Virus record (IMG/VR): IMGVR_UViG_3300026292_000003
Span: 62,001-126,000 of that record
DNA: 64,000 nt
Strand: one strand, 5' to 3'
Shown here: positions 1 to 64,000 of the stretch, piece after piece
How positions within the stretch are numbered: position 1 is the first letter of the stretch
Layout: each line of letters starts with the position of its first letter
Made by a program: the position numbers and the translations under genes
Notes under the pieces: model-generated
What the model saw: the letters and a program-made list of their open reading frames with translations, nothing else
Told to the model about the DNA's origin: nothing
The model's database searches: none

Positions 1-1
1 C

Positions 2-1654
2 ACAGCTCAAACAGATACACAGAATTTAACTTTCCAAGTTAATGCAGTTCCTACTGCTCCAGATGGACTTGGAAATAAAACAATTTCACTAGTAGATCCT
101 GCACAAGGTACAGATCCAAAATTAGCATATAATTTCACAGACAATAGTGCAACATCACCATTAACAGCAGGTGACGATTTGGATACAACTACTGCAAGGA
201 GATATACAGGTGGAACACTTGACACGACAATAGCAGAGAATGCATACGATGGACTATCGGGAACTGTAACTGCAATAGTTAATGGTACCCCGAGTGGATC
301 AAAAACCTTTTCTACTTCCCTCAACGAAACTGGTACATTTAATGATTTAGTGATCACTCAACAAGATGATGCTCACAATACAATAAGTGCTTCGACATAC
401 CCAACTGGTTTCTACCAAACATTTGATTCAAAAATTTCTAAACCATTTGCAGAGTATGCTATTGGTGTTAATGATCAGAGAATAGAACATAGTACAACAG
501 GTGAAACAAATTACGTAACTGTTATGTGTGATGACCTAACAGACGTACCTACACTTGATGATACTAGTTCTATTCTTTCTGAGAGTGTTTCAGGAAATTA
601 CAGATACATATCAGGTATACCATACTATAATACAGGAAATCCAAAATTAACTTTATCAGGATTAAGTGTAACAAATTGGATAGGACAAGCATATAGAGAT
701 ACTAGTAATGTTTTAGAATTTAGTAATGGTACTAATTCAGAAGGTACTACAGGCGGAACAATTCAAACACAATTTGCAAGTTATGCAGATTTAGAAGATG
801 CTACATATCTAGTAAATGGTGTACCAACAGCTAATACATTAAGTTATTCATTTGCTGATCAAACTATTGATATTACACAATCAAACATAGCGGCAGTTGA
901 AACTATCAAAGCTAGAATTAAGAATGTTAATGGATCAAGTAGCTATAAAGAATTTAATACAAAAGTACAAGTACACAGATCTAATCCAACAGGTGTAATA
1001 GAAGATAGTATACCTGTAGCAGGTAGTTTAGGTAATGGAGCAATAACAGACAATGCAATACGTATAGCAGATTTTGTTTCAGATGGTACAGACAACCCAA
1101 CAATAGTAGGTGCAACAGATTATACAGCTACACCATTTACAGGTGCAGTAAGTGTAAGTGGAACACAAGAAGCAACTGTACGTTGGGGAACATTAGAACA
1201 CAATACAACAGATTATTCAACTGGGTATCTTCCAGTTGGTCCTGATAGAAGTGCAGATACAGGAACACAATATTTTACATTCGCATTCCGTAGACAGGTT
1301 GTAGCTAATTTTAGTATTACAATTAATACAACTGGTATAAGTGGATTGTGGGTAGCGGCACCAGGTACTGCTATTGATTCAGCAAGTGGATTAAATGGTT
1401 GGATAGATGGAACAGCTCAATACGCAGGTGTTGGTGTACCAGGTAGTAATACAGCTTCAGGTGGTAACGGAGGAGACGGTTGTGCGTTAACAGGTGCAGA
1501 CGTTATTCCAACTAATACAAGTATTAACTCAACTTATACAATGACATTAGGTAGTGAGAATATGAGTAATGCAACTAACAATGTTGTACTAGTTAGAGTA
1601 GCATTAGAAGCAGGAAAACAAATTACTAACTTACAAATAGGGGAGTCTAGCTAA
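2..1654 (+). CDS. Virion structural (tail/baseplate-associated) protein, 5'-truncated
   Basis: Frame is open from position 2 (TAQTDTQNLTFQVNAVP...), so the TTG at 179 is internal. Thr/Gly/Ser-rich beta-type composition; stop overlaps the next ATG. Confidence 0.7.
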   Translation, partial: TAQTDTQNLTFQVNAVPTAPDGLGNKTISLVDPAQGTDPKLAYNFTDNSATSPLTAGDDLDTTTARRYTGGTLDTTIAENAYDGLSGTVTAIVNGTPSGSKTFSTSLNETGTFNDLVITQQDDAHNTISASTYPTGFYQTFDSKISKPFAEYAIGVNDQRIEHSTTGETNYVTVMCDDLTDVPTLDDTSSILSESVSGNYRYISGIPYYNTGNPKLTLSGLSVTNWIGQAYRDTSNVLEFSNGTNSEGTTGGTIQTQFASYADLEDATYLVNGVPTANTLSYSFADQTIDITQSNIAAVETIKARIKNVNGSSSYKEFNTKVQVHRSNPTGVIEDSIPVAGSLGNGAITDNAIRIADFVSDGTDNPTIVGATDYTATPFTGAVSVSGTQEATVRWGTLEHNTTDYSTGYLPVGPDRSADTGTQYFTFAFRRQVVANFSITINTTGISGLWVAAPGTAIDSASGLNGWIDGTAQYAGVGVPGSNTASGGNGGDGCALTGADVIPTNTSINSTYTMTLGSENMSNATNNVVLVRVALEAGKQITNLQIGESS

Positions 1655-2844
1655 TGGCAATTAGTGATAATCAAAAAATTGACTACCTATTTAAAAAGAT
1701 TGGTTATGGTGCGACTAAAACAGATACCAATGCTAATAAGTTGGCGGCTAACGAATCAATTCCAAGTCCGTTATTATTACGTGGTGATAAAGTTTGGGCA
1801 GAAGCTGGCAACGTTCCAGCAGTTAAACCAAATGCAGATACAACTGTAGTCAAGTTATATAATGCTGTTGAATGTACAGAAGATATAACGTCAACAGGAA
1901 ATAGAACTTGGAAAACTAATATTACAGATTGGATTACACCAGAGTTTGGTAGTACATATCTAGTAAGTGTTTATATACATGACGCAAATGATTCAGCAGG
2001 TGCTGAAAGTTTAGCTAATAAAGTATTCGTAACAGGAAGTGGTAACAACGACGAATGGTTCTTTGATTACCAATCAGGTGTATTAAATTTTATTGGTGAT
2101 AGTTTACCAGATGGTAAATCATTTACAGGTAAGAGTGTATATATAAGTGGAGCAGTATATCAAGGTAGATTTGGTGTAGGTGATTCAACAGTAACACAAG
2201 GCCTACAAGATCAGATTGATAACATTATACAAAATACTGATCCAGCGGCACTTGACTCTTTAAGTGAAATTGTTACAGCTTTCCAAAGTGCTGATAGTGC
2301 CTTTGCTACAAGCACAGATCTAAATAGTTTAGAAGCATTATTAAGAAATGATTTAGCATTTCCTTCTACTAACATAGAGCCAGCACAATCATTTACAGGT
2401 GATGGTACAACAACAGAGTATCAACTAACAGCTACTGACTTACCTTCAGTAGAAGCTATTGATGTATACGTAGATGATGTGTTACAAAGACCAGATGTAT
2501 TCTCAATAGATTCAAATAATAAACTAGTATTTAATATTACACCAGATGCAGGTGCAGATATATATGTAAAATATAGATTTCATTTTGCAAGTATTACAGC
2601 ATTTCCTGATAACTGCATAGAAAATAGACATCTTAATTTGATATATAATAGTAGTCAGTATACTGGTGATGCTACAACTACACAATATACTATTGCAAGT
2701 GGTCATACTGTACATAGTGTATTAGTAATAGTAGATGGAGCAATACTTCCACCGACAGATTATACTGTAATAGGGTCTACCCTAACTATAACAAATGCTC
2801 CGGCAAGTGGAGCAGTAGTAGACTTTAGATTTCTTCCAATTTAA
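1654..2844 (+). CDS. Virion structural protein with DPAALDSL fibre motif and two 'GDG.TT.Y..V.VD' beta modules
   Basis: TAATG coupling; modules shared with the neighbouring fibre gene. Confidence 0.7.
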   Translation: MAISDNQKIDYLFKKIGYGATKTDTNANKLAANESIPSPLLLRGDKVWAEAGNVPAVKPNADTTVVKLYNAVECTEDITSTGNRTWKTNITDWITPEFGSTYLVSVYIHDANDSAGAESLANKVFVTGSGNNDEWFFDYQSGVLNFIGDSLPDGKSFTGKSVYISGAVYQGRFGVGDSTVTQGLQDQIDNIIQNTDPAALDSLSEIVTAFQSADSAFATSTDLNSLEALLRNDLAFPSTNIEPAQSFTGDGTTTEYQLTATDLPSVEAIDVYVDDVLQRPDVFSIDSNNKLVFNITPDAGADIYVKYRFHFASITAFPDNCIENRHLNLIYNSSQYTGDATTTQYTIASGHTVHSVLVIVDGAILPPTDYTVIGSTLTITNAPASGAVVDFRFLPI

Positions 2845-2878
2845 ATCAAATCATAATACTTAATAAACAGCAATATTG

Positions 2879-2887
2879 AATAAATAC
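2879..2887 (+). promoter_or_regulatory. T4-late-like promoter (AATAAATAC)
   Basis: ATAAATA core recurs upstream of about 20 structural/late genes; resembles T4 gp55-dependent TATAAATA. Confidence 0.75.
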
Positions 2888-2981
2888 ATTGCATGGGTTT
2901 CGTACCTATGTAGAATACGTAAGTATTCTTTGCTTATAAAGATTATAAGCAAATCAAATATATTTGATTGGAGAAATCTCT

Positions 2982-5900
2982 ATGGCTTTTAGACAAATTA
3001 AGAGTCCGGCGTTAGCTAACCAGGCGGTTATCGACACCAAATTAGATGTTAGTTCAGTTTCAGGCCAAACAGCAACTACATCTTTGAACTCACTAGATAC
3101 TCTTCTTATTCACGACAATGCAAACGCGGCGTTAAAGAGCATAACTGCGGCCAACTTAATCGCATCTTATGACACTGACGATTTAGGTGAAGGTTCAACG
3201 AACCTATTCTTTACCAATGCAAGAGCTCAATCAGCAGTAGCGGCAGATATCGCTTCAGCTGTAGCGGCGGAAGCATCAATTGCACGTGCGGCAGAAACTG
3301 CAAATGCAAACGATATCGCGGCTGAAATAACAAGAGCGACAACAGCAGAAGGTGTGAATGCGACAGACATAGCTAGTGAAATTACACGTGCAACAGCGGC
3401 AGAAACAGCCCTGGATACGGCGTATAAGGCGGCAGATGCTGGATTACAATCACAAATAAGTAATATTATATCAAACGTGGATCCTGCGGCACTTGACAGT
3501 TTATCTGAAATTGTTGCAGAATTTCAATCACAAGATAGTGCATTAACTGCGGCTATTACAGCTAACTCAACATTAATTAATAACGAGACAGCTAGAGCTC
3601 AAGCGGCAGAACAAGCAAATGCAACTGCAATTAGCAACGAGGCAACAAGAGCACAAGCGGCTGAAGCAACTAACGCATCTGATATTTCAACAGAAGCGGC
3701 AAGAGCAACAGCGGCTGAAAACGCACTTGATGCTAGAGTAACTGCTAATGAAGGTGACATTTCTACACTACAAACTGATTTAGCGGCAGAAATATCAGCA
3801 ACTAACGGTGAAATCACTACACTAACAAATGATTTAGCAAGTGAAATTTCACGTGCAACAGGTGCTGAACAAGCGAATGCTCAAGACATTGCAAACGAAG
3901 CAACGGCAAGAGCAAATGAAGACACAAGTATTAGAGCAGACTTTGCGACAGCAGATGCTACAACTTTAGCATCAGCTCAAACATATGCAGATACAGCAGA
4001 AGCAGATGCAATCGCTACAGCGGCGGCAGATGCAACTACTAAAGCAAACGCGGCACAAGCGGCGGCGGAAGCACACGCAGATACAGTATCGGCGGCAGAG
4101 ACAGCGGCTATCAATACAGCGGTAGCAGTAGTTGACGCTAAAGTTACTACAAACACTACAGACATTGCGGCTCTAGAAACTGTAGTTGGTGATGTAGCAA
4201 ATACACCACTTGACACTACAGCAACTTCTTTAGGTGGAGCGATTAACGAACTACATACTGAAGTTACTACAGCAACAACAAACATTGCAACTAACACAGC
4301 AGACATTGCAACTAACGCAACAGATATCGCAACTAATGCGGCAGATATTGCTAACATTATTAGTAATACTGACCCAGCGGCTCTGGATTCATTAACAGAA
4401 ATTGTTACTGCATTCCAAGCTGGTGATAGTGCGGCGACAGCGGCAATCAATGCTAACGCAACGTCAATTAGTAACGAAGCAACAGCTAGAGCAAACGCAG
4501 ATACAACACTACAAACTAACATCACTGCTGAAGAAACAAGAGCTACAGCGGCTGAAGGTGTTTTAACTGCAAACCTAGCAAGTGAAGTAACTAACAGACA
4601 AGCAGGTGACGCAACTACTTTAGCATCAGCACAAGCATATGCTGATCAAGCAGAAGCAGATGCAATTTCAACTGCGGCGGCTGACGCAACAACTAAAGCA
4701 GACTCTGCAGAAGCAGACGCTAAAGCATATGCTGACACTCTACAAGACACTTTAATTGGTGACAATACTGTAGACGGTACAGCAGGTAATACTGTTACAG
4801 ACAGAATTGCTACAGCTAAAGCGGGTGCAGAATCAACAGCAGAAGCTTATACTGACCAAGAAGTTCTAACTGAAAAGACTAGAGCTATGGCGGCAGAAGC
4901 GGCTAACGCATTAAATATTACAGCGAATACAGGTGATATTGCTACAAACGCAACAGACATTGCAACTAACGCATCAGCTATTTCAACAGAAGTAACTGAC
5001 AGAGTTAATGCAGTAGCTGGTGTAACAACTTCATTAAACAATGAAATAGCAAGAGCACAAGCGGCTGAATTAGTTAATACACAAGCTATTACTGCTGAAG
5101 AAACAAGAGCACTTGCGGCTGAAGCGGCAAACGCAACTGCAATCGCAAACGAAGTATCAAGATCAACAACAGCAGACACGACGCATACAGCTAACATTGC
5201 AACTAACACTAACGATATTGCTACTAACTTAACAAGTATCAATAACGAGGTGGCTAGAGCAACAGCGGCTGAACAAGCACTTACAACTAACCTGGCTACT
5301 GAAACAGCTAGAATTGATTCAATTCTAACTAACACGGACCCAGCGGCGTTAGATTCACTAACTGAAATTGTTTCAGCATTCCAAAGTGCTGATAACACAA
5401 TCAATGGTGCAATCACATCACTATCAACAACAGCCTCAACTGACAGAGCGGCAATACGTTCTGAATTTGCGGCGGCAGACACAGCATTAGACAATCGTCT
5501 AACTACTGAAGAAGCTAACGTTGACGCATTACAAGCCCTAGCAGGTAGTGCGGCACTAGCAACTACAGCTCAAACATTAACTGAAGCAATCAACGAACTG
5601 AACGCAGGTACAGCGGCTGATTTAACTTCTGTTAATAACGCAATTGATGCAGTAGAAAGTGGTGCAGGACTAGCAAGTGATGGCTCTTACTCAGCTCACA
5701 CTGGTACACACGCAATTGACTCAGCTGTGTCATTACATGACGCAGACAGTAAATTGGATGCGGCTATTTTAGCAGAGAAAACAAGAGCAGAAGCGGCTGA
5801 AGCAACATTAACTACTAATGTGGCAACAAACGCAACTAATATCGGAAATAACACAACAGACATTGCAACTAACACAACAGCTATTGCTACAAATGCAACT

Positions 5901-7778
5901 GCTATCTCTACTAATGCATCAGATCTTGCATCAGAAATTACTAGAGCTACAGCGGCAGAAACAGCAAATGCTAACGCAATCACAGCAGAAGCAAATACAG
6001 CTAGAGCGGCAGAAACAGTTAATGCCAACGCAATCGCGGCAGAAACTACTAGAGCACAAGCGGCTGAATCAGCTAATGCATCCGATATAGCAGACAATCT
6101 AACTGAAATTACTGCAACACAATCTGGTGCAGGATTAGCAAATGACGGTACTTACAATACACCTAGTGGATCAAATTACATTGATACTGCTACATCATTG
6201 GCAAGTGCTGACACGAAGTTAGATGCGGCAATCAAAGCTGAAGAAACTAGAGCGACAGCGGCAGAGGGTGTTTTAACTAACAACCTTACAGCTGAAACTA
6301 ATAGAGCTACAGCGGCGGAAGCACAGAACGCAACTGATATCGCGGCGGAAGCTACGAGAGCGGCGGCGGCAGAAACTGTGAATGCAAATGCCATAACAAC
6401 AGTAGCTACTGATTTAGCAACTGAAGTGACTCGTGCAACTGCGGCGGAAAACGCAAATGCGGCAGACATCACATCACTAACAAGCACAGTTAACGATATT
6501 ATCAGCAACACGGATCCAGCGGCGCTAGATTCATTAACTGAAATCGTTACTGCGTTCCAAAATGCGGACAGTACACTAACAGGTGCTGTAGCGGCAAACG
6601 GAACGGCTATTGCGGCAGAAGAAACAAGAGCACTAGCGGCAGAGGCGGCATTAAGCACAGCCTTAACAAATGAAGTAAACGACAACGACACTGACCACGC
6701 GGCGGCGACAACTGACAGGGCGGCTATCCGTACTGAGTTTGCGGCGGCTGATTCAGCTCAAGACGCTGTCATCGCAACTAAACTAGCACTTGCTGGTGGA
6801 ACAATGGCGGGTGACATTGCAATGGGCGGACAAATGGTATCAGGACTGGGTACAGCAGTTAATGCTGGTGACGCAGTTTCTAAAGCAGTTATGGATGCGG
6901 CTATTTCAGCACAAGATATCACTGTATACACTACAGATGATTTAGCTGAAGGTTCAAATCTATACTACACTGATACTAGATCACGTGCGGCAATTAGTGT
7001 CAATGACGTTGCAGGAAACGGCTTGGTAAGTTACGATAATAGCACAGGTGTTATTAGTGTAAATACTAACGAATCAGTTCTTGACTTAACAGATGTATCT
7101 GATACAGCATACACTGGCAAGGACGGATACGTATTAGCAGTTAATGCGAACGAAGACGGTATGGAACTGTCAAACCCACTAAACGTTTTCTCAACACAAG
7201 AGAGACAAACAATTAATGGTGATGGTGTTGCTACGCAATACTCATTAACTTTTACAACAACACAAGATCAAGCATATGTGTTTGTTGGAGGTGTTATTCA
7301 GGATCCATCAACTCACTACACTATCGATAGTGCGGCGAAAACTATCACGTTTAACTCAGCAGTACCAGTTGGTACACAAATTGTTGTGTTATCACCAGGT
7401 GCAGGACTTAACCCAGTACTACTTGCTAACTCAGTATCATTCGACAAATTAGCGGCTGATATTAAAGCATACGTACAAAAAGGTGAAGTATCAGCTACAG
7501 GTTCAACTACAGTTGATTCATTCAACGGTGCGTTGTATCGTTCAGCGAAGTACATCATGCAGGTTGATGACGGTGCAGGTAACTATGAGACACGTGAAGC
7601 TTTAGTAGTACATGATGGTAGTACTGCATACATTACAGAGTACGCAATGGTTTATACTGGTGCAGACTTAATTGGTGATGCAAGTGTTACTATGAACGGA
7701 AACCAAGTTGAATTAACTTATACTCCGACAAGTGGTACAGCTACAGTTAAAGTGATCGCTACTTACATTGATGTGTAA
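2982..7778 (+). CDS. Giant Ala/Thr-rich coiled-coil tail fibre protein (~1598 aa)
   Basis: GGAGA RBS precedes ATG 2982 (MAFRQIK). Repeated E.TRATAAE..NA..I coiled-coil units, four DPAALDSL motifs, TDDL.EG..NL motifs, C-terminal YRSAKY...VHDG domain. Confidence 0.85.
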   Translation: MAFRQIKSPALANQAVIDTKLDVSSVSGQTATTSLNSLDTLLIHDNANAALKSITAANLIASYDTDDLGEGSTNLFFTNARAQSAVAADIASAVAAEASIARAAETANANDIAAEITRATTAEGVNATDIASEITRATAAETALDTAYKAADAGLQSQISNIISNVDPAALDSLSEIVAEFQSQDSALTAAITANSTLINNETARAQAAEQANATAISNEATRAQAAEATNASDISTEAARATAAENALDARVTANEGDISTLQTDLAAEISATNGEITTLTNDLASEISRATGAEQANAQDIANEATARANEDTSIRADFATADATTLASAQTYADTAEADAIATAAADATTKANAAQAAAEAHADTVSAAETAAINTAVAVVDAKVTTNTTDIAALETVVGDVANTPLDTTATSLGGAINELHTEVTTATTNIATNTADIATNATDIATNAADIANIISNTDPAALDSLTEIVTAFQAGDSAATAAINANATSISNEATARANADTTLQTNITAEETRATAAEGVLTANLASEVTNRQAGDATTLASAQAYADQAEADAISTAAADATTKADSAEADAKAYADTLQDTLIGDNTVDGTAGNTVTDRIATAKAGAESTAEAYTDQEVLTEKTRAMAAEAANALNITANTGDIATNATDIATNASAISTEVTDRVNAVAGVTTSLNNEIARAQAAELVNTQAITAEETRALAAEAANATAIANEVSRSTTADTTHTANIATNTNDIATNLTSINNEVARATAAEQALTTNLATETARIDSILTNTDPAALDSLTEIVSAFQSADNTINGAITSLSTTASTDRAAIRSEFAAADTALDNRLTTEEANVDALQALAGSAALATTAQTLTEAINELNAGTAADLTSVNNAIDAVESGAGLASDGSYSAHTGTHAIDSAVSLHDADSKLDAAILAEKTRAEAAEATLTTNVATNATNIGNNTTDIATNTTAIATNATAISTNASDLASEITRATAAETANANAITAEANTARAAETVNANAIAAETTRAQAAESANASDIADNLTEITATQSGAGLANDGTYNTPSGSNYIDTATSLASADTKLDAAIKAEETRATAAEGVLTNNLTAETNRATAAEAQNATDIAAEATRAAAAETVNANAITTVATDLATEVTRATAAENANAADITSLTSTVNDIISNTDPAALDSLTEIVTAFQNADSTLTGAVAANGTAIAAEETRALAAEAALSTALTNEVNDNDTDHAAATTDRAAIRTEFAAADSAQDAVIATKLALAGGTMAGDIAMGGQMVSGLGTAVNAGDAVSKAVMDAAISAQDITVYTTDDLAEGSNLYYTDTRSRAAISVNDVAGNGLVSYDNSTGVISVNTNESVLDLTDVSDTAYTGKDGYVLAVNANEDGMELSNPLNVFSTQERQTINGDGVATQYSLTFTTTQDQAYVFVGGVIQDPSTHYTIDSAAKTITFNSAVPVGTQIVVLSPGAGLNPVLLANSVSFDKLAADIKAYVQKGEVSATGSTTVDSFNGALYRSAKYIMQVDDGAGNYETREALVVHDGSTAYITEYAMVYTGADLIGDASVTMNGNQVELTYTPTSGTATVKVIATYIDV

Positions 7779-7810
7779 GGAGTATATCGCTTCTTAAGTA
7801 ACCAAACTTA

Positions 7811-7844
7811 AAGGGGCGTAACAAATTAAGGTTACGCCTCTTTT
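7811..7844 (+). terminator. Rho-independent terminator
   Basis: GGGGCGTAAC-loop-GTTACGCCTC followed by TTTT. Confidence 0.8.
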
Positions 7845-7887
7845 AAAATAGCTTTATTATCAAAGCGGATAATATTGCTAGAAAAAG

Positions 7888-7896
7888 AATAAATAC
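7888..7896 (+). promoter_or_regulatory. Late promoter (AATAAATAC)
   Basis: Motif upstream of fibre gene with AAGGAG RBS. Confidence 0.7.
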
Positions 7897-7947
7897 TTTG
7901 CTACTCAATGTGGCAATAACTTTTTTGATCAAAAAGGAGTCATAAAA

Positions 7948-9810
7948 ATGGCACAAAGAAAATTTATAATTGACGGTGGTTTTAAAACTGATGACGCCTC
8001 AGAATTACTAGCCAATTTAACAATGGGTGGTTCAATCCTACCTAATGTTGATTCGGATGGTACAACTGGTTACGACTTAGGTTCGACTACTGCTAAATGG
8101 AAAGATTTATACCTTTCTCAAGGATCACTTTACATTAATAACCAAAAAGTAATCCATGATGATTCAGGTACAATCGTTTTCAAAGCAGATATGGACCAAG
8201 GCTTAACTGTTAAAACTGAGGGCACAGGAGTAATTACCCTGCAATCAACACAAACAGTAAATGTCGCTGGTACACTACAAATTACAGACGGCAAAAACAT
8301 CACTTCAAGTGGTGGAACTTCAGTTGGTTTTGGTGACAAAATTGATATGGGTTCAAATAAGATCATCAACGTTCCTAATCCAACGGATAACGGTGATGCG
8401 GCTAACAAAACTTACGTGGACTTACAGGTTGCAAACGTAATCAACGGTGCACCAGGTGCGTTAGACACACTTAACGAATTAGCAAATGCTTTAGGCGATG
8501 ATGCTAACTTCTCAACTACAGTAACAAACTCAATTGCGGCTAACGCATCTGATATTGTTGCTCTACAAACTACTTCAAGTAATAATGCGACAGCTATAGC
8601 AACAGCACAAACAGATATTGTTGCTAATACAACAGCTATTACAGCTGAAGCAGTAACAGCAAGAGCAAATGAACAAGCAAATACTGCGGCAATCAATGCT
8701 CTAGATTCTGCATACCAAACAGCTGATGCAACAATTAATTCAGCAGTAGCTTTAAAAGCAAACAAAACTTATGTTGATACACAAGACACAGCATTAGATA
8801 CATCTTTAAAAGCATACGCAGACTCAGCTGAAACAGATGCAGTAGCTACAGCTCAGTCATACACAGACGGCAGAGAAGCGGCAATCACAACTGCTTACAC
8901 AGCGGCGATTGCATCTTCAGCGTCATCAAGTGGTTCAACTGCTAACAGTTACACAGACACAGAAATTGCAACAGCAACTACAGCTATTACTTCAGCATAC
9001 CAAACTTATGCTGATACAGCTGAAACAGATGCAGTAGCAACAGCGGCGGCAGATGCAACTACTAAAGCAGATGCGGCACGTGCAGGTGCAGTAGCAGATG
9101 TTAAAGCCTCTGATTTAGATATGGGCGGAAACAAAGTTCTTTTCGGTAACGTTTATTCAACAGACGGCGATCTACCAAGTGCGGGTACATACCACGGTAT
9201 GTTTGCTCACGTACACACTGGCGGAAAAGCTGTTATGGCACATGACGGTAACTGGGTAGAACTAGCTAAAACATCAGACCTTACAACTGCGGTTAACAAC
9301 CTTGTTGACTCAGCACCAGGTGCTCTAGATACATTAAATGAACTAGCGGCGGCTATGGGTGATGATGCTAACTTTAGTACAACAATGACTAACAATTTAG
9401 CAGGCAAAGCGTCAACTGGTACTTCAATTACAGCAGGTAATGGATTATCAGGCGGTGGTGACTTTAGTACAGACAGAACAATATCTATGTCTGGTAACTT
9501 TACTGGTGACTTTACAGCAACTGGTGATATTACTGCTTACTCAGATGAAAGTTTAAAAACTAACATCCAAGTAATTGATGGTGCATTAGGTAAAGTAGAG
9601 AACATTAGTGGTTATACTTGGAATAGAATTGCAGATGATTCAAGAGCAACAGGTGTTGTTGCCCAAGAATTAGAAGCAGTACTTCCAGAAGCAGTACACA
9701 CTGATGCTGATGGTTTAAAATCAGTAGCATACGGTAACATTACAGGTCTACTAATTGAAGCGGTTAAAGAATTATCAGCTCAAGTAGCAGAACTTAAAGC
9801 TAACAAGTAA
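7948..9810 (+). CDS. Tail fibre protein with C-terminal peptidase S74 intramolecular chaperone
   Basis: C-terminus AYSDESLKTNI...GVVAQELEAVLPEAV...VAYGNITGLLIEAVKEL is the typical S74/ICD signature; APGALDTLNELA motifs. Confidence 0.9.
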   Translation: MAQRKFIIDGGFKTDDASELLANLTMGGSILPNVDSDGTTGYDLGSTTAKWKDLYLSQGSLYINNQKVIHDDSGTIVFKADMDQGLTVKTEGTGVITLQSTQTVNVAGTLQITDGKNITSSGGTSVGFGDKIDMGSNKIINVPNPTDNGDAANKTYVDLQVANVINGAPGALDTLNELANALGDDANFSTTVTNSIAANASDIVALQTTSSNNATAIATAQTDIVANTTAITAEAVTARANEQANTAAINALDSAYQTADATINSAVALKANKTYVDTQDTALDTSLKAYADSAETDAVATAQSYTDGREAAITTAYTAAIASSASSSGSTANSYTDTEIATATTAITSAYQTYADTAETDAVATAAADATTKADAARAGAVADVKASDLDMGGNKVLFGNVYSTDGDLPSAGTYHGMFAHVHTGGKAVMAHDGNWVELAKTSDLTTAVNNLVDSAPGALDTLNELAAAMGDDANFSTTMTNNLAGKASTGTSITAGNGLSGGGDFSTDRTISMSGNFTGDFTATGDITAYSDESLKTNIQVIDGALGKVENISGYTWNRIADDSRATGVVAQELEAVLPEAVHTDADGLKSVAYGNITGLLIEAVKELSAQVAELKANK

Positions 9811-9828
9811 TTATATTACTAATATATT

Positions 9829-9859
9829 AAAGCGGGTGTAAGAAATTACACTCGCTTTT
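9829..9859 (+). terminator. Rho-independent terminator
   Basis: AAAGCGGGTGTAA-loop-TTACACTCGCTTTT. Confidence 0.8.
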
Positions 9860-9922
9860 CTTATGGCTATGCTATACTTCAAAAAGCGATAAATAGTATT
9901 ATAATTAGCTGTAGGAGTAAAA

Positions 9923-10612
9923 ATGGCATTTAGAAAGATACAAGTAAGTAACTTACAAAGCACAGAATCTGCTGTCAAAGACCCTTTACTAATACTTAAT
10001 CAAGATTCATCAGAAGATGTTGATTCAGGTTTTTTAGCAAAAAGAGGTGTCAGTACATATTCTGGGCTAGTACGTGATTCAGCTACAGCAAAGTTCTATT
10101 TAATTGAATCAATTAATTTAGTAACAAATTCTCTTAATGATATTAGTGCAGTAGATGGTACGTTATCAAAGGGTATACTAGAACTAAATTCGTTAAATGC
10201 TACAACAATATATGTAACAGGTGCAAGTGGTGCAATACATACAACAAATTTAGTAACAGAAAATATTGGCTATTGGCCAGCAGATCCAACTGATACAACA
10301 AAACATATTTTAACAGTTGGTGACGCAACTACACCTGCAGAGTATATAGGTAATGTTACAGGTAACGTTACAGGTAATGTAGTAGGTAATATTGAAGGTA
10401 ATATTATTAATTCATTGGGACAACCAGTAGTTGATAACTCGGGTGCTCTTAATCCTACTAGATTTAAAGTACCAAAAGGATTAACTTCAGAACGCCCAAC
10501 ACCGGCCGCAGAAGGCGATATGTGGTTTAATACAGAAACAAAGATGTTTGAAGGGTATGATGGAACAGCATGGCAACAACTTGTGCCTTCACAGTTTCAA
10601 AGTACACCATAA
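9923..10612 (+). CDS. Tail-fibre-associated structural protein
   Basis: Late promoter GATAAATAG at 9888; GNVTGNVTGNVVGNIEG repeats; C-terminal PKG.TSERP...G.MWFNTETKMFEGYDG..W domain common in phage fibres. Confidence 0.7.
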   Translation: MAFRKIQVSNLQSTESAVKDPLLILNQDSSEDVDSGFLAKRGVSTYSGLVRDSATAKFYLIESINLVTNSLNDISAVDGTLSKGILELNSLNATTIYVTGASGAIHTTNLVTENIGYWPADPTDTTKHILTVGDATTPAEYIGNVTGNVTGNVVGNIEGNIINSLGQPVVDNSGALNPTRFKVPKGLTSERPTPAAEGDMWFNTETKMFEGYDGTAWQQLVPSQFQSTP

Positions 10613-10633
10613 ATAGTAGTAGAGGATATATAA

Positions 10634-12397
10634 ATGGCATTTAAAATTGGAAACAAAATAGTATTACATGACGCAGATCCTTCTGCAACACTATTAACAG
10701 AAAGTAACTTAGATAGGTTACAAATTAATGGTGTAGATGTATTAACGCATGACGGTACTACAGTTACATTAAAAAATGTAGATATTAATGACGCATTAGA
10801 GAGTACAATAAACACAGACAATCTTACAGAAGGAACTACAAATTTATTTTTTACAGATGCTAGAGCAGTATCAGCATTATCAGGTTTAGCAACAACAGTC
10901 AGTAATAATACTACAGCAATTAATAATAATGCTACAGCAATTTCAAATAATGCAACAGCAATCGCAAACAATGCCACAGCAATTACAAATAATGCTACAG
11001 CTATTACAAATAATGAAACAGCAATTAATAATAATGTTACAGCAATCGCAAACACACTAGTAGATGCAAAAGCATATACAGATACTAGAGAAACTGCAAT
11101 TACTACAGCATATACAGCGGCTATAGCGTCATCTACGTCAAGTGGTAGTACAGCGGCAAACGCATATACAGATGCAGAAATTGCTACAGCTACAGCAAGT
11201 ATAACATCAGCATATCAAACAGCTGATGCAACAACTTTATCTTCAGCTCAAACTTATGCGGATACAGCAGAAGCAGATGCAGTAACTACAGCTAACGCAT
11301 ATACAGATGCCAGAGAAGTCGCAATCACTACAGCATATCAAACTTATACAGATACAGCAGAAGCAGATGCAAAAGCATATGCAGATACACAAATTGCAAA
11401 TTTAGTTGATTCTGCACCAACTACATTAGACACACTAAATGAATTAGCGTCAGCACTAGGTGACGATGCTAACTTCTCAACTACAGTAACAAATTCAATA
11501 GCAACTAAACTTCCACTAGCTGGTGGAACAATGGCAGGAGATCTTACATTAAGTGGAGCTCCAACAAATAATCTTCATGCGGCTACTAAAGCATATGTTG
11601 ATTCAGCAGTAACTGGTGGAACAGGTGCATTAGATACAGACGATATTGCAGAAGGAACAACTAATTTATACTATACAGATGCTAGAGCAGATGCTAGAGC
11701 AACCTTAAGAATTAATGCGGCGACAACAGACAATATAGATGAAGGTAGTACTAATTTATATTATACAAATACTAGAGCAAGAACAGAAATAGAAGGTGCA
11801 GATTTAGATTTAGGTACAAACAAAATATTATATTCTAATGTTTATGCTACAACTGGTGATTTACCAAGTGCAACAAGTTATCATGGAATGTTTGCTCATG
11901 TACACGGCACAGGCAAAGGATATTTTGCTCATGCAAATAACTGGGTAGAACTAGCAAATCAAAGTGATATTCCAACAAACAATAATCAATTGACTAATGG
12001 TGCAGGTTATGTTACAACTGATACAAATACAACATATACAGCAGGTAACGGATTATCATTAGTTGGCACAGAATTTTTAATGAGTGGTAGTTACACAGGT
12101 GACTTTACAGCAACAGGTGATGTTACAGCATACTCAGATAAAAGATTAAAAAGAAATATTGAAACTATTAATAATGCAGTAGATACTGTAAGCAAATTAC
12201 GTGGTGTAAATTTTGAAAAAGATGGTAGACATAGCACTGGTGTAATAGCACAAGAAGTAGAAGAAGTTTTACCTCAAGTAGTACATACAGCTCCAGATGG
12301 TATGAAATCAGTAGCATATGGTAATATTGTAGGACTATTAATTGAGGCTATTAAAGAACAACAAAAAGAGATAGAGGAGTTAAAAAAGAAAATATAA
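10634..12397 (+). CDS. Second tail fibre protein with C-terminal peptidase S74 chaperone
   Basis: AYSDKRLKRNI...GVIAQEVEEVLPQVV...VAYGNIVGLLIEAIKE; late promoter CATAAATAG at 10608. Confidence 0.9.
   Translation: MAFKIGNKIVLHDADPSATLLTESNLDRLQINGVDVLTHDGTTVTLKNVDINDALESTINTDNLTEGTTNLFFTDARAVSALSGLATTVSNNTTAINNNATAISNNATAIANNATAITNNATAITNNETAINNNVTAIANTLVDAKAYTDTRETAITTAYTAAIASSTSSGSTAANAYTDAEIATATASITSAYQTADATTLSSAQTYADTAEADAVTTANAYTDAREVAITTAYQTYTDTAEADAKAYADTQIANLVDSAPTTLDTLNELASALGDDANFSTTVTNSIATKLPLAGGTMAGDLTLSGAPTNNLHAATKAYVDSAVTGGTGALDTDDIAEGTTNLYYTDARADARATLRINAATTDNIDEGSTNLYYTNTRARTEIEGADLDLGTNKILYSNVYATTGDLPSATSYHGMFAHVHGTGKGYFAHANNWVELANQSDIPTNNNQLTNGAGYVTTDTNTTYTAGNGLSLVGTEFLMSGSYTGDFTATGDVTAYSDKRLKRNIETINNAVDTVSKLRGVNFEKDGRHSTGVIAQEVEEVLPQVVHTAPDGMKSVAYGNIVGLLIEAIKEQQKEIEELKKKI
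10904..11050 (+). repeat. Seven degenerate 21-nt tandem repeats encoding NNxTAIx heptads
   Basis: AATAATGCTACAGCAATT-NNN-type units read directly from the sequence. Confidence 0.9.
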
Positions 12398-12412
12398 GCA
12401 TAAATATACTTT

Positions 12413-12817
12413 ATGAAAGTAAGCGATAATACACAGATATCAATGCCAATCCGTAATATGATTGCGATCATAGGAGCAATTTGTATGGGAGTTTGGGCTT
12501 ACTTTGGAATAACTGAAAAGTTAAATCAACATAGCAATACACTTACATTAATGCAAAAAGACCTAGAGTCAAATACTGAATTTCGTATTAAGTATCCACG
12601 TGGAGAATTAGGACAAAGTCAGAATGATTTAGAGCAGTTTATGTTAATAGAAGAATTATATAAAAGTGTTGAAAAAATGGAAAAAGTATTAGAATCAAAT
12701 ATGACTAACAAAGTTAACATTGACTTTTTAAAAGAACAAGTAGATAAAATGTTAAATGATATTGAGAAGTTAAAAGACAAGCAACGTGAGTTTGCTAACG
12801 GTAACGGAGGTCACTAA
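12413..12817 (+). CDS. Hypothetical membrane-anchored coiled-coil protein
   Basis: N-terminal TM segment (MIAIIGAICMGVWAYFGI) then coiled coil; late promoter CATAAATA at 12399. Confidence 0.6.
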   Translation: MKVSDNTQISMPIRNMIAIIGAICMGVWAYFGITEKLNQHSNTLTLMQKDLESNTEFRIKYPRGELGQSQNDLEQFMLIEELYKSVEKMEKVLESNMTNKVNIDFLKEQVDKMLNDIEKLKDKQREFANGNGGH

Positions 12818-13029
12818 TGGTAGAAACAGTAGTAGCCCTATTAATGCTTATAAACAACGAAATTAAAGAGCACAGAATACAAGAATCTATGGGTGTATGT
12901 TTAAGAGGTAAACGTACAGCAGAAAGACAATATTCAGAAGGTGTAAAATACCAATGCATCAAATCTAAAGCAAAACTTGAGTTAAACATAGATGGAACTA
13001 AAACAATTAAAGCTCTTATATTAGAATAA
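12817..13029 (+). CDS. Small hypothetical protein (two Cys), coupled to the previous gene
   Basis: TAATG overlap, GGAGG RBS. Confidence 0.6.
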   Translation: MVETVVALLMLINNEIKEHRIQESMGVCLRGKRTAERQYSEGVKYQCIKSKAKLELNIDGTKTIKALILE

Positions 13030-13131
13030 AGAGATTATAAACTACTATATAACACGAGCTATATAGATAAATAATAATACAAGCAATATGCTTGTAATTA
13101 ACGTTAATTACAATTATGACAGGAGAGTAAT

Positions 13132-13320
13132 ATGTCGACATTACCAGCAACCGGTTCAAATATTTCTATGTCAACTGTGCGTAACTATTTTGGATTAAGT
13201 GGAACAGTTTCCATGAGTACATTAGGTAGCACAATCTCACCGTCAGTGACGTCTAATATCAAACTTTCAGCTACATTTGGTGGTTGGCAGTATCCGTCAC
13301 CGTCTGGTTCACATCCATAA
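13132..13320 (+). CDS. 62-aa Ser/Thr-rich protein, probable fibre-tip cap (gp38-attachment-domain-like)
   Basis: Own late promoter (GATAAATA 13066) and AGGAGA RBS; M.TLP..G..ISMS.V start resembles small proteins that follow S74 fibres. Confidence 0.6.
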   Translation: MSTLPATGSNISMSTVRNYFGLSGTVSMSTLGSTISPSVTSNIKLSATFGGWQYPSPSGSHP

Positions 13321-13361
13321 GAAATATTGTAAAACATATTTAATAGGTACGTTGTTTATAC

Positions 13362-13396
13362 TTGACAACGTGCCTATTGTAATGTAAAATAAATAC
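13362..13396 (+). promoter_or_regulatory. Overlapping sigma70-like (TTGACA-N17-TAAAAT) and late (AATAAATAC) promoters
   Basis: Both motifs read directly; the -35 box lies in hairpin 13342-13378. Confidence 0.7.
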
Positions 13397-13455
13397 ACTT
13401 GTAAAAATTATTATTGTGACCAATAGTAAAAGTAAACTCAACACAGGAGAAAACA

Positions 13456-13875
13456 ATGATTAGAACTCGTTATGAGATTGAAACGTTTGTACTTGGAGCA
13501 CACCCGTCTCCAGCCAGAAAGGCACAAGTACTTACAGAAGAGCTAATGAAAGCTCGTGAAACAAAACACCCAGACCTTCCAATATTAGAAGCAATTTATA
13601 AAGATTTTTCTGCAGAACATAATGTAGAAGAACTTTCAAAAGATATTGAATCTACTGAAGAAGAATATTGGGTACACAGACTAGCAAAACTAGCGGCAAT
13701 TGATATTTTAACAATTGGTAAAGTACAACCAGAGCATATGGCTTATATGGTTGCGTTACCAGATGAAGCTTTCAAAGCATCAGTTAAAGAAGCCACAAGT
13801 ATTGCTAAACAACTAAATTATGAGGTTCAACAAATTGAAGCTGAACTTCAAGCAGATTTAGCATCTGCAAAATAA
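13456..13875 (+). CDS. Hypothetical helical protein, possible fibre assembly factor
   Basis: AGGAGA RBS; no motif recognised; role inferred from position only. Confidence 0.55.
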   Translation: MIRTRYEIETFVLGAHPSPARKAQVLTEELMKARETKHPDLPILEAIYKDFSAEHNVEELSKDIESTEEEYWVHRLAKLAAIDILTIGKVQPEHMAYMVALPDEAFKASVKEATSIAKQLNYEVQQIEAELQADLASAK

Positions 13876-13880
13876 ACTGA

Positions 13881-14531
13881 ATGGTAACCACTCCATCATT
13901 TTATCATAAAAAGAATAATTCCGCTTCTGTAGCTATTTGCGTTCCTGTGCGAGATAATGTTACTGCGGTCTTTGCTTACAGTCTTGCTATGCTTCAACGA
14001 AAGTGTGGTGAGGCTGGGTTAGCTACTTCTCTACATTTTATTATGGGTAGTGAAGTTACTATACAAAGACAACAGTTAGTATCTGAAGCACTAGAAACAA
14101 ATTGTACTCACATTATGTGGATTGATTCTGATATGCAATTTCCAGTAGATACCCTAAATATATTATTAGCGGCAGATAAAGATATTGTTGCTGGAAATTA
14201 TTCAACAAGAGTTCCACCACATAGACCAGTCGCTTTTAGAAGTAAAAATAATCTAGATGATAGAGTTTTTACTGGTACAGGCTTAGAAAAAGTTTGGGCT
14301 GTAGGAAGTGGAATGATGTTAGTAAAAAGAGAAGTTTATGAAAAGTTAAATTCACCTTTTTATAAAATTGAATATTCAGAAGACTATTCAAGTTTAGTAG
14401 GAGAAGACGTATATTTTTGTACAAAAGCTAACGAAGCAGGATATGAAGTATATGTAAGTCACGAACTGAGTGACAAAATAGCACACATAGGAACACGTGC
14501 ATTTACAGTTAAAGGCGATTGCAATGATTAA
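13881..14531 (+). CDS. GT-A fold (family 2-like) glycosyltransferase
   Basis: VAICVP start, WIDSDM DxD motif, G.GMMLVKREV, GEDVYFC, HIG. Confidence 0.85.
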   Translation: MVTTPSFYHKKNNSASVAICVPVRDNVTAVFAYSLAMLQRKCGEAGLATSLHFIMGSEVTIQRQQLVSEALETNCTHIMWIDSDMQFPVDTLNILLAADKDIVAGNYSTRVPPHRPVAFRSKNNLDDRVFTGTGLEKVWAVGSGMMLVKREVYEKLNSPFYKIEYSEDYSSLVGEDVYFCTKANEAGYEVYVSHELSDKIAHIGTRAFTVKGDCND

Positions 14532-15615
14532 TATAAAGAATAACCAAAAAGAATTTAAAGGACAAAACGTTGTCACACCTTGGGATAGACTTAAAAGGTT
14601 TATGTTTGATAGTTACCCAATTATTAAAACCCCAATAAGATTAAAAGACGAAGAAGATATTTTAGATATAGCAAAAAAATATAAAAACGAAGCAGATATG
14701 GCTTGGGTTGTATTTGATGAAATAGAAGTTAATCCAAAATTTCCTTGGCATTATAGACCAAGTGATATAGGTAAAAAGGTTATTCATACGTTTCCTAGAG
14801 TAGTTAAAAGAACAAACAGACCAGTGAGCTGGGGGGATGTTAGATTAGTTCCTACTAACGGAGTTTCCCACGGTGAGGTAGAAAATAAATTGGTAGCAAG
14901 TTTCCACGTTGCAGAATTTGATATCTTTATGATTAGTTACCACGAAGCTGAAGCAGATGAGAATTTTCAAAAATTAAAAAACAGATTTAAAGATGCACAA
15001 CACGTAAAGAACGTTGAAGGTATTGGTAATGCTCACAAACGTGTGGGTGAATTAGCAAAAACTGAAATGGTTTATATTGTTGATGCAGATGCAGATATTA
15101 TGGGTGACTTTAGTTTTGATTATATTCCACCAATGAGTAAAAGAAAAAATACAACATATGTATGGAGTGCTAGAAATCCTGTAAATGGATTAGAGTACGG
15201 GTATGGTGGAGTTAAGTTATTTCCAAAAGTTCAGTTATTAGAACTAGGACATGAATTGCCAGATTATACAACTGGTGCAAGTTTTTATCAGCCAATATCA
15301 GATGTATCAAATATTACAAGATTTAACAAAGACCCTTATAGAACTTGGAGAAGTGCATTTCGTGAATGTGTTAAACTAGCAAGTTCAGTTAATCCTAATC
15401 AAAAACAAAAAGAGACAGATGAAAGATTAGAAGCATGGTGTACAAAAGATGTTGGAGCCCGTTTTGGTCGTTACTGTTTAAAAGGTGCCTTAGAAGGCAA
15501 AGAGTATGGATTAGCAAACAAAGATAATAACGAAGCATTAGTTAAAATTAACGACTTTGAATGGTTACGTGAACAATTTGTTGCTAGTATGAAAAAGAGA
15601 GTCACTGACAAGTAA
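14524..15615 (+). CDS. Glycosyltransferase-like protein
   Basis: IVDADA DxD motif, GIGNAH, YGYGGVKLFP, WRSAFRECVKL; start placed at ATG 14524 overlapping the upstream gene. Confidence 0.6.
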   Translation: MINIKNNQKEFKGQNVVTPWDRLKRFMFDSYPIIKTPIRLKDEEDILDIAKKYKNEADMAWVVFDEIEVNPKFPWHYRPSDIGKKVIHTFPRVVKRTNRPVSWGDVRLVPTNGVSHGEVENKLVASFHVAEFDIFMISYHEAEADENFQKLKNRFKDAQHVKNVEGIGNAHKRVGELAKTEMVYIVDADADIMGDFSFDYIPPMSKRKNTTYVWSARNPVNGLEYGYGGVKLFPKVQLLELGHELPDYTTGASFYQPISDVSNITRFNKDPYRTWRSAFRECVKLASSVNPNQKQKETDERLEAWCTKDVGARFGRYCLKGALEGKEYGLANKDNNEALVKINDFEWLREQFVASMKKRVTDK

Positions 15616-15909
15616 ATGATTCAATGGTTAAAGAAATCAATTCATCATTTAAAAGTAGAAACAGGATGGGGCTACTTTTATCATTTATGGCATAGCCTTT
15701 GCAATAGCTGGGCTTTAATTGTTATAGCATTTAAAAGTGTAGTACACGGATTATTTCCTTGGATATGGAAAGCAGATGCACCTAAAGGGGTTATTCGTAT
15801 GTATCATCAAATTATGAGAATTGAACATATAGAAAAGATGGACAAGTTAAGAAAGTTACCAAAAGATGAACGATATAAATCCAATAAACCTATTGACCCT
15901 ATTGAATAG
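15616..15909 (+). CDS. Small membrane protein, DUF6356-like
   Basis: HL......YFYHL...VHGLFPWIW pattern. Confidence 0.55.
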   Translation: MIQWLKKSIHHLKVETGWGYFYHLWHSLCNSWALIVIAFKSVVHGLFPWIWKADAPKGVIRMYHQIMRIEHIEKMDKLRKLPKDERYKSNKPIDPIE

Positions 15910-16453
15910 TTATGGCGACGTAATAGAACTGAACCAAAAGCTAGACAGTAATAAGATTATTAATGAATTAGAAAGTTTACAATGGGAAAAAGGCCCTAAT
16001 GGTAAACAAGGCATTAATCTTACAGGACCAACAACAGGTCTTGGACTTGAAGATAAAAATAAACACGATAAAGATCAAGAAGCAAATGAAAATTTACTTA
16101 AATGTCCATCATTATATGAATTCTTTAAACAATGGTCAGACTTGGCTAGATGTAGAGCAGTAAAACTAGAAGCTGGTAGCTTCTTTACTATGCATCGAGA
16201 CGCATTTAGATTTAACCCTCAAATTAGAATTTTTATTCCATTAAATAAAACTGAAATACACCAATGGAACTTTTTATACGACGATAAACGTGTAGAGTTT
16301 AAACCAGGTGTTCCTTATGTATTAAATACTCGTAAGCAACACGGAAGTTTTGCAATGGATAGTGGAATATATCATATATTAATGAGTTTATATTTAACTG
16401 AAAATAATTTAAAAACAATTATACAATCATTACCAAACTGTAAGGAAAGATAA
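15866..16453 (+). CDS. 2OG-Fe(II) oxygenase (Asp/Asn beta-hydroxylase-like)
   Basis: HRD...RIFIPL...LNTRKQH (HxD...H triad). Confidence 0.8.
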   Translation: MNDINPINLLTLLNSYGDVIELNQKLDSNKIINELESLQWEKGPNGKQGINLTGPTTGLGLEDKNKHDKDQEANENLLKCPSLYEFFKQWSDLARCRAVKLEAGSFFTMHRDAFRFNPQIRIFIPLNKTEIHQWNFLYDDKRVEFKPGVPYVLNTRKQHGSFAMDSGIYHILMSLYLTENNLKTIIQSLPNCKER

Positions 16454-17403
16454 TGAAAGAAAAAACAGACAAAAATTATCATAGTGGCGAAAAGATTGAA
16501 GATTTATATAAAAATGTAAAAGATGCAGATCATAAAAAAGTAGAAGGTAATACACAAAAAGATAGTAACTACGAAGATGAAATGTATAGTGAAGAGCAAA
16601 TAGCTAGACACAATAAAATGGATAACATCTTTAAAGTTGATAATGTTCCAAGTAGATGGGAACACAATAAAACTCGTAGTACTTTTCATTTTGATCCTTT
16701 TGGTGATCCAACTGAACAAACATTTATTATTACAAATAGATTTGTAGGAGATTTTGAACCTGCGGTTAAGTATGCAATAGCAAATGCTAAAGAACAAACT
16801 ATAGGAAATTATAGGCCACGTAATTTAAGTAAACAAGATAAAGATTTACACGATGGAGAAATACAAGATATTATAACGGCATCAGGTAAAGATGATCTTA
16901 GTGCAATGTATCACGATTCAGTAATAAGAAGAAAAGTTGATGAAGACGGGAATTACAAAGTACAAGAAAATAGAATACCTGAATATGAGGTGTTGTTTAA
17001 TATGATAGATACATTAGGTGTAGAGGTTCATCAATCAAGATTACATATACAAAAGTTAGGACAAGTAACACCAGCACATATTGATCAGCAGATGAGATAT
17101 GCTAGGCCAGGTTGGCGTAAAATATGGACTGAAGCAGGAGCAGATAAGAATCCTTTAAAGTTAAGAAGGTTTTTAGTTATGTTGCAAGATTGGGATTACG
17201 GTCACGTATGGCAATTTGGTAACACTTATTATCAAGGATACAAAGCAGGTGAGTGTATAACATACGATTGGTGTAATATGCCACACGGTACGGCTAACTT
17301 TGGATATACTCCAAGAGTTACATTTCAGTTTACAGGATTTATAAGTGAAAAAACGCAAGAGTATATAAACAATCCAGATAAAAATAGAATCATTGAAGTA
17401 TGA
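16453..17403 (+). CDS. 2OG-Fe(II) oxygenase-like protein
   Basis: Q.TPAHID...DWDYGH...PHGTANFGYTPRVT (HxD...H...R). Confidence 0.75.
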   Translation: MKEKTDKNYHSGEKIEDLYKNVKDADHKKVEGNTQKDSNYEDEMYSEEQIARHNKMDNIFKVDNVPSRWEHNKTRSTFHFDPFGDPTEQTFIITNRFVGDFEPAVKYAIANAKEQTIGNYRPRNLSKQDKDLHDGEIQDIITASGKDDLSAMYHDSVIRRKVDEDGNYKVQENRIPEYEVLFNMIDTLGVEVHQSRLHIQKLGQVTPAHIDQQMRYARPGWRKIWTEAGADKNPLKLRRFLVMLQDWDYGHVWQFGNTYYQGYKAGECITYDWCNMPHGTANFGYTPRVTFQFTGFISEKTQEYINNPDKNRIIEV

Positions 17404-18209
17404 CAATAAAACGACCATTTACAACTATGACAGAAAAAGAAAAGTTAGAATGGACTTTTCGAGAAAAAATAGTAAAACAAAAAAGACAACCAAATACTAC
17501 AGTAGAAGAGTATGGGCATGATAAAGGTGGTAGATTTATTGTAGGAAAAACAGGAGCAGATGCTTGGACAGATGATGCAGTACAAAACATAGACTGGACT
17601 TTACCAGAAAATCAATTTAATTATACGTGGAATAAAAATGGTTATAGAGGACCAGATGATAATGGAGATGTAGATATTATTTTTGCTGGTAGTAGTTTAA
17701 CAATAGGAACAGGTGTTCCTTATGAAAAAAGTTATCCACACCTCGTCTCAGAAGAACTTAATCTTAAACATATTAATATAAGTGATTTTGATACACTATT
17801 AGATTTAGCAGATAGTTTACTTGACTTTAATCATTTAAATCCAAAGTATATTATATTAGGTGATTGCTGGGCAATTAATAGTACTAGTTGGTTAATGAGA
17901 TTTTGGTTAAAGAAAGAAAAAGATTTAGAAACAATAGATTTGGTAAGAAAGACTTTTTATGATAGCAATACCAAAGTATTTAAAATATTTGAGTTAGCAT
18001 TAAAGGAAGCATTTCCAAATGCAAAATGTTTTATATTTGAACCAGAAGAAAAAAGAAAGTTATGGTCATATGGACATGAGTTACAACATATTAAATCAGT
18101 AAAATATAAAAAGAGTGATATTATTGATCTAGGAAGAGATCAAACTCACCCTGGTCCAAAAACGCATAGAATATTTGCTGATAAAGTAAAGAGTTTAATT
18201 AATGAATAA
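17400..18209 (+). CDS. SGNH/GDSL hydrolase-like protein (esterase/acyltransferase)
   Basis: FAGSSLTIGTG block I; RDQTHPG DxxH block V. Confidence 0.7.
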   Translation: MTIKRPFTTMTEKEKLEWTFREKIVKQKRQPNTTVEEYGHDKGGRFIVGKTGADAWTDDAVQNIDWTLPENQFNYTWNKNGYRGPDDNGDVDIIFAGSSLTIGTGVPYEKSYPHLVSEELNLKHINISDFDTLLDLADSLLDFNHLNPKYIILGDCWAINSTSWLMRFWLKKEKDLETIDLVRKTFYDSNTKVFKIFELALKEAFPNAKCFIFEPEEKRKLWSYGHELQHIKSVKYKKSDIIDLGRDQTHPGPKTHRIFADKVKSLINE

Positions 18210-18984
18210 TAATGGTGAAGATTTAATATTGGCTATGGGAGCTCCAGGTTCAAGATGGAGTGGAGCAATACGTATACTATCTTTGATGTATGAAAATATT
18301 AATACATCGGATAACAATGACGAATGGAACTACGAAAAGTCTGTAAGTTATAACAAATATTTACAAGCTACTAGGCTTGAAGATAGACGTGAAGAACCAA
18401 ATAGACAAATTAAAGTTGGCTGGCATCGTGGTGCATATTGGGGTCCAGGAAATCCAGCAGGTGATAAATTTGATGTATTAGATACACTAACTAAAGAAGA
18501 GATAATAGAAGAATTTAAAAAGCCTTTTACTAATTGGGAACCAGGAATTAAAATAATTAAGAGTCACTGGTTCAGTTATCATATTCCTTTATTAAGAGAA
18601 TTATTTCCAAAAGCTATACTGTGGTCATTTCATGATACTGATAAGATTTGCCAAGACTGGTGGCATACTGTTGGCGGTTGGGAAATTTCCTATCCTAATT
18701 ATGATTGGTATAAAGATGACGAAACTATGCTTAAACAAATAGGCATAGAAAATAATAATATAAAAGATAATTTTAATTTAAAAAGATATACTACTTGGAA
18801 AGAAGCAGTTAAAGAGTTAGGCTTTCCTGTAGACATAAGAACGCCAGCAGAAATAATAGATATGGAACCAAAATTTATAGATTCTTTTAAACCGTCAATG
18901 TATAGTAATTCAGAAAACTTTAATAAGTTCTTAGATTCAGTTTTTAGCAGAAAAGAAATGGGTATTATTAACCCAACTTTGTAG
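18202..18984 (+). CDS. Sulfotransferase-like P-loop protein
   Basis: LILAMGAPGSRWS loop and IIKSHWF motif resemble PAPS-binding sulfotransferase folds, but are divergent. Confidence 0.45.
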   Translation: MNNNGEDLILAMGAPGSRWSGAIRILSLMYENINTSDNNDEWNYEKSVSYNKYLQATRLEDRREEPNRQIKVGWHRGAYWGPGNPAGDKFDVLDTLTKEEIIEEFKKPFTNWEPGIKIIKSHWFSYHIPLLRELFPKAILWSFHDTDKICQDWWHTVGGWEISYPNYDWYKDDETMLKQIGIENNNIKDNFNLKRYTTWKEAVKELGFPVDIRTPAEIIDMEPKFIDSFKPSMYSNSENFNKFLDSVFSRKEMGIINPTL

Positions 18985-19402
18985 AGTGTTGCTCGTATAC
19001 AGTTCTTACTTTTTTAATAAACTGTTTTGAGTTACATTGTATTTTAGCACCTGGGTGTAATGGTCTTGGCCAATTACCTATTTTAACCCAACAATAACCA
19101 TCACTTTCATTATTTAATATAGGAATAAATTCTTCATCTATAGTAACAACAAAGCTATGGTATATAAATTTTTTATTAGGACTTGTAAATTTATTAATAG
19201 GAATAACTTTTTTAATATCAGGAACTAATCCTAGTTCCTCTTCAATTTCTCTATACAATGTATCAATTGGTTTTTCGTTATTATCCGATTTGCCTCCGAA
19301 GAAGCCCCACGTTCTAGGGTGATTAACTTCACCACTTCTGTGTTGTAACATAACTCTTCCGGTATCAGTGCTAAGAAATATACATCCTGCGGCTGTTATC
19401 AT
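18968..19402 (-). CDS. NUDIX hydrolase
   Basis: Nudix box GGKSDNNEKPIDTLYREIEEELG; start at ATG 19402 (MITAAGCIF). Confidence 0.9.
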   Translation of the reverse strand: MITAAGCIFLSTDTGRVMLQHRSGEVNHPRTWGFFGGKSDNNEKPIDTLYREIEEELGLVPDIKKVIPINKFTSPNKKFIYHSFVVTIDEEFIPILNNESDGYCWVKIGNWPRPLHPGAKIQCNSKQFIKKVRTVYEQHSTKLG

Positions 19403-19479
19403 ATGTGTCCTATCCAATGTGTGCAATCGTCGTGTGGGTCATCGCATTCACTACAAGTAGAGTCTCCAGTATCCTGCAT
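19399..19479 (-). CDS. Putative 26-aa Cys/His micropeptide (MQDTGDSTCSECDDPHDDCTHWIGHI)
   Basis: AAGGA upstream; overlaps the gp15 end; ATGA-coupled to NUDIX. Confidence 0.45.
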   Translation of the reverse strand: MQDTGDSTCSECDDPHDDCTHWIGHI

Positions 19480-20812
19480 TATAGATTCCTTCATAACTGT
19501 TAACCCATTCTGTTCCGTTCCATTCTAATTGATCACTACTTGATAAGTTTGTAACGTATTGTGTATCGGATACTGTACTGCTATCAAAACTAACATTCCA
19601 AGATGAACCGTTGTATTCAATAATGTCATATTTGTTAGCAACTAATCCGCTCCAAGTTGGTGTTGATGGAATAGGATTGATTAATATATAACGTTGTCCT
19701 ATTGCTGAACTAGGAACTGTCCCGTCCCCTGGGTAATTAATTGATGGATCTAAAATAGCATTTACTGCTGATAATGTATTTGTAGGTAAAGTTGAAGTAT
19801 CAATGTCTACAGTTAATAAGTTAGGATTACTTGGGTGTTCATCTAAACGTCCAATAATATCTTCATCTTTAGCTCCTGGGTCTTTTGATTTTCTAAGTCT
19901 TAATTGACTTATTCCAGGTCTTAATACACCAAATGGAGTAAGTTCTTTAGTCCATTCTAAAACGTTTCCGTCATCATCTAAATTACTTCCGTTGGTATTT
20001 AATAGCTGAAGGTCATTGTTCTCATATTTTACTTTTCTGTTTTCATATGTTACAACTGTATATTGTAACGTTTCGTTATTAAATGGTTGTTCAGCTTTAA
20101 ATAGATCTAAGTTTTCATCATCCAAGTTATAAAGTTCACTAATGATTGTGTGAATTAATTTTTGTTGTTTAACCTTTGCAGGAGGATTTATATAAACTGG
20201 TATATCAAATGACATTGTAGCAACATCAATAATATCGTCAATACTTGATCCAACACTTCTTGTACTCCAAGTAGTATTAGTAAGTTCTACGTGAGATAAT
20301 GCAGTCCAGTCTAATGGACTAGCATTTGTTCTAATATCTAATGTAGGATTAAATAAAACAAGCATCTGTTCTAGTAACTGTAATTTTTGATCTGTATTTG
20401 ATGTCCATACGTCTGCGTTCATTTGCATTAAGTATGGAACAGGAGCATGACGCTCTACAGTATAACTATTACCTTTTTCGTTTTTATATTCTCCAGTAGT
20501 TTGGTCGTATTTCTTTTCGTATACCTGAACTTTATCGACATGATCTTGGTAAGTACGTCTTTCAGGTATTAAATTTAAATTAGTTACATAACAACTTATA
20601 AATGGAACAGTATTCATAATGTTTTCACTGTTCTCTCTTGTTATGTGAGCCGCCATTCTGTTTATGTCACCATAACGTACTGGAACTTTATGATATACTG
20701 GAAGACCAGAATCTTCATTTTTGCCCATTTGTACACTGAAGCCACTAAACAATCTTATAAATTGTTGAATGTATCTTCTTATTTGTTTATCATAAAAGTA
20801 TTGTTGGCTCAT
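19451..20812 (-). CDS. T4 gp15-like tail terminator/sheath stabiliser with C-terminal extension
   Basis: YFYDKQIRRYI..F..LFS, VPVRYG, PVPY, QLLEQMLVLFNP motifs. Confidence 0.85.
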   Translation of the reverse strand: MSQQYFYDKQIRRYIQQFIRLFSGFSVQMGKNEDSGLPVYHKVPVRYGDINRMAAHITRENSENIMNTVPFISCYVTNLNLIPERRTYQDHVDKVQVYEKKYDQTTGEYKNEKGNSYTVERHAPVPYLMQMNADVWTSNTDQKLQLLEQMLVLFNPTLDIRTNASPLDWTALSHVELTNTTWSTRSVGSSIDDIIDVATMSFDIPVYINPPAKVKQQKLIHTIISELYNLDDENLDLFKAEQPFNNETLQYTVVTYENRKVKYENNDLQLLNTNGSNLDDDGNVLEWTKELTPFGVLRPGISQLRLRKSKDPGAKDEDIIGRLDEHPSNPNLLTVDIDTSTLPTNTLSAVNAILDPSINYPGDGTVPSSAIGQRYILINPIPSTPTWSGLVANKYDIIEYNGSSWNVSFDSSTVSDTQYVTNLSSSDQLEWNGTEWVNSYEGIYNAGYWRLYL

Positions 20813-21879
20813 TTTTTGAAATCACTTTTTGGTTTAATAACTTGAGATAGAGGCTGACGTTCTGGAAATTCCTGATCGTCAATAATTGTTGTAGCCTTGT
20901 TATTGATAAAGCTACTAGCATTATAAGTTCTATCACTCCAAGTTTGTTCAGTGACATTATCATATAGTCTATGCCACTTACTTCCACGCCTTACAAATAA
21001 TCTATTAGGCGTAAAGTCTGTTCTAATAAAGTATTCACCTTCTTTCGGGTTAGCTGGAAACTGGTCACCTTGTTGTAAAGTTTCACCATGTTTGTATTCG
21101 CTGTCAACTTCTTCTTGACCAAATAAATGTTCTGCAAGTGGTAAACCTAATGGATCAGCTTCTTCGGCACTTTTCACAATAGCATTACTAATATTAAGTT
21201 CTGTTTTATAAGCACTAACTTTATTTTTAAGGCTATCTGGATCTTTAGCACTACCAAGTATATCTTTGTATTCTTGTGTATCTGTTAATGGTGCTACTTT
21301 AATTCTCCAAATGTGTGGGTACCAAGTTTGTGAAAATCCTTCACTACCCCTTGCGGCATCTTGAACTACATAAAACTTATTAATAGCATCTCTATCGTTG
21401 CTTAATAATAGTTCATCTCTAAGGTGAGGTAATTCAATAACATCTCCTGGCATTAATCTTCTACCAAGTCTTTCTACCATATCGTTTATATGAAAAGATA
21501 TAAACAAAGTATCGTTAGTTAAAAATAAACCAAATTGAGTTAAGTCAAAGTCGTTATCACTAACGTTATACACGCCACGAAGTTCAAAAATATCAGGATC
21601 ATATTTACGATCTCTGTTTTCCATAAACAGTAAGTCTTGTATGTTAGTTTCATCAATTATACCTTCTGGATTTACTTCTTCACTTGTTACATTATCTATT
21701 TCCATACCACTGCCGTAGTTCGGCTCGCTAGGATCATTGTTGCCTTGTTGAGGTTGTGGACCCAAATACTTGTGAACGTGTATAGCCGTACCGCCTATAT
21801 CGAACTGTTCTCGTATAGTTCTGTCCATGAATTTGTAATCATTACCTTTATAAGGCTTATATAGTGTAAAACGTGGCAT
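20809..21879 (-). CDS. T4 gp14-like neck/head-closure protein
   Basis: DLLFMENRDRKY, DLTQFGLFL, PGDVIELPH; adjacent to gp15; minus-strand late promoter CATAAATA at 21901-21908. Confidence 0.75.
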   Translation of the reverse strand: MPRFTLYKPYKGNDYKFMDRTIREQFDIGGTAIHVHKYLGPQPQQGNNDPSEPNYGSGMEIDNVTSEEVNPEGIIDETNIQDLLFMENRDRKYDPDIFELRGVYNVSDNDFDLTQFGLFLTNDTLFISFHINDMVERLGRRLMPGDVIELPHLRDELLLSNDRDAINKFYVVQDAARGSEGFSQTWYPHIWRIKVAPLTDTQEYKDILGSAKDPDSLKNKVSAYKTELNISNAIVKSAEEADPLGLPLAEHLFGQEEVDSEYKHGETLQQGDQFPANPKEGEYFIRTDFTPNRLFVRRGSKWHRLYDNVTEQTWSDRTYNASSFINNKATTIIDDQEFPERQPLSQVIKPKSDFKK

Positions 21880-21900
21880 ATGGTTTTCCTTGTTATGTTG

Positions 21901-21940
21901 TATTTATGCCTTTTGATACTAATATGATTATGGATAAATA
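21901..21940. promoter_or_regulatory. Divergent pair of late promoters
   Basis: TATTTATG (minus-strand CATAAATA) at 21901 and GATAAATA at 21933. Confidence 0.7.
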
Positions 21941-21972
21941 TTATATACTCACATAATATAAGGAATCACAAT

Positions 21973-22941
21973 ATGTTTAGATTTTATACAGAAAGAAAAT
22001 GGGCGTTATGGGCTTGGTTAGGTTCAGCAATCATTTTATCATCTTTATGGGTTCAAGTAAAAATTGACGTTAAAATCAATGAATGGTTTGGTCAGTTTTA
22101 CGATATGATCCAAAAAGCACTGGCTACACCTAATGCAATTACCATAGGTGAATACTGGGCCAGTTTATTATCTTTTATTACACTAGCAGGAATATATGTA
22201 GCACTAGCAGTAGCAATAAGTTTCTTTACAGCTCACTTCTTGTTTAGATGGAGAACTGCAATGGTAGAATGGTATCATGCAGTTTATGATAGAGCAAGAA
22301 AAATAGAAGGAGCGGCACAAAGGGTACAAGAAGATACTATAAAATTCTCTAGAATAATGGAATCACTTGGTACAAGTTTAATTGAATCAATTATGGTTCT
22401 TGTGCAGTTTGTTCCAATCTTGTTAGGACTATCAATAGGTATACCAATATTCTTTTTTGGTGATTGGCAATATGGATTAGTTACGGGTGCTATTATTTGG
22501 TCCGTAGGTGGTACATTATTTTTAATTGCATTAGGTTGGTTACTAAGATTAGTTGGCGTTGAATATGACTTGCAAAAGAAAGAAGCCGCTTATCGTAAAA
22601 TACTTGTTATAGCAGAAGATGACGATAACGTCAGACCTAAAACAATAAATGAGTTATTTGATGATGTTAGGAAAATTCATTTCTTATCATATATTAAATA
22701 TCTTTATTTTAATATTGGTCGTATTGCTTATTTACAAGCAAACGTTTTAAGTGCCTACGTATTTCTTGCACCAGCCATTGTAGCAGGCGTTGTTACATTA
22801 GGTGTGATGCAACAAATAATTAGAGCATTTGGTCGTGTAGAAGGAAGTATGCAATACTTACTTAAAGCATGGCCTACAATTATTGAATTAATGAGTGTAT
22901 ATAGACGTTTAAGAGAGTTTGAAAAACAGATTACTAAATAA
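21973..22941 (+). CDS. sbmA: SbmA/BacA-family peptide transporter (TM domain only)
   Basis: INEWFGQFYDMIQKAL, FRWRTAM, IEGAAQRVQEDT, EAAYRKILV, W.TIIELMSVYRRL. Confidence 0.9.
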   Translation: MFRFYTERKWALWAWLGSAIILSSLWVQVKIDVKINEWFGQFYDMIQKALATPNAITIGEYWASLLSFITLAGIYVALAVAISFFTAHFLFRWRTAMVEWYHAVYDRARKIEGAAQRVQEDTIKFSRIMESLGTSLIESIMVLVQFVPILLGLSIGIPIFFFGDWQYGLVTGAIIWSVGGTLFLIALGWLLRLVGVEYDLQKKEAAYRKILVIAEDDDNVRPKTINELFDDVRKIHFLSYIKYLYFNIGRIAYLQANVLSAYVFLAPAIVAGVVTLGVMQQIIRAFGRVEGSMQYLLKAWPTIIELMSVYRRLREFEKQITK

Positions 22942-22958
22942 TCATAGAGGAGAGATTT

Positions 22959-23453
22959 ATGAAATCAGTTCAATTACAAGTAGCTTCAGACCATAGAGGT
23001 ATGGAGTTAAAAGATCAATTATCAAATTGGTTAACACCTGTTGACGAAGATGTACCTACTAAATTTGGTATAGATTTATTTCACGATATAGGAATTTACG
23101 ATGATAAGAAAAAAGTAGACTATCCTCGAATAGTACAAATGTTCTGTAAGGATATATCTACTCCTGATAAAGTAACTGCAGGTTGGACAGTATACAATAA
23201 AGGAATACTTATTTGTGGATCTGGCTATGGAGTTTCTATAGCGGCCAACAGGCATCCATATGTTAGAGCAGTAGTTTGTAGAACTGCTAAAGAAGCAGAG
23301 ATGTCACGTAAACACAATGATGCTAATGTACTATGTTTAGGTGCTGACTTTACATCATTAAACCAAGCAAAGAAAATATGCGAAGCATTTTTTACTACTG
23401 ACTTTGAAGGTGGAAGACACTTGAAAAGAATAAAAAGTATAAGCACATACTAA
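22959..23453 (+). CDS. rpiB: Ribose-5-phosphate isomerase B (RpiB/LacAB)
   Basis: ASDHRG, VDYP, GILICGSGYGVSIAAN, SRKHNDANVLCLG, FEGGRH..R. Confidence 0.93.
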   Translation: MKSVQLQVASDHRGMELKDQLSNWLTPVDEDVPTKFGIDLFHDIGIYDDKKKVDYPRIVQMFCKDISTPDKVTAGWTVYNKGILICGSGYGVSIAANRHPYVRAVVCRTAKEAEMSRKHNDANVLCLGADFTSLNQAKKICEAFFTTDFEGGRHLKRIKSISTY

Positions 23454-23454
23454 T

Positions 23455-23826
23455 ATGATATTAATATTATTAACAACTTTTTTATTATGGGCTATATTAG
23501 TTTATATAACTTATTCTGCAACCGGGTTAACACGTGTACGAGAAGTGTACACAATGTGGTTCGATAAACAATATTGGAAAAAAAGATATAATGTTGTTGA
23601 AGCACTAGCCTGGAGCGGAAAGTTATTAGTTATATTGCCTGCTATATTCTTTGGGTATGAAGTATGGTGGGCTCATATAATTACACTAGCAACATCTGCT
23701 CTTTTAATATGGGTTAGTGAACAAAAACTATTACCTACTCTTTTAGCATTTAATACATTATGGATAGGTATAAGTTCATATATATTAGTTAGATACTTTT
23801 ATACAAATTATTGGATGATACAATGA
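23455..23826 (+). CDS. Hypothetical multi-pass membrane protein
   Basis: About four hydrophobic segments. Confidence 0.65.
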   Translation: MILILLTTFLLWAILVYITYSATGLTRVREVYTMWFDKQYWKKRYNVVEALAWSGKLLVILPAIFFGYEVWWAHIITLATSALLIWVSEQKLLPTLLAFNTLWIGISSYILVRYFYTNYWMIQ

Positions 23827-25031
23827 AGATATGCATAATTGGTGGCGGAACAGCCGGTTGGTGGTGTGCAGGTTATATGGAAAAGTTTTTACCTGACGCA
23901 GAACTAACACTTATAGAAAGTGATCAAATTCCTACAATAGGAGTAGGAGAAGGAACACTTCCACAGATTGGTGTATTTTTTGAAGAACTAGGCATTCCAG
24001 AAAAAGAATGGATGGATGGTTGTAATGCAGTTCACAAATATGGTAACATAAAATATGAATGGGATGAACTTGGTGCAGATCCATACTTAATGACATTCTG
24101 GCAAAACGAACCAAAGTCATTATTTAATGATTGGTATCAACAATACAAGCAAGGTAAAAAAGTTAGAGATGATATTAATCCAGACTTATATGATAAAGAA
24201 GGTTGGAGAGCAGTAGCATATCATTTAGATGCTAATCTTGCAGGACACGTTGTACGTGATCATTGTAAACGTGTTAATCATGTTATTGATACATTAGAAG
24301 AACTTCCTCCAGGATATGACTTATATGTAGATGCTACAGGATTTCGCAGACAGTTTGTAAAAGATAAAACTGAAGAAACATTTAGTGAACATCATAAAGT
24401 TAATCGTTCTTGGGTTAGACCATTAGAGTTAGAAGATGAAATTACACCATATACAAGAACACTAGCTAGACCTGACGGTTGGCAGTTTATGGTAGACTTA
24501 CAACATAGAACAGGAACAGGTTATGTTTTTAGTACTGATTTTGTAAGTGAAGAAGAAGCATTAGAAAAGTTTAAAGGATGGACTGCACATAGAACTCCTT
24601 TTAAAGGTATAGAACCACGACTACTAAAATGGAAACCTGGAGTATTAAAGAATCCTTGGGTAGACAATGTAGTCTCTATTGGACTAGGTCAAGGATTTGT
24701 AGATCCATTAGAAGCAAATGGATTATTTTTAGTGCAATACAGTATTACGTTATTAGTAAGATGTATACTAAAAGGTTCATCACCAAAAGCATATAATAAG
24801 GCAATAATGAAAGTACAAAAAGATAATTCAGACTACATATTACATCACTATATGTTAAGTGATCGTACAGATACTGAATTTTGGAAATACTATAGTAAGT
24901 TTGATGCAAGTAAAACTCTATGGGAAAGCTATACAAAGAATTCTAACAAGTATACTAGTCTATATCCTGATGCAATATGGGCATCTTTGGGCTTATATTT
25001 TGACAATTTTAAGCATTATCCAGGAAAATAA
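23823..25031 (+). CDS. Flavin-dependent tryptophan-halogenase-family protein
   Basis: IIGGGTAGW, IGVGEGT, catalytic-Lys region AVHKYG, VDATGF, GFVDPLEANG. Confidence 0.88.
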   Translation: MKICIIGGGTAGWWCAGYMEKFLPDAELTLIESDQIPTIGVGEGTLPQIGVFFEELGIPEKEWMDGCNAVHKYGNIKYEWDELGADPYLMTFWQNEPKSLFNDWYQQYKQGKKVRDDINPDLYDKEGWRAVAYHLDANLAGHVVRDHCKRVNHVIDTLEELPPGYDLYVDATGFRRQFVKDKTEETFSEHHKVNRSWVRPLELEDEITPYTRTLARPDGWQFMVDLQHRTGTGYVFSTDFVSEEEALEKFKGWTAHRTPFKGIEPRLLKWKPGVLKNPWVDNVVSIGLGQGFVDPLEANGLFLVQYSITLLVRCILKGSSPKAYNKAIMKVQKDNSDYILHHYMLSDRTDTEFWKYYSKFDASKTLWESYTKNSNKYTSLYPDAIWASLGLYFDNFKHYPGK

Positions 25032-25096
25032 ATCAACAAAAAACAAAAAAAGATGTAAGTCCTTGATTTTTAAGGGTTTTTTTCTGCTGAATAAGG

Positions 25097-25125
25097 TTGA
25101 CATATAAGACGTCTTACTGTAAACT
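25097..25125 (+). promoter_or_regulatory. Sigma70-like early/middle promoter
   Basis: TTGACA-N17-TAAACT. Confidence 0.75.
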
Positions 25126-25156
25126 GTAAGTATAGTTAGAAACAAAGGAGCAATAA

Positions 25157-25510
25157 ATGATGAAATATAAACTTTTTCAAATCCACGTTACAAAAGCAGA
25201 GCATGATAAAATTAATGCTGAAGGTCACGATTCTGTAGAAAAGCATAAACTTAAACTTGATATGTCTTTCGCTAGAGATAAAACTTCATCGATTGCTAAA
25301 GAAGCATTTGATAAAGGTTATTACACACACGTTTCAAATATTACAACTGAAAAAGGTCTTGAAGGTGTATTTGAAGTAGGTAATATTGGTCCAGAAGAAA
25401 ATATTGAAAGACTTCACCCTATGTATTCAACTTCAGTAGGTGATATTGTTGTTGATCCTGAAGGCAACAAACACGTTGTTGCTAGTTATGGTTTCCAAGA
25501 GGTAGAATAA
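25157..25510 (+). CDS. Hypothetical early protein (YodL-like S.SVGDIVV motif)
   Basis: AAGGAG RBS; MYSTSVGDIVV...V..YGF. Confidence 0.55.
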   Translation: MMKYKLFQIHVTKAEHDKINAEGHDSVEKHKLKLDMSFARDKTSSIAKEAFDKGYYTHVSNITTEKGLEGVFEVGNIGPEENIERLHPMYSTSVGDIVVDPEGNKHVVASYGFQEVE

Positions 25511-25704
25511 TGAAACTACAGCCTGAAGAAGTCGTTGAGGCTATTGCTCGTTTAGATCACGAAAGCAAACAAGAATTCGCAAACATTTTAGTAACTAAAT
25601 GGTCCACACTTGCAGGACACATATCATCTATGATTGACATAGAACTGCAAGATAAAGACGTAAACAGCCATTTTTCTGCTAAAGATGATATATACAAAAA
25701 ATAA
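25510..25704 (+). CDS. Hypothetical protein
   Basis: TAATG coupling, GAGG RBS. Confidence 0.55.
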   Translation: MKLQPEEVVEAIARLDHESKQEFANILVTKWSTLAGHISSMIDIELQDKDVNSHFSAKDDIYKK

Positions 25705-25720
25705 CTAAAGGAGATTTCTG

Positions 25721-27028
25721 ATGGGACTACTGAAGTCCACTAAAAGAAAGAAGCCAAGAGCTTCAGTATATCGCACACCTAAATCCAAACTACAAGAACC
25801 TAAATGGGATGGTTGGGAAGAATGGTCTGGCGAACAATTTCATAGAGCATCTAGTTCTGCTAATAGTTGGTATTATGAACATTATAATTCTAGTGAACTA
25901 CAAGAACATATATGGCCTTGGATGTTAGCTAATGGATATGACAAACAAGATATTCGTAAAGCTAAAGCAGGTTCAGTTCACTTGTCAGCAGTAGTAGGCT
26001 ATAATTGTAGACAGCTAACATTAGGTAAACCGGATTATAATGAGAAAGAAGATCAGTATTGGGATAGTTTACCAGGTACAATGGGTAAAATGAAACCTAC
26101 TTCTGAATTTCTACATAAACAAATTAAAAAAGCAATGGCAGATGGTGCAGAAAAAGTAGAAGAAGCAGAAAGAAAAAAAGCTGAAGAAGAACGTAGGGAG
26201 AAATTAAAGAAAACTCCTAGTATACAAGATCGTCTTCGTCATGCTTCTTTAGAGATGACTTTGCCAATTGAAGAATTTTTAGATAAATGGTATAATGAAT
26301 ACGATAAAAAAGTATTAGATGAATTTGATCCTGCTAAACTGTTTCGTAGGTTAGGAGTAAAACAAGCTCATGCTCGTATCATAAGAGGTTATTATGCTCC
26401 AGGCTTAAAAGAAATGGAAGATTTAAATAGTCCTCCAACAAAAGCTGAACTTGATAAAATGGAAGAAAAAGAAAGAGACCTTGCAGAGCAATTACAAGAA
26501 GGATATGATCATTTAGATCCTAAAAAGAAAAAATTAGCTCTACAATGTTTTAGAAAAATCGTAGATGCTTGTGATATCCTTGAAGCTGAAGGAAAAGCTA
26601 ATCGTAAAACACGTAAAGTAAAATTAAAGAGTCCAGAAGATATAGTTAAGAAGCTTAAATTTAAGCAAAGCGATACTACACACGGTTTAGCTAGTGTAGA
26701 ACCTAGTAATATACCTTATACACGTATCTTAGTAGTGTTTAATACAAAGAATCGTAAGCTAGGTGCTTATTATGCTAAAAATGTAGATCCACTTAATGCT
26801 AAAAGACCTGGTACAGGGTTAAGTGTTAAAGGAACTACAATAACAGGGTATGATGAGACTAAAAGTGTACAAATGACACTACGAAAACCAACAGAATTCT
26901 TACCAGAGATCAAAAAAGCTACTAGACATAAGTTTGAGAAGCAATTTGAGACCCTTAAAACAACCCAAACTAAACTAAACGGTAGAATTAACAACGAGAC
27001 CATCCTATTAGCCTGCTACGATAAGTAA
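25721..27028 (+). CDS. Hypothetical basic protein
   Basis: AAGGAGA RBS; C-terminal FNTKNRKLG..LSVKGTT..TLRKP..LNGRIN. Confidence 0.7.
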   Translation: MGLLKSTKRKKPRASVYRTPKSKLQEPKWDGWEEWSGEQFHRASSSANSWYYEHYNSSELQEHIWPWMLANGYDKQDIRKAKAGSVHLSAVVGYNCRQLTLGKPDYNEKEDQYWDSLPGTMGKMKPTSEFLHKQIKKAMADGAEKVEEAERKKAEEERREKLKKTPSIQDRLRHASLEMTLPIEEFLDKWYNEYDKKVLDEFDPAKLFRRLGVKQAHARIIRGYYAPGLKEMEDLNSPPTKAELDKMEEKERDLAEQLQEGYDHLDPKKKKLALQCFRKIVDACDILEAEGKANRKTRKVKLKSPEDIVKKLKFKQSDTTHGLASVEPSNIPYTRILVVFNTKNRKLGAYYAKNVDPLNAKRPGTGLSVKGTTITGYDETKSVQMTLRKPTEFLPEIKKATRHKFEKQFETLKTTQTKLNGRINNETILLACYDK

Positions 27029-27067
27029 AATCTGATAAATACAATACGTAGTAGGAGAAACTAACAT

Positions 27068-27808
27068 ATGGCGAATGCATTTAACAAACTTCAAAAAGAA
27101 ATAGAACTCCGTATGGGTGGAGGAATGATTGATGTTGAGCTAGATCCTGAACATTATGAACTAGCAATAAACAAGTCATTACAAAAATACCGTCAACGTG
27201 CAGAAAATGCAGTTGAAGAGAGTCTAATGATTCTTGAAATAATTGAAGGCCAAGCAGAATACACATTACCAGAAGAAGTAATGGAAGTTAAAGACATTTA
27301 CAGACGTACAACAGGCGTAAGCAGTGGTACTGGTAATGACATCGAGCCTTTCCAGGCGGCATACTTAAATACATACCTATTAGGTAGTACACGTAATGGT
27401 GGATTATCTAGTTTTGATTTTTTACAACAAAATAGAGAAACAATGGGTAGACTATTTGGTGCAGAATTATTGTTTACTTGGAGACCTCAAGATAAAAAGT
27501 TAATCCTACATAGAAAAATTAAAGCAGATGACAATGCAGTTCTGCATTGTTACAATTATAGACCAACTGAAAGTCTATTAGAAGACACTTATGCGGCTCC
27601 GTGGTTAAAAGACTATGCCTTTGCTCATGCTAAAATGATTTTATCAGAAGCACGTGGTAAGTTTACACAGATAGCAGGACCACAAGGTGGTACTACAATG
27701 AACGCAGATCAATTAAGAGCTGATGCCCAGGCTGAAATTGATAAACTTGAACAAGAACTAACATTGTACAATGATGGTAGCACAGGTTTAAGTTTTGTAA
27801 TAGGGTAA
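27068..27808 (+). CDS. T4 gp13-like neck protein
   Basis: GGGMIDVELD, WLKDYAFA.AK.IL..ARGKF..IAGPQGG..MN; late promoter GATAAATAC 27034. Confidence 0.85.
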   Translation: MANAFNKLQKEIELRMGGGMIDVELDPEHYELAINKSLQKYRQRAENAVEESLMILEIIEGQAEYTLPEEVMEVKDIYRRTTGVSSGTGNDIEPFQAAYLNTYLLGSTRNGGLSSFDFLQQNRETMGRLFGAELLFTWRPQDKKLILHRKIKADDNAVLHCYNYRPTESLLEDTYAAPWLKDYAFAHAKMILSEARGKFTQIAGPQGGTTMNADQLRADAQAEIDKLEQELTLYNDGSTGLSFVIG

Positions 27809-27819
27809 AAAGGAATATT

Positions 27820-28125
27820 ATGATTATAACAATAGTAGGTGAGCAAGATTTTGTAAAGACTTCAGGAACTACAGTAAATGGTGCTAAAAGAGTTTATATA
27901 TCTTGGGTAAAAAGTTCTGTTGATCCAGAGAGCAAGTTTGTTGAACATAAAAGATTAAAAGATCAAAATTTACCACATGATGAAGAAACAAATCCTTATG
28001 AATCAATTGGTAAAATATATATAACTAAACAAGCACCAGTTATCTTACAAAAACATCCAACAGATATGCTTTTTGCAAATACTGGTTCAGCACATATATC
28101 AGCTACACCAATTTTTGACAGATAA
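27820..28125 (+). CDS. Hypothetical protein
   Basis: AAGGA RBS, 101-aa ORF. Confidence 0.55.
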   Translation: MIITIVGEQDFVKTSGTTVNGAKRVYISWVKSSVDPESKFVEHKRLKDQNLPHDEETNPYESIGKIYITKQAPVILQKHPTDMLFANTGSAHISATPIFDR

Positions 28126-28140
28126 TAAAGGTTTTATTAA

Positions 28141-28767
28141 ATGCAATTATCAAAGCACCACGTAGTAGTGGATGAGATCACATACGATCAAACCGCACTA
28201 CGACAATTATATCAAAAAATGGCTCATTGTGCATTAGAATGGAATGAGTATAAAACTGCAATTAAAGATCGTATAGGAGAAACACATATACACCAAGGAA
28301 GAACTGACGGATTTAAAGGTAGATTAATGGGTGTATATAGTCCTGCATACGAAGGTAAGCATATGGGCGAGTACGATGAAGTAAAAGATATAGTAAGTAA
28401 ATTTAATTTTTTAAAACCCTTAGGCAATGATGATATTACATTTATGTATTATGAGCCAGGGTTTGTTTTTAAACCACACACTGATAGACAAATGCATTAT
28501 AATATTATGTTACCTATATTACCAGACGATGGTTTCGAAAAGATTACGTTTTGGGAAGGTACAGATGCAGAAAGAGATAATCCAAGAGGTAAAGAATATA
28601 CATATGAGTACAGCCATACTCATCCTAGCATTTTTAATGGCAAAACCCTGCATAGTGTAGAAGAGATTAAAGAAGAACGAGTTATGTTTAGAATTAAAAT
28701 TACACATGAAACATTTGAAGAAATGATAGAAAGATATAAAGCAGGAAAATTTATTAATAATACTTGA
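28141..28767 (+). CDS. 2OG-Fe(II) oxygenase-like protein
   Basis: PHTD...IMLPI...LHSV...RVMFRI. Confidence 0.7.
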   Translation: MQLSKHHVVVDEITYDQTALRQLYQKMAHCALEWNEYKTAIKDRIGETHIHQGRTDGFKGRLMGVYSPAYEGKHMGEYDEVKDIVSKFNFLKPLGNDDITFMYYEPGFVFKPHTDRQMHYNIMLPILPDDGFEKITFWEGTDAERDNPRGKEYTYEYSHTHPSIFNGKTLHSVEEIKEERVMFRIKITHETFEEMIERYKAGKFINNT

Positions 28768-28792
28768 CAATCAGCATAAGATTTAATATAAT
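28764..28792 (+). promoter_or_regulatory. Consensus sigma70 promoter, leaderless geometry
   Basis: TTGACA-N17-TATAAT; ATG begins at the 7th nt after the -10 box. Confidence 0.85.
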
Positions 28793-28798
28793 AACATT

Positions 28799-29437
28799 AT
28801 GAAAAAAGTAATAGGTATATGTGGCCTCATCGGTCACGGAAAAGATACAGCCGCAGGATTTTTAATTGAAGAAGGATTTCAAAGAGTAAGTTTCGCTGGA
28901 ATACTAAAAGATGCCTGTGCAAATATATTTGGTTGGGATAGAATATTATTAGAAGGTAATACACCAGAAAGTAGAGCATTCAGAGAACAACCAGATGAAT
29001 GGTGGAGCAAACGTTTAGATATACCTGACTTTACACCACGTTATGCACTACAGTATGTAGGTACAGATGTTTTAAGAACACACTTTCATCCAGACATATG
29101 GGTTGCGGCTTGTGAAAGACAAGTACAACAATCTGAGAAAAATGTAGTTATTAGTGATTGTAGATTTTACAATGAATTAGAAGCTATACAAAATATGGGT
29201 GGTAAAACTGTAGTGGTATGGAGAAATGAAAAACCAGAATGGTGGCACTCTGCCTCAGAATTGAATCAAGCTAATTATAAAAAAACATCAAATATGATAG
29301 ATAGCATGAAATCAAATTATCCAGATGTACACAAAAGTGAATGGAGCTGGGCTGGTTGGGATTTTGACATACAACTAGACAATAATTCAACATTAGAATC
29401 ATTTAAAGCACAAACAATCAATAAAATCGTAGCATAA
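28799..29437 (+). CDS. Deoxynucleoside monophosphate kinase (T4 gp1-like)
   Basis: GICGLIGHGKDT, SFA..LK, TPRYALQYVGTD, ISDCRF.NE, HKSE. Confidence 0.92.
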   Translation: MKKVIGICGLIGHGKDTAAGFLIEEGFQRVSFAGILKDACANIFGWDRILLEGNTPESRAFREQPDEWWSKRLDIPDFTPRYALQYVGTDVLRTHFHPDIWVAACERQVQQSEKNVVISDCRFYNELEAIQNMGGKTVVVWRNEKPEWWHSASELNQANYKKTSNMIDSMKSNYPDVHKSEWSWAGWDFDIQLDNNSTLESFKAQTINKIVA

Positions 29438-29459
29438 ATATGTTATATGGAGGTAGCAT

Positions 29460-30914
29460 ATGTTCGAGCATGATTTCTGGCAACTAAAAAATCACAATAA
29501 AGAAATAACAGTTGGCTGGTTATATAATAATAATATTAAAGATGATTTTGCAAAAGGTTATACAAAAAATTTAACTGATTATTGGAGTGTAGAACTTGCT
29601 CATTTCTTTCCAACTCAATTTGCTGAAGAAACTGTAAATGATTTATTAAAAAAAGCATACGATAATGGGTTTTCAAGTATACTTGTTTTTAAGCAAGGTT
29701 GTACTTTACGTGGACCTAATTTTTTATCAATTTTTAGAAAGTTTCTTGATAAGCATACTGGTGTTAAGTTTATTGGCCATATATTAGATAGAGAAGAAGC
29801 TTACTACGAAATACATCCACAAACATTTTTTATAGATCTTAAATGGTGGGCAGAAGCAGGTTTTCCTGAATGGGGAGAAAGAGATGTGGATTTGCCACTT
29901 GAAACATTAGAGCCAGTACGTAGTGAAGAAAATCATCATGACCAATATACTCCATTATGGATTTGTCCGCCAATAACAAAAAATTTAAAAACATATCAAG
30001 GGCCATTAGGCGAAGGTTGGAATATGGTAAAGGCATTGATAGAATCTGGACAAAAGATAGTATCATGGAATAAAGATTGTAGAATATCAAAACAATATGC
30101 TTATGCAGAAGTTGAAGTAGATGCTCCTAGACACAGAGCAGATCTTTTAGAAGAAGTTAATCAAGACAAATCGTGTTTTGTTGCTAATACTGAAAATGTT
30201 CAAAATCTTGATGATTTTATTAAACAACGTATGCATCAAATGCCAGACTGGAATGGGCGTTTCCAACAAGTAGTAACTCCTGCATCTGGTATTAGTACAC
30301 TTGTATATGCGTTTAAACTAGGTTTAAAAGCAGGTGATAGGATTGTAATATACGATATATCTAAATTTGCTATTGAATATACAGATAAATTAATTAAAGA
30401 ATGGGATGCTAATACTAGTTATACGGAATTTGTATTAAATCAAAAAAAGAATAAACATGGCAACTATAAAGGTATACAACAATTAAGTCATACTGAAGAA
30501 TTAATAGATGAATTAAACAAAGAAGGCTTTTCTGAATGGGTTAATAACGATCTTAGAAAAATAAGTATTGCAACAATGGAAACTGATTTATACAATCAAC
30601 CAGAACATAAAAACTTTCTTAAACCTGTTGATCCTAAATTAATGACATATTTTCATTTTACTAATATATTTCATTATATGCCCTTATCGTTTTATTACAG
30701 TCTAAGGCAAAAATGGCAATTATCTAACGACTTAATTGGTAAAATACAAAATAAATACAGTAAGAACAATAATGCATTAATAAATTTATACAGAGGAACA
30801 TATTGTAATAGCAGAACATTCTCTTCAGCATTTTGGATAGATGATGCAGATACAAGAGAATTTTCTGAAATATCAGGAGATAATATATTTAGGTTATTAA
30901 AATGGAACAAATAG
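29460..30914 (+). CDS. Hypothetical protein; C-terminal half weakly SAM-methyltransferase-like
   Basis: Late promoter CATAAATA 29433; VVTPASG...IVIYDIS...TNIF pattern (weak). Confidence 0.5.
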   Translation: MFEHDFWQLKNHNKEITVGWLYNNNIKDDFAKGYTKNLTDYWSVELAHFFPTQFAEETVNDLLKKAYDNGFSSILVFKQGCTLRGPNFLSIFRKFLDKHTGVKFIGHILDREEAYYEIHPQTFFIDLKWWAEAGFPEWGERDVDLPLETLEPVRSEENHHDQYTPLWICPPITKNLKTYQGPLGEGWNMVKALIESGQKIVSWNKDCRISKQYAYAEVEVDAPRHRADLLEEVNQDKSCFVANTENVQNLDDFIKQRMHQMPDWNGRFQQVVTPASGISTLVYAFKLGLKAGDRIVIYDISKFAIEYTDKLIKEWDANTSYTEFVLNQKKNKHGNYKGIQQLSHTEELIDELNKEGFSEWVNNDLRKISIATMETDLYNQPEHKNFLKPVDPKLMTYFHFTNIFHYMPLSFYYSLRQKWQLSNDLIGKIQNKYSKNNNALINLYRGTYCNSRTFSSAFWIDDADTREFSEISGDNIFRLLKWNK

Positions 30915-31684
30915 AAAAAGATAAAGTGTATTTACGTAATTTAGAAAAAGTAAAAGAGTTTATTACTGGGTGTAAACAAAAAGAACATTATCAAGATTTA
31001 AAAATGCCTAGTGATGAGTTTACTAACTGGAAAACTGATGACCGTGCTAAAATGAAGTATGCAAAATGGGTTATACAAGAAAGTAATTGTCCTAGTTTAC
31101 TTTTAGATATGCCACTTCCTTATAAAGAAATGACAATAGAAGCAGAAAAGTTTCTTGATAGGTTTGTTAAACATAGAGGAGATATACATCCTGGTTGGAG
31201 TAGTATTGCAGTACACGGACAATCCGCAGAAAGAACACAACCTTCAAATTATTATGTAGAAAAAGGAATTGATACTCCAGATAATATACCTCCTTATACT
31301 TGGACAGAAATTGCAAAAGATTGTCCTGCTACAGTAGACTGGTTAAAAAGTTTTCCAATTAAAGAATTCCAAAGAGTAAGATATATGTTATTAGAACCGG
31401 GTGGTTTTATTCAACCACACCAAGACTTTGATAGAAGAAACATGGCCGCATTTAACGTATCTTTAAGTAATCCTCCTGGTGTAGAATTTGCACAAGAAGA
31501 TGCAGGTTTAATACCTTGGGAACCAGGCGAAGCACGTGCTATTGACATAGGCAGAAAGCATTGTGTATGGCACGGAGGAACAGAAAATAGAATTCATATG
31601 ATTATTCATGGTCAATGGGGCGAAGGCTTTGAAGAACTAATTTGTCGTAGTTTTGACCGCCTTTTAGACACAATTAAAACATAA
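30902..31684 (+). CDS. 2OG-Fe(II) oxygenase (Asp/Asn beta-hydroxylase-like)
   Basis: RVRYMLLEPGGFIQPHQD...KHCVWH...NRIHMIIHG. Confidence 0.85.
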   Translation: MEQIEKDKVYLRNLEKVKEFITGCKQKEHYQDLKMPSDEFTNWKTDDRAKMKYAKWVIQESNCPSLLLDMPLPYKEMTIEAEKFLDRFVKHRGDIHPGWSSIAVHGQSAERTQPSNYYVEKGIDTPDNIPPYTWTEIAKDCPATVDWLKSFPIKEFQRVRYMLLEPGGFIQPHQDFDRRNMAAFNVSLSNPPGVEFAQEDAGLIPWEPGEARAIDIGRKHCVWHGGTENRIHMIIHGQWGEGFEELICRSFDRLLDTIKT

Positions 31685-31786
31685 TATAACTCTGTAAACG
31701 GTGTTTTTACACGATTTTAAATAAATACTACATATAAGAGATTACTAAAAAATTAGAATAATCTAATATTTAAAAAGGAGCATATC

Positions 31787-34216
31787 ATGGCAAATCTTGT
31801 TTCACCTGGCGTACAGGTAACAGTAACAGACGAATCAGTATACGGCCCAGCAGGCGCTGGTACAGTTCCTATGTTATTCATTGCCACTGGTCAGGACAAG
31901 GTTGATCCAACCCTTACTGAGTCAGACGGCATAGCGAAATACACAAAGTCTGCTAATGCAAACAAACCAATATTAGTTACATCGCAGAGAGAGTTAACTC
32001 AATACTTTGGTAATGTTGACTTCCGTAAGGTAAGTGGAACAGTACAACAAGGTGATGAAACTAACGAATATGGTTTATTAGCGGCATACTCATTTTTAGG
32101 TCAAGCTTCAGCGGCATATATAACACGTGCAGATGTTGACTTAAATGCATTAAGACCGGTTTCATCAGAGCCAACTGGAGATCCAGCAAATTTAACATAC
32201 TGGATTAAACCTTCAACTTCATCTTTTGGTATTTGGAAGTATAGTACTGCAAATACTGAGTGGACTGAACAAACTCCAACAGTTGAAATTACATCAAGTG
32301 GTGCACCTACTGCGGCAGTAGTAGCAGGTGGATATCACGTTGTATTAGAAAATGGTTCAGCTGGAACAACAATAAAATATTTTGCGGCTAGTGGCGGCGC
32401 TTGGGTTGATAATTTTGGCCCAACAATGGCACCACACTATTCAGCACCAAGTTCACCATCAGATGGTGATGTTTGGATTAAAACTACAAAACCAGGTGGT
32501 GGATTGGACTTAGACGTTCAATTATTTACAACATCAGCAGGTAACTTTGTTAAACAAAGTGTAGTTTATGTACAAGACACAGCACCGGCAGGTACAACTT
32601 CAGATGTATTTGCAGACGGTACTTCAGCAACTGCAAGAACATTAACTGACGGAGATATCTGGATGGATATTTCTGCAACTGATGCATCATTAATCTTAAA
32701 CAGATATGATAGTATTGGAAATGGTTTTGATCAGGTTGCAACAGACTCATCAGTAGCAACTGGTGGTTATGTAATGGAAGTTAAAGCAACAGAACCAGTA
32801 GGCGCACCAGCAAATGGTACTATATGGTTTGACCCAGATGTAAATGAATTAGCAATTTACGAAGTAGTAAGCGATTCAGGAACACAAAAATGGCAAAGAG
32901 CATCAGACGTACAATACGTTACAACTGCACCAACAACAGATGGTTCAGGTGGTTCTTTATCAGCAGGTGACTATTGGGTAGATACAGATGCTTCAGGGTA
33001 TCCTGTAATTTACAGACACAATGGTACTGCTTGGGTAGCAAAAGATAAAGCAGATCAATCAACTGCGGCAGGATGTGTATTTGGAGATATTACTGCAAAC
33101 GATACATCAGCAGGCGCATTTGAAGCAACTCTATTAACAGGTGCACCAGATCCGTTAACACACCCAGTAGGTATTACTGGAATTAATATGTGTAGATCAG
33201 GTGGAACAGTTAGAAAATATAATTCAGCTCTAACTACAACTTGGAAATGGAGAGTTGAAGCAGGTAATCAAGCAGATGGCAGTGGTTCATTTGGTAGAAT
33301 TGCACAAAGAAAAGTAGTAGTAACAGCTATGCAGGCGGCGGCAGGCGTAAGTGATCTACAACAAGATACAATTCAATTCCGTTTACTTGCGGCACCAGGT
33401 TATCCTGAACTATATGATGAAATGGTTTCATTAAACAGTAATAGAGATGAAACTGCATTTATCATTGTTGACGCACCATTCCGTTTAAATCCAACAGAAG
33501 CAGTATCTTGGATTCAAGGAACAGGCGCAACTACAAATGGTGAAGGCGGCCTAGTAACAAAGAATACTTACTCAGCAGTTTATTATCCACACGCATACAC
33601 AACTAACCCTGTAACAGGCGATAACGTTGTAGCACCAGCATCACACATTGCATTATACACTTATGCGTATAGTGACAATGTATCATTTCAATGGTTTGCA
33701 CCAGCTGGTCTAACACGTGGTGTTGTACAAAATGCATCAAACGTTGGATACTTAAACAATGAAGATGAGTTTGTGTCATTAGCAGTAACTCAAGGTCAAA
33801 GAGACTCAATGTATGATAAAAAATTAAATCCAATAGCTAAATTTCCTGCAGAAGGTGTTGTAGTATTTGGACAAAAATCATTACACGCGAGTGCTTCAGC
33901 ATTAGACAGAGTTAATGTTGCTAGATTGACAGCTTACCTAAGAGAACGTTTTGCAGTTATTTCAAGACCGTTCTTATTTGAGCCAAATGATGCTAGTACT
34001 AGAGCAAATGCTAAACAAGTATTTGACGGTTTCCTAGCTAATATTTTACAACAACGTGGAATATATGACTTTGCAGTAGTTTGTGATACAACAAACAATA
34101 CACCGGCAAGAATAGATGCCAATGAATTTTACATTGACGTTGCTATTGAGCCAACTAAATCAGCAGAGTTTATTTACATTCCAATTAGAATTGTAAACAC
34201 TGGCGAATTAAGCTAA
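31787..34216 (+). CDS. Tail sheath protein (T4 gp18-like)
   Basis: LVSPGVQV, WFAPAGLTRG, GQKSL..SALDRVNVARL, FEPND, VCDTTNNTPARID, IEPTKSAEFIYIP. Confidence 0.97.
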   Translation: MANLVSPGVQVTVTDESVYGPAGAGTVPMLFIATGQDKVDPTLTESDGIAKYTKSANANKPILVTSQRELTQYFGNVDFRKVSGTVQQGDETNEYGLLAAYSFLGQASAAYITRADVDLNALRPVSSEPTGDPANLTYWIKPSTSSFGIWKYSTANTEWTEQTPTVEITSSGAPTAAVVAGGYHVVLENGSAGTTIKYFAASGGAWVDNFGPTMAPHYSAPSSPSDGDVWIKTTKPGGGLDLDVQLFTTSAGNFVKQSVVYVQDTAPAGTTSDVFADGTSATARTLTDGDIWMDISATDASLILNRYDSIGNGFDQVATDSSVATGGYVMEVKATEPVGAPANGTIWFDPDVNELAIYEVVSDSGTQKWQRASDVQYVTTAPTTDGSGGSLSAGDYWVDTDASGYPVIYRHNGTAWVAKDKADQSTAAGCVFGDITANDTSAGAFEATLLTGAPDPLTHPVGITGINMCRSGGTVRKYNSALTTTWKWRVEAGNQADGSGSFGRIAQRKVVVTAMQAAAGVSDLQQDTIQFRLLAAPGYPELYDEMVSLNSNRDETAFIIVDAPFRLNPTEAVSWIQGTGATTNGEGGLVTKNTYSAVYYPHAYTTNPVTGDNVVAPASHIALYTYAYSDNVSFQWFAPAGLTRGVVQNASNVGYLNNEDEFVSLAVTQGQRDSMYDKKLNPIAKFPAEGVVVFGQKSLHASASALDRVNVARLTAYLRERFAVISRPFLFEPNDASTRANAKQVFDGFLANILQQRGIYDFAVVCDTTNNTPARIDANEFYIDVAIEPTKSAEFIYIPIRIVNTGELS

Positions 34217-34236
34217 TAAGACACTACAAATAAATG

Positions 34237-34378
34237 AAAGGGCTACTATTTTTTAATAGTAGCCTTTTTCTATTTGTAACTATTCGATAAATACTATGCT
34301 ACTATATCGATATAGCAAATACTATCGTGTAAAGATTATGCGATTTTAAATCTTGAAATTTAAGGAGTACTCAAATGG
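34237..34378 (+). repeat. Cassette element copy 1: terminator + late promoter + structured leader + RBS
   Basis: GGGCTACTATT..AATAGTAGCCTTTTTC, TTCGATAAATACTA and TAAGGAGTACTCAAATGG are shared with 35007-35144. Confidence 0.85.
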
Positions 34379-34989
34379 ACGGAAAAAAAATGCACAAATT
34401 TGATTCTCATCATTTCTTTACTGCACTTGGCCATTGTATGCCACTAGACCACTGGTTATCGAAAGAAGCTGGTATGGAACTAGATGCACTTAACAATGAC
34501 GCAAACATGGTTGAGGAGAAAAGAGAAATGGGTAGTGACGATACAGGTAAAATGATGATTCACTATAAGTCAGCACCTACAAAATGGGACTTTGGAGATC
34601 TAAAAACTTCAGAAGCTGGTTACATTGAATATAACAGAGGTCACTTTATTTCACCTCACCGTGATAAGTTACGTAATGTTACTGAACCAAATCAATCAAT
34701 AAGATTAATGTGTTTCCTAAATCATACTCATCCTGAGGAAAATTGTTTTGTCTATGATGGACAAATAACACAATTTGAACCATGCAGATGGTATATGGTA
34801 AACACTCAACGTATGCACTATGGTTTTTCATTTGTTGACGGCGTTAAGCACTTAGGTATTACCCTAAAACTTACTGACGATGCATATGAAGCTACTACAA
34901 AATGGATACTAGATCATACTAATGGCGTACACTCAAAAGGTCATCACCAAACAGGTGAAGGCAGAATGTCAGTTTACAAACCATTCTAA
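34375..34989 (+). CDS. 2OG-Fe(II) oxygenase-like protein
   Basis: ISPHRD...IRLMCFLN...VNTQRMHYG. Confidence 0.7.
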   Translation: MDGKKMHKFDSHHFFTALGHCMPLDHWLSKEAGMELDALNNDANMVEEKREMGSDDTGKMMIHYKSAPTKWDFGDLKTSEAGYIEYNRGHFISPHRDKLRNVTEPNQSIRLMCFLNHTHPEENCFVYDGQITQFEPCRWYMVNTQRMHYGFSFVDGVKHLGITLKLTDDAYEATTKWILDHTNGVHSKGHHQTGEGRMSVYKPF

Positions 34990-35006
34990 TTAGAATATAA
35001 GGAATA

Positions 35007-35144
35007 TAGGGCTACTATTATTATTAATAGTAGCCTTTTTCTTTTCAGTGATTTCGATAAATACTAATGCAAATTGCAAACGCACTTGTAGTCTCAGATG
35101 AGATTGCAAATTTTTAAATTTAAAAATAAGGAGTACTCAAATGG
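35007..35144 (+). repeat. Cassette element copy 2
   Basis: Same terminator, promoter and RBS blocks as 34237-34378. Confidence 0.85.
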
Positions 35145-35458
35145 CAAACGATAATTTCAGGTTTAGAATAATCAAAGCTCCAGGCGGCGAATATTCTACA
35201 GTTGATGCATTTAAGGCTTCTCCAGCTTATGCAAGTATACAAACACTACTTGCTGGCAAGCCAGAGGCTTCTGGTACTATACACGTTTCATATAAATTAT
35301 ATGAAGGTGGCGTGTGGATCAGATATGACTTTGATAATGAAGAAGCTAGATTAGCATATAAACAATATGTTTTAGATGCTGGGTCAGATTTAGGTCAAAA
35401 ACCAAATGAAGTGGGTTTAGACAACGAAACCTTCCCAACATACGGATTCTTAGCATAG
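35141..35458 (+). CDS. Hypothetical late protein
   Basis: Own late promoter and TAAGGAG RBS. Confidence 0.65.
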   Translation: MANDNFRFRIIKAPGGEYSTVDAFKASPAYASIQTLLAGKPEASGTIHVSYKLYEGGVWIRYDFDNEEARLAYKQYVLDAGSDLGQKPNEVGLDNETFPTYGFLA

Positions 35459-35514
35459 CATTTTTCAACAATTTGGCAGGTTACAACTAGTAGCCTGTCA
35501 AATTACCAGTAAAA

Positions 35515-35544
35515 TGGGCTTCTTTTAAAGAAGCCTATCTTTTT
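35515..35544 (+). terminator. Terminator-like hairpin before the tail tube promoter
   Basis: GGCTTCTT-TTA-AAGAAGCC then T-rich run. Confidence 0.6.
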
Positions 35545-35610
35545 GAACACGGATTTGATAAATACAATATAAGATAAACAATACTACAGTAAGTATATAG
35601 GAGAAACAAA

Positions 35611-36219
35611 ATGGCTGTAATTACAAACTTTGGAGTACCGACTGACTCTTCAGCAGGAACAACTTTAATGCCTAAATTAAGTTATAGGTTTAGAGTTACC
35701 TTTGAAGATCTTGGTGGTGCTACAGCGACAGATGAAGTAACTCAGAACGTTATTAGTGCAGGCAGACCGTCAATGACACATGAAGAGGTTGTAGTTGATT
35801 CTTACAACTCAAAAATGTACCTAGCGGGTAAACACGCCTGGGAACCAGTATCAATCGTATTCAGAGATGACATGAAATCTAACGTTATCAAAAAACTTGG
35901 TAACCAATTAAATAGACAAGTTGACCACGCAGATCAACATAGTTCAATTTCAGGTAATGCATATAAATTTGGTGTAACATTAGAAACACTAGATGGTGCA
36001 AATGGTAGTACATCACCAACTGTATTTGACAAATGGGAATTGCAAGGTTGTTATATTTCTAACATTCAATACGGTGACCTAAACTATGCAGATTCAACAA
36101 TGATTCAAGTAACAGTACAACTTCGTTACGATAGTGCGGTTCACTCAATTGATGGTTCAGACGCTTTAAGTGAAAAATCTGCATCTAGCGACTCAGCACA
36201 ATCTGGCGCTACTAGATAA
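35611..36219 (+). CDS. Tail tube protein (T4 gp19-like)
   Basis: PKLSYRFRVTF, YLAGKHAW, W.LQGC, GDLNY, LRYD; late promoter 35557. Confidence 0.88.
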   Translation: MAVITNFGVPTDSSAGTTLMPKLSYRFRVTFEDLGGATATDEVTQNVISAGRPSMTHEEVVVDSYNSKMYLAGKHAWEPVSIVFRDDMKSNVIKKLGNQLNRQVDHADQHSSISGNAYKFGVTLETLDGANGSTSPTVFDKWELQGCYISNIQYGDLNYADSTMIQVTVQLRYDSAVHSIDGSDALSEKSASSDSAQSGATR

Positions 36220-36234
36220 TAAGAGGATTCTTTA

Positions 36235-37104
36235 ATGGCGATCGGCGACTCAGCATATAAAGTCTATAGTCAAGGTCAGCGAAGAGGTGAAATTGACGCA
36301 GTACCAAGAAATAAATATTCTTTTACTGTATCTTTAAATTATATTGATAGCCCAACACCGTTGAGCCTTGTTAGAATTGCAAACGTGCAAATCCCGACCT
36401 ATGTTTTTAGGTCGCAGACATTGAATGCATATAACGCAAAGAAAACTGTTCTTACAGGTATTGATTATACTCCTATAACAATAACCGCTTACGATACTAA
36501 AGATGCAGTTTTTGAAAAATTCTTAAAAGACTATACAGCTCATTATGTTGATGGTCCTTTTAATAATGATGATTATAATGCATTTCTAAATAATCCAAAA
36601 GGAATTAGAACTCCTGAATCTAGAAATTATATTAGAAGTATAATTATTAATAGAAAAGATTCAAAGAATTTAGAAAACGTTATTGAAATATACAATCCTT
36701 ACATTCTTAATATTGATTCTGATACATTAGATTATGCAGATAGTTCTCCAGCAATTTATAGAATTACTTTCACATATGAAGGTTTTAAAATTTTAAGTTC
36801 TGGAAAAGCTACAACTGAAGCAGAAATATTACAAGCAGAAGAATTTATGAATGCACCAACTGCTGATGATGGTTTTGTTGAAGTTGATGACTTTGCAGAA
36901 TATGAAGTAGATGATGCTAATAATATTGATGGCTTACAAACTACAGGCGGTAACGTAACTAGTAACCAAGCACCTTTGAAAAAGGTTGAAACTAAAAATG
37001 ACAATCCAGATAATTTACAAGTATTCAAAGGTAAATTAAAAAAGGGTGAAAAATTAAGAAACATTAATGGTAAATCCTACATAGTGCCGGCTCCAAAGGA
37101 GTAA
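36235..37104 (+). CDS. Tube-like baseplate/tube initiator protein (gp54/gp48-like)
   Basis: Tube-fold pattern (YN.K....GIDY.PITIT.YDT; LDYADS...ITFTYE); follows the tube gene. Confidence 0.6.
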   Translation: MAIGDSAYKVYSQGQRRGEIDAVPRNKYSFTVSLNYIDSPTPLSLVRIANVQIPTYVFRSQTLNAYNAKKTVLTGIDYTPITITAYDTKDAVFEKFLKDYTAHYVDGPFNNDDYNAFLNNPKGIRTPESRNYIRSIIINRKDSKNLENVIEIYNPYILNIDSDTLDYADSSPAIYRITFTYEGFKILSSGKATTEAEILQAEEFMNAPTADDGFVEVDDFAEYEVDDANNIDGLQTTGGNVTSNQAPLKKVETKNDNPDNLQVFKGKLKKGEKLRNINGKSYIVPAPKE

Positions 37105-37108
37105 GGCA

Positions 37109-37555
37109 ATGAGGAAATTTCAACAAGGACAATTCACTCCTAGCAACCCCGATAAATACTTAGGTAAAAGAGTTCCAAAGTACAGAAGTGGATGGGAACT
37201 TGCAGTTATGAGAATGTGTGATAATCACCCTTCAATATTAGGTTGGGGAAGTGAAACACACAGGATTCCATATAAAAATCCACTCACTGGTAAACAGAGT
37301 ACATATGTGCCAGACTTGTTAATTGTTTATAAAGATAAAAAAGGTGCAAACCACGCAGAGTTTGTAGAAATAAAACCAGCAAGTCAAACATTAGGTGAAG
37401 CAAGAACACAGGCACAAAAAGCGGCGGCAGTAGTTAATCACGAAAAGTGGAAAGCGGCTAATGCATATTGTAAAGCTAAAGGTATGGGTTTCAGAGTAAT
37501 AACTGAAAAACAAATCTTTAATAAACCGCAGAATTCTAAAAGGAAAAAGAAATGA
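37109..37555 (+). CDS. Head completion nuclease (T4 gp4-like, TnsA-type PD-(D/E)xK)
   Basis: P.NPDKY.G, YRSGWE, WGSE, IPY, YVPD, VEIKP, KWKAA, FRVITE. Confidence 0.9.
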   Translation: MRKFQQGQFTPSNPDKYLGKRVPKYRSGWELAVMRMCDNHPSILGWGSETHRIPYKNPLTGKQSTYVPDLLIVYKDKKGANHAEFVEIKPASQTLGEARTQAQKAAAVVNHEKWKAANAYCKAKGMGFRVITEKQIFNKPQNSKRKKK

Positions 37556-38094
37556 CAAAAAAATTAGAGGAAGAATTAAACTTACCAAACTTGGAAGAAT
37601 TACTTCCTGAGGATGAACCCGAAAAAGCACCAACTGCTGAAGAAATTAAACAAGAAATAGAAAAGTATAAAGGCGATCTTAGTATGGTCGAAAGAGCAGA
37701 TGCGGCTTTACCAACAGTAGAAGGGTTAGAACAATTAGATAGAGAAATGGACGAATATGCAGGTAAAGCAATGAATACATTTGAAGACCTAGTTGACCTT
37801 GGTAAAAATGTAGAAGATAGACACGCGGCTCCTATATTTGATAGTGCAAGTAAAATGTTAACCGCGGCACTACAAGCAAAAGAAGCTAAAATGACTAAAA
37901 AGATGAAAATGATAGAATTACAGATGCGTCAAGCTAGACTTATTAAAGATAGCGAAAAAATAGACGCATATGTACAAGCTAGACGCAGAGAAGCTGGTTT
38001 AGACGAGGAAGAAATAGCTGAAGGCAGAATTATTGGTGATCGTACTGCAATGTTAGCAGAAATTATGAAAAATCTTCCAGAAAAAGATAAATAG
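37552..38094 (+). CDS. Probable terminase small subunit (gp16-like)
   Basis: Helical protein with a C-terminal 'IIGDRTAMLAEI' strand-helix; position between gp4 and TerL. Confidence 0.55.
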   Translation: MTKKLEEELNLPNLEELLPEDEPEKAPTAEEIKQEIEKYKGDLSMVERADAALPTVEGLEQLDREMDEYAGKAMNTFEDLVDLGKNVEDRHAAPIFDSASKMLTAALQAKEAKMTKKMKMIELQMRQARLIKDSEKIDAYVQARRREAGLDEEEIAEGRIIGDRTAMLAEIMKNLPEKDK

Positions 38095-38114
38095 TATTAT
38101 AGGAGAACTACGTA

Positions 38115-38615
38115 ATGAAGACGTTTAAACAATATTTAACAGAATCTAACAAATCATGGAAGTTTAAAATAAAAACTATACATGAGCTTACCGACGAACA
38201 ATGTGATCGTATTGAGAAGCACCTAACAAAATATGACTCAACAGGACTTGGTGCTGTGAAGAAAACAATACTACAAAGTGCACCACGTGATTTTCCAAAT
38301 CATAAAGGATATGAAGTATTTACATATGAATTTGAAACTGAAAGAGTAGCAAGTGGATGGCAAATACAAAATGATATCCGTAATATGCTAGGAGTATCAC
38401 ACACAGGTTTTAAAGTAAAAGGCGAACACGAACCGGATGAAGAAATTCCAGCAGGTAAGCAAGAAGAATATAAAGTTAAGTTAGCAGATGAAAAATATTC
38501 AGAACAAGAAAAAGTTAACCATAAAGATCATTATGGTGAAGATCATAAATCGAAATTTATTGATGAACTTTTAAAGTTACGTAAGAAAGACAAAAAGGAG
38601 AAGGGCAATGAGTGA
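38115..38615 (+). CDS. Probable head-internal protein with capsid-targeting-like N-terminus
   Basis: MKTFKQYLTES resembles T4 internal-protein targeting sequences; late promoter 38086. Confidence 0.55.
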   Translation: MKTFKQYLTESNKSWKFKIKTIHELTDEQCDRIEKHLTKYDSTGLGAVKKTILQSAPRDFPNHKGYEVFTYEFETERVASGWQIQNDIRNMLGVSHTGFKVKGEHEPDEEIPAGKQEEYKVKLADEKYSEQEKVNHKDHYGEDHKSKFIDELLKLRKKDKKEKGNE

Positions 38616-40128
38616 TTTAGATAGATTACTAAAGCTGTCTGGACAAAATGCTCAGAGCCAGACTCAAGATAAAGTAGATAATAGAGAATTTAAAGAAGCA
38701 GTAGGCGAATTTGCAGAACCAATTTATGATTTAATTGATATGCATTTTGAAGGCGACTGCCAACCAGTATTTGATGAACTAGTTCGTTATATGAGCGGTG
38801 ATCAAATTAAAGATTTCGTAGCAGACTTTAGACGTCATCATGAACTACCAAGTCAAGATGAAATTGATGCTGATGTTAATGTAATAGACGATGATGATCC
38901 AAGATATGCAGATGATGAAAATCTTCCAAAAGATGAATCAGTTGAACCAACAGAACCTTCAACAGAAGAAGGTAACGAATTCTCAGGCGAATTAGCTAAA
39001 GCTAAAGCGGCTGGTAAAAAAGAATTTGAAGTTGACGGCAAGAAATATAAAGTTGAAGAAGACGAAACTGAAATTGAAGAAGCAACAGGTAAATGTGAAG
39101 ACTGTGGTTGTGTTATAGATGCTCCAGTAGAAGGTTGCGAATGCCCACACGATTCTCATGATGCAAGTCAAGACAACTGGGTAAAAGAAGCAAATAGATT
39201 AAGAGAGCTTTCAGGAATGTCTGCAATTGAAGAAACTCCAGTAGACGAAGACAAAAGCAGAAAACCTTTCCCAGGTGAATATGATTATACTGATGAGAAG
39301 TATATGGATGCTGATGGTACACCAAAATCAGATGACGATGACGATGACGACGATAAGAAAAAATCTAAAGAGTCAGTTGAAGAAGCACCATTACAAGAAA
39401 CAGGTCCAAAAACTATTAAAGTTGACAAGTTAGTTCCACTAGCAGGAGATAGTATTTGGGATAAAGAAGGCGAAAATCCAAAACAAGTTAAAGTAAGTTC
39501 AATTACTATTATGAATCCATATGAAGATGGTGGATATATGGACGACGAAGAAGATGATGGTTACAGATCAGTAACAGTTGAACATGATGGACCTTGGGAT
39601 ATCTATACAGACACAGGTTTTGAAAAAGCAATTTCAGGCATGATAGGTTTTAATGTAGACTTTACAGAACAAGGTATGCAAGAAGATGGCCATGCAAGTA
39701 TGGAAGGTAATATGAATGAAGATGTTAAGTCAGAAGCTTTCGCAGGCTACAAGCCAAACAGATTTAAAGATATGCCAAAAGGCATGAATGAAGAAGATAA
39801 AGTAGAAAACGAAGAAGAAACTATTGAAGAGGCTCCAACTATGGATACAACACAACTAATTACACTTCTTAAAAACTCAGGCTTATCAGAAGAGCAAATT
39901 AAAGAAAGAGTTAACGAGTGGGCAAACACACCAGCAGTAGGTGCATCAGAAGACAAAGAAACTAGTCATGGTGAACCATATGAGAATTTTGCACAATCAG
40001 TTAATTTAAGTCTGAAAAAATACTTAGATGCTGAAGATTTTAAAGTAGGCTTAAAAGAACATAAAGTTGAAGATATTAAAGAAGCATATAAGAAATCAAA
40101 AGAAGATAAAGAAGCTAAAAAAGACTAA
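38608..40128 (+). CDS. Highly acidic, probable prohead core/internal protein
   Basis: D/E-rich; repeated RL..LSG motifs and many hydrophobic-x-E sites. Confidence 0.55.
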   Translation: MSDLDRLLKLSGQNAQSQTQDKVDNREFKEAVGEFAEPIYDLIDMHFEGDCQPVFDELVRYMSGDQIKDFVADFRRHHELPSQDEIDADVNVIDDDDPRYADDENLPKDESVEPTEPSTEEGNEFSGELAKAKAAGKKEFEVDGKKYKVEEDETEIEEATGKCEDCGCVIDAPVEGCECPHDSHDASQDNWVKEANRLRELSGMSAIEETPVDEDKSRKPFPGEYDYTDEKYMDADGTPKSDDDDDDDDKKKSKESVEEAPLQETGPKTIKVDKLVPLAGDSIWDKEGENPKQVKVSSITIMNPYEDGGYMDDEEDDGYRSVTVEHDGPWDIYTDTGFEKAISGMIGFNVDFTEQGMQEDGHASMEGNMNEDVKSEAFAGYKPNRFKDMPKGMNEEDKVENEEETIEEAPTMDTTQLITLLKNSGLSEEQIKERVNEWANTPAVGASEDKETSHGEPYENFAQSVNLSLKKYLDAEDFKVGLKEHKVEDIKEAYKKSKEDKEAKKD

Positions 40129-40152
40129 ATTAAGATTTCCCCTCCCGAAATA

Positions 40153-40182
40153 TAACCGTGCGGTGTATTAACTGCACGGTTA
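40153..40182 (+). terminator. Hairpin (terminator-like) immediately before late promoter TATAAATAC (40188)
   Basis: TAACCGTGCGGT-loop-ACTGCACGGTTA. Confidence 0.6.
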
Positions 40183-40213
40183 ATTCATATAAATACAATG
40201 CAGGAGGATTAAC

Positions 40214-41770
40214 GTGGCAGTAGACACAAAATTAACCAAAACCCCTTATAGAAAAGAAAAGTATACAGAAGCTCAACTTACAGAGTTGGCTAGATGTGCC
40301 AATGACCCAAAATATTTTATGAGGGAGCATTGTTATATTCAGCATCCTACTCAAGGACGTCTAAAATTTGATCTATATGATTTTCAAGACGAGTTAGTAG
40401 ATGTATATCATAAAAATAGATATAGTATTAGTATGTTAGCTAGGCAGATGGGTAAGTCAACCTGTGCGGCTGGTTACTTGTTATGGTATGCTATGTTTAA
40501 TCCTGATCAAACAATTTTAGTAGCGGCACACAAATATGCAGGTGCAAGTGAAATTATGCAACGTGTTAGATTTGCATATGAAACATTACCAGATTTTATA
40601 CGTGCAGGTGTTACTTCTTATAACAAAGGAAGTTTAGAATTTGATAACGGAAGTAGAATTATTGCACAATCAACAACAGAAAACACAGGTAGAGGTTTAT
40701 CTATTTCATTAGTATACTTAGACGAGTTTGCATTTGTTAGACCAAACATAGCTAAAGAATTTTGGACCTCACTTTCTCCTACACTAGCAACAGGTGGTAA
40801 ATGTATTATTACAAGTACGCCAAATATGGACGATGATCAGTTTGCACAAATTTGGAGAGATGCATTAAAGAATCAAGATGAATTTGGAAATGAAACAGAT
40901 ACAGGTTCAAATGGTTTTGCTCATTATATGGCAACTTGGGAAAGTCACCCAGATAGAGACGAAGATTGGGCTGAAGTTGAATTAGGAAAAATTGGCGAAG
41001 AAAGATTTAGACGTGAACATAAATGTGAATTTATTGCATTTGACGAAACATTAATTGATAGTATTAAACTTGCAAATATGGAAGCAAGGGATCCTTATGC
41101 AGTAGCAGGACAAGTTAGATGGTATTCGCCTTTAGCAAAAGGTAAACTTTATATGATAGCATTAGATCCTAGTTTAGGTACAGGTGGAGATAATAGTGCT
41201 ATACAAGTTTATCAGATGCCAGGAATGAAACAAATGGCAGAGTGGATGCATAATAGAACTACAGTACAAGGACAAGTAAAAATTGTACGTGAAATTGCAC
41301 AATACATTGAAAGTGAAACAAATGGAGATTGTGAAATATATTATAGTATGGAAAACAATACACTTGGTGAAGCGGCCCTAGTTACAGTAGAAGAAATTGG
41401 AGAAGAAATGTTTCCTGGTACATTTTTAACTGAAACAAAACAACACGGAAATTCTAGAAGATATAGAAGAGGGTTTACAACAACACACAAATCAAAAATA
41501 TCAGCCTGTGCTAAACTAAAGCATTGGATTGAGACGGAGAAATTAGAGGTAGCAAGTAAACCTCTATTAAGAGAATTAAAAACATTTATAGCTAGAGGAA
41601 ATAGTTATGCGGCCAAAGATGGTGAGAATGATGACTTGGTAATGGCACTAGTATTAATAGTACGTATGAGTATGGAAGTGTCAAAATACGAAGAATCTGC
41701 ATTTGAGTACCTTAACGACGACTTTGAAGATGGTGATGGAATGGAGCCAATGCCATTTAGCCTACTATAA
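40214..41770 (+). CDS. terL: Terminase large subunit (T4 gp17-like)
   Basis: LYDFQ, ARQMGKST Walker A, YLDEFAFV Walker B, TSTPN, LDPSLG, ENN, DDLVMA. Confidence 0.97.
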   Translation: MAVDTKLTKTPYRKEKYTEAQLTELARCANDPKYFMREHCYIQHPTQGRLKFDLYDFQDELVDVYHKNRYSISMLARQMGKSTCAAGYLLWYAMFNPDQTILVAAHKYAGASEIMQRVRFAYETLPDFIRAGVTSYNKGSLEFDNGSRIIAQSTTENTGRGLSISLVYLDEFAFVRPNIAKEFWTSLSPTLATGGKCIITSTPNMDDDQFAQIWRDALKNQDEFGNETDTGSNGFAHYMATWESHPDRDEDWAEVELGKIGEERFRREHKCEFIAFDETLIDSIKLANMEARDPYAVAGQVRWYSPLAKGKLYMIALDPSLGTGGDNSAIQVYQMPGMKQMAEWMHNRTTVQGQVKIVREIAQYIESETNGDCEIYYSMENNTLGEAALVTVEEIGEEMFPGTFLTETKQHGNSRRYRRGFTTTHKSKISACAKLKHWIETEKLEVASKPLLRELKTFIARGNSYAAKDGENDDLVMALVLIVRMSMEVSKYEESAFEYLNDDFEDGDGMEPMPFSLL

Positions 41771-41810
41771 TGCTTAAAATGATAAATACATTAAAGGATA
41801 ACTAAACACA

Positions 41811-43283
41811 ATGGAATTATCGACAGAAATTTTTAATATACTAAAAGGTGCCAATATCAAATTAAAGTTATTTGATGAGATGGGTGCTAAAACACTAGAT
41901 CCTGAATCAGCTTCTAGATTTTATGCATACGAAGATGATTTTTTAGTAACAAAAAGAATTGAGAATGAAGATACGGAAATTGTAGTTCAAGCAGGTGCAG
42001 ACTTTAGTTTTGATAAAAACAAAGCCATGCTTGACAGTATAAAGAAAGCAGGACATAACGCCATGGCAGAATATAACGTAAGAAAATTTGATAAAAACAT
42101 AGTTCCAAAAGACTTTGTAGCTGAAGGCTATGAAAAAACTTGTTTAAATACTATTAAAGATGCAGGATTAGATGGTTTCTTTAATAACGGAACATTATAC
42201 ATTGAAGGTGGTAAAGCTGATGTACAATCGGCTAGAGAAGCTATACAAGCTGAACCAGATATTTACAAAGCACCTCCTATTGCTAAAGATACAGAATTTT
42301 ATGGTATGAATGATTTTACTGAAACAGTAAATGAAGCATACAAAAAAGCAACAGGTACATTAAAGTCGAGTTATATTATGTTTCCTGAATCAAGATTAGT
42401 TATCAGACACAACAAAGCTATAGACGAAGAAATACGTGGTAGTAGATCACGTAATATTAAAGGCCTGTTTGTTGAAAATTCAGCAGGTGAAAGATTTAGA
42501 TTTCCATACAAATACTTAAATGGTGCAAAAGCTATGGCCAACCATGTAAGTAACGGTGGAACTCCATATGATGCAATTGGTGAATCGATACTATCTATTT
42601 GTGAAGAAGTTTCACAAATAAATCAGTTTGTAAGACACGTTCGTTCAAATAAATTAGTTAACGAAACAAACGAAAATATTTTAGAGGCTTGTAAAAGAAA
42701 ACTACATTCTCTAAAACGTACAGTTGAAAGTTTACAGACAGTAAGAGGATACAATGATTACCAAGTAAAAGAGAAGGTAATAGAAAATTCAGATAAACCG
42801 GTTGACATTGCAGATAAATTCATGTACAATACGTTTAAGAATGCAGATATGAATGCAGTTCTTGAAACAGTGGCTCGTATTGTAAAAGAGGCAGATTCGA
42901 TGGATGATATGGTAAATGACGCAATCATGAAGTTATACAAAATGATTACAGATAAAGTTGATTTTAAACTTACTATTGATCCTAACGATCCGGATCATCC
43001 AGACAACGAAGATCCTGTTAAATACTCAGGTGGTATGGGAGCAATGGCAAAATTAAGTAGCCTACTATCATACCTTGCTATGAACAGTAAAAATGATGAA
43101 GCATTTAATCATTTACAATTAGTTGGTAGTGAATTAAGTCGTTTATCACAAAAGCAAATGATGTTGGTAAACAAAATGGCTATGTTCTTAGACAAGCATT
43201 ATAAAGCACCAGCTAAAGAAAAAGCACCAGCTGAGAGTATTGTAGAATCATCGGTAAAAAGTTTACGTAGAAAAATTGCGTAA
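41811..43283 (+). CDS. Hypothetical late protein
   Basis: Late promoter GATAAATAC 41781; RSRNIK..FVEN..GERF..P..L.GAKAMA.HV..GG.PYD. Confidence 0.65.
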   Translation: MELSTEIFNILKGANIKLKLFDEMGAKTLDPESASRFYAYEDDFLVTKRIENEDTEIVVQAGADFSFDKNKAMLDSIKKAGHNAMAEYNVRKFDKNIVPKDFVAEGYEKTCLNTIKDAGLDGFFNNGTLYIEGGKADVQSAREAIQAEPDIYKAPPIAKDTEFYGMNDFTETVNEAYKKATGTLKSSYIMFPESRLVIRHNKAIDEEIRGSRSRNIKGLFVENSAGERFRFPYKYLNGAKAMANHVSNGGTPYDAIGESILSICEEVSQINQFVRHVRSNKLVNETNENILEACKRKLHSLKRTVESLQTVRGYNDYQVKEKVIENSDKPVDIADKFMYNTFKNADMNAVLETVARIVKEADSMDDMVNDAIMKLYKMITDKVDFKLTIDPNDPDHPDNEDPVKYSGGMGAMAKLSSLLSYLAMNSKNDEAFNHLQLVGSELSRLSQKQMMLVNKMAMFLDKHYKAPAKEKAPAESIVESSVKSLRRKIA

Positions 43284-43290
43284 AAAGTAC

Positions 43291-43319
43291 TTGACAGTAA
43301 GTACTATAAACTGTATACT
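43291..43319 (+). promoter_or_regulatory. Sigma70-like promoter of the gp32-UvsX-UvsY operon
   Basis: TTGACA-N17-TATACT. Confidence 0.8.
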
Positions 43320-43414
43320 GTACGGGCTAACAAAGGCAAACGTAATCAATAGATTACACTAAAAAGTTAACACAGAGTTAACTTACTATTATAGGCTAAT
43401 AAAGGAGATACATT

Positions 43415-44437
43415 ATGGCATCTTTAGCAGATATCCGTGCTAAATTACAAGCACAAGAAACAAAGAGCTCAAGCTCAAGTATGGCGTCCGATAACGCCAT
43501 TTTCGCTCACTGGAATATTCCAGAAGGCACATCAGCAACACTTAGATTCTTACCAGACGCAGACGAGAACAATACTTTCTTTTGGAAAGAAAGACAAATG
43601 ATTCGTTTGAGTTTTCCTGGTGTAAAGGGTCAAGACGAAACTAAACCAGTAACAGTACAGGTTCCTTGCGTTGAAATGTGGGGAGAACAATGCCCAGTTC
43701 ATGCAGAAATCCGTCCTTGGTTTAAAGATACGACTATGGAAGATATGGGTCGTAAGTATTGGAAAAAACGTTCATACATTTTCCAAGGTTTTGTAACTGC
43801 AAGTGATATGCAGGAAGACAGTCTTCCAGAAAATCCAATCAGACGATTTGTTATTTCACCTCAGATTTATAAAATTATCAGTTCAGCATTAATGGATCCT
43901 GAATTTCAGGAGATACCAACTGATTATGAAGCAGGTACAGATTTTGTAATTAAGAAATCTACCAAAGGTCAGTATGCTGATTATTCAACATCTAATTGGG
44001 CTCGTAGAGAACGTAGTCTAGATCAAGCAGAACGTGATGCTATTGCAAAACACGGTTTGTTTAATCTAAATGACTTCCTTCCTAAGAAGCCAGATGCAGA
44101 ATCGCTAAACGCAATTTTTGAAATGTTTGAAGCGAGTGTTGATGGACAACTATATGATCCAGAACGTTTTGGTTCTTATTATCGTCCATATGGTGTAGAT
44201 GCACCAAGTGGTAGTTCACCAAAGCCAGAAGCTAAGGTGGCAGAAGCTACTGCTAGTACACCGCAACCAGCACCTCAACCGGCGCCAGTAGTACCAGTTA
44301 CTCCAACGCCAACGCCAGCACCAGCGGCACCAGTAGTTAATAAGGAACCAGAAATGGCAACTGCTACTGCGGCACCAGCAGGTGATGCACCGAGTGCTCA
44401 AGACATTTTAGCGGCTATTAGAAATAGAAAGCAGTAA
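43415..44437 (+). CDS. Single-stranded DNA-binding protein (T4 gp32-like)
   Basis: LRFLPD, C..MWGEQCPV, YWKKRSY, GTDF.IKK..KG.YADYS.S; Pro/Ala linker. Confidence 0.9.
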   Translation: MASLADIRAKLQAQETKSSSSSMASDNAIFAHWNIPEGTSATLRFLPDADENNTFFWKERQMIRLSFPGVKGQDETKPVTVQVPCVEMWGEQCPVHAEIRPWFKDTTMEDMGRKYWKKRSYIFQGFVTASDMQEDSLPENPIRRFVISPQIYKIISSALMDPEFQEIPTDYEAGTDFVIKKSTKGQYADYSTSNWARRERSLDQAERDAIAKHGLFNLNDFLPKKPDAESLNAIFEMFEASVDGQLYDPERFGSYYRPYGVDAPSGSSPKPEAKVAEATASTPQPAPQPAPVVPVTPTPTPAPAAPVVNKEPEMATATAAPAGDAPSAQDILAAIRNRKQ

Positions 44438-44445
44438 TATAAATT

Positions 44446-44473
44446 GAGAGTGTAGCTTCGGCTACACTCTTTT
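44446..44473 (+). terminator. Rho-independent terminator with cUUCGg tetraloop
   Basis: AGAGTGTAGC-TTCG-GCTACACTCT-TTT. Confidence 0.9.
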
Positions 44474-44491
44474 AACAAGGAGAAAAAACAT

Positions 44492-45586
44492 ATGGCAAAA
44501 CCATTTGACGTAAGTAAATTCCGTAAAAGTATTACAAAGTCAGTTCCAGGTCTTTCTATAGGCTTTAACGATCCTGACACTTGGATATCTACAGGAAATT
44601 ATACATTAAACAAACTTATCAGTGATGACTTTCATAAAGGTGTACCACTAGGTAAGGTTACAGTACTTGCAGGAGAATCAGGTGCTGGTAAATCATTTAT
44701 TGCCGCCGGCAATATTGTAAAAAATGCACAAGACCAAGGTATATTTGTTATTCTTATTGATAGTGAGAACGCACTAGATGAGAAATGGCTACACGCCTTG
44801 GACGTTGACACAGATCCAGAAAAACTATTAAAGTTAAACATGAGTATGATTGATGATGTTGCTAAAACAGTTAGTGACTTTATGAGAGATTATAAAGCAG
44901 AATATGCTGAAGCAGATCCAGAATCAAGACCTAAAGTACTTTTTGTAGTTGATAGTTTGGGTATGTTATTAACACCAACAGATGTTGATCAGTTTAACAA
45001 AGGTGATATGAAAGGTGATATGGGTCGTAAGCCTAAAGCACTAACAGCCTTGGTTAGAAATACTGTTAATATGTTTGGTGAATACAATGTGGGTATGGTA
45101 TGTACTAATCATACATATGCTTCGCAAGATATGTTTGATCCAGATGATAAAATATCAGGTGGACAAGGTTTTATCTATGCAAGTAGTATTGTTATTGCTA
45201 TGCGAAAACTTAAATTAAAAGTTGATGCAGATGGTAACAAAACAAGTGAAGTACATGGTATCAGAGCCGCTTGTAAAGTTATGAAGACAAGATATTCTAA
45301 ACCATTTGAAAGTGTACAAGTTGAAATTCCTTATGAAACAGGAATGAGTCCACACAGTGGTTTGGTAGACTTCTTTGAAGGCAAAGGTGCCCTTAAAAAG
45401 ACAGGAAACAGGCTTGAATATACAAGTCCTGTAACAGGAGAAGTTATTACAAAATTCCGTAAGGCTTGGGCAAGTAATGAAGATCAACACTTGGATCTAG
45501 TTATGACGGAATGGGATAAGCAACCTCAAGATGTGCAAGATGCACTTCCAGAACAAGAAGCACCTGAAGTAATAACCGAGGAGTAA
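44492..45586 (+). CDS. uvsX: RecA-like recombinase UvsX
   Basis: ISTGNYTLN, AGESGAGKS, IDSENA, VDSLG, NHTY, SGG.GFIYASS. Confidence 0.95.
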   Translation: MAKPFDVSKFRKSITKSVPGLSIGFNDPDTWISTGNYTLNKLISDDFHKGVPLGKVTVLAGESGAGKSFIAAGNIVKNAQDQGIFVILIDSENALDEKWLHALDVDTDPEKLLKLNMSMIDDVAKTVSDFMRDYKAEYAEADPESRPKVLFVVDSLGMLLTPTDVDQFNKGDMKGDMGRKPKALTALVRNTVNMFGEYNVGMVCTNHTYASQDMFDPDDKISGGQGFIYASSIVIAMRKLKLKVDADGNKTSEVHGIRAACKVMKTRYSKPFESVQVEIPYETGMSPHSGLVDFFEGKGALKKTGNRLEYTSPVTGEVITKFRKAWASNEDQHLDLVMTEWDKQPQDVQDALPEQEAPEVITEE

Positions 45587-45588
45587 GG

Positions 45589-45870
45589 ATGAATATAACA
45601 GATGGAGACTTTGAATTATTGTTTAATCTGTATGATGAAGCTAAAGAGTTTATTAGTGAAAAAGATAAACCTGAATTTGCTAATAAATTCATTTATCATT
45701 TGTCTGATTATGGGTTTGAAATAAAATCTGCGGCAAAAGAGATAGCTGATCATTGTGATTATCTTGCAGATGCAATGGATGAATATTTAGAACATAACGA
45801 TGATGATGAAGATCCGTATGATGACTATAGTGAAGGCTATAGTGATGACGATGACAATGAAGACTATTAA
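45589..45870 (+). CDS. Acidic hypothetical protein
   Basis: GAGGAG RBS; lies between uvsX and uvsY. Confidence 0.65.
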   Translation: MNITDGDFELLFNLYDEAKEFISEKDKPEFANKFIYHLSDYGFEIKSAAKEIADHCDYLADAMDEYLEHNDDDEDPYDDYSEGYSDDDDNEDY

Positions 45871-45873
45871 ACT

Positions 45874-46332
45874 ATGAGTGTATGGTATCGTAAAGTAACT
45901 GCCCAATTAGGCGAGATAGTTAATGCTATTTCTCACTTTGAGAAAGAAATTGATCAAGCTCGTTATGAATGTGGGATGAAAGGTAATCTCGAAAAACAAA
46001 GTAGAGATATGCCTGGAATTGTTGAACATAGATTCAACCAGTTACAGGAAGTGGAAGCCATATTAGAGTTTCTCAATACAGAAATGAGAAAATTACGTGC
46101 TAAAACGTTTAGGAAGTACTTGGAAAACTACAATAAAGCATTAAGCAGTAGAGATGCTGAAAAGTATGTAGACGGAGAACAAGAAGTAGTGGATTTACAG
46201 TACTTGATCAATGATTTTAGTTTAGTACGTAACAGATATATAGGGATTATTAAGGCTTTAGAAGCTAAACAATTCCAAATAAACAACATAGTTAAGCTAA
46301 GAGCGGCTGGTTTAGAAGATATTTCGTTATAA
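45874..46332 (+). CDS. uvsY: Recombination mediator UvsY
   Basis: Helical; KYVDGE, K.FQINNIVKLR.AG C-terminus; synteny with uvsX. Confidence 0.8.
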   Translation: MSVWYRKVTAQLGEIVNAISHFEKEIDQARYECGMKGNLEKQSRDMPGIVEHRFNQLQEVEAILEFLNTEMRKLRAKTFRKYLENYNKALSSRDAEKYVDGEQEVVDLQYLINDFSLVRNRYIGIIKALEAKQFQINNIVKLRAAGLEDISL

Positions 46333-46346
46333 CGCCATATTATTGG

Positions 46347-46375
46347 TTGACAAAAATTTTTTTAAGCCGTATAAT
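46347..46375 (+). promoter_or_regulatory. Consensus sigma70 promoter
   Basis: TTGACA-N17-TATAAT. Confidence 0.85.
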
Positions 46376-46431
46376 TAACGTATAGATTGTAAAAACCAAC
46401 AGGGCGGACATCCCAAACACAGGAGCAAACT

Positions 46432-47145
46432 ATGCCAAAAAATTTATTCAATAAAATTACCACACTTGATGTAATGTGTGCTTCTGTTGAAGTATACAAG
46501 TCACAAGGCTTCATTAAAAGCGGCCATGGGTACACAGATACTGATGCAAAAAGCGGTAAAGATATAACAATAGAAGATAATAAAACTATGATGTTATCTT
46601 TGCTAAAAGCAAAAGATGCCGGTAAGGTAAATTTTACAACAGAAACTGTAGAAGAAGCTAATAATCTTATTAATAGTATTAATGGTAAATTAATGCTAAA
46701 AAAGATGACCAATACTCTTAATAATTTTGAGAGTAATGTTGTTAAAGCATTATCAGAAGCTGATGTGAATAAATTTTCAATAAGCATTATCGCAAGTTTA
46801 CCACATAGTGTTAGTATTGACAAAAAACGTGAGCAGGTTGCAGATCGTATGTCAAGTCTAAAACATAGTAGCCAATATTTTGGTGAAAAAGGTAAACGTT
46901 TCGATATTGATGTAGAAGTACTTGATGTTAAGTTTATTCAAACTAGTAATGTCTATATGATTTCTACTTGTTATGCAGAAAAAGATATTGTTAAGTTTTG
47001 GTGGAGAGATCAACCAGACATTAGCGATATTATTGCTAACAAAACTATTAAAATTCGTGCTACAGTTAATAAGCACGAATTATCTAAATACACAGGTGCC
47101 AAAGAGACTATGGTAAACCGTGTTAAAATTTTAAGTATTAAATAA
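46432..47145 (+). CDS. Hypothetical protein with probable C-terminal OB-fold
   Basis: YFGEKGKR...I.ATV.KH.....ET.VNRVK pattern. Confidence 0.6.
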   Translation: MPKNLFNKITTLDVMCASVEVYKSQGFIKSGHGYTDTDAKSGKDITIEDNKTMMLSLLKAKDAGKVNFTTETVEEANNLINSINGKLMLKKMTNTLNNFESNVVKALSEADVNKFSISIIASLPHSVSIDKKREQVADRMSSLKHSSQYFGEKGKRFDIDVEVLDVKFIQTSNVYMISTCYAEKDIVKFWWRDQPDISDIIANKTIKIRATVNKHELSKYTGAKETMVNRVKILSIK

Positions 47146-47475
47146 ATGATGCTAGATATATTGGTAAAATCTGTCGTTGGTGGTGTGATTATTGGTGTAG
47201 TAAGTACCATAGCACAAAAGTATCCAACAATAGGTGCCTTTATAATGGGAATACCTATAGTAACTTTTATTACATTGGTAATTCTTTATTATAATGGAAT
47301 AGATTATCAAACTTTAAAAACTTTTAGTTACCAAACGGTATACTTTGTATTGGTAAGTTTGATTTTCTTTCCTTTATTCATTTGGTTTTATCCAGGTGGG
47401 TTTTGGATAGCACTTCTTGGTAGTGCGGCCATTGTTGGTACAATGATGGTAATCCTAGCAAAAATAATTGCTTGA
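47146..47475 (+). CDS. Four-TM membrane protein (DUF3147-like)
   Basis: K..VGG.II..VS.IA.KYP.IGA.I.GIP. Confidence 0.65.
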   Translation: MMLDILVKSVVGGVIIGVVSTIAQKYPTIGAFIMGIPIVTFITLVILYYNGIDYQTLKTFSYQTVYFVLVSLIFFPLFIWFYPGGFWIALLGSAAIVGTMMVILAKIIA

Positions 47476-47536
47476 CATATTTCGCATTTTATTATATAGT
47501 AATACTTAATTTAATTTATTAAATTAATTTAATAAA
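47472..47536 (+). promoter_or_regulatory. Sigma70-like promoter plus 22-bp palindrome
   Basis: TTGACA-N17-TATAGT; TTTATTAAATTAATTTAATAAA at 47515-47536. Confidence 0.7.
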
Positions 47537-47554
47537 AACAAGGGAGAAAATAAA

Positions 47555-47815
47555 ATGGCAAGATCAAATGCAAAAGGTGCTACTTTCTTTTCAGAAGGTA
47601 CACAAAATCAACAAATCCTAGCTAATTTTTGGGGAACAGGCAAAACGTTTACAATGAACGATCTAAGAAATGACTTAGATATTGCTTCTCCAGCGGCTAG
47701 ATTGCTTGAGCTAAAAGAAGCTGGCTTTAACGTAAGAGCTAAAGCAGTTGATTCAGGCGCAGTAGGCAGACCTGAAATGGAATATTCAATTCCAAGAAGA
47801 AGAGTAGTAGCATAG
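47555..47815 (+). CDS. Small winged helix-turn-helix DNA-binding protein
   Basis: T..DL...LDIASPAARLLELKEAGFNV. Confidence 0.7.
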   Translation: MARSNAKGATFFSEGTQNQQILANFWGTGKTFTMNDLRNDLDIASPAARLLELKEAGFNVRAKAVDSGAVGRPEMEYSIPRRRVVA

Positions 47816-47834
47816 TCTACTTAATACCGAAAAC

Positions 47835-47861
47835 AGGGCCCGTTTTATAATGGGCCCTTTT
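47835..47861 (+). terminator. Rho-independent terminator
   Basis: AGGGCCCGTT-loop-AATGGGCCCT-TTT. Confidence 0.85.
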
Positions 47862-47868
47862 CTACGAT

Positions 47869-48009
47869 ATGAGAATAATTTGCTATAAATCATATAACGA
47901 TTATATTACACACGATTTTCCAAAAGAAGAATTAGAAGAAATACTGAAAATTTGCAAAGAATTAGAAATAAAATGGTATTGTATTGTGTATGATTCTCAC
48001 CCAGAATAA
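47869..48009 (+). CDS. Putative 46-aa protein (MRIICYKSYNDY...WYCIVYDSHPE)
   Basis: Open frame below the ORF-track cutoff that fills the gap; no clear RBS. Confidence 0.4.
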   Translation: MRIICYKSYNDYITHDFPKEELEEILKICKELEIKWYCIVYDSHPE

Positions 48010-48071
48010 AAAACCCTTATATTTCAAGGGTTTACACATCAAAAAAAATTAAAAAAAAGTGCATAAAAAGG

Positions 48072-48100
48072 TTGACCTTTTCACCAAGATGTCTTATTAT
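48072..48100 (+). promoter_or_regulatory. Sigma70-like early promoter related to the one at 25097
   Basis: TTGACC-N17-TATTAT; shared flanking blocks. Confidence 0.65.
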
Positions 48101-48143
48101 ATATGTATAGTTAGAAAATAAACAATTAAGAAAGAGGTCTCAA

Positions 48144-49007
48144 ATGGCACAATTAAAAAGACAAAGGAAGAATAAAAAAGGCGAAACAATCGTTGAAGTA
48201 CTTCCTACTAAAGTAAAAGACAATCCAAACGAAACTGATGATCAAATCATAGAACGTATGAGAGAAAGGTTCTGCATACTTGATGATATGACACAGGCTT
48301 CAATAGATGGTGTTGTTAGGGGTATGGTAGTAACAGGCCCTCCAGGTGTTGGTAAATCATTTGGTGTTGAACAAGTTCTAGAAAAGAATTCATTGTTTGA
48401 TGTACTAGGTGGTAAAAAAGCAAAATTTGAAACTGTAAAGGGTGCTTCAAGTGCAATAGGTTTGTACAAAGTTCTTTACAATAATGCAGACAAGTCAAAT
48501 GTATTAGTACTTGATGATTGTGATACAGTACTATATGATGAAACTAGTTTGAACTTGTTAAAGGCGGCTTTGGATTCTAGTAAGAAAAGAAAGCTATGTT
48601 GGAATACAGATTCAGCCCTATTAAGACGTGAAGGTATACCTGATACATTTGAATTTAATGGTTCAGTTATATTCATCACTAACCTTAAGTTTGATAATGT
48701 TAGGGGTAAAATTAAAGATCACCTTGATGCTATAATGTCAAGATGTCATTACTTAGATCTTACTATGGATACAACTAGGGAGAAAGTTCTTAGATGTAAG
48801 CAAATAGTTAAAGACGGTATGCTTAACGAGTATATGTTTAGCGAAGCTGAAAAAGATGATGTAATGAATTTCATGATCGATAACAAAGATAAGATGAGAG
48901 AAATAAGTTTGAGAATGGTTACCAAACTTGCAGATCTTAAAAAGTCTATGGGTGACAAGTGGAAAAGAACCGCTGAAGTCACTTGTATGAGGCGAACTGT
49001 TTCTTAA
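48144..49007 (+). CDS. AAA-type P-loop ATPase
   Basis: GPPGVGKS, VLVLDDCD, IFITN, A..SR. Confidence 0.88.
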   Translation: MAQLKRQRKNKKGETIVEVLPTKVKDNPNETDDQIIERMRERFCILDDMTQASIDGVVRGMVVTGPPGVGKSFGVEQVLEKNSLFDVLGGKKAKFETVKGASSAIGLYKVLYNNADKSNVLVLDDCDTVLYDETSLNLLKAALDSSKKRKLCWNTDSALLRREGIPDTFEFNGSVIFITNLKFDNVRGKIKDHLDAIMSRCHYLDLTMDTTREKVLRCKQIVKDGMLNEYMFSEAEKDDVMNFMIDNKDKMREISLRMVTKLADLKKSMGDKWKRTAEVTCMRRTVS

Positions 49008-49025
49008 AACAGTTTTCTAACTATA

Positions 49026-49050
49026 GAAGAGGGGTGAAATTCCCCTCTTC
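49026..49050 (+). terminator. Terminator-like hairpin
   Basis: GAAGAGGGG-loop-CCCCTCTTC. Confidence 0.65.
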
Positions 49051-49073
49051 GACTTTCATAAAGGAATTGGATA

Positions 49074-49511
49074 TTGGATGTATTTGCAGACCTTTTTAAA
49101 ATTACAAATAATGCAGAAGTTACAAAAAAAGTTTGTACAAAGTGTAATAAAAATTTACCAATAACAAATTTTAGTAAAAGCTCTGGAGCAAATTTTCTAA
49201 GACCAGAGTGTAGAGCTTGTAATAATAAATTATCTAAAATAAGAAAACAATTAAATCAAACATATGGTAAACCACCGCAAGGCTATACTTGTCCTATATG
49301 TCAACGAGAAGCAAAAGAAGTAATAAACAAAGGTGGTAAGTCAGGTGCTTGGGTTGTAGATCATTGTCATACTACTGATAAATTTAGAGGTTGGTTATGT
49401 CATTCATGTAACCGACTCCTTGGTATATGCAATGATGATATTTCTAATTTGAAAAGAGCAATTAAATATTTAAAAAAATCGCAACTTTCATTGACAATTC
49501 AAGATAAGTAA
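49074..49511 (+). CDS. Endonuclease VII-family nuclease with N-terminal Zn finger
   Basis: CTKC..CRAC; CPIC...VDHCH....RGWLCHSCN.LLG. Confidence 0.88.
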   Translation: MDVFADLFKITNNAEVTKKVCTKCNKNLPITNFSKSSGANFLRPECRACNNKLSKIRKQLNQTYGKPPQGYTCPICQREAKEVINKGGKSGAWVVDHCHTTDKFRGWLCHSCNRLLGICNDDISNLKRAIKYLKKSQLSLTIQDK

Positions 49512-49519
49512 TGTAATAT
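49491..49519 (+). promoter_or_regulatory. Sigma70-like promoter for uvsW, leaderless geometry
   Basis: TTGACA-N17-TAATAT; ATG begins at the 7th nt after the -10 box. Confidence 0.75.
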
Positions 49520-49525
49520 ATAGTT

Positions 49526-50977
49526 ATGAAATGTAAGATAACTCTGAAAGATGAAGTGAATTGCAAAGTAGAAGGCTTAGATATAGACACACGTAGAAAG
49601 TGTGAAAAAGAATTAAAGTTTTTTCTTCCTTATGCATATCACGTACCAGCATTTAAGCTAGGTAGATGGGATGGATGTACGTCTTATTTCACTATAGGTG
49701 GAATTACGTATACTAACCTATTAGATAAAGTATTGCCTATTATTATGGGCCAGGGTTATGAGATAGATCTAAATGATTTACGTTTTAAATATGACTTTCA
49801 ATTTGATCCTGTAGACGAAACTTCATATCAACATAAAGTATGGCCAAAAGGTCACGTTGTAGAAGGCGAACCCGTAACCTTAAGAGATTATCAAGTAGAA
49901 ATTATTAACAAATATCTAGCAACACCACATTGTTTACAAGAAATTGCAACAGGTGCAGGTAAAACTCTTATAACTGCGGCATTAAGCAACAAAGTAGAAA
50001 AGTATGGAAGGAGCATTGTTATTGTACCTAATAAAGATTTAGTTACACAGACATATGCTGATTATGCAAACCTCGGACTAGACGTTGGCGTATATTACGG
50101 CGACAAGAAAGAATTAGGACACACCCACACTATTTGTACTTGGCAGAGTTTAAACAGTATAAGAAAACGATTTAAAGAAGGTGAAAGTGATTTAAGTTTA
50201 GTAGATTTTGCAGATGGTGTAGTTTGTGTAATAGTTGACGAAGTACACCAAGCAAAGGCAGAAGTATTAAAAGAATTATTAACAAAAGATTTTTCAAACA
50301 TTCCATTAAGATGGGGACTAACAGGTACTATACCAAAAGCTGATCATGAGAAGGTTAGTTTACAGGCTTGTTTAGGAGAAGTAACACACAAACTGGCGGC
50401 TAGTGAATTACAAGAAAAAGATGTTCTTAGTCAATGCCACGTTAACGTTGTGCAATTAAAAGAGGTAGCAGAGTATAATAACTATCAGAGTGAATTAACT
50501 TATTTAACTACTAATGCTTCACGTATGAAGTATATAAGTGGGTTAATTAAAAAAGTATCAGCATCTGGTAATACTCTTGTGCTAGTAGATAGAATTAAAG
50601 CTGGGCAATTAATATGCGACAATATAGCTGAAGCTAACTTTGTTAGTGGAGAGATGAAAACTACTACACGTAAAGATCATTATGATGACATTAATGAAGG
50701 AACTAATCAAATTGTTGTAGCAACATATGGTGTTGCGGCAGTAGGTATTAATATTCCACGTATATTTAATCTTGTTTTAATAGAACCAGGAAAGAGCTTT
50801 GTTAGAGTTATACAAAGTATTGGACGTGGTATTAGAAAAGCAGAAGATAAAGATAATGTGCAGATATGGGATATTACAAGTTCAGCTAAATTTAGTAAAA
50901 GACATCTTACAGAACGTAAGAAATTTTACAAAGAAGCAAATTATCCATTTACTATTGAAAAAGTAAATTGGCTTTAA
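49526..50977 (+). CDS. uvsW: SF2 helicase UvsW
   Basis: WDG, LRDYQ, ATGAGKT, VDEVH, GLTGT, QSIGRGIR. Confidence 0.93.
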   Translation: MKCKITLKDEVNCKVEGLDIDTRRKCEKELKFFLPYAYHVPAFKLGRWDGCTSYFTIGGITYTNLLDKVLPIIMGQGYEIDLNDLRFKYDFQFDPVDETSYQHKVWPKGHVVEGEPVTLRDYQVEIINKYLATPHCLQEIATGAGKTLITAALSNKVEKYGRSIVIVPNKDLVTQTYADYANLGLDVGVYYGDKKELGHTHTICTWQSLNSIRKRFKEGESDLSLVDFADGVVCVIVDEVHQAKAEVLKELLTKDFSNIPLRWGLTGTIPKADHEKVSLQACLGEVTHKLAASELQEKDVLSQCHVNVVQLKEVAEYNNYQSELTYLTTNASRMKYISGLIKKVSASGNTLVLVDRIKAGQLICDNIAEANFVSGEMKTTTRKDHYDDINEGTNQIVVATYGVAAVGINIPRIFNLVLIEPGKSFVRVIQSIGRGIRKAEDKDNVQIWDITSSAKFSKRHLTERKKFYKEANYPFTIEKVNWL

Positions 50978-50986
50978 GGAATAAAA

Positions 50987-51487
50987 ATGAAAATATTAAC
51001 AGTAGACAACAAGACGTATGAACTAGATGACATACCAGATACAATAGAAGACTTAAGATACAGTATTTTAGATTATAGTAATCCTAGTCATATAGATTAT
51101 TATTTTATACCACTAGTATTTTTAGAAAGTTTTTATGCACCTGCCGCAGTATTAAAAATTGGTGAACATAGTATTACAATGCCACTTGATTGGAGTGTAG
51201 TAATTTGTGACCCGGCTGTAGGAGATCCAGAAGTAGTAAGTTTAATGAGTTTAAATGATAGAGGATTTAGTGTATTTGCATTTAATCCTATTACAGGATA
51301 TACACCAAAGTTTATGGATATTCAAATTACCAACATTTATACTGATGTAAAATGGTATGCACCTAAATTAAAATTTGGACATTTATTAAATGTTCCATTA
51401 AACGATAAAGATAATGCACCTTGTGTATTGTTTGTTAAAGAAGCTAACAAACTTCCTGAGGTACTTGACATAAGTGAACTTTGGTAG
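50987..51487 (+). CDS. Hypothetical protein
   Basis: AAGGA RBS; follows uvsW. Confidence 0.65.
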   Translation: MKILTVDNKTYELDDIPDTIEDLRYSILDYSNPSHIDYYFIPLVFLESFYAPAAVLKIGEHSITMPLDWSVVICDPAVGDPEVVSLMSLNDRGFSVFAFNPITGYTPKFMDIQITNIYTDVKWYAPKLKFGHLLNVPLNDKDNAPCVLFVKEANKLPEVLDISELW

Positions 51488-51491
51488 TATT

Positions 51492-51683
51492 ATGAAGAAA
51501 CAAGAAGAAGATCCATTTAAACCAAAAGATACTTGCAGTATATGTAGTAGTGAATATGACGAAGATGCAGGTGGAGTACAAGGCTACTTTGGTATATTAC
51601 CAGTTACATTTTGTGAATGGTGTTACAGTAGTATATACGATATGGTATCACAAGATATAAAGGCTAATGATATAGATGAGTAA
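51492..51683 (+). CDS. Small Zn-ribbon protein
   Basis: CSIC...CEWC. Confidence 0.55.
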   Translation: MKKQEEDPFKPKDTCSICSSEYDEDAGGVQGYFGILPVTFCEWCYSSIYDMVSQDIKANDIDE

Positions 51684-52131
51684 GTTAGATATTAAAAGCG
51701 AAATGAGAGCTATTGATACTAAAGATAGGAAATGGTATAATAGTCTTACTGATGAAGAAAAAAGTAAATTAAGTCTTTGGCCATTAATGAGATATACAAG
51801 TAGTGCAGGTGATAGAAACTTTACAGAGCATTATTTAGAATGGACTAACGAAGTAGTTAATGTTCATTTTAACAAGTTAAGAAATCATCCAGAGCTACAG
51901 TTTAAGCTATTACAATTAGTAGGGCTTGGAAAGCCTACATATCACCCTTGGATAGCACCAGGTAAACGAGGCAAGAAAAACAAAGTACAAGAATGGGTAG
52001 TTAAAAACTACAGTCATTTAAATGATGACGAAGTTGATATTTTTATAAGCACAAAAACTAAAGAAGATTTTATTGAACTATTTGAGGAATACGGAATGAC
52101 TAAAAAAGAAATAAAAGATTTATTAAAATGA
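51676..52131 (+). CDS. Possible clamp-loader small subunit (gp62-like)
   Basis: MRY.S...NE.VN...HPELQF.LL...HPWI pattern loosely resembles gp62; replication context. Confidence 0.45.
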   Translation: MSKLDIKSEMRAIDTKDRKWYNSLTDEEKSKLSLWPLMRYTSSAGDRNFTEHYLEWTNEVVNVHFNKLRNHPELQFKLLQLVGLGKPTYHPWIAPGKRGKKNKVQEWVVKNYSHLNDDEVDIFISTKTKEDFIELFEEYGMTKKEIKDLLK

Positions 52132-52454
52132 AGTATAATATAATGGACATTGGCGGAGAAGTTATTAAAGATAATGAAACTTATACATTAAAAGATAACA
52201 AGGCATTAAAAAATTTAGTATTAAGCAGTACACAATTACACCCATATCAAACAACACGTGGGCATAACCATAGTGGGCAAGAAGAAGTATATTACTTTGT
52301 TAAAGGGTCAGGTACTATGTGGCTAGATGAAAAAGAAATGTTTGTAAAAGAAGGTGATGTTGTATTAATAGAAGATGGAGTATTTCATAAAGTTAAATGT
52401 GGACCACATGGTTTATACTTTGTATGTGTCTTTGATGGGAAGAGAAATCATTAA
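52128..52454 (+). CDS. Cupin-domain protein
   Basis: GHNH..QEEVYYFVKGSG; GDVVLI.DGVFH. Confidence 0.88.
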   Translation: MKYNIMDIGGEVIKDNETYTLKDNKALKNLVLSSTQLHPYQTTRGHNHSGQEEVYYFVKGSGTMWLDEKEMFVKEGDVVLIEDGVFHKVKCGPHGLYFVCVFDGKRNH

Positions 52455-53125
52455 TGTTTAAGTGTAACTATTGTAAAAAGTCATTTGCAAAAGAAAGTAC
52501 ACTAGCAGTACATATGTGTGAGCAAAAACGTAGGTTCTTGCAAAAAGATGAGAAGCACGTGCAATTAGGATTTAGAGCTTATCAATTATTTTATAGGATA
52601 GGTACTAATTCTAAAAATGAAAAGACATATGATGAATTTGCAACAAGTCCTTATTATATTGCGTTTGTAAAATTTGGATATTATTGTAGAGATATTGGAG
52701 TAGATGATGTACCAGCATTTACAGAATGGTTAGTTAGAAATCAAGTGAGACTAGATCATTGGAGTAGAGATGCACAATTTAAAAAGTGGATGAAAGAACG
52801 TTTAAAAACTGAAAGTGTTGACAGAGGTGTAGAACGTACTATATTATTTTTACAAGAATGGGCAAAAGAAAACAGTACAACATACAACAAATACTTTACT
52901 GAAGTATCTACAAATTTAGCAGTATTTCATATTTGTAGTGGAAAAATATCTCCTTGGGTATTATTTCATAGCAATGAAGCACAAACTATGATAGATAATT
53001 TTAATACAGAACAGTTAAAAATGGTTAATGAATTTTTAGAAATAGATTACTGGCAAAGAGCCATGAGTGTAAACCCACAAGATAGTAGATGGGTTACAGA
53101 AATATTACAAAAGGCAGAACTTTGA
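52454..53125 (+). CDS. Hypothetical protein with N-terminal zinc finger
   Basis: FKCNYCKKSF.....L..H.C; GKISPW. Confidence 0.7.
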   Translation: MFKCNYCKKSFAKESTLAVHMCEQKRRFLQKDEKHVQLGFRAYQLFYRIGTNSKNEKTYDEFATSPYYIAFVKFGYYCRDIGVDDVPAFTEWLVRNQVRLDHWSRDAQFKKWMKERLKTESVDRGVERTILFLQEWAKENSTTYNKYFTEVSTNLAVFHICSGKISPWVLFHSNEAQTMIDNFNTEQLKMVNEFLEIDYWQRAMSVNPQDSRWVTEILQKAEL

Positions 53126-53214
53126 TAACAGCCATACTTTTTACGTTATGTTGTTTTATAATTCCTGTTTTATTGTTATATAAAATGAATAAAGAGGACC
53201 CAAATGATCGTTAA
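53122..53214 (+). CDS. Putative 30-aa single-TM peptide
   Basis: TTGA overlap with upstream stop; (M)ITAILFTLCCFIIPVLLLYKMNKEDPNDR. Confidence 0.4.
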   Translation: MITAILFTLCCFIIPVLLLYKMNKEDPNDR

Positions 53215-53788
53215 TACAGATATTGATATTGATGTAGCAGATAGAGATAAACTTTTAAAATTAATTAAAGGTACTACTGCTATGATATTAAGAGATAATA
53301 AGCAAACAAAACATAATACAGGTGTGTACTTTCACGAGATGCCTAGCAATCCATTTACAGGATTATCTAGTGTAGACTACAAAGAAGCAGAAGATATGGG
53401 CTACTTTAAAATTGATGTATTAAACGTGGGTTTATATAAAGATATAAAATCAAAAGAACATTTACATGAGTTATTAGCAATGGAACCAATGTGGGAATTG
53501 TTAGAACATAAAGAGGTAGTAGAAAAATGTTTTCATATACACAAACACTTTGATATAGTCAAAACTTTAAAACCAAAAAGTGTAGAACAGTTAGCGGCAG
53601 TATTAGCAATAATAAGACCTGCAAAACGTCATTTGTTAAAGCAAAATTGGAATGAGATAAATGCGAATGTGTGGAAGAGGCCAAAGGGTGATGAATACTT
53701 TTTTAAAAAAGCTCATGCTCATGCATATGCATTAGCTATTGTTCTGCAATTAAATATGATGGCTACGGGCCTTTCTTTACAAGATTAA
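53204..53788 (+). CDS. Minimal DNA polymerase III alpha (family C)-like protein
   Basis: DIDID, HNTGV, GYFKIDVL, KPKS.EQLAAVLAIIRP and YFFKKAHAHAYA match DnaE motifs (PDxDxD, HAxG, GLxKxDxLG, LxRPG, YxFNKSHxxxY) in order. Confidence 0.8.
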   Translation: MIVNTDIDIDVADRDKLLKLIKGTTAMILRDNKQTKHNTGVYFHEMPSNPFTGLSSVDYKEAEDMGYFKIDVLNVGLYKDIKSKEHLHELLAMEPMWELLEHKEVVEKCFHIHKHFDIVKTLKPKSVEQLAAVLAIIRPAKRHLLKQNWNEINANVWKRPKGDEYFFKKAHAHAYALAIVLQLNMMATGLSLQD

Positions 53789-54134
53789 TACTTCTACGTT
53801 TAATTCTTTTTGTAATACTATTACTTAATCTAACTTCTGGCCCTGCTATTACTTCCATTTGTTTTACATTAAAACTTTGAACACAATGACCAAAGTTCCA
53901 TCTATTAAGTAATGCTATGTTTATTGGAAGTTTCCGGTTAGTTTCCCACCACCATTCTTCGCCCAATTCTAAAAATTTCATTTTTTCATTCTCATCCCAT
54001 AAGCGATCGTAGATGTACATACTAGCTACGTGGCTATCGATGTTCTGCATAATACCCAAATACTCGTTGCCTGCGTATTCAATAACGGTTAGAAATGGAT
54101 ATTGCTCTAAGAGTTTCTGGTGTTTGGTTTGCAT
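53763..54134 (-). CDS. Hypothetical protein
   Basis: 123-aa ORF (YPFL...EYLGI.QN...WWWETNR.LPIN); minus-strand CTAAATA upstream. Confidence 0.65.
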   Translation of the reverse strand: MQTKHQKLLEQYPFLTVIEYAGNEYLGIMQNIDSHVASMYIYDRLWDENEKMKFLELGEEWWWETNRKLPINIALLNRWNFGHCVQSFNVKQMEVIAGPEVRLSNSITKRIKRRSINLVKKGP

Positions 54135-54195
54135 TCTATAGGTATTTAGCCTTTTGAAATCTCCACTTTGGATAAATACTACATAGGAGTAATAT

Positions 54196-55029
54196 ATGTC
54201 AAATTATGGAACTACATATCAAGTTAATCAACAAGGCGATCTTTATACATTAGAAGATCACGGAACACCAGCAGGACAAGCAAAATACGCAGGTGCAAAA
54301 GGTACCGCAGTTAATAGTCCTATGAACTATAGGTTCTTAAAACTGTTTCGTGGGTTTGATAATGAGTTTTTCTTCTTTGTAAAGAATCAAGATAGAAAAC
54401 CAATAATGTTACAAGGTACTACAGTATATTGTTCTTTTATTGATAGAGATGATAGAGCAACCACAGTAAGTAAAAAAGCAATAATTACAGATTATGTACA
54501 AGGTGGGATTAAAGTAGTAGTAACAGTTGGTGAAAGTGGAAGATTTAGACAAGGTCATTATGATTTAGTGTTTAGTTATACTACTGACACAGGTTTAACA
54601 GTTCCATTATATTGTGATCTAAATATGAGACCTAACTTTACTGTTGATGTAAGTGAAGAAGGTGACGCATTACCACTTACTACACAAATTGATAGTAACT
54701 TCCAACAACAAACAACCAATAATACAACATATTATTATAGTAGCCAATTAAAAGCAACAGGATACTATGACAAACCAAATGGGTTAGTAACAATAGGAGT
54801 ATATGGTACAGGTTACACTGGTAACTTTTATATTCAAGGCGCATTAAGTGATAACCCTACAGAAGGAGATTGGTTTGATATTACTCTTGGTACTCATACA
54901 GTAACATATTTTCCATACCAAAACCTTACCGGTATAGATCCTTGGACTTTTAGAACAAACGTTAAATATCTAAGAGCAAAATTCACACAACCTGCAGGAA
55001 CACTTGACAAAGTCGTAATTAGAGTGTAA
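54196..55029 (+). CDS. Late structural protein (BppU/baseplate-like beta domains)
   Basis: Late promoter GATAAATAC 54171, AGGAG RBS; FF.VKNQDRKP, G.Y.L.F pattern. Confidence 0.55.
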   Translation: MSNYGTTYQVNQQGDLYTLEDHGTPAGQAKYAGAKGTAVNSPMNYRFLKLFRGFDNEFFFFVKNQDRKPIMLQGTTVYCSFIDRDDRATTVSKKAIITDYVQGGIKVVVTVGESGRFRQGHYDLVFSYTTDTGLTVPLYCDLNMRPNFTVDVSEEGDALPLTTQIDSNFQQQTTNNTTYYYSSQLKATGYYDKPNGLVTIGVYGTGYTGNFYIQGALSDNPTEGDWFDITLGTHTVTYFPYQNLTGIDPWTFRTNVKYLRAKFTQPAGTLDKVVIRV

Positions 55030-55032
55030 TAT
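55004..55032 (+). promoter_or_regulatory. Sigma70-like promoter for primase, leaderless geometry
   Basis: TTGACA-N17-TAATAT; ATG begins at the 7th nt after the -10 box. Confidence 0.75.
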
Positions 55033-55038
55033 ACACGT

Positions 55039-56049
55039 ATGACTCTGATGAATGACTACGTACGAACTCTGATACCTACTAACTGGCGAAGTAATCCAAA
55101 TGGGTGGGTTTCTGGTAATTGCCCTATGTGTGTACGAAACGGTGAAAGTAGACCAGATACAAAAGGAAGAGGCGGGTTTTATTTTGAAGAAGATCATTTT
55201 CAATATAATTGTTTTAATTGTAGTTACAAAACAGGTTGGACAATAAACAACAGAATAACAAACAAGCTAAAAAAATTGTTAATAGTATTAGGTGCTGATG
55301 AGAATGACATACACCGTATACAGTTAGAATTATTAAGAGAACAAGACGTTGCTACATTATTAATTAAAAAAGAAAAGCCAAAGAAGTTAAATATTGGTTG
55401 GGATAAAAAAGCATTACCAGAAGGTGCAAAGCCTTTTATGGAATTTAAAGATCCTGATCAAAATTGGATTGATGCAGTAGCATATTTAACTGGCAGAGGC
55501 TTTGATGTAACAGATGCTAGACTTATGTATAGTCCTAGTAAGCAGTTTGGTAGAATGAATAGAAGATTTATTATACCATTTACATATAAAAATGAAATAG
55601 TAGGTTATACTGCTAGATGGATTGGAACTCCACCTAAAGAAGTAGCAAAATATTATAATCAACAACCTAAAGCAGATTTTGTTTATGGACTTGATAGGCA
55701 AACAAATAATAGAGAAATGGTTATAGTTACAGAAGGTCAACTTGATGCTATAGTAACAGATGGTTGTGCTACAGGTAGAAATAATATAAATGATGAACAA
55801 GCAGAAATATTGAAAAGTTTAGAAAAAGAAATTATAGTTTTACCAGATCAAGACGAAGCTGGTAAAATGATGTGTAAGTCTGCTATAAGACATGGTTTCA
55901 GTGTATCCTTTCCAGAGTGGAAAGATTGTAAAGATGCAAGTGATGCCTTGACAAAATACGGAAGATTGTATACAATAAGAAGTATTATAAATAGTAGAGA
56001 AAAAAATCCAACAAAAATTGAACTATTAATGAGGAAGGTTTGCAAATGA
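55039..56049 (+). CDS. DnaG-type DNA primase (gp61-like)
   Basis: CPMC...RGG...CFNC Zn domain, IIPF, GYTAR, TOPRIM VTEGQLDA, PDQDEAG, KDASD. Confidence 0.93.
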   Translation: MTLMNDYVRTLIPTNWRSNPNGWVSGNCPMCVRNGESRPDTKGRGGFYFEEDHFQYNCFNCSYKTGWTINNRITNKLKKLLIVLGADENDIHRIQLELLREQDVATLLIKKEKPKKLNIGWDKKALPEGAKPFMEFKDPDQNWIDAVAYLTGRGFDVTDARLMYSPSKQFGRMNRRFIIPFTYKNEIVGYTARWIGTPPKEVAKYYNQQPKADFVYGLDRQTNNREMVIVTEGQLDAIVTDGCATGRNNINDEQAEILKSLEKEIIVLPDQDEAGKMMCKSAIRHGFSVSFPEWKDCKDASDALTKYGRLYTIRSIINSREKNPTKIELLMRKVCK

Positions 56050-57446
56050 ACGAAGGTAAAGAATATTCAGTAGATTTACAAAGATTATTTGTAGAATTTC
56101 TGTCTCAAGATCAAGATTTATTTGTTAGGGTAAATGCAATATTAGATCCACAGTTCTTTGACAGAGAGCTACGTAAAACTGTTGAATTTGTACAAAGTCA
56201 TGCAACACAATATCAAGCATTGCCTACACTAGATCAAATTAAAGCAAACACAAATTTAGAATTACAGCCATTAAAAGATGTAGATGATAGACATAAGAAG
56301 TGGTTTATAGATGAGTTTGAAATATTTTGTAGACACAAAGCATTGGAAAGTGCAATATTAAAAAGTGCTGATCTTTTAGAAAAGGGCGAGTATGGTCCTG
56401 TAGAGAGAATGGTGAAAGAAGCAGTACAATTAGGACTTGCAAAACATATGGGTACAGATTATTGGAAGAGTCCAGCAGAACGTATTGAACGTATAAGAAA
56501 TCAACGTGGTGGTATTAGTACAGGTTGGGCTGAAGTAGATAAAAAACTATATGGTGGATTTAATAGAGGTGAGTTAAACATATTTGCCGCACCTTCAGGT
56601 GGTGGTAAAAGTTTATTCTTACAGAATTTAGCATTAAATTGGGCTTTAGCAGGACAGAATGTAATATACATAAGTTTAGAATTAAGTGAAGAATTATGTA
56701 GTATGCGATTAGATAGTATGCTAACAGGAATGAATACTAGGGAAGTATTTAAAAATGCAGATGATGTAGATTTAAAAGTACGTATGCAAGGTAAAGATGC
56801 AGGTAAGTTACAAATTGTACAATTACCTAATGGTATTACAGTTAATACTATTACAAGTTTTATTAAAGAATATGAAGTAAAAAATAATATAAAAATTGAC
56901 GGAGTATGTGTTGACTATTTAGATTTAATGATGCCAGCACAGAGCAAGGTAAGTCCAAGTGATTTGTTTATTAAAGATAAATTTGTATCAGAAGAATTAC
57001 GTAATTTTGCAGTAGAAAACGATATATTACTAGCGACAGCTTCACAGTTAAATAGAAGTGCAGTAGAAGAAGTAGAATTTGATCACTCTCATATTGCAGG
57101 TGGTTTAAGTAAGATTCAGACAGCAGATAACGTTATTGGTATCTTTAGTAGCCAAGCAATGCGTGAAAGAGGCAGATATCAAATACAGTTTATGAAGACT
57201 AGAAGTAGTAGTGGAGTAGGGCAAAAAGTAGATCTAGCATTTGATATATCAGGGCTTCGTATTAGCGATTTATCAGAAGATGAGCAAGGATCTACAGTGA
57301 ATCAGCCTAGTGCTATGTTTGAAAAGATTAAAGCACAGAACAAAACAACCCATCAAGAGAAGAGCATAGCTGAAAATAGTGTAGTAGAGAACACTTTATC
57401 AGGGCACGACAAGCTTCGCAGTATGCTGAAAAGAAGTAATAATTAG
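56046..57446 (+). CDS. DnaB-like replicative helicase (gp41-like)
   Basis: APSGGGKS, ISLELSE, VDYLDL, TASQLNR, TAD, KTR. Confidence 0.95.
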   Translation: MNEGKEYSVDLQRLFVEFLSQDQDLFVRVNAILDPQFFDRELRKTVEFVQSHATQYQALPTLDQIKANTNLELQPLKDVDDRHKKWFIDEFEIFCRHKALESAILKSADLLEKGEYGPVERMVKEAVQLGLAKHMGTDYWKSPAERIERIRNQRGGISTGWAEVDKKLYGGFNRGELNIFAAPSGGGKSLFLQNLALNWALAGQNVIYISLELSEELCSMRLDSMLTGMNTREVFKNADDVDLKVRMQGKDAGKLQIVQLPNGITVNTITSFIKEYEVKNNIKIDGVCVDYLDLMMPAQSKVSPSDLFIKDKFVSEELRNFAVENDILLATASQLNRSAVEEVEFDHSHIAGGLSKIQTADNVIGIFSSQAMRERGRYQIQFMKTRSSSGVGQKVDLAFDISGLRISDLSEDEQGSTVNQPSAMFEKIKAQNKTTHQEKSIAENSVVENTLSGHDKLRSMLKRSNN

Positions 57447-57485
57447 ATAAATACAGTTATAGTAAATTATTACTGGAGATATATA

Positions 57486-57734
57486 ATGAAAAAACGCACT
57501 CGTAGCTTGTTAGAGGAAATTAATTCTTTAGCACCCAAAAAGGATAAGAATGCAATTCTAGAGAGTAGAGGTACTAATGCTATTAGTAGTATTATTAATA
57601 TTCTAGAAATGATCGATGCGAATTTTGATTCTGAAACAGCTCAAGATTTAAACAAAAGGATTATGTTAAGTATTAAAAATAGAGATCCTGAACGTTTTAA
57701 TAGAGGTATTAAGAAAATCAGGACATCAAGATGA
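57486..57734 (+). CDS. Hypothetical late protein
   Basis: Late promoter GATAAATAC 57446; GGAGA RBS. Confidence 0.65.
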   Translation: MKKRTRSLLEEINSLAPKKDKNAILESRGTNAISSIINILEMIDANFDSETAQDLNKRIMLSIKNRDPERFNRGIKKIRTSR

Positions 57735-58876
57735 AAGTAAACGAAATAATTGTTGGGTCTAAGAAACGTAAATCCAGAGATAACAGAAAACACAGAATTA
57801 CTCAAAAAGATTTATATACAGTAAAACTTAAAGAGAACGCAAGAATACAACACCTTGAAGATTTAATTCTTTGGGATGGAGTTGCTGGCGGTAAAAAAGC
57901 AATTAGTACACTACATCAAGTTGAACAAAATCCTAATTCAGTTACTATTAAATGGGACGGAAGACCAGCAATAGTATTTGGACGTAATGAAAAAGGTGAG
58001 TTTGTTTTAACTGATAAGTCAGGATTTGGTGCAGTAAAATACAATGGTAGAGTAACTAGTTCTAAAGGACTAGAAGATATGATAGTTAATAGAAACCCAG
58101 ACAATGCAGACTTTGCAAAAACAATGGCTGGTATATGGGATAAAGTAGAAAGTACAGTTCCTGATACATTCAGAGGTTACGTTATAGGTGATCTATTATG
58201 GATGAAAAAGCCTACTGCAAGTGATAACAAAATTACTCTTATGCCAAATACTACAAAATATGAAGTTGTTGCTAATAGCGATATTGGAAAAAAGATACTT
58301 GCAAGTGAAGTAGGAGTTGTGATACACAAAGCAATAGGATTAGATGGTACTACTAGCAACGTTGATATGGGACAGTTCCAACAAGGAGCAACAATGATTA
58401 TGCCACCAGTTACAGTATCAAAAGCACCAGGGGTTGATATACCACAGGTAGATGAATTAGAAAATTATTTAACACAGAACGCAAAATCAATAGATGATTT
58501 ATTTAATGTACCAGCAGAACTTAAAATGAAAAATTTTGGTGATATACTTTATCAATATATAAATGCTAGTGTAAAAAATAAATCACTAGATAATTTAGGA
58601 GCAAATTTTGTACAATGGGTAGAAGGTAGTAATTTATCTGCACCCAAAAAAGAGAGATTATTAAATTATGTAAATACTAAAGCAAAAGGCTTTAATGCTA
58701 CATTTAATTTTATTAAAGGAATTAAGAATATAAAAAATAAAGTAATTGAATTATTAGATAGTCAAAAAGCTGATATACAAGCAGTAAAAGACGGCGAAGG
58801 TTATGTAGTAGATAAAGATGTTAAGTTGGTTAATAGATCAACATTTTCACAAGCAAATTTTGCAAGGAATAATTAA
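57731..58876 (+). CDS. DUF6267-like protein with ligase-type nucleotidyltransferase motifs
   Basis: HLED, TIKWDGRPA (KxDG), GDLLW, EGYVV, VKLVNR..FS. Confidence 0.65.
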   Translation: MKVNEIIVGSKKRKSRDNRKHRITQKDLYTVKLKENARIQHLEDLILWDGVAGGKKAISTLHQVEQNPNSVTIKWDGRPAIVFGRNEKGEFVLTDKSGFGAVKYNGRVTSSKGLEDMIVNRNPDNADFAKTMAGIWDKVESTVPDTFRGYVIGDLLWMKKPTASDNKITLMPNTTKYEVVANSDIGKKILASEVGVVIHKAIGLDGTTSNVDMGQFQQGATMIMPPVTVSKAPGVDIPQVDELENYLTQNAKSIDDLFNVPAELKMKNFGDILYQYINASVKNKSLDNLGANFVQWVEGSNLSAPKKERLLNYVNTKAKGFNATFNFIKGIKNIKNKVIELLDSQKADIQAVKDGEGYVVDKDVKLVNRSTFSQANFARNN

Positions 58877-59640
58877 TGAGCGATAACAAATATACATTAC
58901 AACAATATGCGGCAATGCAAGGTGGACATGAAATGCCTAAAGATAGCGAAGAGCCATATTTAGAATTTATTAATTCATTAGGCGAAGCTAGAATGTTTAG
59001 AACACGTGATATGATTCAAAAGCAAGGTGCTAGAACATTAACTGATCACTTCTTTGTAAGTATGATGAGTTTATATGCAATGGCAAATGATTACAAGTAT
59101 GCACCAGTTGCTAAAGAGTATGCACGTAGAACCAGTATGTTTTCAAATTGGAATAAACCTAGTCCAAGTGGAACAGATTTATACCAAACAATACATTCAA
59201 CAGTTAAACCAAAAGGTTTAGCAGATAGTGATGCAGATAAGCTATTACTTAACAAAGTTAATGTAGAACAAAAGAGAGTTAGAAACTTTTTAAAGCAAAT
59301 AGAATCTGGAAAAATAAATTCAGGACAAGCACAGGCTTTCTTTTACAGATTAGAAAAAAATTTAGCAATACAAGATCCGAAACTTAGAGCGGCAAGAAGA
59401 TTAGTAGGAGAATGGGACACTCTAAATACTACACAAAGACAATTAGCGGCTTCTCAATTAACAAAGTATTATAGACTAAATGCTAGAAGAAGTGATTTAA
59501 ATCCAATATTTCAAAAGTATGCAAATGAACAAGGATTAGAGATAGACGATAAGAAAAAAGGTAGTATAGGTAAACGTATTGCACGTGGAGCGGCGGCATT
59601 TGCGGCTGGATATACTGCTGGTAAAATGACAGGTATGTAA
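58876..59640 (+). CDS. Hypothetical late protein
   Basis: TAATG coupling; C-terminal Gly/Ala hydrophobic helix. Confidence 0.65.
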   Translation: MSDNKYTLQQYAAMQGGHEMPKDSEEPYLEFINSLGEARMFRTRDMIQKQGARTLTDHFFVSMMSLYAMANDYKYAPVAKEYARRTSMFSNWNKPSPSGTDLYQTIHSTVKPKGLADSDADKLLLNKVNVEQKRVRNFLKQIESGKINSGQAQAFFYRLEKNLAIQDPKLRAARRLVGEWDTLNTTQRQLAASQLTKYYRLNARRSDLNPIFQKYANEQGLEIDDKKKGSIGKRIARGAAAFAAGYTAGKMTGM

Positions 59641-59641
59641 T

Positions 59642-60100
59642 ATGGCAGTCTCAAGGCCAGTTGAGGTTCTAACAGGCTCAACTGATTTTTACACGGTTTA
59701 CACCTTAGTTGATATAACAGATTCTGGTGTAGTAAGTCCAAAAACAAGTGCAAGTGGGTATTTCCAAGCACAAAACCTGAATACATTTATCCAAAGTATC
59801 AGTTTAAGATCTCAACCAGTTTTAAGTAGTATACAAGTGCTAGAATCGCAAGATTTAAGCGATTATGAATTTGGTACAAGTTTTACAGGAACTCATACTG
59901 TATGGGTGTTTAAATTTGCTAGTGAAACAGCAGATGCCTGGAAAAAAGATAATAATGATGTTTATATGTTAACCGAAGATTTCAATAAAATGCCTATACA
60001 TAAAGATTTAAATGAAACAATAAGCATTGATCCTGAAATAATCGACACAAATACAGTAAGTAAGAAAAATACTTACTTTAAATATAGTGAAAACATATAA
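59642..60100 (+). CDS. Hypothetical protein
   Basis: YTLVDIT.SG...QN.NT..Q.I.LR.Q. Confidence 0.65.
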   Translation: MAVSRPVEVLTGSTDFYTVYTLVDITDSGVVSPKTSASGYFQAQNLNTFIQSISLRSQPVLSSIQVLESQDLSDYEFGTSFTGTHTVWVFKFASETADAWKKDNNDVYMLTEDFNKMPIHKDLNETISIDPEIIDTNTVSKKNTYFKYSENI

Positions 60101-60179
60101 ATAGTAGTAGAGTACGAATGATTGTACCCTTACTAATCAGCTCTTATTAAGACGCTGTCAAAGAATGTGAGAACATAAT

Positions 60180-60467
60180 ATGGCAATGAATCAGTCAAGG
60201 CTTGAGCGTGAAAATCTAGAGGCGCACGTAGATCTGTGTGCGGAAAGGTATCGCGTGTTGGAAGAAAAATTAAATAGATTAGAAACTAAAGTAGATGGCT
60301 TAACGACCGCTATGAGTAAAGTAGCAGAAAAGCAAACTTCAGCAAGTATGTCTAGTAACAAGCTAATTATTGGAGCCGCGGCAACGGTTATTGCAGGTTT
60401 GCTCTCAACAATAGTATTGTTGTTACTGAATTTGAATACAGTAACTCCATTATTGGGTAGCGGGTAG
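60180..60467 (+). CDS. Coiled-coil protein with C-terminal TM helix (XhlA/holin-like topology)
   Basis: LEAHVDLCAERY coiled coil plus IIGAAATVIAGLLSTIVLLLL; late promoter TATAAATAG 60096. Confidence 0.55.
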   Translation: MAMNQSRLERENLEAHVDLCAERYRVLEEKLNRLETKVDGLTTAMSKVAEKQTSASMSSNKLIIGAAATVIAGLLSTIVLLLLNLNTVTPLLGSG

Positions 60468-60755
60468 ATGTTATTAAACGAATCGTACAATACAGTAATT
60501 TCTGAAGCAAAATTAATTTTTGCTAGAAGAGGCAAGGCTGTAACTAGGAAGTTTCGTTGCACAGTTGGTATTCGTAAGAATAGAATTGTAGCAAATCCTA
60601 GTCAATGTGCGGCACCTATGGATCTCAAAAAGAGATTCGTAATGAGAAAAACAAGAGCACAAAAAGGTGCTCGTATGCAAAAAGCGGCAGTACGTTCTAA
60701 AAGGTTAAATCCTGCAAGTCGTATTGTTGCTAGATTAAATAAAGCTAGAGGTTAA
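60468..60755 (+). CDS. Very basic small protein (prohead-core-like)
   Basis: Arg/Lys-rich after an N-terminal LLNE...ISE segment. Confidence 0.55.
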   Translation: MLLNESYNTVISEAKLIFARRGKAVTRKFRCTVGIRKNRIVANPSQCAAPMDLKKRFVMRKTRAQKGARMQKAAVRSKRLNPASRIVARLNKARG

Positions 60756-60756
60756 G

Positions 60757-61272
60757 ATGGAAATAGTAAACAATAGTACAGTAGATAGTGTAATAGATTA
60801 TGCTAACGTTAAGTTTGGATTAGAGCTTAATAAAGATGATGTAGTAGAACAATTAAAAGGTTTATCTTTTGGAGATACACTTCATTTGTTAGATTCTATC
60901 AAAGCTGAAAACAATGATAAATTTTCATCAATTATAGATTTAAGTAGAGTTAACGAAGCTGGTTATGGAACAATTAATACAGCCAAGCCAAGTAATGCTA
61001 CAATAAGAGCATCAAACAATGGCAATGATCAAAGAGACTTTACTAATGCACAACAAGATGCAAAAAGAGATTCAAGCAACCCACAAAGATTTGTAGCGGG
61101 TGGAAATAAACAAGCTACTGGACAAGGAGCCAACAGAGCTTCAACTAATCCAGATCCAGATGATGTACATAGAGCACAGAATTCACAAACTGCCAGTCAA
61201 GCGGCCAACCAGGCAAACGCAAACGCACAAGAAATTGAAAGACTTAAACAATTGGCAATGGGAGGTAGTTAA
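60757..61272 (+). CDS. Hypothetical protein, Gln/Asn-rich tail
   Basis: Ends EIERLKQLAMGG. Confidence 0.6.
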   Translation: MEIVNNSTVDSVIDYANVKFGLELNKDDVVEQLKGLSFGDTLHLLDSIKAENNDKFSSIIDLSRVNEAGYGTINTAKPSNATIRASNNGNDQRDFTNAQQDAKRDSSNPQRFVAGGNKQATGQGANRASTNPDPDDVHRAQNSQTASQAANQANANAQEIERLKQLAMGGS

Positions 61273-61481
61273 TGAAAACTATTGAACAACCAGGCGGTAT
61301 TCCAGTATTCATTTCAGTTCAAGAAAATCGTTGTTACGAGAACTTATTAGAACGTAAATGTAAAGATGATTTAAATGAACGAGAACTATATTTAATTCAA
61401 AGTTTAGTCAACAAAAATGTTGTTAAAAAAATAGTTGAAAATAATAAAGTATTCTATGAAAGAATGAAAGGAAGCCTATAA
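61272..61481 (+). CDS. Small hypothetical protein
   Basis: TAATG coupling, GGAGG RBS. Confidence 0.6.
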   Translation: MKTIEQPGGIPVFISVQENRCYENLLERKCKDDLNERELYLIQSLVNKNVVKKIVENNKVFYERMKGSL

Positions 61482-62089
61482 TGCCAACACAAGAAGAAAC
61501 AAAAGGAATGAAAGAACTTATTCAAAAGTTAAATGAGAGTTCAAAAGTTCCTACAGAAACTGAACAAAAAAGCAATCCAAAATTAAAAGCAAATTTGTTG
61601 AATAGTGTTAGCAAAGATGCTAAAGGTATGTATGATATACTGCAAAGACTAGATGAAGCTACAACAAAGGTGGCTGAAGAAGCAGTAGAAGAAGCATACG
61701 AAGATCCAATGATGGCCGTAGCAACCAAAAAAGGAAATAGTGTTAAAATTGCAGAATATGAAATCACTATGGATAAACAACAGGTTGTTCCAGGTATCAA
61801 AAAAGTATTTTATACCATCAAGGAAGATGGTAAGGTATTGCACGAACAAATAGCATTATTTGAGACTGCTATGGGAGTAGTTAAAGGTTTGATGCACGGT
61901 AAAACTAATAATATTAATCATTTATTAGATTTAGATGTGCGTTATGGAAGCCAATTAGCTGAAGCGGCGTTTTACAAGCAAAAATCTAAAATAAGTGAAG
62001 GATTTAAGCTAGATTTAGCGATGGCCAAGCAAGGTCAAGCGGTTCAGAAGATGAATGAGGCGAAAAAACAGATCAAATCCTGCCTATAA
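61481..62089 (+). CDS. Hypothetical protein
   Basis: TAATG coupling. Confidence 0.65.
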   Translation: MPTQEETKGMKELIQKLNESSKVPTETEQKSNPKLKANLLNSVSKDAKGMYDILQRLDEATTKVAEEAVEEAYEDPMMAVATKKGNSVKIAEYEITMDKQQVVPGIKKVFYTIKEDGKVLHEQIALFETAMGVVKGLMHGKTNNINHLLDLDVRYGSQLAEAAFYKQKSKISEGFKLDLAMAKQGQAVQKMNEAKKQIKSCL

Positions 62090-62132
62090 GCATAAATACA
62101 ATATATTACAAAAAACCTGAAGGGGTCAAATT

Positions 62133-62891
62133 ATGGATTTAAACAATTTAAAAGTAAACAAAATAACGAAATTAGATTCAGCTCTAAAAGAGGTATTTGG
62201 TGTTAACTTTAACTTTGGTGCAGACGGTGCCAAACTACAAAAAGTTAAAACATTTACAGAATCTAAAATTAAGTCATTACGTGATAATGGTATCGCAGTA
62301 AATGACAAACAATATCAGAAGTTATTGTTAGTATTAGAAGGTATAAAAGAAGCTATGTCAAATAAACCAGTAATGGAAAGCGAATTAGACCAAGCTGAAG
62401 TACTTCTAGCCGCAAAACAAATGGCTGACGACTTACAAAAAATGGCTGAAAATTTAGCAAGTATGCAAGTAGAAGAATTAATGAGTATCACTAACGCAAT
62501 GAAAGAAGAAGTTGGTGTTGCAGAAGCTGAAACATTTTCACAAAGTGCAGAGATGGCAATTGGTACAGCTCTTGAAGCAGTTAAAAAAGCCAACGATGAT
62601 GTAAGTAACGCAGTATTAGTAGCACAAGGTCAAGCACCAGAAACAGATATGAGTATGGAGCCTGCACCAGAAGCACCTATGGATATGGATGCACCTGCTG
62701 AAGAACCAGCTGGTGATGATTTTGAAGGTGTTGATGCCGCTAGTGCAGAGTCAGATGCTGAAGGTAGAGAGATGAAAGAAGAATCAGTCGATCCTTATCT
62801 TAAAGCAATCAAGATGGTTAAAGAAGCACAATCAGAAGGTAAAGTTAGCAAAGACGTTCTTAAAAGAGCATTTGCGGAACTAAAGAGGTAG
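62133..62891 (+). CDS. Acidic helical late protein (prohead core/scaffold-like)
   Basis: Late promoter CATAAATAC 62091; acidic Pro-rich C-terminal linker. Confidence 0.55.
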   Translation: MDLNNLKVNKITKLDSALKEVFGVNFNFGADGAKLQKVKTFTESKIKSLRDNGIAVNDKQYQKLLLVLEGIKEAMSNKPVMESELDQAEVLLAAKQMADDLQKMAENLASMQVEELMSITNAMKEEVGVAEAETFSQSAEMAIGTALEAVKKANDDVSNAVLVAQGQAPETDMSMEPAPEAPMDMDAPAEEPAGDDFEGVDAASAESDAEGREMKEESVDPYLKAIKMVKEAQSEGKVSKDVLKRAFAELKR

Positions 62892-62895
62892 TAAC

Positions 62896-63225
62896 GTGAG
62901 GTACGCTGAACTCTTCGAATTAAATTCTGAAGTAGATTCAAAAGTAATTGATCTGCTTTCAATTCTAAGTAGCGAAGGCGTTGATAATATTCCTCTCGAA
63001 ACTTTAGTTAATGAGCTTAAGGCTATGGGTGTTGATGCTGATGTTGAATCATTATTTGATGAGATATCAAATTTACCTATAGTTAATAATATAAAAGATG
63101 GAATGGTTTATTTTAATACTTCAAGTCTTGATGCTAGTAATTTAAACAAGGTTGACCCCGAAAAAGCAGATAAGACCGTAACTAATATGGCTAAGAAGCA
63201 AGTTAAAAAAGAGTTAAACAAATGA
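62896..63225 (+). CDS. Hypothetical protein
   Basis: GTG start with GAGG RBS; MRYAELFE N-terminus. Confidence 0.6.
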   Translation: MRYAELFELNSEVDSKVIDLLSILSSEGVDNIPLETLVNELKAMGVDADVESLFDEISNLPIVNNIKDGMVYFNTSSLDASNLNKVDPEKADKTVTNMAKKQVKKELNK

Positions 63226-63839
63226 GTGTAGGACTAAACGCGGCACAAGCAAGATCAAAAGCATCACAAGATATGATTGTGTTTACTGAAACGCAAGAAA
63301 TAATGAAAGCAATTATTTCAGAAAGTGCATTAGGTAATTTTGAAGCATATGTAGATGATGCTACAACAATGACAGAAGCTACTCCAAGTATTCAAAAAAT
63401 TGGAACACAATTAAATCCAACAATTACAGTAGGCGACACTCTTATATTTGATAATAATACAATCACACTAGGTACTACAGGAACATCATTAAATGCAATA
63501 GTTGCAGATATTAATGATGCAAACGTCGCAGGATTGACAGCATCAAAAGATAGTAGTTATCTTGTACTTACTATTTCAGAGCCACAAGGTTCTACATGGT
63601 CATATGAGATAGGTGCAGGTACTGCAAATACAGCTCTTGGATTTGTAGCAGGTGTATACAGTATAGCAAATCCATCAAGTGTTGATTATTTTAATATTTG
63701 GCAAGGTACTGCTACTGATCGTGGATTAACAAATCAAATGGAACAAGTAATTAAATATTTCCAAAACCTAGGATACAAAATAGAAAGACTAACCAATACT
63801 AATACCAGTAAAACTTTTAAATGGTATGTGTATTGGTAA
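63222..63839 (+). CDS. Probable structural protein
   Basis: ATGA coupling; L..IV.DIN.A...GLTAS...ALG...G.Y beta insertion. Confidence 0.55.
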   Translation: MSVGLNAAQARSKASQDMIVFTETQEIMKAIISESALGNFEAYVDDATTMTEATPSIQKIGTQLNPTITVGDTLIFDNNTITLGTTGTSLNAIVADINDANVAGLTASKDSSYLVLTISEPQGSTWSYEIGAGTANTALGFVAGVYSIANPSSVDYFNIWQGTATDRGLTNQMEQVIKYFQNLGYKIERLTNTNTSKTFKWYVYW

Positions 63840-64000
63840 ATGAAAATCGCAATCATAGGCTGTAGTTATTCAGCATATTCTCACACAAACGTAGAAAAAG
63901 ATAGCTGGTCTTACCAGTTATATGAACGTTTCCCACAACATACATATTATAATTATGCATTAGGAGGTAGAGGTATAGACTATGCTCAATGGTGTATACT
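63840..64000 (+). CDS. SGNH-hydrolase-like protein, 3'-truncated
   Basis: MKIAIIGCSYS...SW...L...NYALGGRG, open to the window end. Confidence 0.6.
   Translation, partial: MKIAIIGCSYSAYSHTNVEKDSWSYQLYERFPQHTYYNYALGGRGIDYAQWCI

What the first reader, a model, noticed from the sequence alone, without database searches (positions are those of the whole stretch)
2982..12397. Strong avoidance of GCWGC, visible as forced GCG/GCC codons in Ala-Ala pairs
Seen: isolated Ala is mostly GCA/GCT in this AT-rich genome, yet in every Ala-Ala pair I checked the first codon is GCG or GCC (for example GCGGCGGCGGAA near 4059 and GCGGCGGCGGCA near 6360). The same holds at about 33334, 37421, 44702 and 59589, and on the minus strand at about 19388 and 20649. 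I saw no GCAGC or GCTGC by eye, even in these very Ala-rich fibres. Known: GCWGC is a restriction-modification target (TseI/ApeKI type). Inference: long-term selection by a host defence, or by a phage nuclease that cuts host DNA at GCWGC. This could help identify the host.
Basis: partly seen in the sequence, partly recalled or inferred. Interest (0 to 1): 0.75.

Follow-up and report, generated by a model that had tools for sequence, protein, structure and literature searches.

The report
Marine jumbo phage purged of GCWGC
An uncultivated marine jumbo phage has removed every copy of the 5-base restriction target GCWGC (and of RCATGY) from at least 221 kb of DNA by silent codon changes, a clean but ordinary case of a phage dodging its host's restriction enzymes.

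Summary
GCAGC/GCTGC occurs 0 times in the 64-kb window, against 121±5 expected from synonymous-codon shuffles. It also occurs 0 times in the whole 221.6-kb virus record, against 247±7.5 expected. All 295 Ala-Ala pairs start with GCG or GCC, while other Ala codons are about 91% GCA/GCT.

A second site, RCATGY (the NspI site), is also totally absent (0 vs 92). GCTAGC and GCAAGC are nearly absent.

The record is an IMG/VR marine contig, about 60% complete. It is distant kin of PA5oct/Rak2-like jumbo myoviruses.

Among its many marine relatives the avoidance is patchy. It is complete in at least 3 separate lineages, normal in others, and in partly avoiding relatives the sites cluster in the tail-fibre module. 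Close relatives show coupled substitutions that keep the site from forming, so selection is ongoing.

No DNA methyltransferase and no credible sequence-specific nuclease was found in the phage.

The best explanation is avoidance of a host Type II restriction-modification system. This could be TseI/ApeKI-type GCWGC or BbvI/BceSIV-type GCAGC; the two target the same set of sites.

The host was not identified. The clues are an alphaproteobacterial-type tmRNA and a relative binned with an OM43 genome.

This is a new member of a known kind, of moderate interest.

The parts
1..64000 (.). Whole window free of GCWGC (0 vs 120.6±5.1) and of RCATGY (0 vs 25.5±3.5). It is part of a 221.6-kb record that is also free of both.
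1654..2844 (+). Tail-fibre-like protein of 396 aa. It shares a short repeated motif with the large fibre protein.
2964..7778 (+). Fibre protein of 1604 aa, 23.6% Ala, with 71 Ala-Ala pairs that all start with GCG. Its ortholog in relative G001 carries 52 GCWGC sites.
7948..9810 (+). Tail fibre with a C-terminal Peptidase_S74 intramolecular chaperone domain. Its 10 Ala-Ala pairs all start with GCG.
9923..10612 (+). Small fibre-module protein of 229 aa. Its single Ala-Ala pair starts with GCC.
10634..12397 (+). Tail fibre with a C-terminal Peptidase_S74 chaperone domain. Its 4 Ala-Ala pairs all start with GCG.
4050..4066 (+).
6360..6370 (+).
44702..44706 (+).
19389..19393 (-). A second minus-strand example, GCCGC, lies at 20649.
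36853..36857 (+). Coupled substitution: GCACC here versus GCGGC in relative L004. Position 4 becomes G only together with position 3 changing A to G, so GCAGC never forms.
41609..41613 (+). Coupled substitution in the large terminase gene: GCGGC here versus TCAGC or TCTGC in five relatives. W appears at position 3 only where the first G is lost.
40214..41770 (+). Large terminase (Terminase_6N/6C), used as the marker to find relatives and build the tree.

Best explanation
The phage escapes a host Type II restriction-modification system by having no target sites.

The host population carries an endonuclease that cuts unmethylated GCWGC. It could be a TseI/ApeKI-type enzyme cutting within G^CWGC, or a BbvI/BceSIV-type enzyme reading GCAGC. 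GCAGC in either orientation is exactly the same set of sites, so sequence alone cannot tell the two apart.

Incoming phage DNA is unmethylated, and the phage has no detectable methyltransferase. Every site is therefore a potential lethal cut, and variants that lose sites win. In this AT-rich genome most would-be sites are Ala-Ala codon pairs (GCW-GCN). They were silenced by switching the first codon to the otherwise rare GCG or GCC. The few sites expected in the other two reading frames and between genes are gone as well.

The same logic explains the total loss of RCATGY (NspI-type) and the near-loss of GCTAGC and GCAAGC. The host population apparently carries several such systems.

Shown here: the absence of sites, its statistics, the silent nature of the removals, ongoing constraint in close relatives, the patchy distribution among kin, and the lack of a phage methyltransferase in the 221 kb held.

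Inferred: that the selecting agent is a host restriction enzyme, its type, and the identity of the host.
For: 1. Total absence against codon-aware nulls: 0 vs 247±7.5 for the record, 0 vs 120.6±5.1 for the window, zero in all three frames and in intergenic DNA.
2. GCWGC is the most depleted of all 4-6-mers and of 535 REBASE sites. It matches TseI, ApeKI, NhoI, BbvI and BceSIV.
3. GCSGC is over-represented, 319 vs 184. The target is therefore GCWGC and not GCNGC.
4. At orthologous Ala-Ala positions where relatives have GCWGC and the amino acids are kept, this phage has GCGGC 45 times and GCCGC 7 times.
5. In relatives at 8-13% nucleotide divergence, about 32 site creations are expected under neutrality and 0 are seen. 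Fourteen distinct changes that alone would make a site each come with a second change in the same 5-mer.
6. A second palindrome, RCATGY, is at 0 vs 92. GCTAGC is 1 vs 13 and GCAAGC 3 vs 36. This is the usual multi-site signature of restriction pressure.
7. The trait is strain-like. The window sits in a 99%-supported clade of 8 site-free sequences, sister clades are normal, and the site-free state needs at least 3-4 changes on the terminase tree.
8. No C5 or N4/N6 methyltransferase was found in this record or in five relatives, and no methyltransferase appeared in a PADLOC scan of 159 proteins.
9. No integrase was found, and the replication and packaging genes are T4-like. This is the virulent dsDNA phage class in which complete site elimination is documented (PMC6286503).
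Against: No host is known, so no cognate endonuclease or methylome could be shown.

The one bacterial genome linked to a relative is a Methylophilaceae metagenome-assembled genome (MAG). It has normal GCWGC content and no C5 methyltransferase.

Cultured phages of SAR11 and OM43 strains do not avoid GCWGC.

The record is only about 60% complete. A phage methyltransferase or nuclease could lie in the missing part.

The GCWGC methylation reported so far in plankton comes from an orphan m4C methyltransferase of Chloroflexi, not from a full restriction system (PMC6329791, PMC8919816).
Confidence: 0.8

Rival explanations
1. The phage itself encodes a GCWGC-specific nuclease, with no methylase, that it uses to shred host DNA. 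Its own genome must therefore be site-free.
For: The record contains a 183-aa HNH endonuclease at G000:32125-32676, which gave a weak PADLOC REase_II hit. About 40% of the genome is missing.
Against: The HNH gene has no homolog in any of five relatives, including the site-free G004 and G005 fragments. Only two genes are shared solely with site-free relatives: a cupin and an unknown 331-aa protein. Neither looks like a nuclease. At least two and probably four unrelated sites are avoided, which would need several such nucleases. One lineage avoids only GCWGC and another avoids both sites, which fits variable host repertoires better.
Confidence: 0.05
2. The site is avoided so that the phage is not methylated. 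In this reading the phage cycles between hosts that methylate GCWGC and hosts with methylation-dependent (Type IV or BisI-like) nucleases that cut methylated GCNGC.
For: GCWGC methyltransferases without a partner nuclease exist in planktonic bacteria (PMC6329791, PMC8919816). BisI-family enzymes cut methylated GCNGC (PMC4926085, abstract as listed). Sequence alone cannot separate this from classic restriction.
Against: It is less parsimonious. It needs two kinds of host and would have to hold for RCATGY, GCTAGC and GCAAGC as well. Published surveys attribute complete site elimination overwhelmingly to orthodox Type II systems (PMC6286503).
Confidence: 0.05
3. The cause is not defence at all. 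It is a translational codon-pair preference, a mutational bias, or a functional sequence signal that happens to exclude GCWGC.
For: Most expected sites (232 of 247) lie in one codon context, Ala-Ala. Synonymous shuffles also show other depletions unrelated to restriction, such as poly-A and Shine-Dalgarno-like words.
Against: Relatives with the same codon usage use GCA/GCT freely before Ala. In G002 that is 65% of Ala-Ala pairs. The other two frames and intergenic DNA are also empty: 15 and 7.8 sites expected, 0 seen. Even the tmRNA tag ends GCGGCC where the family consensus has GCUGCC. An absolute zero is not what a graded bias produces.
Confidence: 0.03
4. It is an assembly or base-calling artefact, for example systematic miscalls at a methylated motif.
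For: Methylated motifs are known to cause systematic nanopore errors (PMC10687267, title and abstract as listed).
Against: The likely source run dates from 2017. The sequence recurs in independent metagenomes and in an Illumina metatranscriptome. Independent IMG/VR assemblies of relatives are also site-free. Both GCG and GCC are used as replacements, and frames 2 and 3 show no excess of GCSGC.
Confidence: 0.01

Closest known systems
Restriction-site avoidance in virulent dsDNA phages (surveyed by Rusinov et al. 2018, PMC6286503)
   Same: There is complete elimination of a short Type II recognition site, achieved mostly by silent changes, in a non-temperate dsDNA phage with no methyltransferase. 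That survey reports complete or near-complete elimination in about a tenth of viral genomes.
   Different: Here the host and its enzyme are unknown because the genome is an uncultivated marine contig. The record is very large (221 kb with zero sites). The trait can also be followed switching on and off among hundreds of environmental relatives.
TseI / ApeKI (Type IIP, G^CWGC) and BbvI / BceSIV (Type IIS or two-subunit, GCAGC) restriction-modification systems
   Same: The avoided word is exactly their recognition sequence (PMC3643589, PMC8557920). GCSGC is not avoided, as expected for W-specific enzymes.
   Different: No such enzyme was located in any candidate host. The known examples come from Thermus, Aeropyrum and Bacillus rather than marine plankton. 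The two enzyme classes cannot be told apart from an avoidance pattern.
NspI-type systems (RCATG^Y)
   Same: The second totally absent word in this phage and in relative G004 is exactly this degenerate palindrome: 0 vs 92 and 0 vs 36.
   Different: It is not avoided by other GCWGC-free relatives such as G005, L066 and L069, so it reflects a separate system.
Self-methylating marine phages, e.g. OM43 phage Melnitz with an HhaI-like methylase (PMC9004378)
   Same: It comes from the same ecological setting and carries an alphaproteobacterial-type two-piece tmRNA. It also shows strong avoidance of other sites: GATC 4 vs 186, with GGACC, CGCG and AACGTT at zero.
   Different: Melnitz carries a methyltransferase and has normal GCWGC, 55 vs 51. 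This phage has no methyltransferase and relies on site loss.
Orphan m4C GCWGC methyltransferase M.AbaBS3I of pelagic Chloroflexi, and GCWGC methylation in a marine Chloroflexi MAG (PMC6329791, PMC8919816)
   Same: It shows that GCWGC-specific DNA recognition exists in planktonic prokaryotes.
   Different: It is an orphan methyltransferase with no nuclease, so it would not select for avoidance. There is no evidence linking this phage to Chloroflexi.

Membership tests
Anti-restriction by recognition-site elimination | The word is significantly under-represented against composition-aware and codon-aware nulls | tested here: met
   0 vs 247±7.5 from synonymous shuffles, 0 vs 228 from the Markov model, 0 vs 75±8 in the window from dinucleotide shuffles.
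Anti-restriction by recognition-site elimination | The avoided word is a recognition sequence of known Type II enzymes | tested here: met
   The REBASE list in Biopython gives TseI, ApeKI and NhoI (GCWGC) and BbvI, BseXI and BceSIV (GCAGC). It gives NspI for RCATGY.
Anti-restriction by recognition-site elimination | Sites are removed without changing proteins, and the constraint is still acting | tested here: met
   52 of 52 conserved Ala-Ala orthologous positions carry GCGGC or GCCGC. There are 14 coupled substitutions, and 0 of about 32 expected site creations appear in close relatives.
Anti-restriction by recognition-site elimination | The host encodes a nuclease of that specificity | not testable with these tools
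   The host is unknown. The only linked bacterial genome (G006, a Methylophilaceae MAG) has no C5 methyltransferase and normal GCWGC.
Anti-restriction by recognition-site elimination | The phage lacks its own protective methylation or modification | tested here: inconclusive
   No PF00145 or PF01555 hit, no methyltransferase in the PADLOC scan of 159 proteins, and no TGT/DpdA. However, the record is about 60% complete and virion DNA chemistry is unknown.
Anti-restriction by recognition-site elimination | Virulent (non-temperate) dsDNA phage | tested here: met
   No tyrosine integrase. The genes include a T4-type terminase, tail sheath, gp15-like protein, UvsX-like recombinase and DnaB-like helicase. 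The incomplete record limits this test.
Target of a GCNGC-specific enzyme (Fnu4HI/BsoFI type) | All four GCNGC words are avoided | tested here: not met
   GCGGC plus GCCGC total 319 against 184 expected, so they are over-represented.
Phage-encoded restriction-like nuclease with self-avoidance | A sequence-specific nuclease gene is present and shared by all avoiding relatives | tested here: not met
   The only candidate is a lone HNH at G000:32125-32676, with no homolog in G001-G005. All records are fragments, so absence is not proven.
PA5oct / Rak2-like jumbo myoviruses (identity of the carrier) | Shared core genes with high similarity | tested here: inconclusive
   Large terminase identity is 54% to PA5oct-like phages and 45% to Rak2/121Q-like phages. 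DNA similarity covers only about 24% of an 8-kb core stretch at 67%. It is related, but forms a separate marine lineage with more than 599 IMG/VR contigs.

The most novel reading that the evidence does not exclude
The site-free state is imposed by the phage's own biology. A GCWGC-cutting nuclease, encoded in the roughly 40% of the genome not recovered, would destroy host DNA early in infection and force the phage to keep its own DNA free of the site. The evidence does not exclude this, but it gives it no positive support.
Probability: 0.05. Interest if true: 0.75.

Novelty: new member of a known kind. Interest (0 to 1): 0.38.

Why it matters
The mechanism is textbook. The case is still useful for three reasons.

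First, it shows restriction enzymes acting as a strong, ongoing selective force on an abundant, uncultivated marine jumbo-phage lineage.

Second, the set of avoided sites works as a fingerprint of the unseen host's defence repertoire. This phage and relative G004 share only 71% terminase identity and 62% median protein identity, yet both avoid GCWGC, RCATGY, GCTAGC and GCAAGC. That suggests they meet the same host population. Other lineages avoid only GCWGC.

Third, the forced GCG/GCC-before-Ala codon pairs persist as a scar in relatives that have regained sites (54% in G001 and 35% in G002, against about 8-14% at other Ala codons). Past exposure can therefore be read from sequence.

Sites return first in the tail-fibre module. 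This links exchange of host-range genes with movement between restriction regimes.

If marine methylomes or single-cell genomes with GCWGC and RCATGY systems become available, this fingerprint could assign a host.

Tried and rejected
Artefact. Rejected, because independent runs and assemblies agree.

Codon-pair or translational bias. Rejected, because relatives with the same codon usage use GCW before Ala, and the other frames and intergenic DNA are also empty.

GCNGC target. Rejected, because GCSGC is in excess.

Search for a phage methyltransferase or nuclease. There was no PF00145 or PF01555 hit. The PADLOC scan of 159 proteins of at least 150 aa gave only generic hits. The mREase_IV and REase_MTase_I hits are an SF2 helicase at window 49526-50977, and the REase_II hit is a lone HNH. 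Proteins under 150 aa or over 1300 aa were not scanned.

Gene content shared only by site-free records. This gave a cupin and an unknown protein, which is not informative.

Host identification:
- The phage database holds no near relative.
- The terminase search of 185,579 species genomes gave only two metagenome bins, one Methylophilaceae and one archaeal.
- The Methylophilaceae chromosome shows no GCWGC depletion and has no C5 methylase.
- The tmRNA resembles only that of OM43 phage Melnitz, and weakly.
- Melnitz and SAR11 phage HTVC008M avoid other sites but not GCWGC.
- An Atlas look-up of a radical-SAM protein gave only viral clusters.
- Literature searches found GCWGC methylation only in planktonic Chloroflexi, from an orphan methyltransferase.

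Full report
1. THE OBSERVATION

GCAGC and GCTGC are each absent from the 64-kb window. The window is bases 62001-126000 of a single 221,643-bp contig with 33.6% G+C. That whole contig also has zero copies.

Three independent nulls give high expectations:
- Dinucleotide shuffles give 75±8 for the window.
- A maximal-order Markov model gives 228 for the record.
- Synonymous codon shuffles within each of 264 crudely called genes give 247±7.5 for the record, with a minimum of 225 in 200 shuffles. The same method gives 120.6±5.1 for the window and 63.6±4.0 for the finding's own region.

The codon-shuffle null is conservative, because it keeps the forced GCG/GCC codons.

Intergenic DNA has 0 against 7.8 expected.

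Of 295 Ala-Ala pairs, the first codon is GCG in 250 and GCC in 45, and never GCA or GCT. Among the other 4356 Ala codons, about 91% are GCA or GCT.

All eight example coordinates check out. The region 2964-12397 does encode tail fibres. Two of the proteins carry the Peptidase_S74 chaperone domain, and the 1604-aa protein is 23.6% Ala.

2. WHAT ELSE IS AVOIDED

I compared all 4-6-mers and 535 REBASE recognition sequences with synonymous shuffles. GCWGC is the strongest depletion.

A second site class is also completely absent: RCATGY, the NspI site. It is 0 vs 92 in the record and 0 vs 25.5 in the window.

Other sites:
- GCTAGC (1 vs 13), GCAAGC (3 vs 36) and CAATTG (27 vs 92) are strongly low.
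- AAGCTT and CTGCAG are low in this phage and in all five large relatives.
- GCSGC is over-represented, 319 vs 184. The avoided target is therefore W-specific, not GCNGC.
- Several CpG-containing words such as ACGCT, GCGC and TCGA are also low. These may partly reflect codon-junction CpG avoidance, and I do not lean on them.

3. WHAT THE GENOME IS

The record is an IMG/VR virus contig. It is linear and CheckV estimates it at about 60% complete. It comes from marine metagenomes. Near-identical sequence occurs in many seawater DNA runs and metatranscriptomes from different studies.

Its nearest cultured relatives are PA5oct-like Pseudomonas jumbo phages, at 54% large-terminase identity. Next come Atu_ph07-like and Rak2/121Q-like phages. 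There is no near match at the DNA level.

More than 599 IMG/VR contigs encode related terminases, so this is a large marine lineage.

The window holds a T4-type terminase, tail sheath, gp15-like sheath stabiliser, RecA/UvsX-like recombinase, DnaB-like helicase and an SF2 helicase. No tyrosine integrase was found.

4. RULING OUT AN ARTEFACT

Contigs from three other runs were laid on the fibre gene. One was an Illumina metatranscriptome contig with 4 differences in 4692 bases. None of the 43 variants the tool listed creates a GCWGC; a further 37 variants were not shown and were not checked. Divergent loose ends in two of those runs do contain GCAGC or GCTGC, so site-bearing strains coexist in the sea.

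Six independently assembled relatives with 83-100% terminase identity are also site-free.

5. HOW THE SITES WERE REMOVED, AND WHETHER SELECTION STILL ACTS

I looked at orthologous positions where relatives G001, G002 and G003 have GCWGC and the amino acids are identical. At those positions this phage has GCGGC 45 times, GCCGC 7 times and GTAGT once. All of these are silent.

Against close relatives at 8-13% nucleotide divergence, the record offers 4857 single substitutions that would create a site. About 32 site creations would be expected in the 46 kb aligned if changes were neutral, and none is seen. Fourteen distinct substitutions that alone would create a site did occur. Each is coupled to a second change in the same 5-mer:
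- GCACC versus GCGGC at window 36853.
- GCTGG versus GCCGC at 40469.
- GCGGC versus TCAGC at 41609.

The loci overlap, so the expected number is approximate. The qualitative result is clear: the constraint is current and not merely inherited.

Even the phage's tmRNA tag ends GCGGCC where the family consensus reads GCUGCC.

6. DISTRIBUTION AMONG RELATIVES

In the 80 fetched loci the state is patchy. Whole-record counts, observed vs codon-shuffle expectation, are:

| Record | Size | Terminase identity to G000 | GCWGC | RCATGY |
|---|---|---|---|---|
| G000 | 221.6 kb | this phage | 0/246 | 0/92 |
| G004 | 86 kb | 71% | 0/131 | 0/36 |
| G005 | 35 kb | 65% | 0/48 | 28/26 |
| G003 | 123 kb | 88% | 38/202 | not avoided |
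| G001 | 205 kb | 89% | 167/325 | not avoided |
| G002 | 198 kb | 67% | 269/341 | not avoided |

G004 also has GCTAGC at 0 and GCAAGC at 3.

On a terminase tree the window lies in a 99%-supported clade of eight sequences, all site-free. Sister clades are normal. The site-free state needs at least 3-4 changes on the tree. The root is not known, so gains and losses cannot be told apart.

The forced codon pairs persist as a scar. The share of Ala-Ala pairs starting with GCG or GCC is 100% in G000, G004 and G005, 84% in G003, 54% in G001 and 35% in G002. At other Ala codons it is 8-14%. This suggests that avoidance was once wider in the lineage and is decaying in some branches.

In G001 and G003 the returned sites concentrate in the tail-fibre module orthologous to the finding's region. 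In G001, 73 of 167 sites lie in three adjacent fibre genes, and the 1595-aa ortholog of window 2964-7778 alone has 52. The most likely cause is import of fibre segments from phages that are not under this pressure. This is an inference.

7. IS THE AGENT IN THE PHAGE?

No C5 methyltransferase (PF00145) and no N4/N6 methyltransferase (PF01555) is present in this record or in five relatives. The only hit was below the family cut-off and interrupted by stop codons, in G001.

A PADLOC scan of the 159 proteins of 150-1300 aa found no methyltransferase. Its restriction-like hits were:
- An SF2 helicase at window 49526-50977, which accounts for the mREase_IV and REase_MTase_I models. The mREase_IV model also matched all 14 control genomes.
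- A 183-aa HNH endonuclease at G000:32125-32676.

The HNH gene has no homolog in any of the five relatives, including the site-free ones. Only two genes are shared exclusively with site-free records, a cupin and an unknown 331-aa protein.

No TGT/DpdA gene was found, so a deazaguanine DNA modification is not indicated.

All these records are fragments, so absence is not proof.

8. BEST EXPLANATION

This is classic restriction-site avoidance. A host Type II system that cuts unmethylated GCWGC selects against every site in a virulent phage that does not methylate its own DNA. In an AT-rich, Ala-rich genome this shows up as obligatory GCG/GCC before Ala.

TseI/ApeKI-type (G^CWGC) and BbvI/BceSIV-type (GCAGC) enzymes see the same set of sites, so they cannot be distinguished here.

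The additional loss of RCATGY, GCTAGC and GCAAGC points to several systems in the host population.

Published surveys show complete or near-complete elimination of Type II sites in about a tenth of prokaryotic virus genomes, chiefly non-temperate dsDNA phages (PMC6286503).

I put this explanation at about 0.8. The rivals are a phage nuclease (0.05), avoidance of methylation because of methylation-dependent nucleases (0.05), a non-defence bias (0.03) and an artefact (0.01).

9. THE HOST

The host was not identified. The clues are:
- The record encodes 12 tRNAs and a two-piece tmRNA at G000:162260-162602, outside the window. The tmRNA scores best as the alphaproteobacterial type: Rfam RF01849, 97 bits, E 1.5e-26.
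- In the phage collection, only OM43 phage Melnitz shows nucleotide similarity to it, 72% over 108 bases. Melnitz and SAR11 myophages are known to carry alphaproteobacterial-type two-piece tmRNAs (PMC9004378).
- A relative at 72% terminase identity forms the second contig of a two-contig Methylophilaceae bin from the Fram Strait. That chromosome has normal GCWGC (634 vs 579 in 420 kb) and no C5 methylase. Its phage contig is only partly depleted, 20 vs 79.5.
- Melnitz and HTVC008M avoid other sites strongly (GATC, TCGA, ACGT, GGACC, CGCG, AACGTT) but not GCWGC. This phage does not avoid GATC.

The host is therefore probably an AT-rich streamlined marine heterotroph of the SAR11/OM43 kind, with a restriction repertoire different from the cultured strains. 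This is a weak inference.

GCWGC methylation has been reported in planktonic Chloroflexi, but from an orphan methyltransferase (PMC6329791, PMC8919816).

10. VERDICT

The phenomenon is a new member of a well-known kind.

Its value lies in the clean natural experiment among hundreds of marine relatives and in the fingerprint it offers for future host assignment.

Noticed in passing
window 1-64000 (whole record G000:C1:1-221643): RCATGY, the NspI recognition site, is also totally absent: 0 vs 92 in the record and 0 vs 25.5 in the window. This accounts for much of the general CATG deficit (282 vs 540). Relative G004 shares the absence, but G005, L066, L069 and L075 do not.
   Followed up: yes
whole record G000 and relatives G001-G005: GCTAGC (1 vs 13), GCAAGC (3 vs 36) and CAATTG (27 vs 92) are strongly low in this phage. 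AAGCTT and CTGCAG are low in all six large records, which suggests older, lineage-wide restriction pressures.
   Followed up: partly
L081:1260-1602 (= G000:C1:162260-162602, outside the window): The phage encodes a two-piece (permuted) tmRNA that scores best as the alphaproteobacterial type. ARAGORN reads the tag as AEDNFAIAA. The tag's final Ala-Ala is coded GCGGCC where the family consensus has GCUGCC. The only nucleotide similarity in the phage collection is to SsrA of OM43 phage Melnitz.
   Followed up: partly
G000:C1:56951-57025, 137219-139986 and 164451-168012 (outside the window): There are twelve tRNA genes, mostly in two clusters. None lies in the window.
   Followed up: no
G000:C1:6797-10682, 170262-172020, 185199-185519, 192912-194643, 208676-209149 (outside the window): The record holds ten radical-SAM open reading frames, at least two with SPASM domains. 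Their nearest ESM Atlas clusters are almost entirely viral. This is an unusually large set for one phage, and its function is unknown.
   Followed up: partly
G000:C1:32125-32676, minus strand (outside the window): A lone 183-aa HNH endonuclease (Pfam HNH_5) with no homolog in five related records. It is probably a mobile homing-type gene.
   Followed up: partly
window 2964-7778 and 1654-2844: The large fibre gene holds internal repeats: contigs laid on it jump back between about 3948 and 4056 and other places. A motif of about 30 aa recurs along the orthologous G001 fibre protein and matches window 1654-2844.
   Followed up: no
G001:C1:192804-200462 and G003:C1:58708-62648: In relatives that only partly avoid GCWGC, the sites pile up in the tail-fibre genes orthologous to the finding's region. 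This suggests fibre segments were imported from phages not under this pressure.
   Followed up: yes
L136 / G006:C2:1-89521: The public bin 'uncultured Methylophilaceae bacterium FRAM18_bin317' consists of one 1.02-Mb chromosome plus an 89.5-kb contig. That contig is a jumbo-phage fragment of this lineage (72% terminase identity). It is either an infecting phage or a binning error.
   Followed up: partly
L164 (HTVC008M 60001-110000) and L137 (Melnitz 1-50000): Cultured SAR11 and OM43 myophages show their own strong site avoidance. HTVC008M has GATC 30 vs 145, TCGA 1 vs 44.5 and ACGT 38 vs 127. Melnitz has GATC 4 vs 186, with GGACC, CGCG and AACGTT at 0, and CTGCAG 3 vs 21.
   Followed up: partly
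window 1-64000: There is a strong purine excess on the + strand (A 24011 vs T 17861; G 12506 vs C 9622), in line with most genes lying on that strand. Runs of A and Shine-Dalgarno-like words (CCTC/GAGG, AAGGAG) are depleted relative to synonymous shuffles.
   Followed up: no

What the first reader, a model, noticed from the sequence alone, without database searches (positions are those of the whole stretch)
13066..18984. Candidate virion-decoration pathway: tiny Ser/Thr-rich fibre-cap protein followed by a tailoring-enzyme operon
Seen: directly after two S74 fibres is a 62-aa protein with 23 Ser+Thr and no acidic residues. It is followed by tightly coupled genes for two DxD glycosyltransferase-like proteins, two HxD..H 2OG-Fe(II) oxygenases, an SGNH-like enzyme and a sulfotransferase-like enzyme, behind a late promoter. 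Known: these families glycosylate, hydroxylate, (de)acylate and sulfate substrates. Inference: the block builds a modified glycan or other post-translational modification on fibres or the small protein (virion glycocalyx, receptor mimicry or shielding), or matures the peptide in RiPP fashion, rather than modifying DNA.
Basis: partly seen in the sequence, partly recalled or inferred. Interest (0 to 1): 0.85.

Follow-up and report, generated by a model that had tools for sequence, protein, structure and literature searches.

The report
Two enzyme cassettes beside phage fibres
Next to the tail-fibre genes of an uncultured marine jumbo phage lie a tiny fibre-anchor-like protein, a conserved pair of sugar-adding enzymes and a separately inserted, mobile set of hydroxylating, acyl-handling and sulfating enzymes; they may decorate the virus particle, but nothing here shows what they modify.

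Summary
The block is not one late operon. The late-type motif at 13066 serves only the 62-aa gene. A covarying terminator hairpin follows that gene. The enzymes then start from a conserved sigma-70-type promoter.

Synteny across about 140 related loci splits the block into two cassettes:
- **Cassette A** (62-aa gene, g139 and two glycosyltransferases) is lineage-core. It always sits between the S74 fibres and the neck genes.
- **Cassette B** (DUF6356, two oxygenases, SGNH, sulfotransferase) is an insertion found only in the window's subclade. It recurs in unrelated marine phages with halogenases, APS kinase and radical-SAM arrays, without the 62-aa gene.

The 62-aa protein is the free-standing form of an N-terminal module. 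In sister lineages this module heads 165-680-aa receptor-binding-type proteins at the same position. It is therefore a fibre part, not a RiPP precursor.

Virion glycan or protein decoration is the best reading, at about 0.35. Modification of host envelope glycan, small-molecule tailoring and DNA hypermodification are not excluded. I rate it a new variant of known kinds, of moderate interest.

The parts
7948..9810 (+). context: tail fibre A with C-terminal S74 intramolecular chaperone
   Evidence: Pfam PF13884, E 4e-13
10634..12397 (+). context: tail fibre B with C-terminal S74 intramolecular chaperone
   Evidence: Pfam PF13884, E 2e-13
13066..13073 (+). late-type promoter motif GATAAATA, 66 nt before the 62-aa gene
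   Evidence: 12 copies in the window against 6.4 expected, mostly just upstream of structural genes. An xATAAATAx late-type motif lies within 120 nt upstream of the gene in 26 of 31 relatives (in most of them GATAAATA at -48 to -66).
13132..13320 (+). s62: 62-aa Ser/Thr-rich protein, a free-standing copy of an N-terminal module of fibre or receptor-binding proteins
   Evidence: Composition. Residues 1-53 are nearly invariant in relatives. The same module sits at the N-terminus of 165-680-aa proteins with PD40, F5/8-C or lectin-like C-termini. In sister lineages it occupies the same syntenic slot.
13345..13375 (+). 13-bp stem, 5-nt loop hairpin: terminator of the s62 transcript; its 3' arm carries the -35 box of the next promoter
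   Evidence: RNAalifold finds 13 pairs, 6 with compensatory changes in 7 relatives
13362..13390 (+). sigma-70-type promoter TTGACA-17-TAAAAT of the enzyme operon
   Evidence: Matches 11 of 12 consensus positions. Kept in 24 of 34 distinct relatives while the spacer diverges. The same promoter type precedes helicase and primase genes in the window.
13389..13396 (+). ATAAATAC late-type motif overlapping the -10 box; at this position only in the window and its two closest relatives
13456..13875 (+). g139: helical protein of unknown function, always first in cassette A
   Evidence: phrog_1409. Syntenic in all relatives, down to 29-33% identity. No PDB relative.
13881..14531 (+). GT216: GT-A glycosyltransferase, Anp1/Mnn9 (GT62)-like
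   Evidence: Pfam Anp1 hit in 9 of 10 family members, best 1e-10. The family profile hits Mnn9 (3zf8) at E 1.5e-5 and the STIV protein A197. D82, D84, E175, D176 and H202 are invariant.
14524..15615 (+). g363: virus-specific GT-A glycosyltransferase-like protein (N-terminal beta domain plus GT-A plus helical C-terminus)
   Evidence: AF2 pLDDT 84.6. The top 44 PDB hits at E<=1e-3 are nearly all GT-A enzymes: SunS, RmlT, K4CP, LH3, ppGalNAc-T. BFVD hits are GT-A enzymes, including a Che8 glycosyltransferase. D187xD189 is invariant. More than 4000 homologues exist.
15616..15909 (+). g97: DUF6356 small protein with one hydrophobic segment and four conserved His; first gene of cassette B
   Evidence: Pfam PF19883, 31.4 bits, above the cutoff. 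Always immediately 5' of the g195 homologue.
15866..16453 (+). g195: 2OG-Fe(II) oxygenase of the Asp/Asn-beta-hydroxylase / proline-hydroxylase type
   Evidence: H110, D112 and H159 are invariant. PF05118 is hit by 2 paralogous members. hhalign gives 83% to the window's own PF05118 protein. Weak PDB hits to 4p7w, 1e5r and 7v4f align the motifs.
16453..17403 (+). g316: 2OG-Fe(II) oxygenase (DSBH fold), virus-specific family
   Evidence: AF2 pLDDT 89, pTM 0.89. Foldseek top hits are L-proline cis-4-hydroxylase, AspH and proline 3-hydroxylase. H209, D211, H278 and R288 are invariant. Only 4 MAG contigs among 185,579 species genomes carry a relative.
17400..18209 (+). g269: SGNH/GDSL-like hydrolase or acyltransferase
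   Evidence: Atlas look-alikes are SGNH/GDSL and AlgX-like, score 0.96, TM 0.63-0.77 through the nearest viral cluster. S99, N126 and D247-x-x-H250 are conserved in 28 homologues.
18202..18984 (+). g260: sulfotransferase-like P-loop protein
   Evidence: Atlas look-alikes are Sulfotransfer_3/_1 clusters. The G13-x-P15-G16-S17-x-W19 loop is invariant. An APS kinase is encoded in related islands.
18968..19426 (-). context: NUDIX hydrolase, convergent, first gene of the neck operon; in most relatives it directly abuts g363
   Evidence: Pfam PF00293; synteny

Best explanation
The region is a mosaic of three units in an uncultured marine jumbo myovirus (IMG/VR UViG_3300026292_000003).

(1) s62 is a monocistronic late gene: late-type motif, strong ribosome-binding site, then a terminator hairpin. 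It encodes the stand-alone form of a roughly 55-aa N-terminal module. In sister lineages this module is the head of full-length receptor-binding or fibre proteins at the same genome position. s62 is most likely a small virion or fibre-attachment component.

(2) Cassette A is g139 plus two GT-A glycosyltransferases. It is transcribed from its own sigma-70-type promoter, so presumably before the late genes. It is a core part of the fibre-neck region of the whole lineage.

(3) Cassette B is DUF6356, two amino-acid/peptidyl-type 2OG hydroxylases, an SGNH enzyme and a sulfotransferase-like enzyme. It is an accessory cassette inserted between cassette A and the neck genes in one subclade, and it moves horizontally among marine phages.

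Inferred mechanism: the pre-made cytoplasmic enzymes of cassette A build a short glycan on a phage-specific acceptor, most likely the adjacent fibre or s62-module proteins as they are made late. Where cassette B is present, it adds hydroxyl, O-acyl (or removes acyl) and sulfate groups to the same protein or glycan.

The architecture, the folds and the synteny are shown. The acceptor and the chemistry are inferred.
For: Architecture:
- Promoter, terminator and coupling.
- Late-type motifs precede fibre, sheath and terminase genes; sigma-70-type promoters precede helicase and primase genes.

Two cassettes:
- About 35 relatives carry s62-g139-GT216-g363 directly followed by NUDIX and the gp15-like gene, with no cassette B.
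- Cassette B recurs in at least 12 unrelated contexts without s62, g139 or GT216.

s62 as a fibre module.

Linkage of s62 and the glycosyltransferases:
- It survives to about 33-40% identity of neighbouring genes.
- It survives a rearrangement in which the s62-like domain is fused to a 194-aa ORF downstream of g363.

Folds and motifs.

Virus-only families point to a virus-specific substrate.

An APS kinase in related islands supports real sulfation.

Literature:
- Iyer et al. 2010 (PMC2938197) predicted beta-hydroxylase + sulfotransferase + PAPS-synthetase operons acting on co-encoded tail-collar or collagen-like proteins.
- Freeman et al. 2023, as cited in PMC12619734, showed glycans on mycobacteriophage capsid and tail tube.

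Metatranscriptome contigs cover 13.3-16.1 kb.
Against: - There is no direct evidence that any virion protein is modified.
- The enzyme operon is not co-regulated with the late structural genes.
- Adjacency to fibres could merely reflect a plastic genome region or conserved collinearity within one lineage.
- Cassette B elsewhere sits next to fibre-like genes in only 2 of 4 annotated contexts.
- g363-family proteins in other phage lineages lie among radical-SAM arrays, a carbamoyltransferase, ThyX and a QueC-like gene. That setting would also suit DNA hypermodification or metabolite tailoring.
- GT216 relatives are common in cyanophages, where the literature usually assigns such genes to host cell-surface or DNA modification (PMC12801897).
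- The RNA-library contigs may contain carried-over DNA.
Confidence: 0.4

Rival explanations
1. Host-envelope remodelling. The early-expressed soluble glycosyltransferases, and in some strains the acyl and sulfate tailoring enzymes, act on lipid-linked LPS or capsule precursors of the infected cell. This would mask or alter the receptor that the neighbouring fibres recognise, giving superinfection exclusion or preventing progeny from sticking to debris.
For: - A sigma-70-type promoter suggests expression before the structural genes.
- The combination of GT-A, O-acyl and sulfate enzymes is classic polysaccharide tailoring; this is general knowledge, with rhizobial Nod-factor tailoring as an example.
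- SGNH look-alikes include AlgX-type polysaccharide O-acetyltransferases.
- RmlT, K4CP and WrtF are among the fold hits.
- Cyanophage glycosyltransferases are usually read this way (PMC12801897).
- DUF6356 has a hydrophobic segment.
Against: - All the families are virus-specific, with almost no cellular homologues. That is unusual for enzymes acting in a host pathway.
- No flippase, polymerase, Gtr-type membrane partner or signal peptide is present in the block.
- The oxygenases resemble amino-acid or peptidyl hydroxylases, not sugar-modifying enzymes.
Confidence: 0.2
2. Metabolite or peptide tailoring island. Cassette B (possibly with the window's halogenase, SbmA-like transporter and other oxygenases) modifies a small molecule or a free amino acid or peptide during infection. 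It lies beside the fibres only because that region tolerates insertions.
For: - In other phages cassette B sits with Trp-halogenase-like enzymes between its genes, and with AMP-binding, class IV aminotransferase, TctA, APS kinase and radical-SAM/SPASM genes.
- The best structural match of g316 is a free-L-proline hydroxylase.
- Iyer et al. 2010 interpreted cyanophage dioxygenase and halogenase arrays as secondary-metabolite genes (PMC2938197).
- The window has an SbmA/BacA-like importer and a halogenase nearby.
Against: - This does not explain cassette A's deep linkage to the fibre and s62 genes.
- No scaffold-forming enzyme (NRPS, PKS or precursor peptide) was found in the window.
- The gene content of the islands varies greatly, so co-location may not mean one pathway.
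Confidence: 0.15
3. DNA hypermodification. The glycosyltransferases, and perhaps the oxygenases, modify bases in phage DNA to evade restriction, as T4 glucosyltransferases and TET-plus-glycosyltransferase systems do.
For: - Early-type promoter.
- The families are virus-specific.
- g363-family genes elsewhere lie next to ThyX, a QueC-like gene and radical-SAM arrays.
- AlkB appears among the weaker fold hits of g316.
- The literature describes diverse phage DNA glycosyltransferases (Pyle 2024, cited in PMC12619734).
Against: - No hydroxymethylase, TET/JBP-type oxygenase, DpdA or base-kinase was found in the 64-kb window.
- The oxygenases group with amino-acid or peptidyl hydroxylases.
- No sulfated or SGNH-processed DNA base is known (own knowledge).
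- Cassette A sits inside the structural module, next to fibre genes, in every lineage seen.
Confidence: 0.12
4. RiPP-type maturation. s62 is a precursor peptide that the enzymes tailor into a bioactive peptide.
For: - Small size and Ser/Thr richness.
- The top PDB fold hit of g363 is the glycocin S-glycosyltransferase SunS.
- SPASM radical-SAM enzymes occur in related islands.
Against: - The s62 sequence is the N-terminal domain of long receptor-binding-type proteins in the same genomic slot.
- Conservation is uniform over residues 1-53, with no leader/core pattern.
- s62 has its own late promoter and terminator.
- There is no protease, exporter or recognition element.
- Five of the eight enzyme-block genes are never linked to it elsewhere.
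- The SunS match has TM about 0.3 and is only fold-level.
Confidence: 0.03

Closest known systems
Predicted beta-hydroxylase + sulfotransferase + PAPS-synthetase operons with tail-collar or collagen-like substrates, and cyanophage dioxygenase/halogenase arrays (Iyer, Abhiman, de Souza, Aravind 2010, PMC2938197)
   Same: - AspH/proline-hydroxylase-type 2OG oxygenases sit next to a P-loop sulfotransferase.
- An APS kinase is present in related islands.
- Halogenases lie in the same islands.
- Phage fibre-type proteins are encoded next door.
- That paper proposed hydroxylation followed by sulfation of the fibre-like protein.
   Different: - That work is a comparative-genomic prediction, mostly in bacteria, and was never tested.
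- Here the cassette is carried by a phage and its families are virus-specific.
- Here it comes with an SGNH enzyme and DUF6356, and it is plugged in beside a glycosyltransferase pair.
- A tail-collar domain was not shown in the window's fibres.
Mycobacteriophage virion glycosylation (Che8-type glycosyltransferases; Freeman et al. 2023, known here through citations in PMC12619734 and PMC12801897)
   Same: - Phage-encoded soluble GT-A glycosyltransferases.
- A Che8 glycosyltransferase is among the fold matches of g363.
- The proposed acceptor is a virion protein.
   Different: - Only fold-level similarity.
- A different host type (marine, unknown) and different genome position.
- No hydroxylase, SGNH or sulfotransferase partners are described there.
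- Modification is not demonstrated here.
Cytoplasmic hydroxylation-then-glycosylation of proteins: Mimivirus L230 (lysyl hydroxylase plus glucosyltransferase on collagen-like proteins), the Skp1 prolyl-hydroxylase/GT pathway, chlorovirus capsid glycosylation
   Same: - A 2OG hydroxylase plus GT-A enzymes acting in the cytoplasm on a virus or cell protein.
- LH3 and procollagen galactosyltransferase appear among the weak matches.
   Different: - In this lineage the glycosyltransferases exist without the hydroxylases in most genomes, so glycosylation cannot depend on prior hydroxylation.
- No collagen-like repeats were seen.
T4 alpha/beta-glucosyltransferases and TET-linked DNA glycosyltransferases
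   Same: Phage glycosyltransferases expressed from an early-type promoter.
   Different: - The T4 enzymes are GT-B fold (own knowledge).
- No hmC or hmU pathway was found in the window.
- The oxygenases here are not TET/JBP-like.

Membership tests
GT-A glycosyltransferase (GT216, Anp1/Mnn9-like) | DxD metal/nucleotide-sugar motif conserved | tested here: met
   D82 and D84 are invariant in 43 homologues down to 32% identity; E175, D176 and H202 are also invariant.
GT-A glycosyltransferase (GT216, Anp1/Mnn9-like) | Significant match to a curated family model or a solved member | tested here: inconclusive
   The window protein scores 23.9 bits against Anp1, below the 28.8 cutoff. However, 9 of 10 relatives hit Anp1 (best 1e-10), and the family profile hits Mnn9 (3zf8) at E 1.5e-5.
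GT-A glycosyltransferase (g363) | GT-A Rossmann-like fold | tested here: met
   AF2 pLDDT 84.6. The 44 PDB hits at E<=1e-3 are nearly all GT-A enzymes, although TM is only about 0.3 because of extra domains. BFVD hits are GT-A enzymes.
GT-A glycosyltransferase (g363) | DxD motif conserved; curated model hit | tested here: inconclusive
   D187-x-D189 is invariant in 20 sequences. The window protein has no Pfam hit. A tandem-domain relative hits PF13641 at 27.4 bits against a cutoff of 27.
2OG-Fe(II) oxygenase (g316) | DSBH fold with HxD...H iron triad and a 2OG-binding basic residue | tested here: met
   pLDDT 89. The top hits are proline hydroxylases and AspH. H209, D211, H278 and R288 are invariant in 21 sequences, including paralogues at 25% identity. 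There is no Pfam hit.
2OG-Fe(II) oxygenase, Asp_Arg_Hydrox type (g195) | HxD...H triad; relation to PF05118 | tested here: inconclusive
   H110, D112 and H159 are invariant. PF05118 is hit by 2 of 19 members (2.5e-5). hhalign gives 83% probability, E 9.5e-6, to the window's PF05118 protein.
SGNH/GDSL hydrolase (g269) | Block I Ser, block III Asn, block V DxxH conserved | tested here: met
   S99 (in GSS), N126 and D247-x-x-H250 are at least 95% conserved in 28 homologues down to 27% identity. There is no Pfam hit. Fold support is only indirect, through the Atlas model of a neighbouring cluster.
PAPS-dependent sulfotransferase (g260) | 5'-phosphosulfate-binding P-loop | tested here: met
   G13-x-P15-G16-S17-x-W19 is invariant in 26-37 homologues.
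PAPS-dependent sulfotransferase (g260) | 3'-phosphate-binding Arg...Ser motif and a curated model hit | tested here: inconclusive
   No invariant Arg/Ser pair was found in the expected segment. There is no Pfam or PDB sequence hit. The Atlas places it next to Sulfotransfer_3 clusters (score 0.95-0.96; TM 0.55-0.61 through a neighbour's model).
RiPP system (s62 as precursor) | Precursor with leader and variable core, dedicated recognition, protease or export genes | tested here: not met
   Residues 1-53 are uniformly conserved. The same sequence is the N-terminal domain of 165-680-aa proteins. No such accessory genes are present.
Phage virion glycosylation system | Glycan shown on virion proteins and dependent on the phage glycosyltransferases | not testable with these tools
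   The phage is uncultured. Only synteny with fibre genes is available.
Phage DNA glycosylation system | Pathway making hydroxymethyl-pyrimidine or another acceptor base, plus a glycosyltransferase acting on DNA | tested here: inconclusive
   No hydroxymethylase or TET/JBP gene lies among the annotated genes of the 64-kb window. The other roughly 158 kb of the contig was not examined.
T4-type late promoter | TATAAATA about 10 nt before the transcript start of late genes | tested here: inconclusive
   Exact TATAAATA occurs 3 times in the window, below chance, and not in the region. The variant (G/A)ATAAATA(C) is enriched about 2-fold and placed before structural genes. Transcript starts were not mapped.

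The most novel reading that the evidence does not exclude
Marine jumbo phages carry a virus-only, horizontally exchangeable 'hydroxylate, acylate, sulfate' cassette that plugs in behind a conserved fibre-proximal glycosylation cassette. Some strains would then display sulfated, O-acylated glycoprotein fibres. This would be the first sulfated phage virion, with the small s62 module as the glycosylated adaptor. It would be a tunable surface chemistry for sticking to, or avoiding, sulfated marine polysaccharides.
Probability: 0.12. Interest if true: 0.8.

Novelty: new variant of a known kind. Interest (0 to 1): 0.5.

Why it matters
If the enzymes decorate the virion, this would extend phage particle glycosylation from mycobacteriophages to abundant marine jumbo phages. 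It would also add hydroxylation and sulfation, chemistries so far only predicted for fibre-like proteins.

Independently of the substrate, three results are useful:
1. Large virus-only enzyme families now have fold-level assignments: more than 4000 g363 homologues, and the g316, g260 and g269 families.
2. A mobile cassette, DUF6356-oxygenase-oxygenase-SGNH-sulfotransferase, is defined. It can be traced across ocean viromes.
3. A roughly 55-aa N-terminal module of marine phage receptor-binding proteins is defined, with a free-standing form.

The work also corrects an attractive but over-unified reading of the locus.

Tried and rejected
- **Direct family scans.** Pfam, NCBIfam, PHROGs and PADLOC scans of the window proteins gave almost nothing.
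- **PDB searches.** Single-sequence and profile searches were uninformative for g260, g316, g139 and g363.
- **Cultured phages.** They hold no close relative of the block: blastn found only the NUDIX gene. tblastn found one weak hit each for g316, g363 and g195, and two for g260. The Ralstonia phage RsoM2USA neighbourhood is all 'hypothetical'.
- **Paralogy of the two oxygenases.** hhalign shows that g195 and g316 are not detectably related to each other, so they are not a recent duplication.
- **Cellular relatives.** The genome-collection scan for g316 gave only 4 MAG contigs. The word-based search for DUF6356 relatives found only close viral copies. No bacterial context could therefore be used.
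- **Other negative checks.** There is no Rfam family and no tRNA in the region. The canonical T4 late motif is absent.
- **s62 tail against cassette B.** I looked for a link between the C-terminal tail of s62 and the presence or absence of cassette B and found none.
- **'Moraphage' paper.** The jumbo-phage paper PMC12619734 was checked as a possible description of this lineage. It only discusses glycosyltransferases in general.
- **Metatranscriptomes.** Run contigs show that the region is present in RNA libraries, but they are contigs without strand or end information and cannot exclude DNA carry-over.

Full report
**Source and setting.** The window is part of IMG/VR contig UViG_3300026292_000003, 221.6 kb, from a marine metagenome. 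It is about 33% GC. Its neck and tail proteins resemble those of jumbo myoviruses such as PA5oct, Atu_ph07 and the RaK2/GAP32 group at about 35-38% identity. No cultured phage shares the block. Against 50,697 phage records, blastn matched only the NUDIX gene.

**Checking the observation.**
- The ORF map shows two fibres with C-terminal S74 chaperone domains: 7948-9810 and 10634-12397 (Pfam E about 1e-13). Between them lies a 229-aa ORF.
- Two small ORFs follow, 12413-12817 and 12817-13029. They are absent from relatives.
- The 62-aa ORF follows at 13132-13320.
- From 13456 to 18984, eight ORFs follow with gaps of 0-5 nt or overlaps. These are g139, GT216, g363 (gene callers use the ATG at 14524), g97, g195, g316, g269 and g260.
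- A NUDIX gene converges on the last one. It begins the minus-strand neck operon, which includes a T4 gp15-like gene.

**Enzyme identities.** Direct Pfam, NCBIfam and PHROG scans were nearly blank. I therefore built family alignments from related loci and used profiles, models and motifs.
- **GT216.** Nine of 10 relatives hit Pfam Anp1 (best 1e-10). The family profile hits yeast Mnn9 at E 1.5e-5 and the STIV protein A197. D82-x-D84 and E175-D176 are invariant down to 32% identity.
- **g363.** This family has more than 4000 members and is virus-only. Its AF2 model (pLDDT 84.6) matches GT-A enzymes almost exclusively: SunS, RmlT, chondroitin polymerase, LH3, ppGalNAc-T and, in BFVD, a Che8 glycosyltransferase. 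D187-x-D189 is invariant. Relatives of about 530 aa are tandem duplications of this domain, and one copy scrapes past the PF13641 threshold.
- **g316.** The AF2 model (pLDDT 89, pTM 0.89) is a double-stranded beta-helix (DSBH) fold. Its nearest structures are L-proline cis-4-hydroxylase, AspH and proline 3-hydroxylase. H209, D211, H278 and R288 are invariant, including in 25%-identical paralogues.
- **g195.** It has an invariant HxD..H. Its paralogues hit PF05118. The family aligns at 83% probability with the window's own Asp_Arg_Hydrox protein. It is not detectably related to g316.
- **g269.** Conserved residues are Ser99, Asn126 and D247-x-x-H250. Its Atlas look-alikes are SGNH/AlgX-like.
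- **g260.** It has an invariant GxPGSxW loop and Sulfotransfer_3 look-alikes. I found no conserved 3'-phosphate motif, so membership is only partly shown.
- **g97.** It is a DUF6356 protein, the only hit in the block above a Pfam cutoff.

**Transcription signals.**
- The exact T4 motif TATAAATA is rare in the window and absent from the region.
- A variant, (G/A)ATAAATA(C), is about 2-fold enriched. It lies 25-70 nt before fibre, neck, sheath, terminase and other structural genes.
- The finding's start coordinate, 13066, is one such motif, 66 nt before s62. A late-type ATAAATA motif is kept within 120 nt upstream of s62 in 26 of 31 relatives.
- After s62 comes a 13-bp hairpin (13345-13375). Six of its pairs show compensatory changes in relatives.
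- The hairpin's 3' arm is the -35 box of a TTGACA-17-TAAAAT promoter, which matches 11 of 12 consensus positions. This promoter is retained in 24 of 34 distinct relatives while the spacer diverges.
- The same promoter type precedes the helicase, primase and other non-structural genes of the window.
- An ATAAATAC overlapping the -10 box exists at this position only in the window and its two nearest relatives.

I infer that s62 is a monocistronic late gene. The enzyme operon is a separate unit, probably transcribed earlier by host polymerase. Timing is an inference; no transcript ends were mapped. Contigs from four marine RNA libraries cover 13.3-16.1 kb, but they cannot exclude DNA carry-over.

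**Synteny splits the block.**
- Loci fetched with g316 (45 loci) showed that the window's close clade keeps the whole block.
- More distant marine phages share only g97-g195-g316-g269-g260. These often come with extra paralogues of the oxygenases and sulfotransferases, and with a Trp-halogenase-like gene inserted between g195 and g316.
- Those islands also hold APS kinase, TctA, AMP-binding, class IV aminotransferase, radical-SAM/SPASM, pentapeptide and another Asp_Arg_Hydrox gene.
- An s62 profile found nothing in those islands.
- Loci fetched with g363 (80 loci) gave the converse. About 35 relatives have fibres, s62, g139, GT216 and g363, then directly NUDIX and the gp15-like gene on the minus strand. 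None of the five other genes is present.

So cassette A (s62, g139, two glycosyltransferases) is lineage-core. Cassette B is an insertion in one subclade and a mobile module among marine phages. The g316 family is almost absent from 185,579 cellular species genomes; only four MAG contigs carry a relative.

**What s62 is.**
- A profile search of 1.84 billion representative proteins found 36 clusters. Most are 54-70-aa stand-alone proteins. Several are 165-680-aa proteins that begin with the same roughly 55 residues (consensus start MALPATG, then a conserved LS-x-TFGG block). They continue into PD40-like, F5/8 type C or lectin-like regions.
- Two of these long proteins lie in sister lineages whose gp15-like gene is about 34% identical. 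They occupy exactly the s62 slot: giant S74 fibre, then the s62-headed 520-679-aa protein, then homologues of g139 and GT216, then a multi-copy g363 protein, then NUDIX, the gp15-like gene and g356.
- In another lineage the s62-like segment is fused to the C-terminus of a 194-aa ORF downstream of g363, still inside the cassette.
- s62 is as conserved as its neighbours or more so; in locus L123 it is 51% identical against 32-45% for them.

I conclude that s62 is the free-standing N-terminal (attachment-type) module of a fibre or receptor-binding protein family. This makes it a likely virion part and makes a RiPP precursor unlikely. Its Ser/Thr richness is a property of the module (about 28-37%). 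The lack of acidic residues is not conserved: some relatives have Asp or Glu.

**Mechanism.** Shown here are the folds, the catalytic motifs, the unit boundaries, the two-cassette history and the persistent s62-glycosyltransferase adjacency. The substrate is inferred.

I favour decoration of phage proteins, meaning the fibres or s62-module proteins, with a glycan. Where cassette B is present, hydroxyl, acyl and sulfate groups would be added. The reasons are:
- cassette A is embedded in the fibre-neck module in every lineage, and its adjacency to s62 survives a rearrangement;
- all the families are virus-specific, which argues for a virus-specific acceptor;
- the oxygenases resemble amino-acid or peptidyl hydroxylases;
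- APS kinase in related islands argues for real sulfation;
- Iyer et al. 2010 (PMC2938197) predicted exactly such hydroxylase-sulfotransferase systems acting on co-encoded tail-collar or collagen-like proteins;
- phage virion glycosylation is established in mycobacteriophages (Freeman 2023, cited in PMC12619734).

Against this reading:
- there is no co-regulation with the late genes;
- fibre neighbourhoods are plastic regions;
- cassette B is next to fibre-like genes in only two of four annotated foreign contexts;
- g363 relatives elsewhere sit among radical-SAM arrays, a carbamoyltransferase, ThyX and a QueC-like gene, which would also suit DNA or metabolite chemistry.

My probabilities are: virion decoration about 0.35 (0.4 for the whole best explanation, including the well-supported architecture), host envelope glycan modification 0.2, metabolite or peptide tailoring 0.15, DNA hypermodification 0.12, and RiPP 0.03. 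The remainder is for something not considered.

**Comparison with known systems, and novelty.** The nearest described things are the Iyer/Aravind predictions and mycobacteriophage virion glycosylation. Mimivirus L230, the Skp1 pathway and chlorovirus capsid glycosylation are functional analogies recalled from my own knowledge. New here are:
- the fold-level assignment of several large virus-only families;
- the definition of a mobile five-gene cassette;
- the deep linkage of a glycosyltransferase pair to a fibre-head module and its 62-aa stand-alone form.

I rate this a new variant of known kinds. Interest is moderate (0.5). It gives a testable handle on what abundant ocean phages sulfate and glycosylate, but the headline claim (a single virion-decoration pathway maturing a tiny cap protein) is only partly borne out.

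Noticed in passing
window 21933-25031: A GATAAATA motif precedes an operon that encodes a full-length SbmA/BacA-like peptide importer (Pfam E 1e-138), an RpiB ribose-5-phosphate isomerase, a 123-aa ORF and a Trp-halogenase-like flavoenzyme. The halogenase family lies between the g195 and g316 homologues in other phages.
   Followed up: partly
window 30902-31684 and 34375-34989: An Asp_Arg_Hydrox (PF05118) oxygenase sits immediately before the tail-sheath gene (31787-34216), and a g195-family paralogue sits immediately after it. Oxygenases are therefore scattered through the structural module.
   Followed up: partly
window, intergenic regions (for example 2880, 7889, 27035, 31721, 34287, 35057, 35558, 40189, 41782, 54172): The motif (G/A)ATAAATAC recurs before structural genes. 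TTGACA-17-TAnAAT recurs before replication genes (for example 49491 and 55004). These look like a two-class promoter system.
   Followed up: partly
window 13345-13375: A hairpin with six covarying pairs carries the -35 hexamer of the downstream promoter in its 3' arm. Terminator and promoter overlap, which could couple read-through to promoter use.
   Followed up: partly
window 12413-13029: Two ORFs lie between fibre B and s62 only in this strain: 134 aa with an N-terminal hydrophobic segment and a coiled coil, and 70 aa. Relatives go straight from the fibre to s62.
   Followed up: no
window 13141-13155 (s62 residues 4-8): The invariant N-terminal LPATG resembles a sortase LPXTG signal, but at the wrong end of the protein. 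This is probably a coincidence and remains unexplained.
   Followed up: no
L145 1-22763 and L146 1-20972: In other phage lineages, g363-family glycosyltransferases (up to 920 aa, tandem domains) lie beside arrays of four to six radical-SAM/SPASM genes, a carbamoyltransferase, APS kinase, NifU/Fe-S genes, ThyX and a QueC-like gene.
   Followed up: partly
L049 3784-7280: A cassette-B-type island in a 206-kb phage contig also carries APS kinase, a TctA tricarboxylate-transporter subunit and DUF2061. Nearby are AMP-binding and class IV aminotransferase genes and an Mtd_N fibre.
   Followed up: no
L138-L141: The only 'cellular' genomes with g316 relatives are four MAG contigs labelled Planctomycetota, Pacearchaeota, Haliscomenobacter and Chloroflexi. 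L140 also has a g260 homologue next to it. These are probably mis-binned viral contigs.
   Followed up: no
window 37109-37555: An ORF with a Tn7 TnsA-like N-terminal endonuclease domain lies inside the structural region.
   Followed up: no
window 13300-16150: Contigs from four marine metatranscriptome runs cover g139 to g195. One run matches at 99% or more; the others match relatives at 90-95%, and their coverage stops near 15.6 kb, where cassette B is inserted in the window.
   Followed up: partly

What the first reader, a model, noticed from the sequence alone, without database searches (positions are those of the whole stretch)
13132..13320. 62-aa protein with three internal pseudo-repeats: a minimal cap for a trimeric fibre tip?
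Seen: NISMSTV / TVSMSTL / NIKLSATF at about 15-17 aa spacing, with its own late promoter and strong RBS. Known: T-even gp38 adhesins are monomers that dock on the trimeric fibre tip after chaperone autocleavage. Inference: this is an attachment-only, pseudo-threefold cap with no glycine-rich receptor-binding domain, so specificity would have to come from elsewhere, possibly a modification.
Basis: partly seen in the sequence, partly recalled or inferred. Interest (0 to 1): 0.6.

Follow-up and report, generated by a model that had tools for sequence, protein, structure and literature searches.

The report
One-chain cap for three-chain tail fibres
This 62-residue phage protein is most likely a single-chain cap whose three internal repeats each grip one chain of the trimeric tail-fibre tip, and it is the smallest member of an undescribed marine-phage family that elsewhere uses the same 55-residue module to mount swappable domains on the fibre tip.

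Summary
The ORF at 13132-13320 is a real gene. It has more than 200 marine-metagenome relatives and dN/dS of about 0.16. It has its own ATAAATA late-type promoter, a 5' hairpin, an AGGAGA ribosome site and a strong 3' hairpin. The three repeats exist, but sequence statistics for them are weak.

Other evidence supports the cap idea:
- **Position.** In every lineage examined, the gene lies after a tail-fibre gene that ends in a self-cleaving Peptidase_S74 chaperone.
- **Module.** The same 55-residue N-terminal module also heads proteins of 165-690 aa. Two of them share 53 of 55 module residues and then carry unrelated C-terminal domains.
- **Predicted complex.** One copy with three mature fibre tips scored ipSAE 0.72 (best control 0.00; 58 of 80 solved complexes and 2 of 110 mismatched pairs reach the mark). 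Partner pLDDT was at least 83 and at least 93% of contacts were shared between runs. Each repeat touches the last six residues (GDVTAY) of a different fibre chain.
- **Covariation.** Predicted contact pair S27 and fibre T(-3) changes together: Cys27 always co-occurs with Cys(-3), in 10 of 10 pairs against 0 of 97, across mosaic fibre backgrounds and in both fibres of one phage.

The protein is not related to gp38 or PAAR, but it appears to work like them. No experiment supports any of this yet.

The parts
13132..13320 (+). Cap gene: 62 aa plus stop codon. Module = residues 1-51 (M..LPATG ... TFGG); exposed tail = residues 52-62 (WQYPSPSGSHP).
   Evidence: more than 200 relatives; dN/dS 0.16.
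13153..13182 (+). Repeat 1 (residues 8-17, GSNISMSTVR). Predicted to pair with the C-terminal strand of fibre chain copy 3.
   Evidence: contacts at residues 8-15 and 17.
13201..13218 (+). Repeat 2 (residues 24-29, GTVSMS). Predicted to pair with fibre chain copy 1. S27 is the residue that covaries with fibre residue -3.
   Evidence: pair 1.1:128 with 2:27.
13252..13272 (+). Repeat 3 (residues 41-47, SNIKLSA). Predicted to pair with fibre chain copy 2.
13067..13073 (+). ATAAATA late-promoter-like motif, 59 nt before the ATG.
   Evidence: present in 48 of 48 relatives' upstream regions.
13078..13096 (+). 5' UTR hairpin (TACAAGCA-ATA-TGCTTGTA). The stem varies among relatives with compensating changes.
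13094..13111 (+). Perfect 18-bp palindrome GTAATTAACGTTAATTAC. Palindromy is kept in relatives (AACGTT / ATCGAT / TAGCTA cores). Role unknown.
13121..13126 (+). Shine-Dalgarno sequence AGGAGA.
   Evidence: a Shine-Dalgarno-like purine run (GGAG, GAGG or AGGA) lies 4-18 nt before the start in 48 of 48 relatives.
13336..13385 (+). 3' stem-loop directly after the stop codon (-23.6 kcal/mol, z -4.97). It probably ends or stabilises the transcript. The next gene's ATAAATA follows at 13389.
   Evidence: 3' hairpins of -18 to -28 kcal/mol in all relatives.
10634..12397 (+). Tail fibre B, 587 aa: mature part residues 1-500, Peptidase_S74 chaperone residues 501-587. In relatives it lies directly before the cap gene.
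   Evidence: Pfam E 2.2e-13.
12116..12133 (+). Fibre B residues 495-500 (GDVTAY), the mature C-terminus. This is the predicted docking site of the cap on all three chains.
   Evidence: fragment residues 125-130.
7948..9810 (+). Tail fibre A, 620 aa, also ending in a Peptidase_S74 chaperone. Probably a second client of the cap.
   Evidence: E 4.4e-13. In the Cys-clade phage G001 both fibres carry Cys at -3.
9523..9540 (+). Fibre A residues 526-531 (GDITAY), its mature C-terminus.
13456..14531 (+). Two invariably linked downstream genes: a 139-aa all-helical protein (13456-13875) and a 216-aa Anp1-like glycosyltransferase-like protein (13881-14531). Their role in the system is unknown.
   Evidence: present in 80 of 80 loci at fixed distance.

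Best explanation
The 62-aa protein is a monomeric cap for the C-terminal tips of this myovirus's two S74-type tail fibres.

Proposed sequence of events:
1. Each fibre folds as a trimer with help from its own C-terminal Peptidase_S74 chaperone. The chaperone then cuts itself off after ...GD(V/I)TAY. This step follows from what is known of the S74 family.
2. That leaves three short terminal strands exposed. One cap molecule folds onto them (it is disordered in the model when alone). Its three repeats (about residues 8-17, 24-29 and 41-47) each pair with the GDVTAY strand of a different chain, giving the single chain local threefold symmetry. This step is predicted and is backed by covariation.
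3. The conserved tail after TFGG (WQ(N/Y)P...) then forms the outermost tip of the fibre. This step is inferred.

In related phages the same module is followed by 100-630 further residues, which differ even between near-identical modules. The module is therefore a general socket that mounts a monomeric, exchangeable domain on a trimeric fibre. The window's protein is the socket alone. Its likely job is to seal and stabilise the cut fibre end, and perhaps to make first contact with the host. Host specificity would lie mainly in the mosaic fibre region just upstream of the conserved tip.
For: - **Real, selected gene.** More than 200 clusters at 67-92% identity; dN/dS 0.16 over 874 pairs; conserved promoter, hairpins and ribosome site.
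- **Synteny.** In most of the 80 IMG/VR loci with enough upstream sequence, an S74 domain ends 95-170 nt before the gene. The same holds in distant lineages with 57-62-aa and 206-680-aa versions.
- **Modular build.** A profile search of 1.8 billion representatives found the module alone (54-69 aa) or at the N-terminus of proteins of 165-687 aa. P0131 and P0154 share 53 of 55 module residues and then have unrelated C-terminal domains. P0129, a cap-only form, follows the same fibre type as these two.
- **Predicted complex.** Three copies of fibre B residues 371-500 plus one cap gave ipSAE 0.72, 0.72 and 0.75, with the best of 3 controls at 0.00. The mark is reached by 58 of 80 solved complexes and 2 of 110 mismatched pairs. 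At least 93% of contacts are shared between runs. Partner pLDDT is at least 83, against 48 for the cap alone. Contacts are fibre residues 125-130 of copies 3, 1 and 2 with cap residues 8-15/17, 24-29 and 41-47 respectively.
- **Covariation at a predicted contact.** The pair is fragment residue 128 (fibre residue -3) with cap residue 27. Counts over all cap/fibre pairs fetched: S-T 85, C-C 10, A-T 7, A-I 2, A-V 1, T-T 2, and no Cys paired with non-Cys. The C-C pairs lie in 5 different fibre contexts with two S74 subtypes. Within the Cys clade the fibre ends are only 34-54% identical to each other, and for several members (for example L040, 80% to the window's fibre) they are closer to non-Cys fibres. 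In phage G001 both S74 fibres carry Cys at -3.
- **Conserved docking site.** Only the last ~37 fibre residues are conserved; the region upstream of them is mosaic.
Against: - Nothing is experimental. There is no virion proteomics and no binding assay, and the phage is uncultured.
- The complex model used my own unpaired alignments and a 3:1 set-up unlike the tool's calibration. Only one stoichiometry and one fibre were tried.
- The Cys27 caps are probably one clade, so on the cap side the covariation may be a single event.
- The cap alone folds poorly (pLDDT 48).
- Sequence statistics for the repeats are weak.
- The ...TAY|SD ending is common to many S74 fibres that have no such cap, so the site is not specific on its own.
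- What a cap without a payload does is inferred, not shown.
Confidence: 0.7

Rival explanations
1. It is a transient assembly factor. It binds the fibre end during or just after chaperone cleavage and then leaves, so it is not part of the virion. This would resemble the separate 'chaperone caps' of Alteromonas phages.
For: It sits downstream of the fibre gene, where tail-fibre assembly genes usually lie. Binding to the fibre end is predicted. Transient chaperone caps are described in marine phages (PMC10579305).
Against: The fibres already carry their own S74 chaperone. Homologues fuse the module to large, exchangeable C-terminal domains, which makes sense only if the module stays on the fibre. 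The Cys-Cys pairing suggests a permanent, possibly covalent, link.
Confidence: 0.12
2. It is mainly a substrate or carrier for modification, for example O-glycosylation of its many Ser/Thr by the glycosyltransferase-like gene two genes downstream. The modification would supply receptor specificity.
For: The protein is 37% Ser/Thr. The 216-aa Anp1-like glycosyltransferase-like gene is linked in 80 of 80 loci. A possible distant relative, KVP40.0254, has a long Ser/Thr-rich tail. This reading is compatible with the cap model.
Against: There is no direct evidence. Many Ser/Thr positions are invariant and lie in the predicted strand-pairing interface, where they would be buried. The glycosyltransferase match is below Pfam's cut-off (23.9 against 28.8 bits).
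Confidence: 0.1
3. It is an N-terminal anchor that forms homotrimers, or binds one per chain (3:3), or docks on another virion part such as the baseplate or the 1604-aa fibre. On this reading the 3:1 model is an artefact of the way the job was set up.
For: Most receptor-binding proteins are trimers with N-terminal anchors. Only a 3:1 job was run.
Against: In the model all three repeats are used equivalently, one per chain, which a 3:3 arrangement would not need. The covarying fibre residue lies at the C-terminal tip of both S74 fibres.
Confidence: 0.06
4. It is the decaying stump of a once longer adhesin gene and has no function of its own.
For: Longer homologues exist.
Against: dN/dS is 0.16. 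There are more than 200 clusters with near-invariant sequence, including the tail after TFGG. It has its own conserved promoter, hairpins and ribosome site. Cap-only forms recur in several lineages.
Confidence: 0.02

Closest known systems
PAAR-repeat spike tip proteins (T4 gp5.4, T6SS PAAR; PF05488)
   Same: A small monomer gains local threefold symmetry from three internal repeats. It binds the blunt end of a trimeric beta-structure through main-chain hydrogen bonds. It occurs alone or carries extension domains (PMC12407873). The predicted geometry here has the same logic.
   Different: There is no sequence relation (no Pfam hit). There are no PAAR motifs and no His/Cys metal site. It caps receptor-binding fibres rather than the membrane-piercing central spike. 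It is about 55 aa rather than about 95 aa.
gp38 adhesins of T2/T6/S16-type Straboviridae
   Same: A monomeric protein, encoded downstream of the distal fibre gene, attaches through a conserved N-terminal domain to the tip of the trimeric fibre. The family evolves by module exchange (PMC12032242, PMC3157838).
   Different: There is no sequence similarity, no glycine-rich motifs and no polyglycine sandwich. The window's protein has no receptor-binding domain at all. Its partner fibres mature through an S74 self-cleaving chaperone, which gp37 lacks. Attachment is predicted to be by three repeated strands rather than by the gp38 attachment domain.
Separate tail-fibre chaperones acting as transient 'caps' (Alteromonas phages V22 and A5)
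   Same: A small protein in a marine phage, encoded after the fibre gene, is proposed to sit on the fibre tip (PMC10579305).
   Different: Those chaperones resemble S74-type intramolecular chaperone domains and replace them. Here the fibre keeps its own S74 domain, and the cap is predicted to bind the end that cleavage creates.
KVP40.0254 (phrog_30374), an uncharacterised protein of Vibrio phage KVP40
   Same: It has a similar N-terminus, MPTPTTGAISIGTVRDYF...SLSQ... (PHROG E 1e-3; hhalign probability 75% over 28 columns). KVP40 also has two S74 fibres, ending in GNVTAY and GNITAY.
   Different: Homology is not established. The gene is not next to a fibre gene. The module is followed by a long Ser/Thr-rich tail.

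Membership tests
gp38 adhesin (T2/S16 type) | Sequence membership (Pfam/PHROG gp38 families) | tested here: not met
   Pfam scan at E up to 0.1 gave 0 families. The only PHROG hit is phrog_30374, of unknown function.
gp38 adhesin (T2/S16 type) | Glycine-rich motifs alternating with hypervariable segments (polyglycine sandwich) | tested here: not met
   The 62-aa sequence has none; its Gly residues are isolated.
gp38 adhesin (T2/S16 type) | Monomer attached through its N-terminal part to the tip of the trimeric distal fibre | tested here: inconclusive
   This is predicted (ipSAE 0.72 against 0.00 for the best control) and backed by covariation. It has not been measured.
PAAR repeat (PF05488) | Three PAAR motifs and a Pfam match | tested here: not met
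   No Pfam hit and no PAAR-like motif in the sequence.
PAAR repeat (PF05488) | Metal site formed by His/Cys at the apex | tested here: not met
   The protein has one His (H61) and no Cys.
PAAR repeat (PF05488) | Monomer with local threefold symmetry that caps a trimeric beta-structure | tested here: inconclusive
   In the model, each of the three repeats contacts a different chain. This is an analogy in function only.
Peptidase_S74 fibres (the partner proteins) | C-terminal intramolecular chaperone domain with the conserved ...Y|SD..LK.N cleavage region | tested here: met
   Fibre A E 4.4e-13 and fibre B E 2.2e-13, both above the Pfam cut-off. The cleavage motifs are visible in the sequence. 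Cleavage itself was not tested.
Sortase LPXTG sorting signal | C-terminal LPXTG followed by a hydrophobic stretch and a basic tail | tested here: not met
   LPATG is at residues 4-8, the N-terminus, with no hydrophobic or basic tail. The resemblance is taken as coincidental, although L4, P5, T7 and G8 are invariant in the family.
New family defined here (S74-fibre tip cap module) | N-terminal M-x-LPxTG, three [IV]-x-[ML]-[SG] strands, and a closing TFGG | tested here: met
   Alignments A1 and A3; profile hits.
New family defined here (S74-fibre tip cap module) | Gene lies downstream of a Peptidase_S74 fibre gene | tested here: met
   True of most of the 80 loci, and of all distant lineages checked. 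In the window, two foreign genes are inserted in between.

The most novel reading that the evidence does not exclude
The 55-residue module is a previously unrecognised, general symmetry adaptor for S74-matured tail fibres. Once the chaperone has cut itself off, a single chain with three strand repeats plugs onto the three freed C-terminal strands. In one clade it would be locked by a disulfide. This would let a trimeric fibre carry one monomeric, freely exchangeable receptor-binding domain, or nothing but a conserved 11-residue tip. It would be a third, independent invention of the monomer-on-trimer solution, after PAAR and gp38, and it is widespread in abundant marine myoviruses.
Probability: 0.55. 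Interest if true: 0.75.

Novelty: new variant of a known kind. Interest (0 to 1): 0.68.

Why it matters
S74-type self-cleaving fibres are very common among phages. What happens at the fibre end after the chaperone leaves has mostly been treated as the finished tip. A dedicated one-chain cap or adaptor would add a new layer to how host range is built and exchanged in abundant ocean phages.

It would also give a third example of how a monomer solves the symmetry mismatch with a trimer. At about 55 residues, the module could be a compact, portable handle for attaching chosen binding domains to S74 fibres in laboratory phage work. The Cys-Cys pair gives an immediate and cheap experimental test.

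Tried and rejected
- **T4 late promoter.** TATAAATA is absent upstream and depleted in the window. The motif in use is ATAAATA.
- **Cap alone.** The AlphaFold2 model was poor, pLDDT 48, so no fold search was made on it.
- **Cultured phages.** tblastn of the cap and of two distant cap-only relatives found nothing, apart from E~5 hits to KVP40-like phages.
- **Locus search.** The search for related loci with the diverse alignment A3 failed for lack of a conserved stretch. A1 was used instead.
- **Solved structures.** A PDB sequence search with the family profile found nothing.
- **Repeat statistics.** Sequence-only tests were weak.
- **Other covariation.** Apart from position 27 against -3, fibre-tip and cap variants (V/I at -4, Y/F at -1, S29Y, N18D) showed no clear pattern.
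- **Long homologues.** Pfam and PHROG scans gave almost nothing. An Atlas look-up of P0134's C-terminal part was uninformative. P0131's C-terminal domain gave only a lead to galactose-binding or CBM-like folds.
- **139-aa neighbour.** Its fold is confident (pLDDT 92) but has no solved analogue.
- **RNA runs.** Contigs from three marine metatranscriptomes cover the fibre end, the spacer and the first ~77 nt of the gene in relatives. Contigs cannot show a separate transcript, and the near-identical strain's run had no contig over the gene.
- **Sortase signal.** Rejected; see the membership test.

Full report
**Setting.** The window is bases 62001-126000 of a 221,643-base IMG/VR virus record with estimated completeness of 60%. 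It encodes a contractile-tail phage: tail sheath at 31787-34216, large terminase at 40214-41770, and T4 gp15-like neck protein at 19451-20812. The nearest cultured sheath proteins are only about 37-40% identical, from the jumbo phages Atu_ph07, PA5oct and Munch. This is therefore an uncultured marine myovirus distantly related to the T4 superfamily.

**The observation.**
- The ORF at 13132-13320 encodes 62 aa, 37% Ser/Thr.
- AGGAGA lies five bases before the ATG.
- The T4 octamer TATAAATA is not upstream. ATAAATA is at 13067, and that heptamer is this phage's late-type signal. It occurs 25 times on the + strand and once on the - strand, nearly always just before a start codon.
- In 48 distinct upstream regions from relatives, the same order recurs: ATAAATA, then a hairpin whose stem changes by compensating substitutions, then a small palindrome, then a Shine-Dalgarno-like purine run (GGAG/GAGG/AGGA). 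A strong hairpin follows the stop codon in all of them (in the window -23.6 kcal/mol, z -4.97). The gene looks like a self-contained, stabilised late transcript.
- It is under purifying selection, dN/dS 0.16.
- By sequence statistics alone the repeats are only marginal.

**Family and context.**
- The word search found more than 200 clusters of 60-62-aa proteins at 67-92% identity, all from marine metagenomes and none named.
- In relatives the gene lies 95-170 nt after a tail-fibre gene that ends in a Peptidase_S74 self-cleaving chaperone. It is always followed by a 139-aa and a 216-aa gene.
- In the window, two genes otherwise known from Pelagibacter podophages (12413-13029) are inserted between the fibre and the small gene. 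None of 80 relatives has them.
- Because the word search is blind to longer proteins, I ran the profile search against 1.8 billion representatives. It found the same ~55-residue module, from M-x-LPxTG to TFGG, either alone (54-69 aa) or at the N-terminus of proteins of 165-687 aa.
- These longer genes also lie directly after S74 fibre genes in more distant T4-like phages. So do distant cap-only forms.
- P0131 (206 aa) and P0154 (310 aa) share 53 of 55 module residues and then diverge completely. The 62-aa P0129 follows the same fibre type.
- This is the pattern of a conserved attachment module with an exchangeable, or absent, payload. The C-terminal domain of P0131 resembles galactose-binding or carbohydrate-binding folds, but that is only a lead.

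**The fibres.** Both S74 fibres in the window end their mature part in ...TGDFTATGD(V/I)TAY, followed by SD..LK.N. Across relatives only the last ~37 residues before the cleavage site are conserved. The region upstream of that is a mosaic, as expected for the host-range part.

- I folded three copies of fibre B residues 371-500 (the mature end) with one copy of the small protein.
- The tool's verdict: the model supports binding; it does not show it.
- Scores were ipSAE 0.72, 0.72 and 0.75, with the best of three controls at 0.00. The mark is reached by 58 of 80 solved complexes and 2 of 110 mismatched pairs, although these counts hold only roughly because my own alignments and a 3:1 set-up were used.
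- At least 93% of contacts were shared between runs. Partner pLDDT was at least 83, against 48 for the protein folded alone.
- The interface is what a pseudo-threefold cap requires. Residues 125-130 (GDVTAY) of fibre copies 3, 1 and 2 touch cap residues 8-15/17, 24-29 and 41-47 respectively. These are the three repeats.
- Residues 48-62 are not in the interface.
- No solved structure resembles the cap by sequence, so the pass is unlikely to come from memory of a similar complex.

**Independent check by covariation.**
- One of the most confident predicted pairs is fibre fragment residue 128 (three residues before the cleavage site) with cap residue 27.
- Across all cap/upstream-fibre pairs fetched, the combinations are S-T 85, C-C 10, A-T 7, A-I 2, A-V 1 and T-T 2. 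Cys never pairs with non-Cys.
- These are the only cysteines in either segment.
- The ten C-C pairs fall in five fibre contexts with two different S74 subtypes. Within the Cys clade, the fibre ends are only 34-54% identical to each other, and for several members (for example L040, 80% to the window's fibre) they are closer to non-Cys fibres. Simple linkage therefore does not explain the pairing.
- In the one Cys-clade phage with a long contig, both S74 fibres carry ...GD(V/I)CAY. This suggests that the cap serves both fibres.
- The simplest reading is direct contact, probably a disulfide after release into sea water. That last point is inference.
- The Cys27 caps are probably one clade, so the cap-side change may have happened once.

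**Mechanism proposed.**
1. The S74 chaperone helps the trimer fold and then removes itself. This is family knowledge and was not tested here.
2. One cap molecule folds onto the three freed terminal strands, one repeat per chain. This is predicted and supported by covariation.
3. The conserved tail WQ(N/Y)P..., or in relatives a whole extra domain, becomes the outermost tip. This is inferred.
4. For the payload-free form, the likely role is to seal and stabilise the fibre end and perhaps to make a generic first contact. Specificity would lie in the mosaic fibre region.

I put 0.7 on the binding and cap part and less on the exact role.

**Comparison with known systems.** It works like PAAR/gp5.4 on the central spike: a monomer with three repeats that zips by main-chain bonds onto a trimer and occurs with or without extension domains (PMC12407873). 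It also works like gp38 on gp37: a monomeric tip protein with a conserved N-terminal attachment part (PMC12032242, PMC3157838). It is a member of neither; the sequence, motif and metal-site tests all fail. It differs from the separate chaperone 'caps' of Alteromonas phages (PMC10579305), because here the fibre keeps its own S74 domain. I found no paper that describes this module.

**Rivals.** The alternatives are a transient assembly factor, a modification substrate, another partner or stoichiometry, and a decaying gene stump. They are listed with their evidence in the Rival explanations section. The modification idea remains untested. The only facts bearing on it are the Ser/Thr richness and the invariably linked glycosyltransferase-like gene, whose Pfam match is below the cut-off.

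**Limits.**
- All evidence is computational.
- Only one complex job was available, so 3:3 stoichiometry, fibre A, the uncleaved precursor and cross-lineage controls were not run.
- RNA-library contigs show that relatives' sequence across the fibre end and the start of the gene is present in marine metatranscriptomes. They cannot show a transcript.

Noticed in passing
window 12413-13029: There are two genes here: a 134-aa protein with an N-terminal membrane helix and coiled coil (phrog_20984), and a 70-aa protein (phrog_24646). They share 66-72% nucleotide identity with Pelagibacter podophages (HTVC010P, HTVC019P, the Skadi phages). They are inserted between fibre B and the cap gene and are absent from all 80 IMG/VR relatives. 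This hints at gene exchange with SAR11 phages and perhaps at a SAR11 host.
   Followed up: partly
window 21973-22941: The phage encodes a full-length SbmA/BacA-like inner-membrane peptide transporter (Pfam PF05992, E 1.3e-138). This is an unusual auxiliary gene for a phage.
   Followed up: no
window, whole (for example 2880, 7889, 9889, 10609, 13067, 31721, 40189): ATAAATA occurs 25 times on the + strand and once on the - strand, almost always just upstream of a start codon. Its total count is below chance expectation (26 against 44). It is a clear late-promoter-like signal. The full T4 octamer occurs only 3 times.
   Followed up: partly
window 13078-13111 and the same place in L003-L101: The 5' UTR of the cap gene holds a hairpin whose stem varies with compensating changes, followed by a palindrome whose core changes symmetrically (AACGTT / ATCGAT / TAGCTA). 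In close relatives this spacer is more conserved than the coding sequence. It may be an RNA-stability or regulatory element.
   Followed up: partly
window 13456-13875: This 139-aa gene always follows the cap gene. Its model is a confident all-helical fold (pLDDT 92) with no solved analogue. It resembles uncharacterised proteins of cyanophage S-ShM2 and Ralstonia phage RP12.
   Followed up: partly
L002:3929-4522 (Vibrio phage KVP40, KVP40.0254): The annotated start is probably 21 codons too early. From the internal Met, the N-terminus (MPTPTTGAISIGTVRDYF...) resembles the cap module and is followed by a long Ser/Thr-rich tail. KVP40 also has two S74 fibres, ending in GNVTAY and GNITAY. It is a possible cultured system for testing the idea.
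   Followed up: partly
window 2964-7778: This 1604-aa Ala/Thr-rich, highly repetitive fibre-like protein lies upstream of the two S74 fibres. It has no Pfam match, and relatives carry versions of about 1576 aa.
   Followed up: no
window 14497-18984: This run of genes is conserved downstream of the cap locus (372, 97 [DUF6356], 195, 316, 269 and 260 aa) and has no PHROG matches. By eye, some look like cupin/2OG-oxygenase-like or SGNH-like enzymes. That impression was not tested.
   Followed up: no
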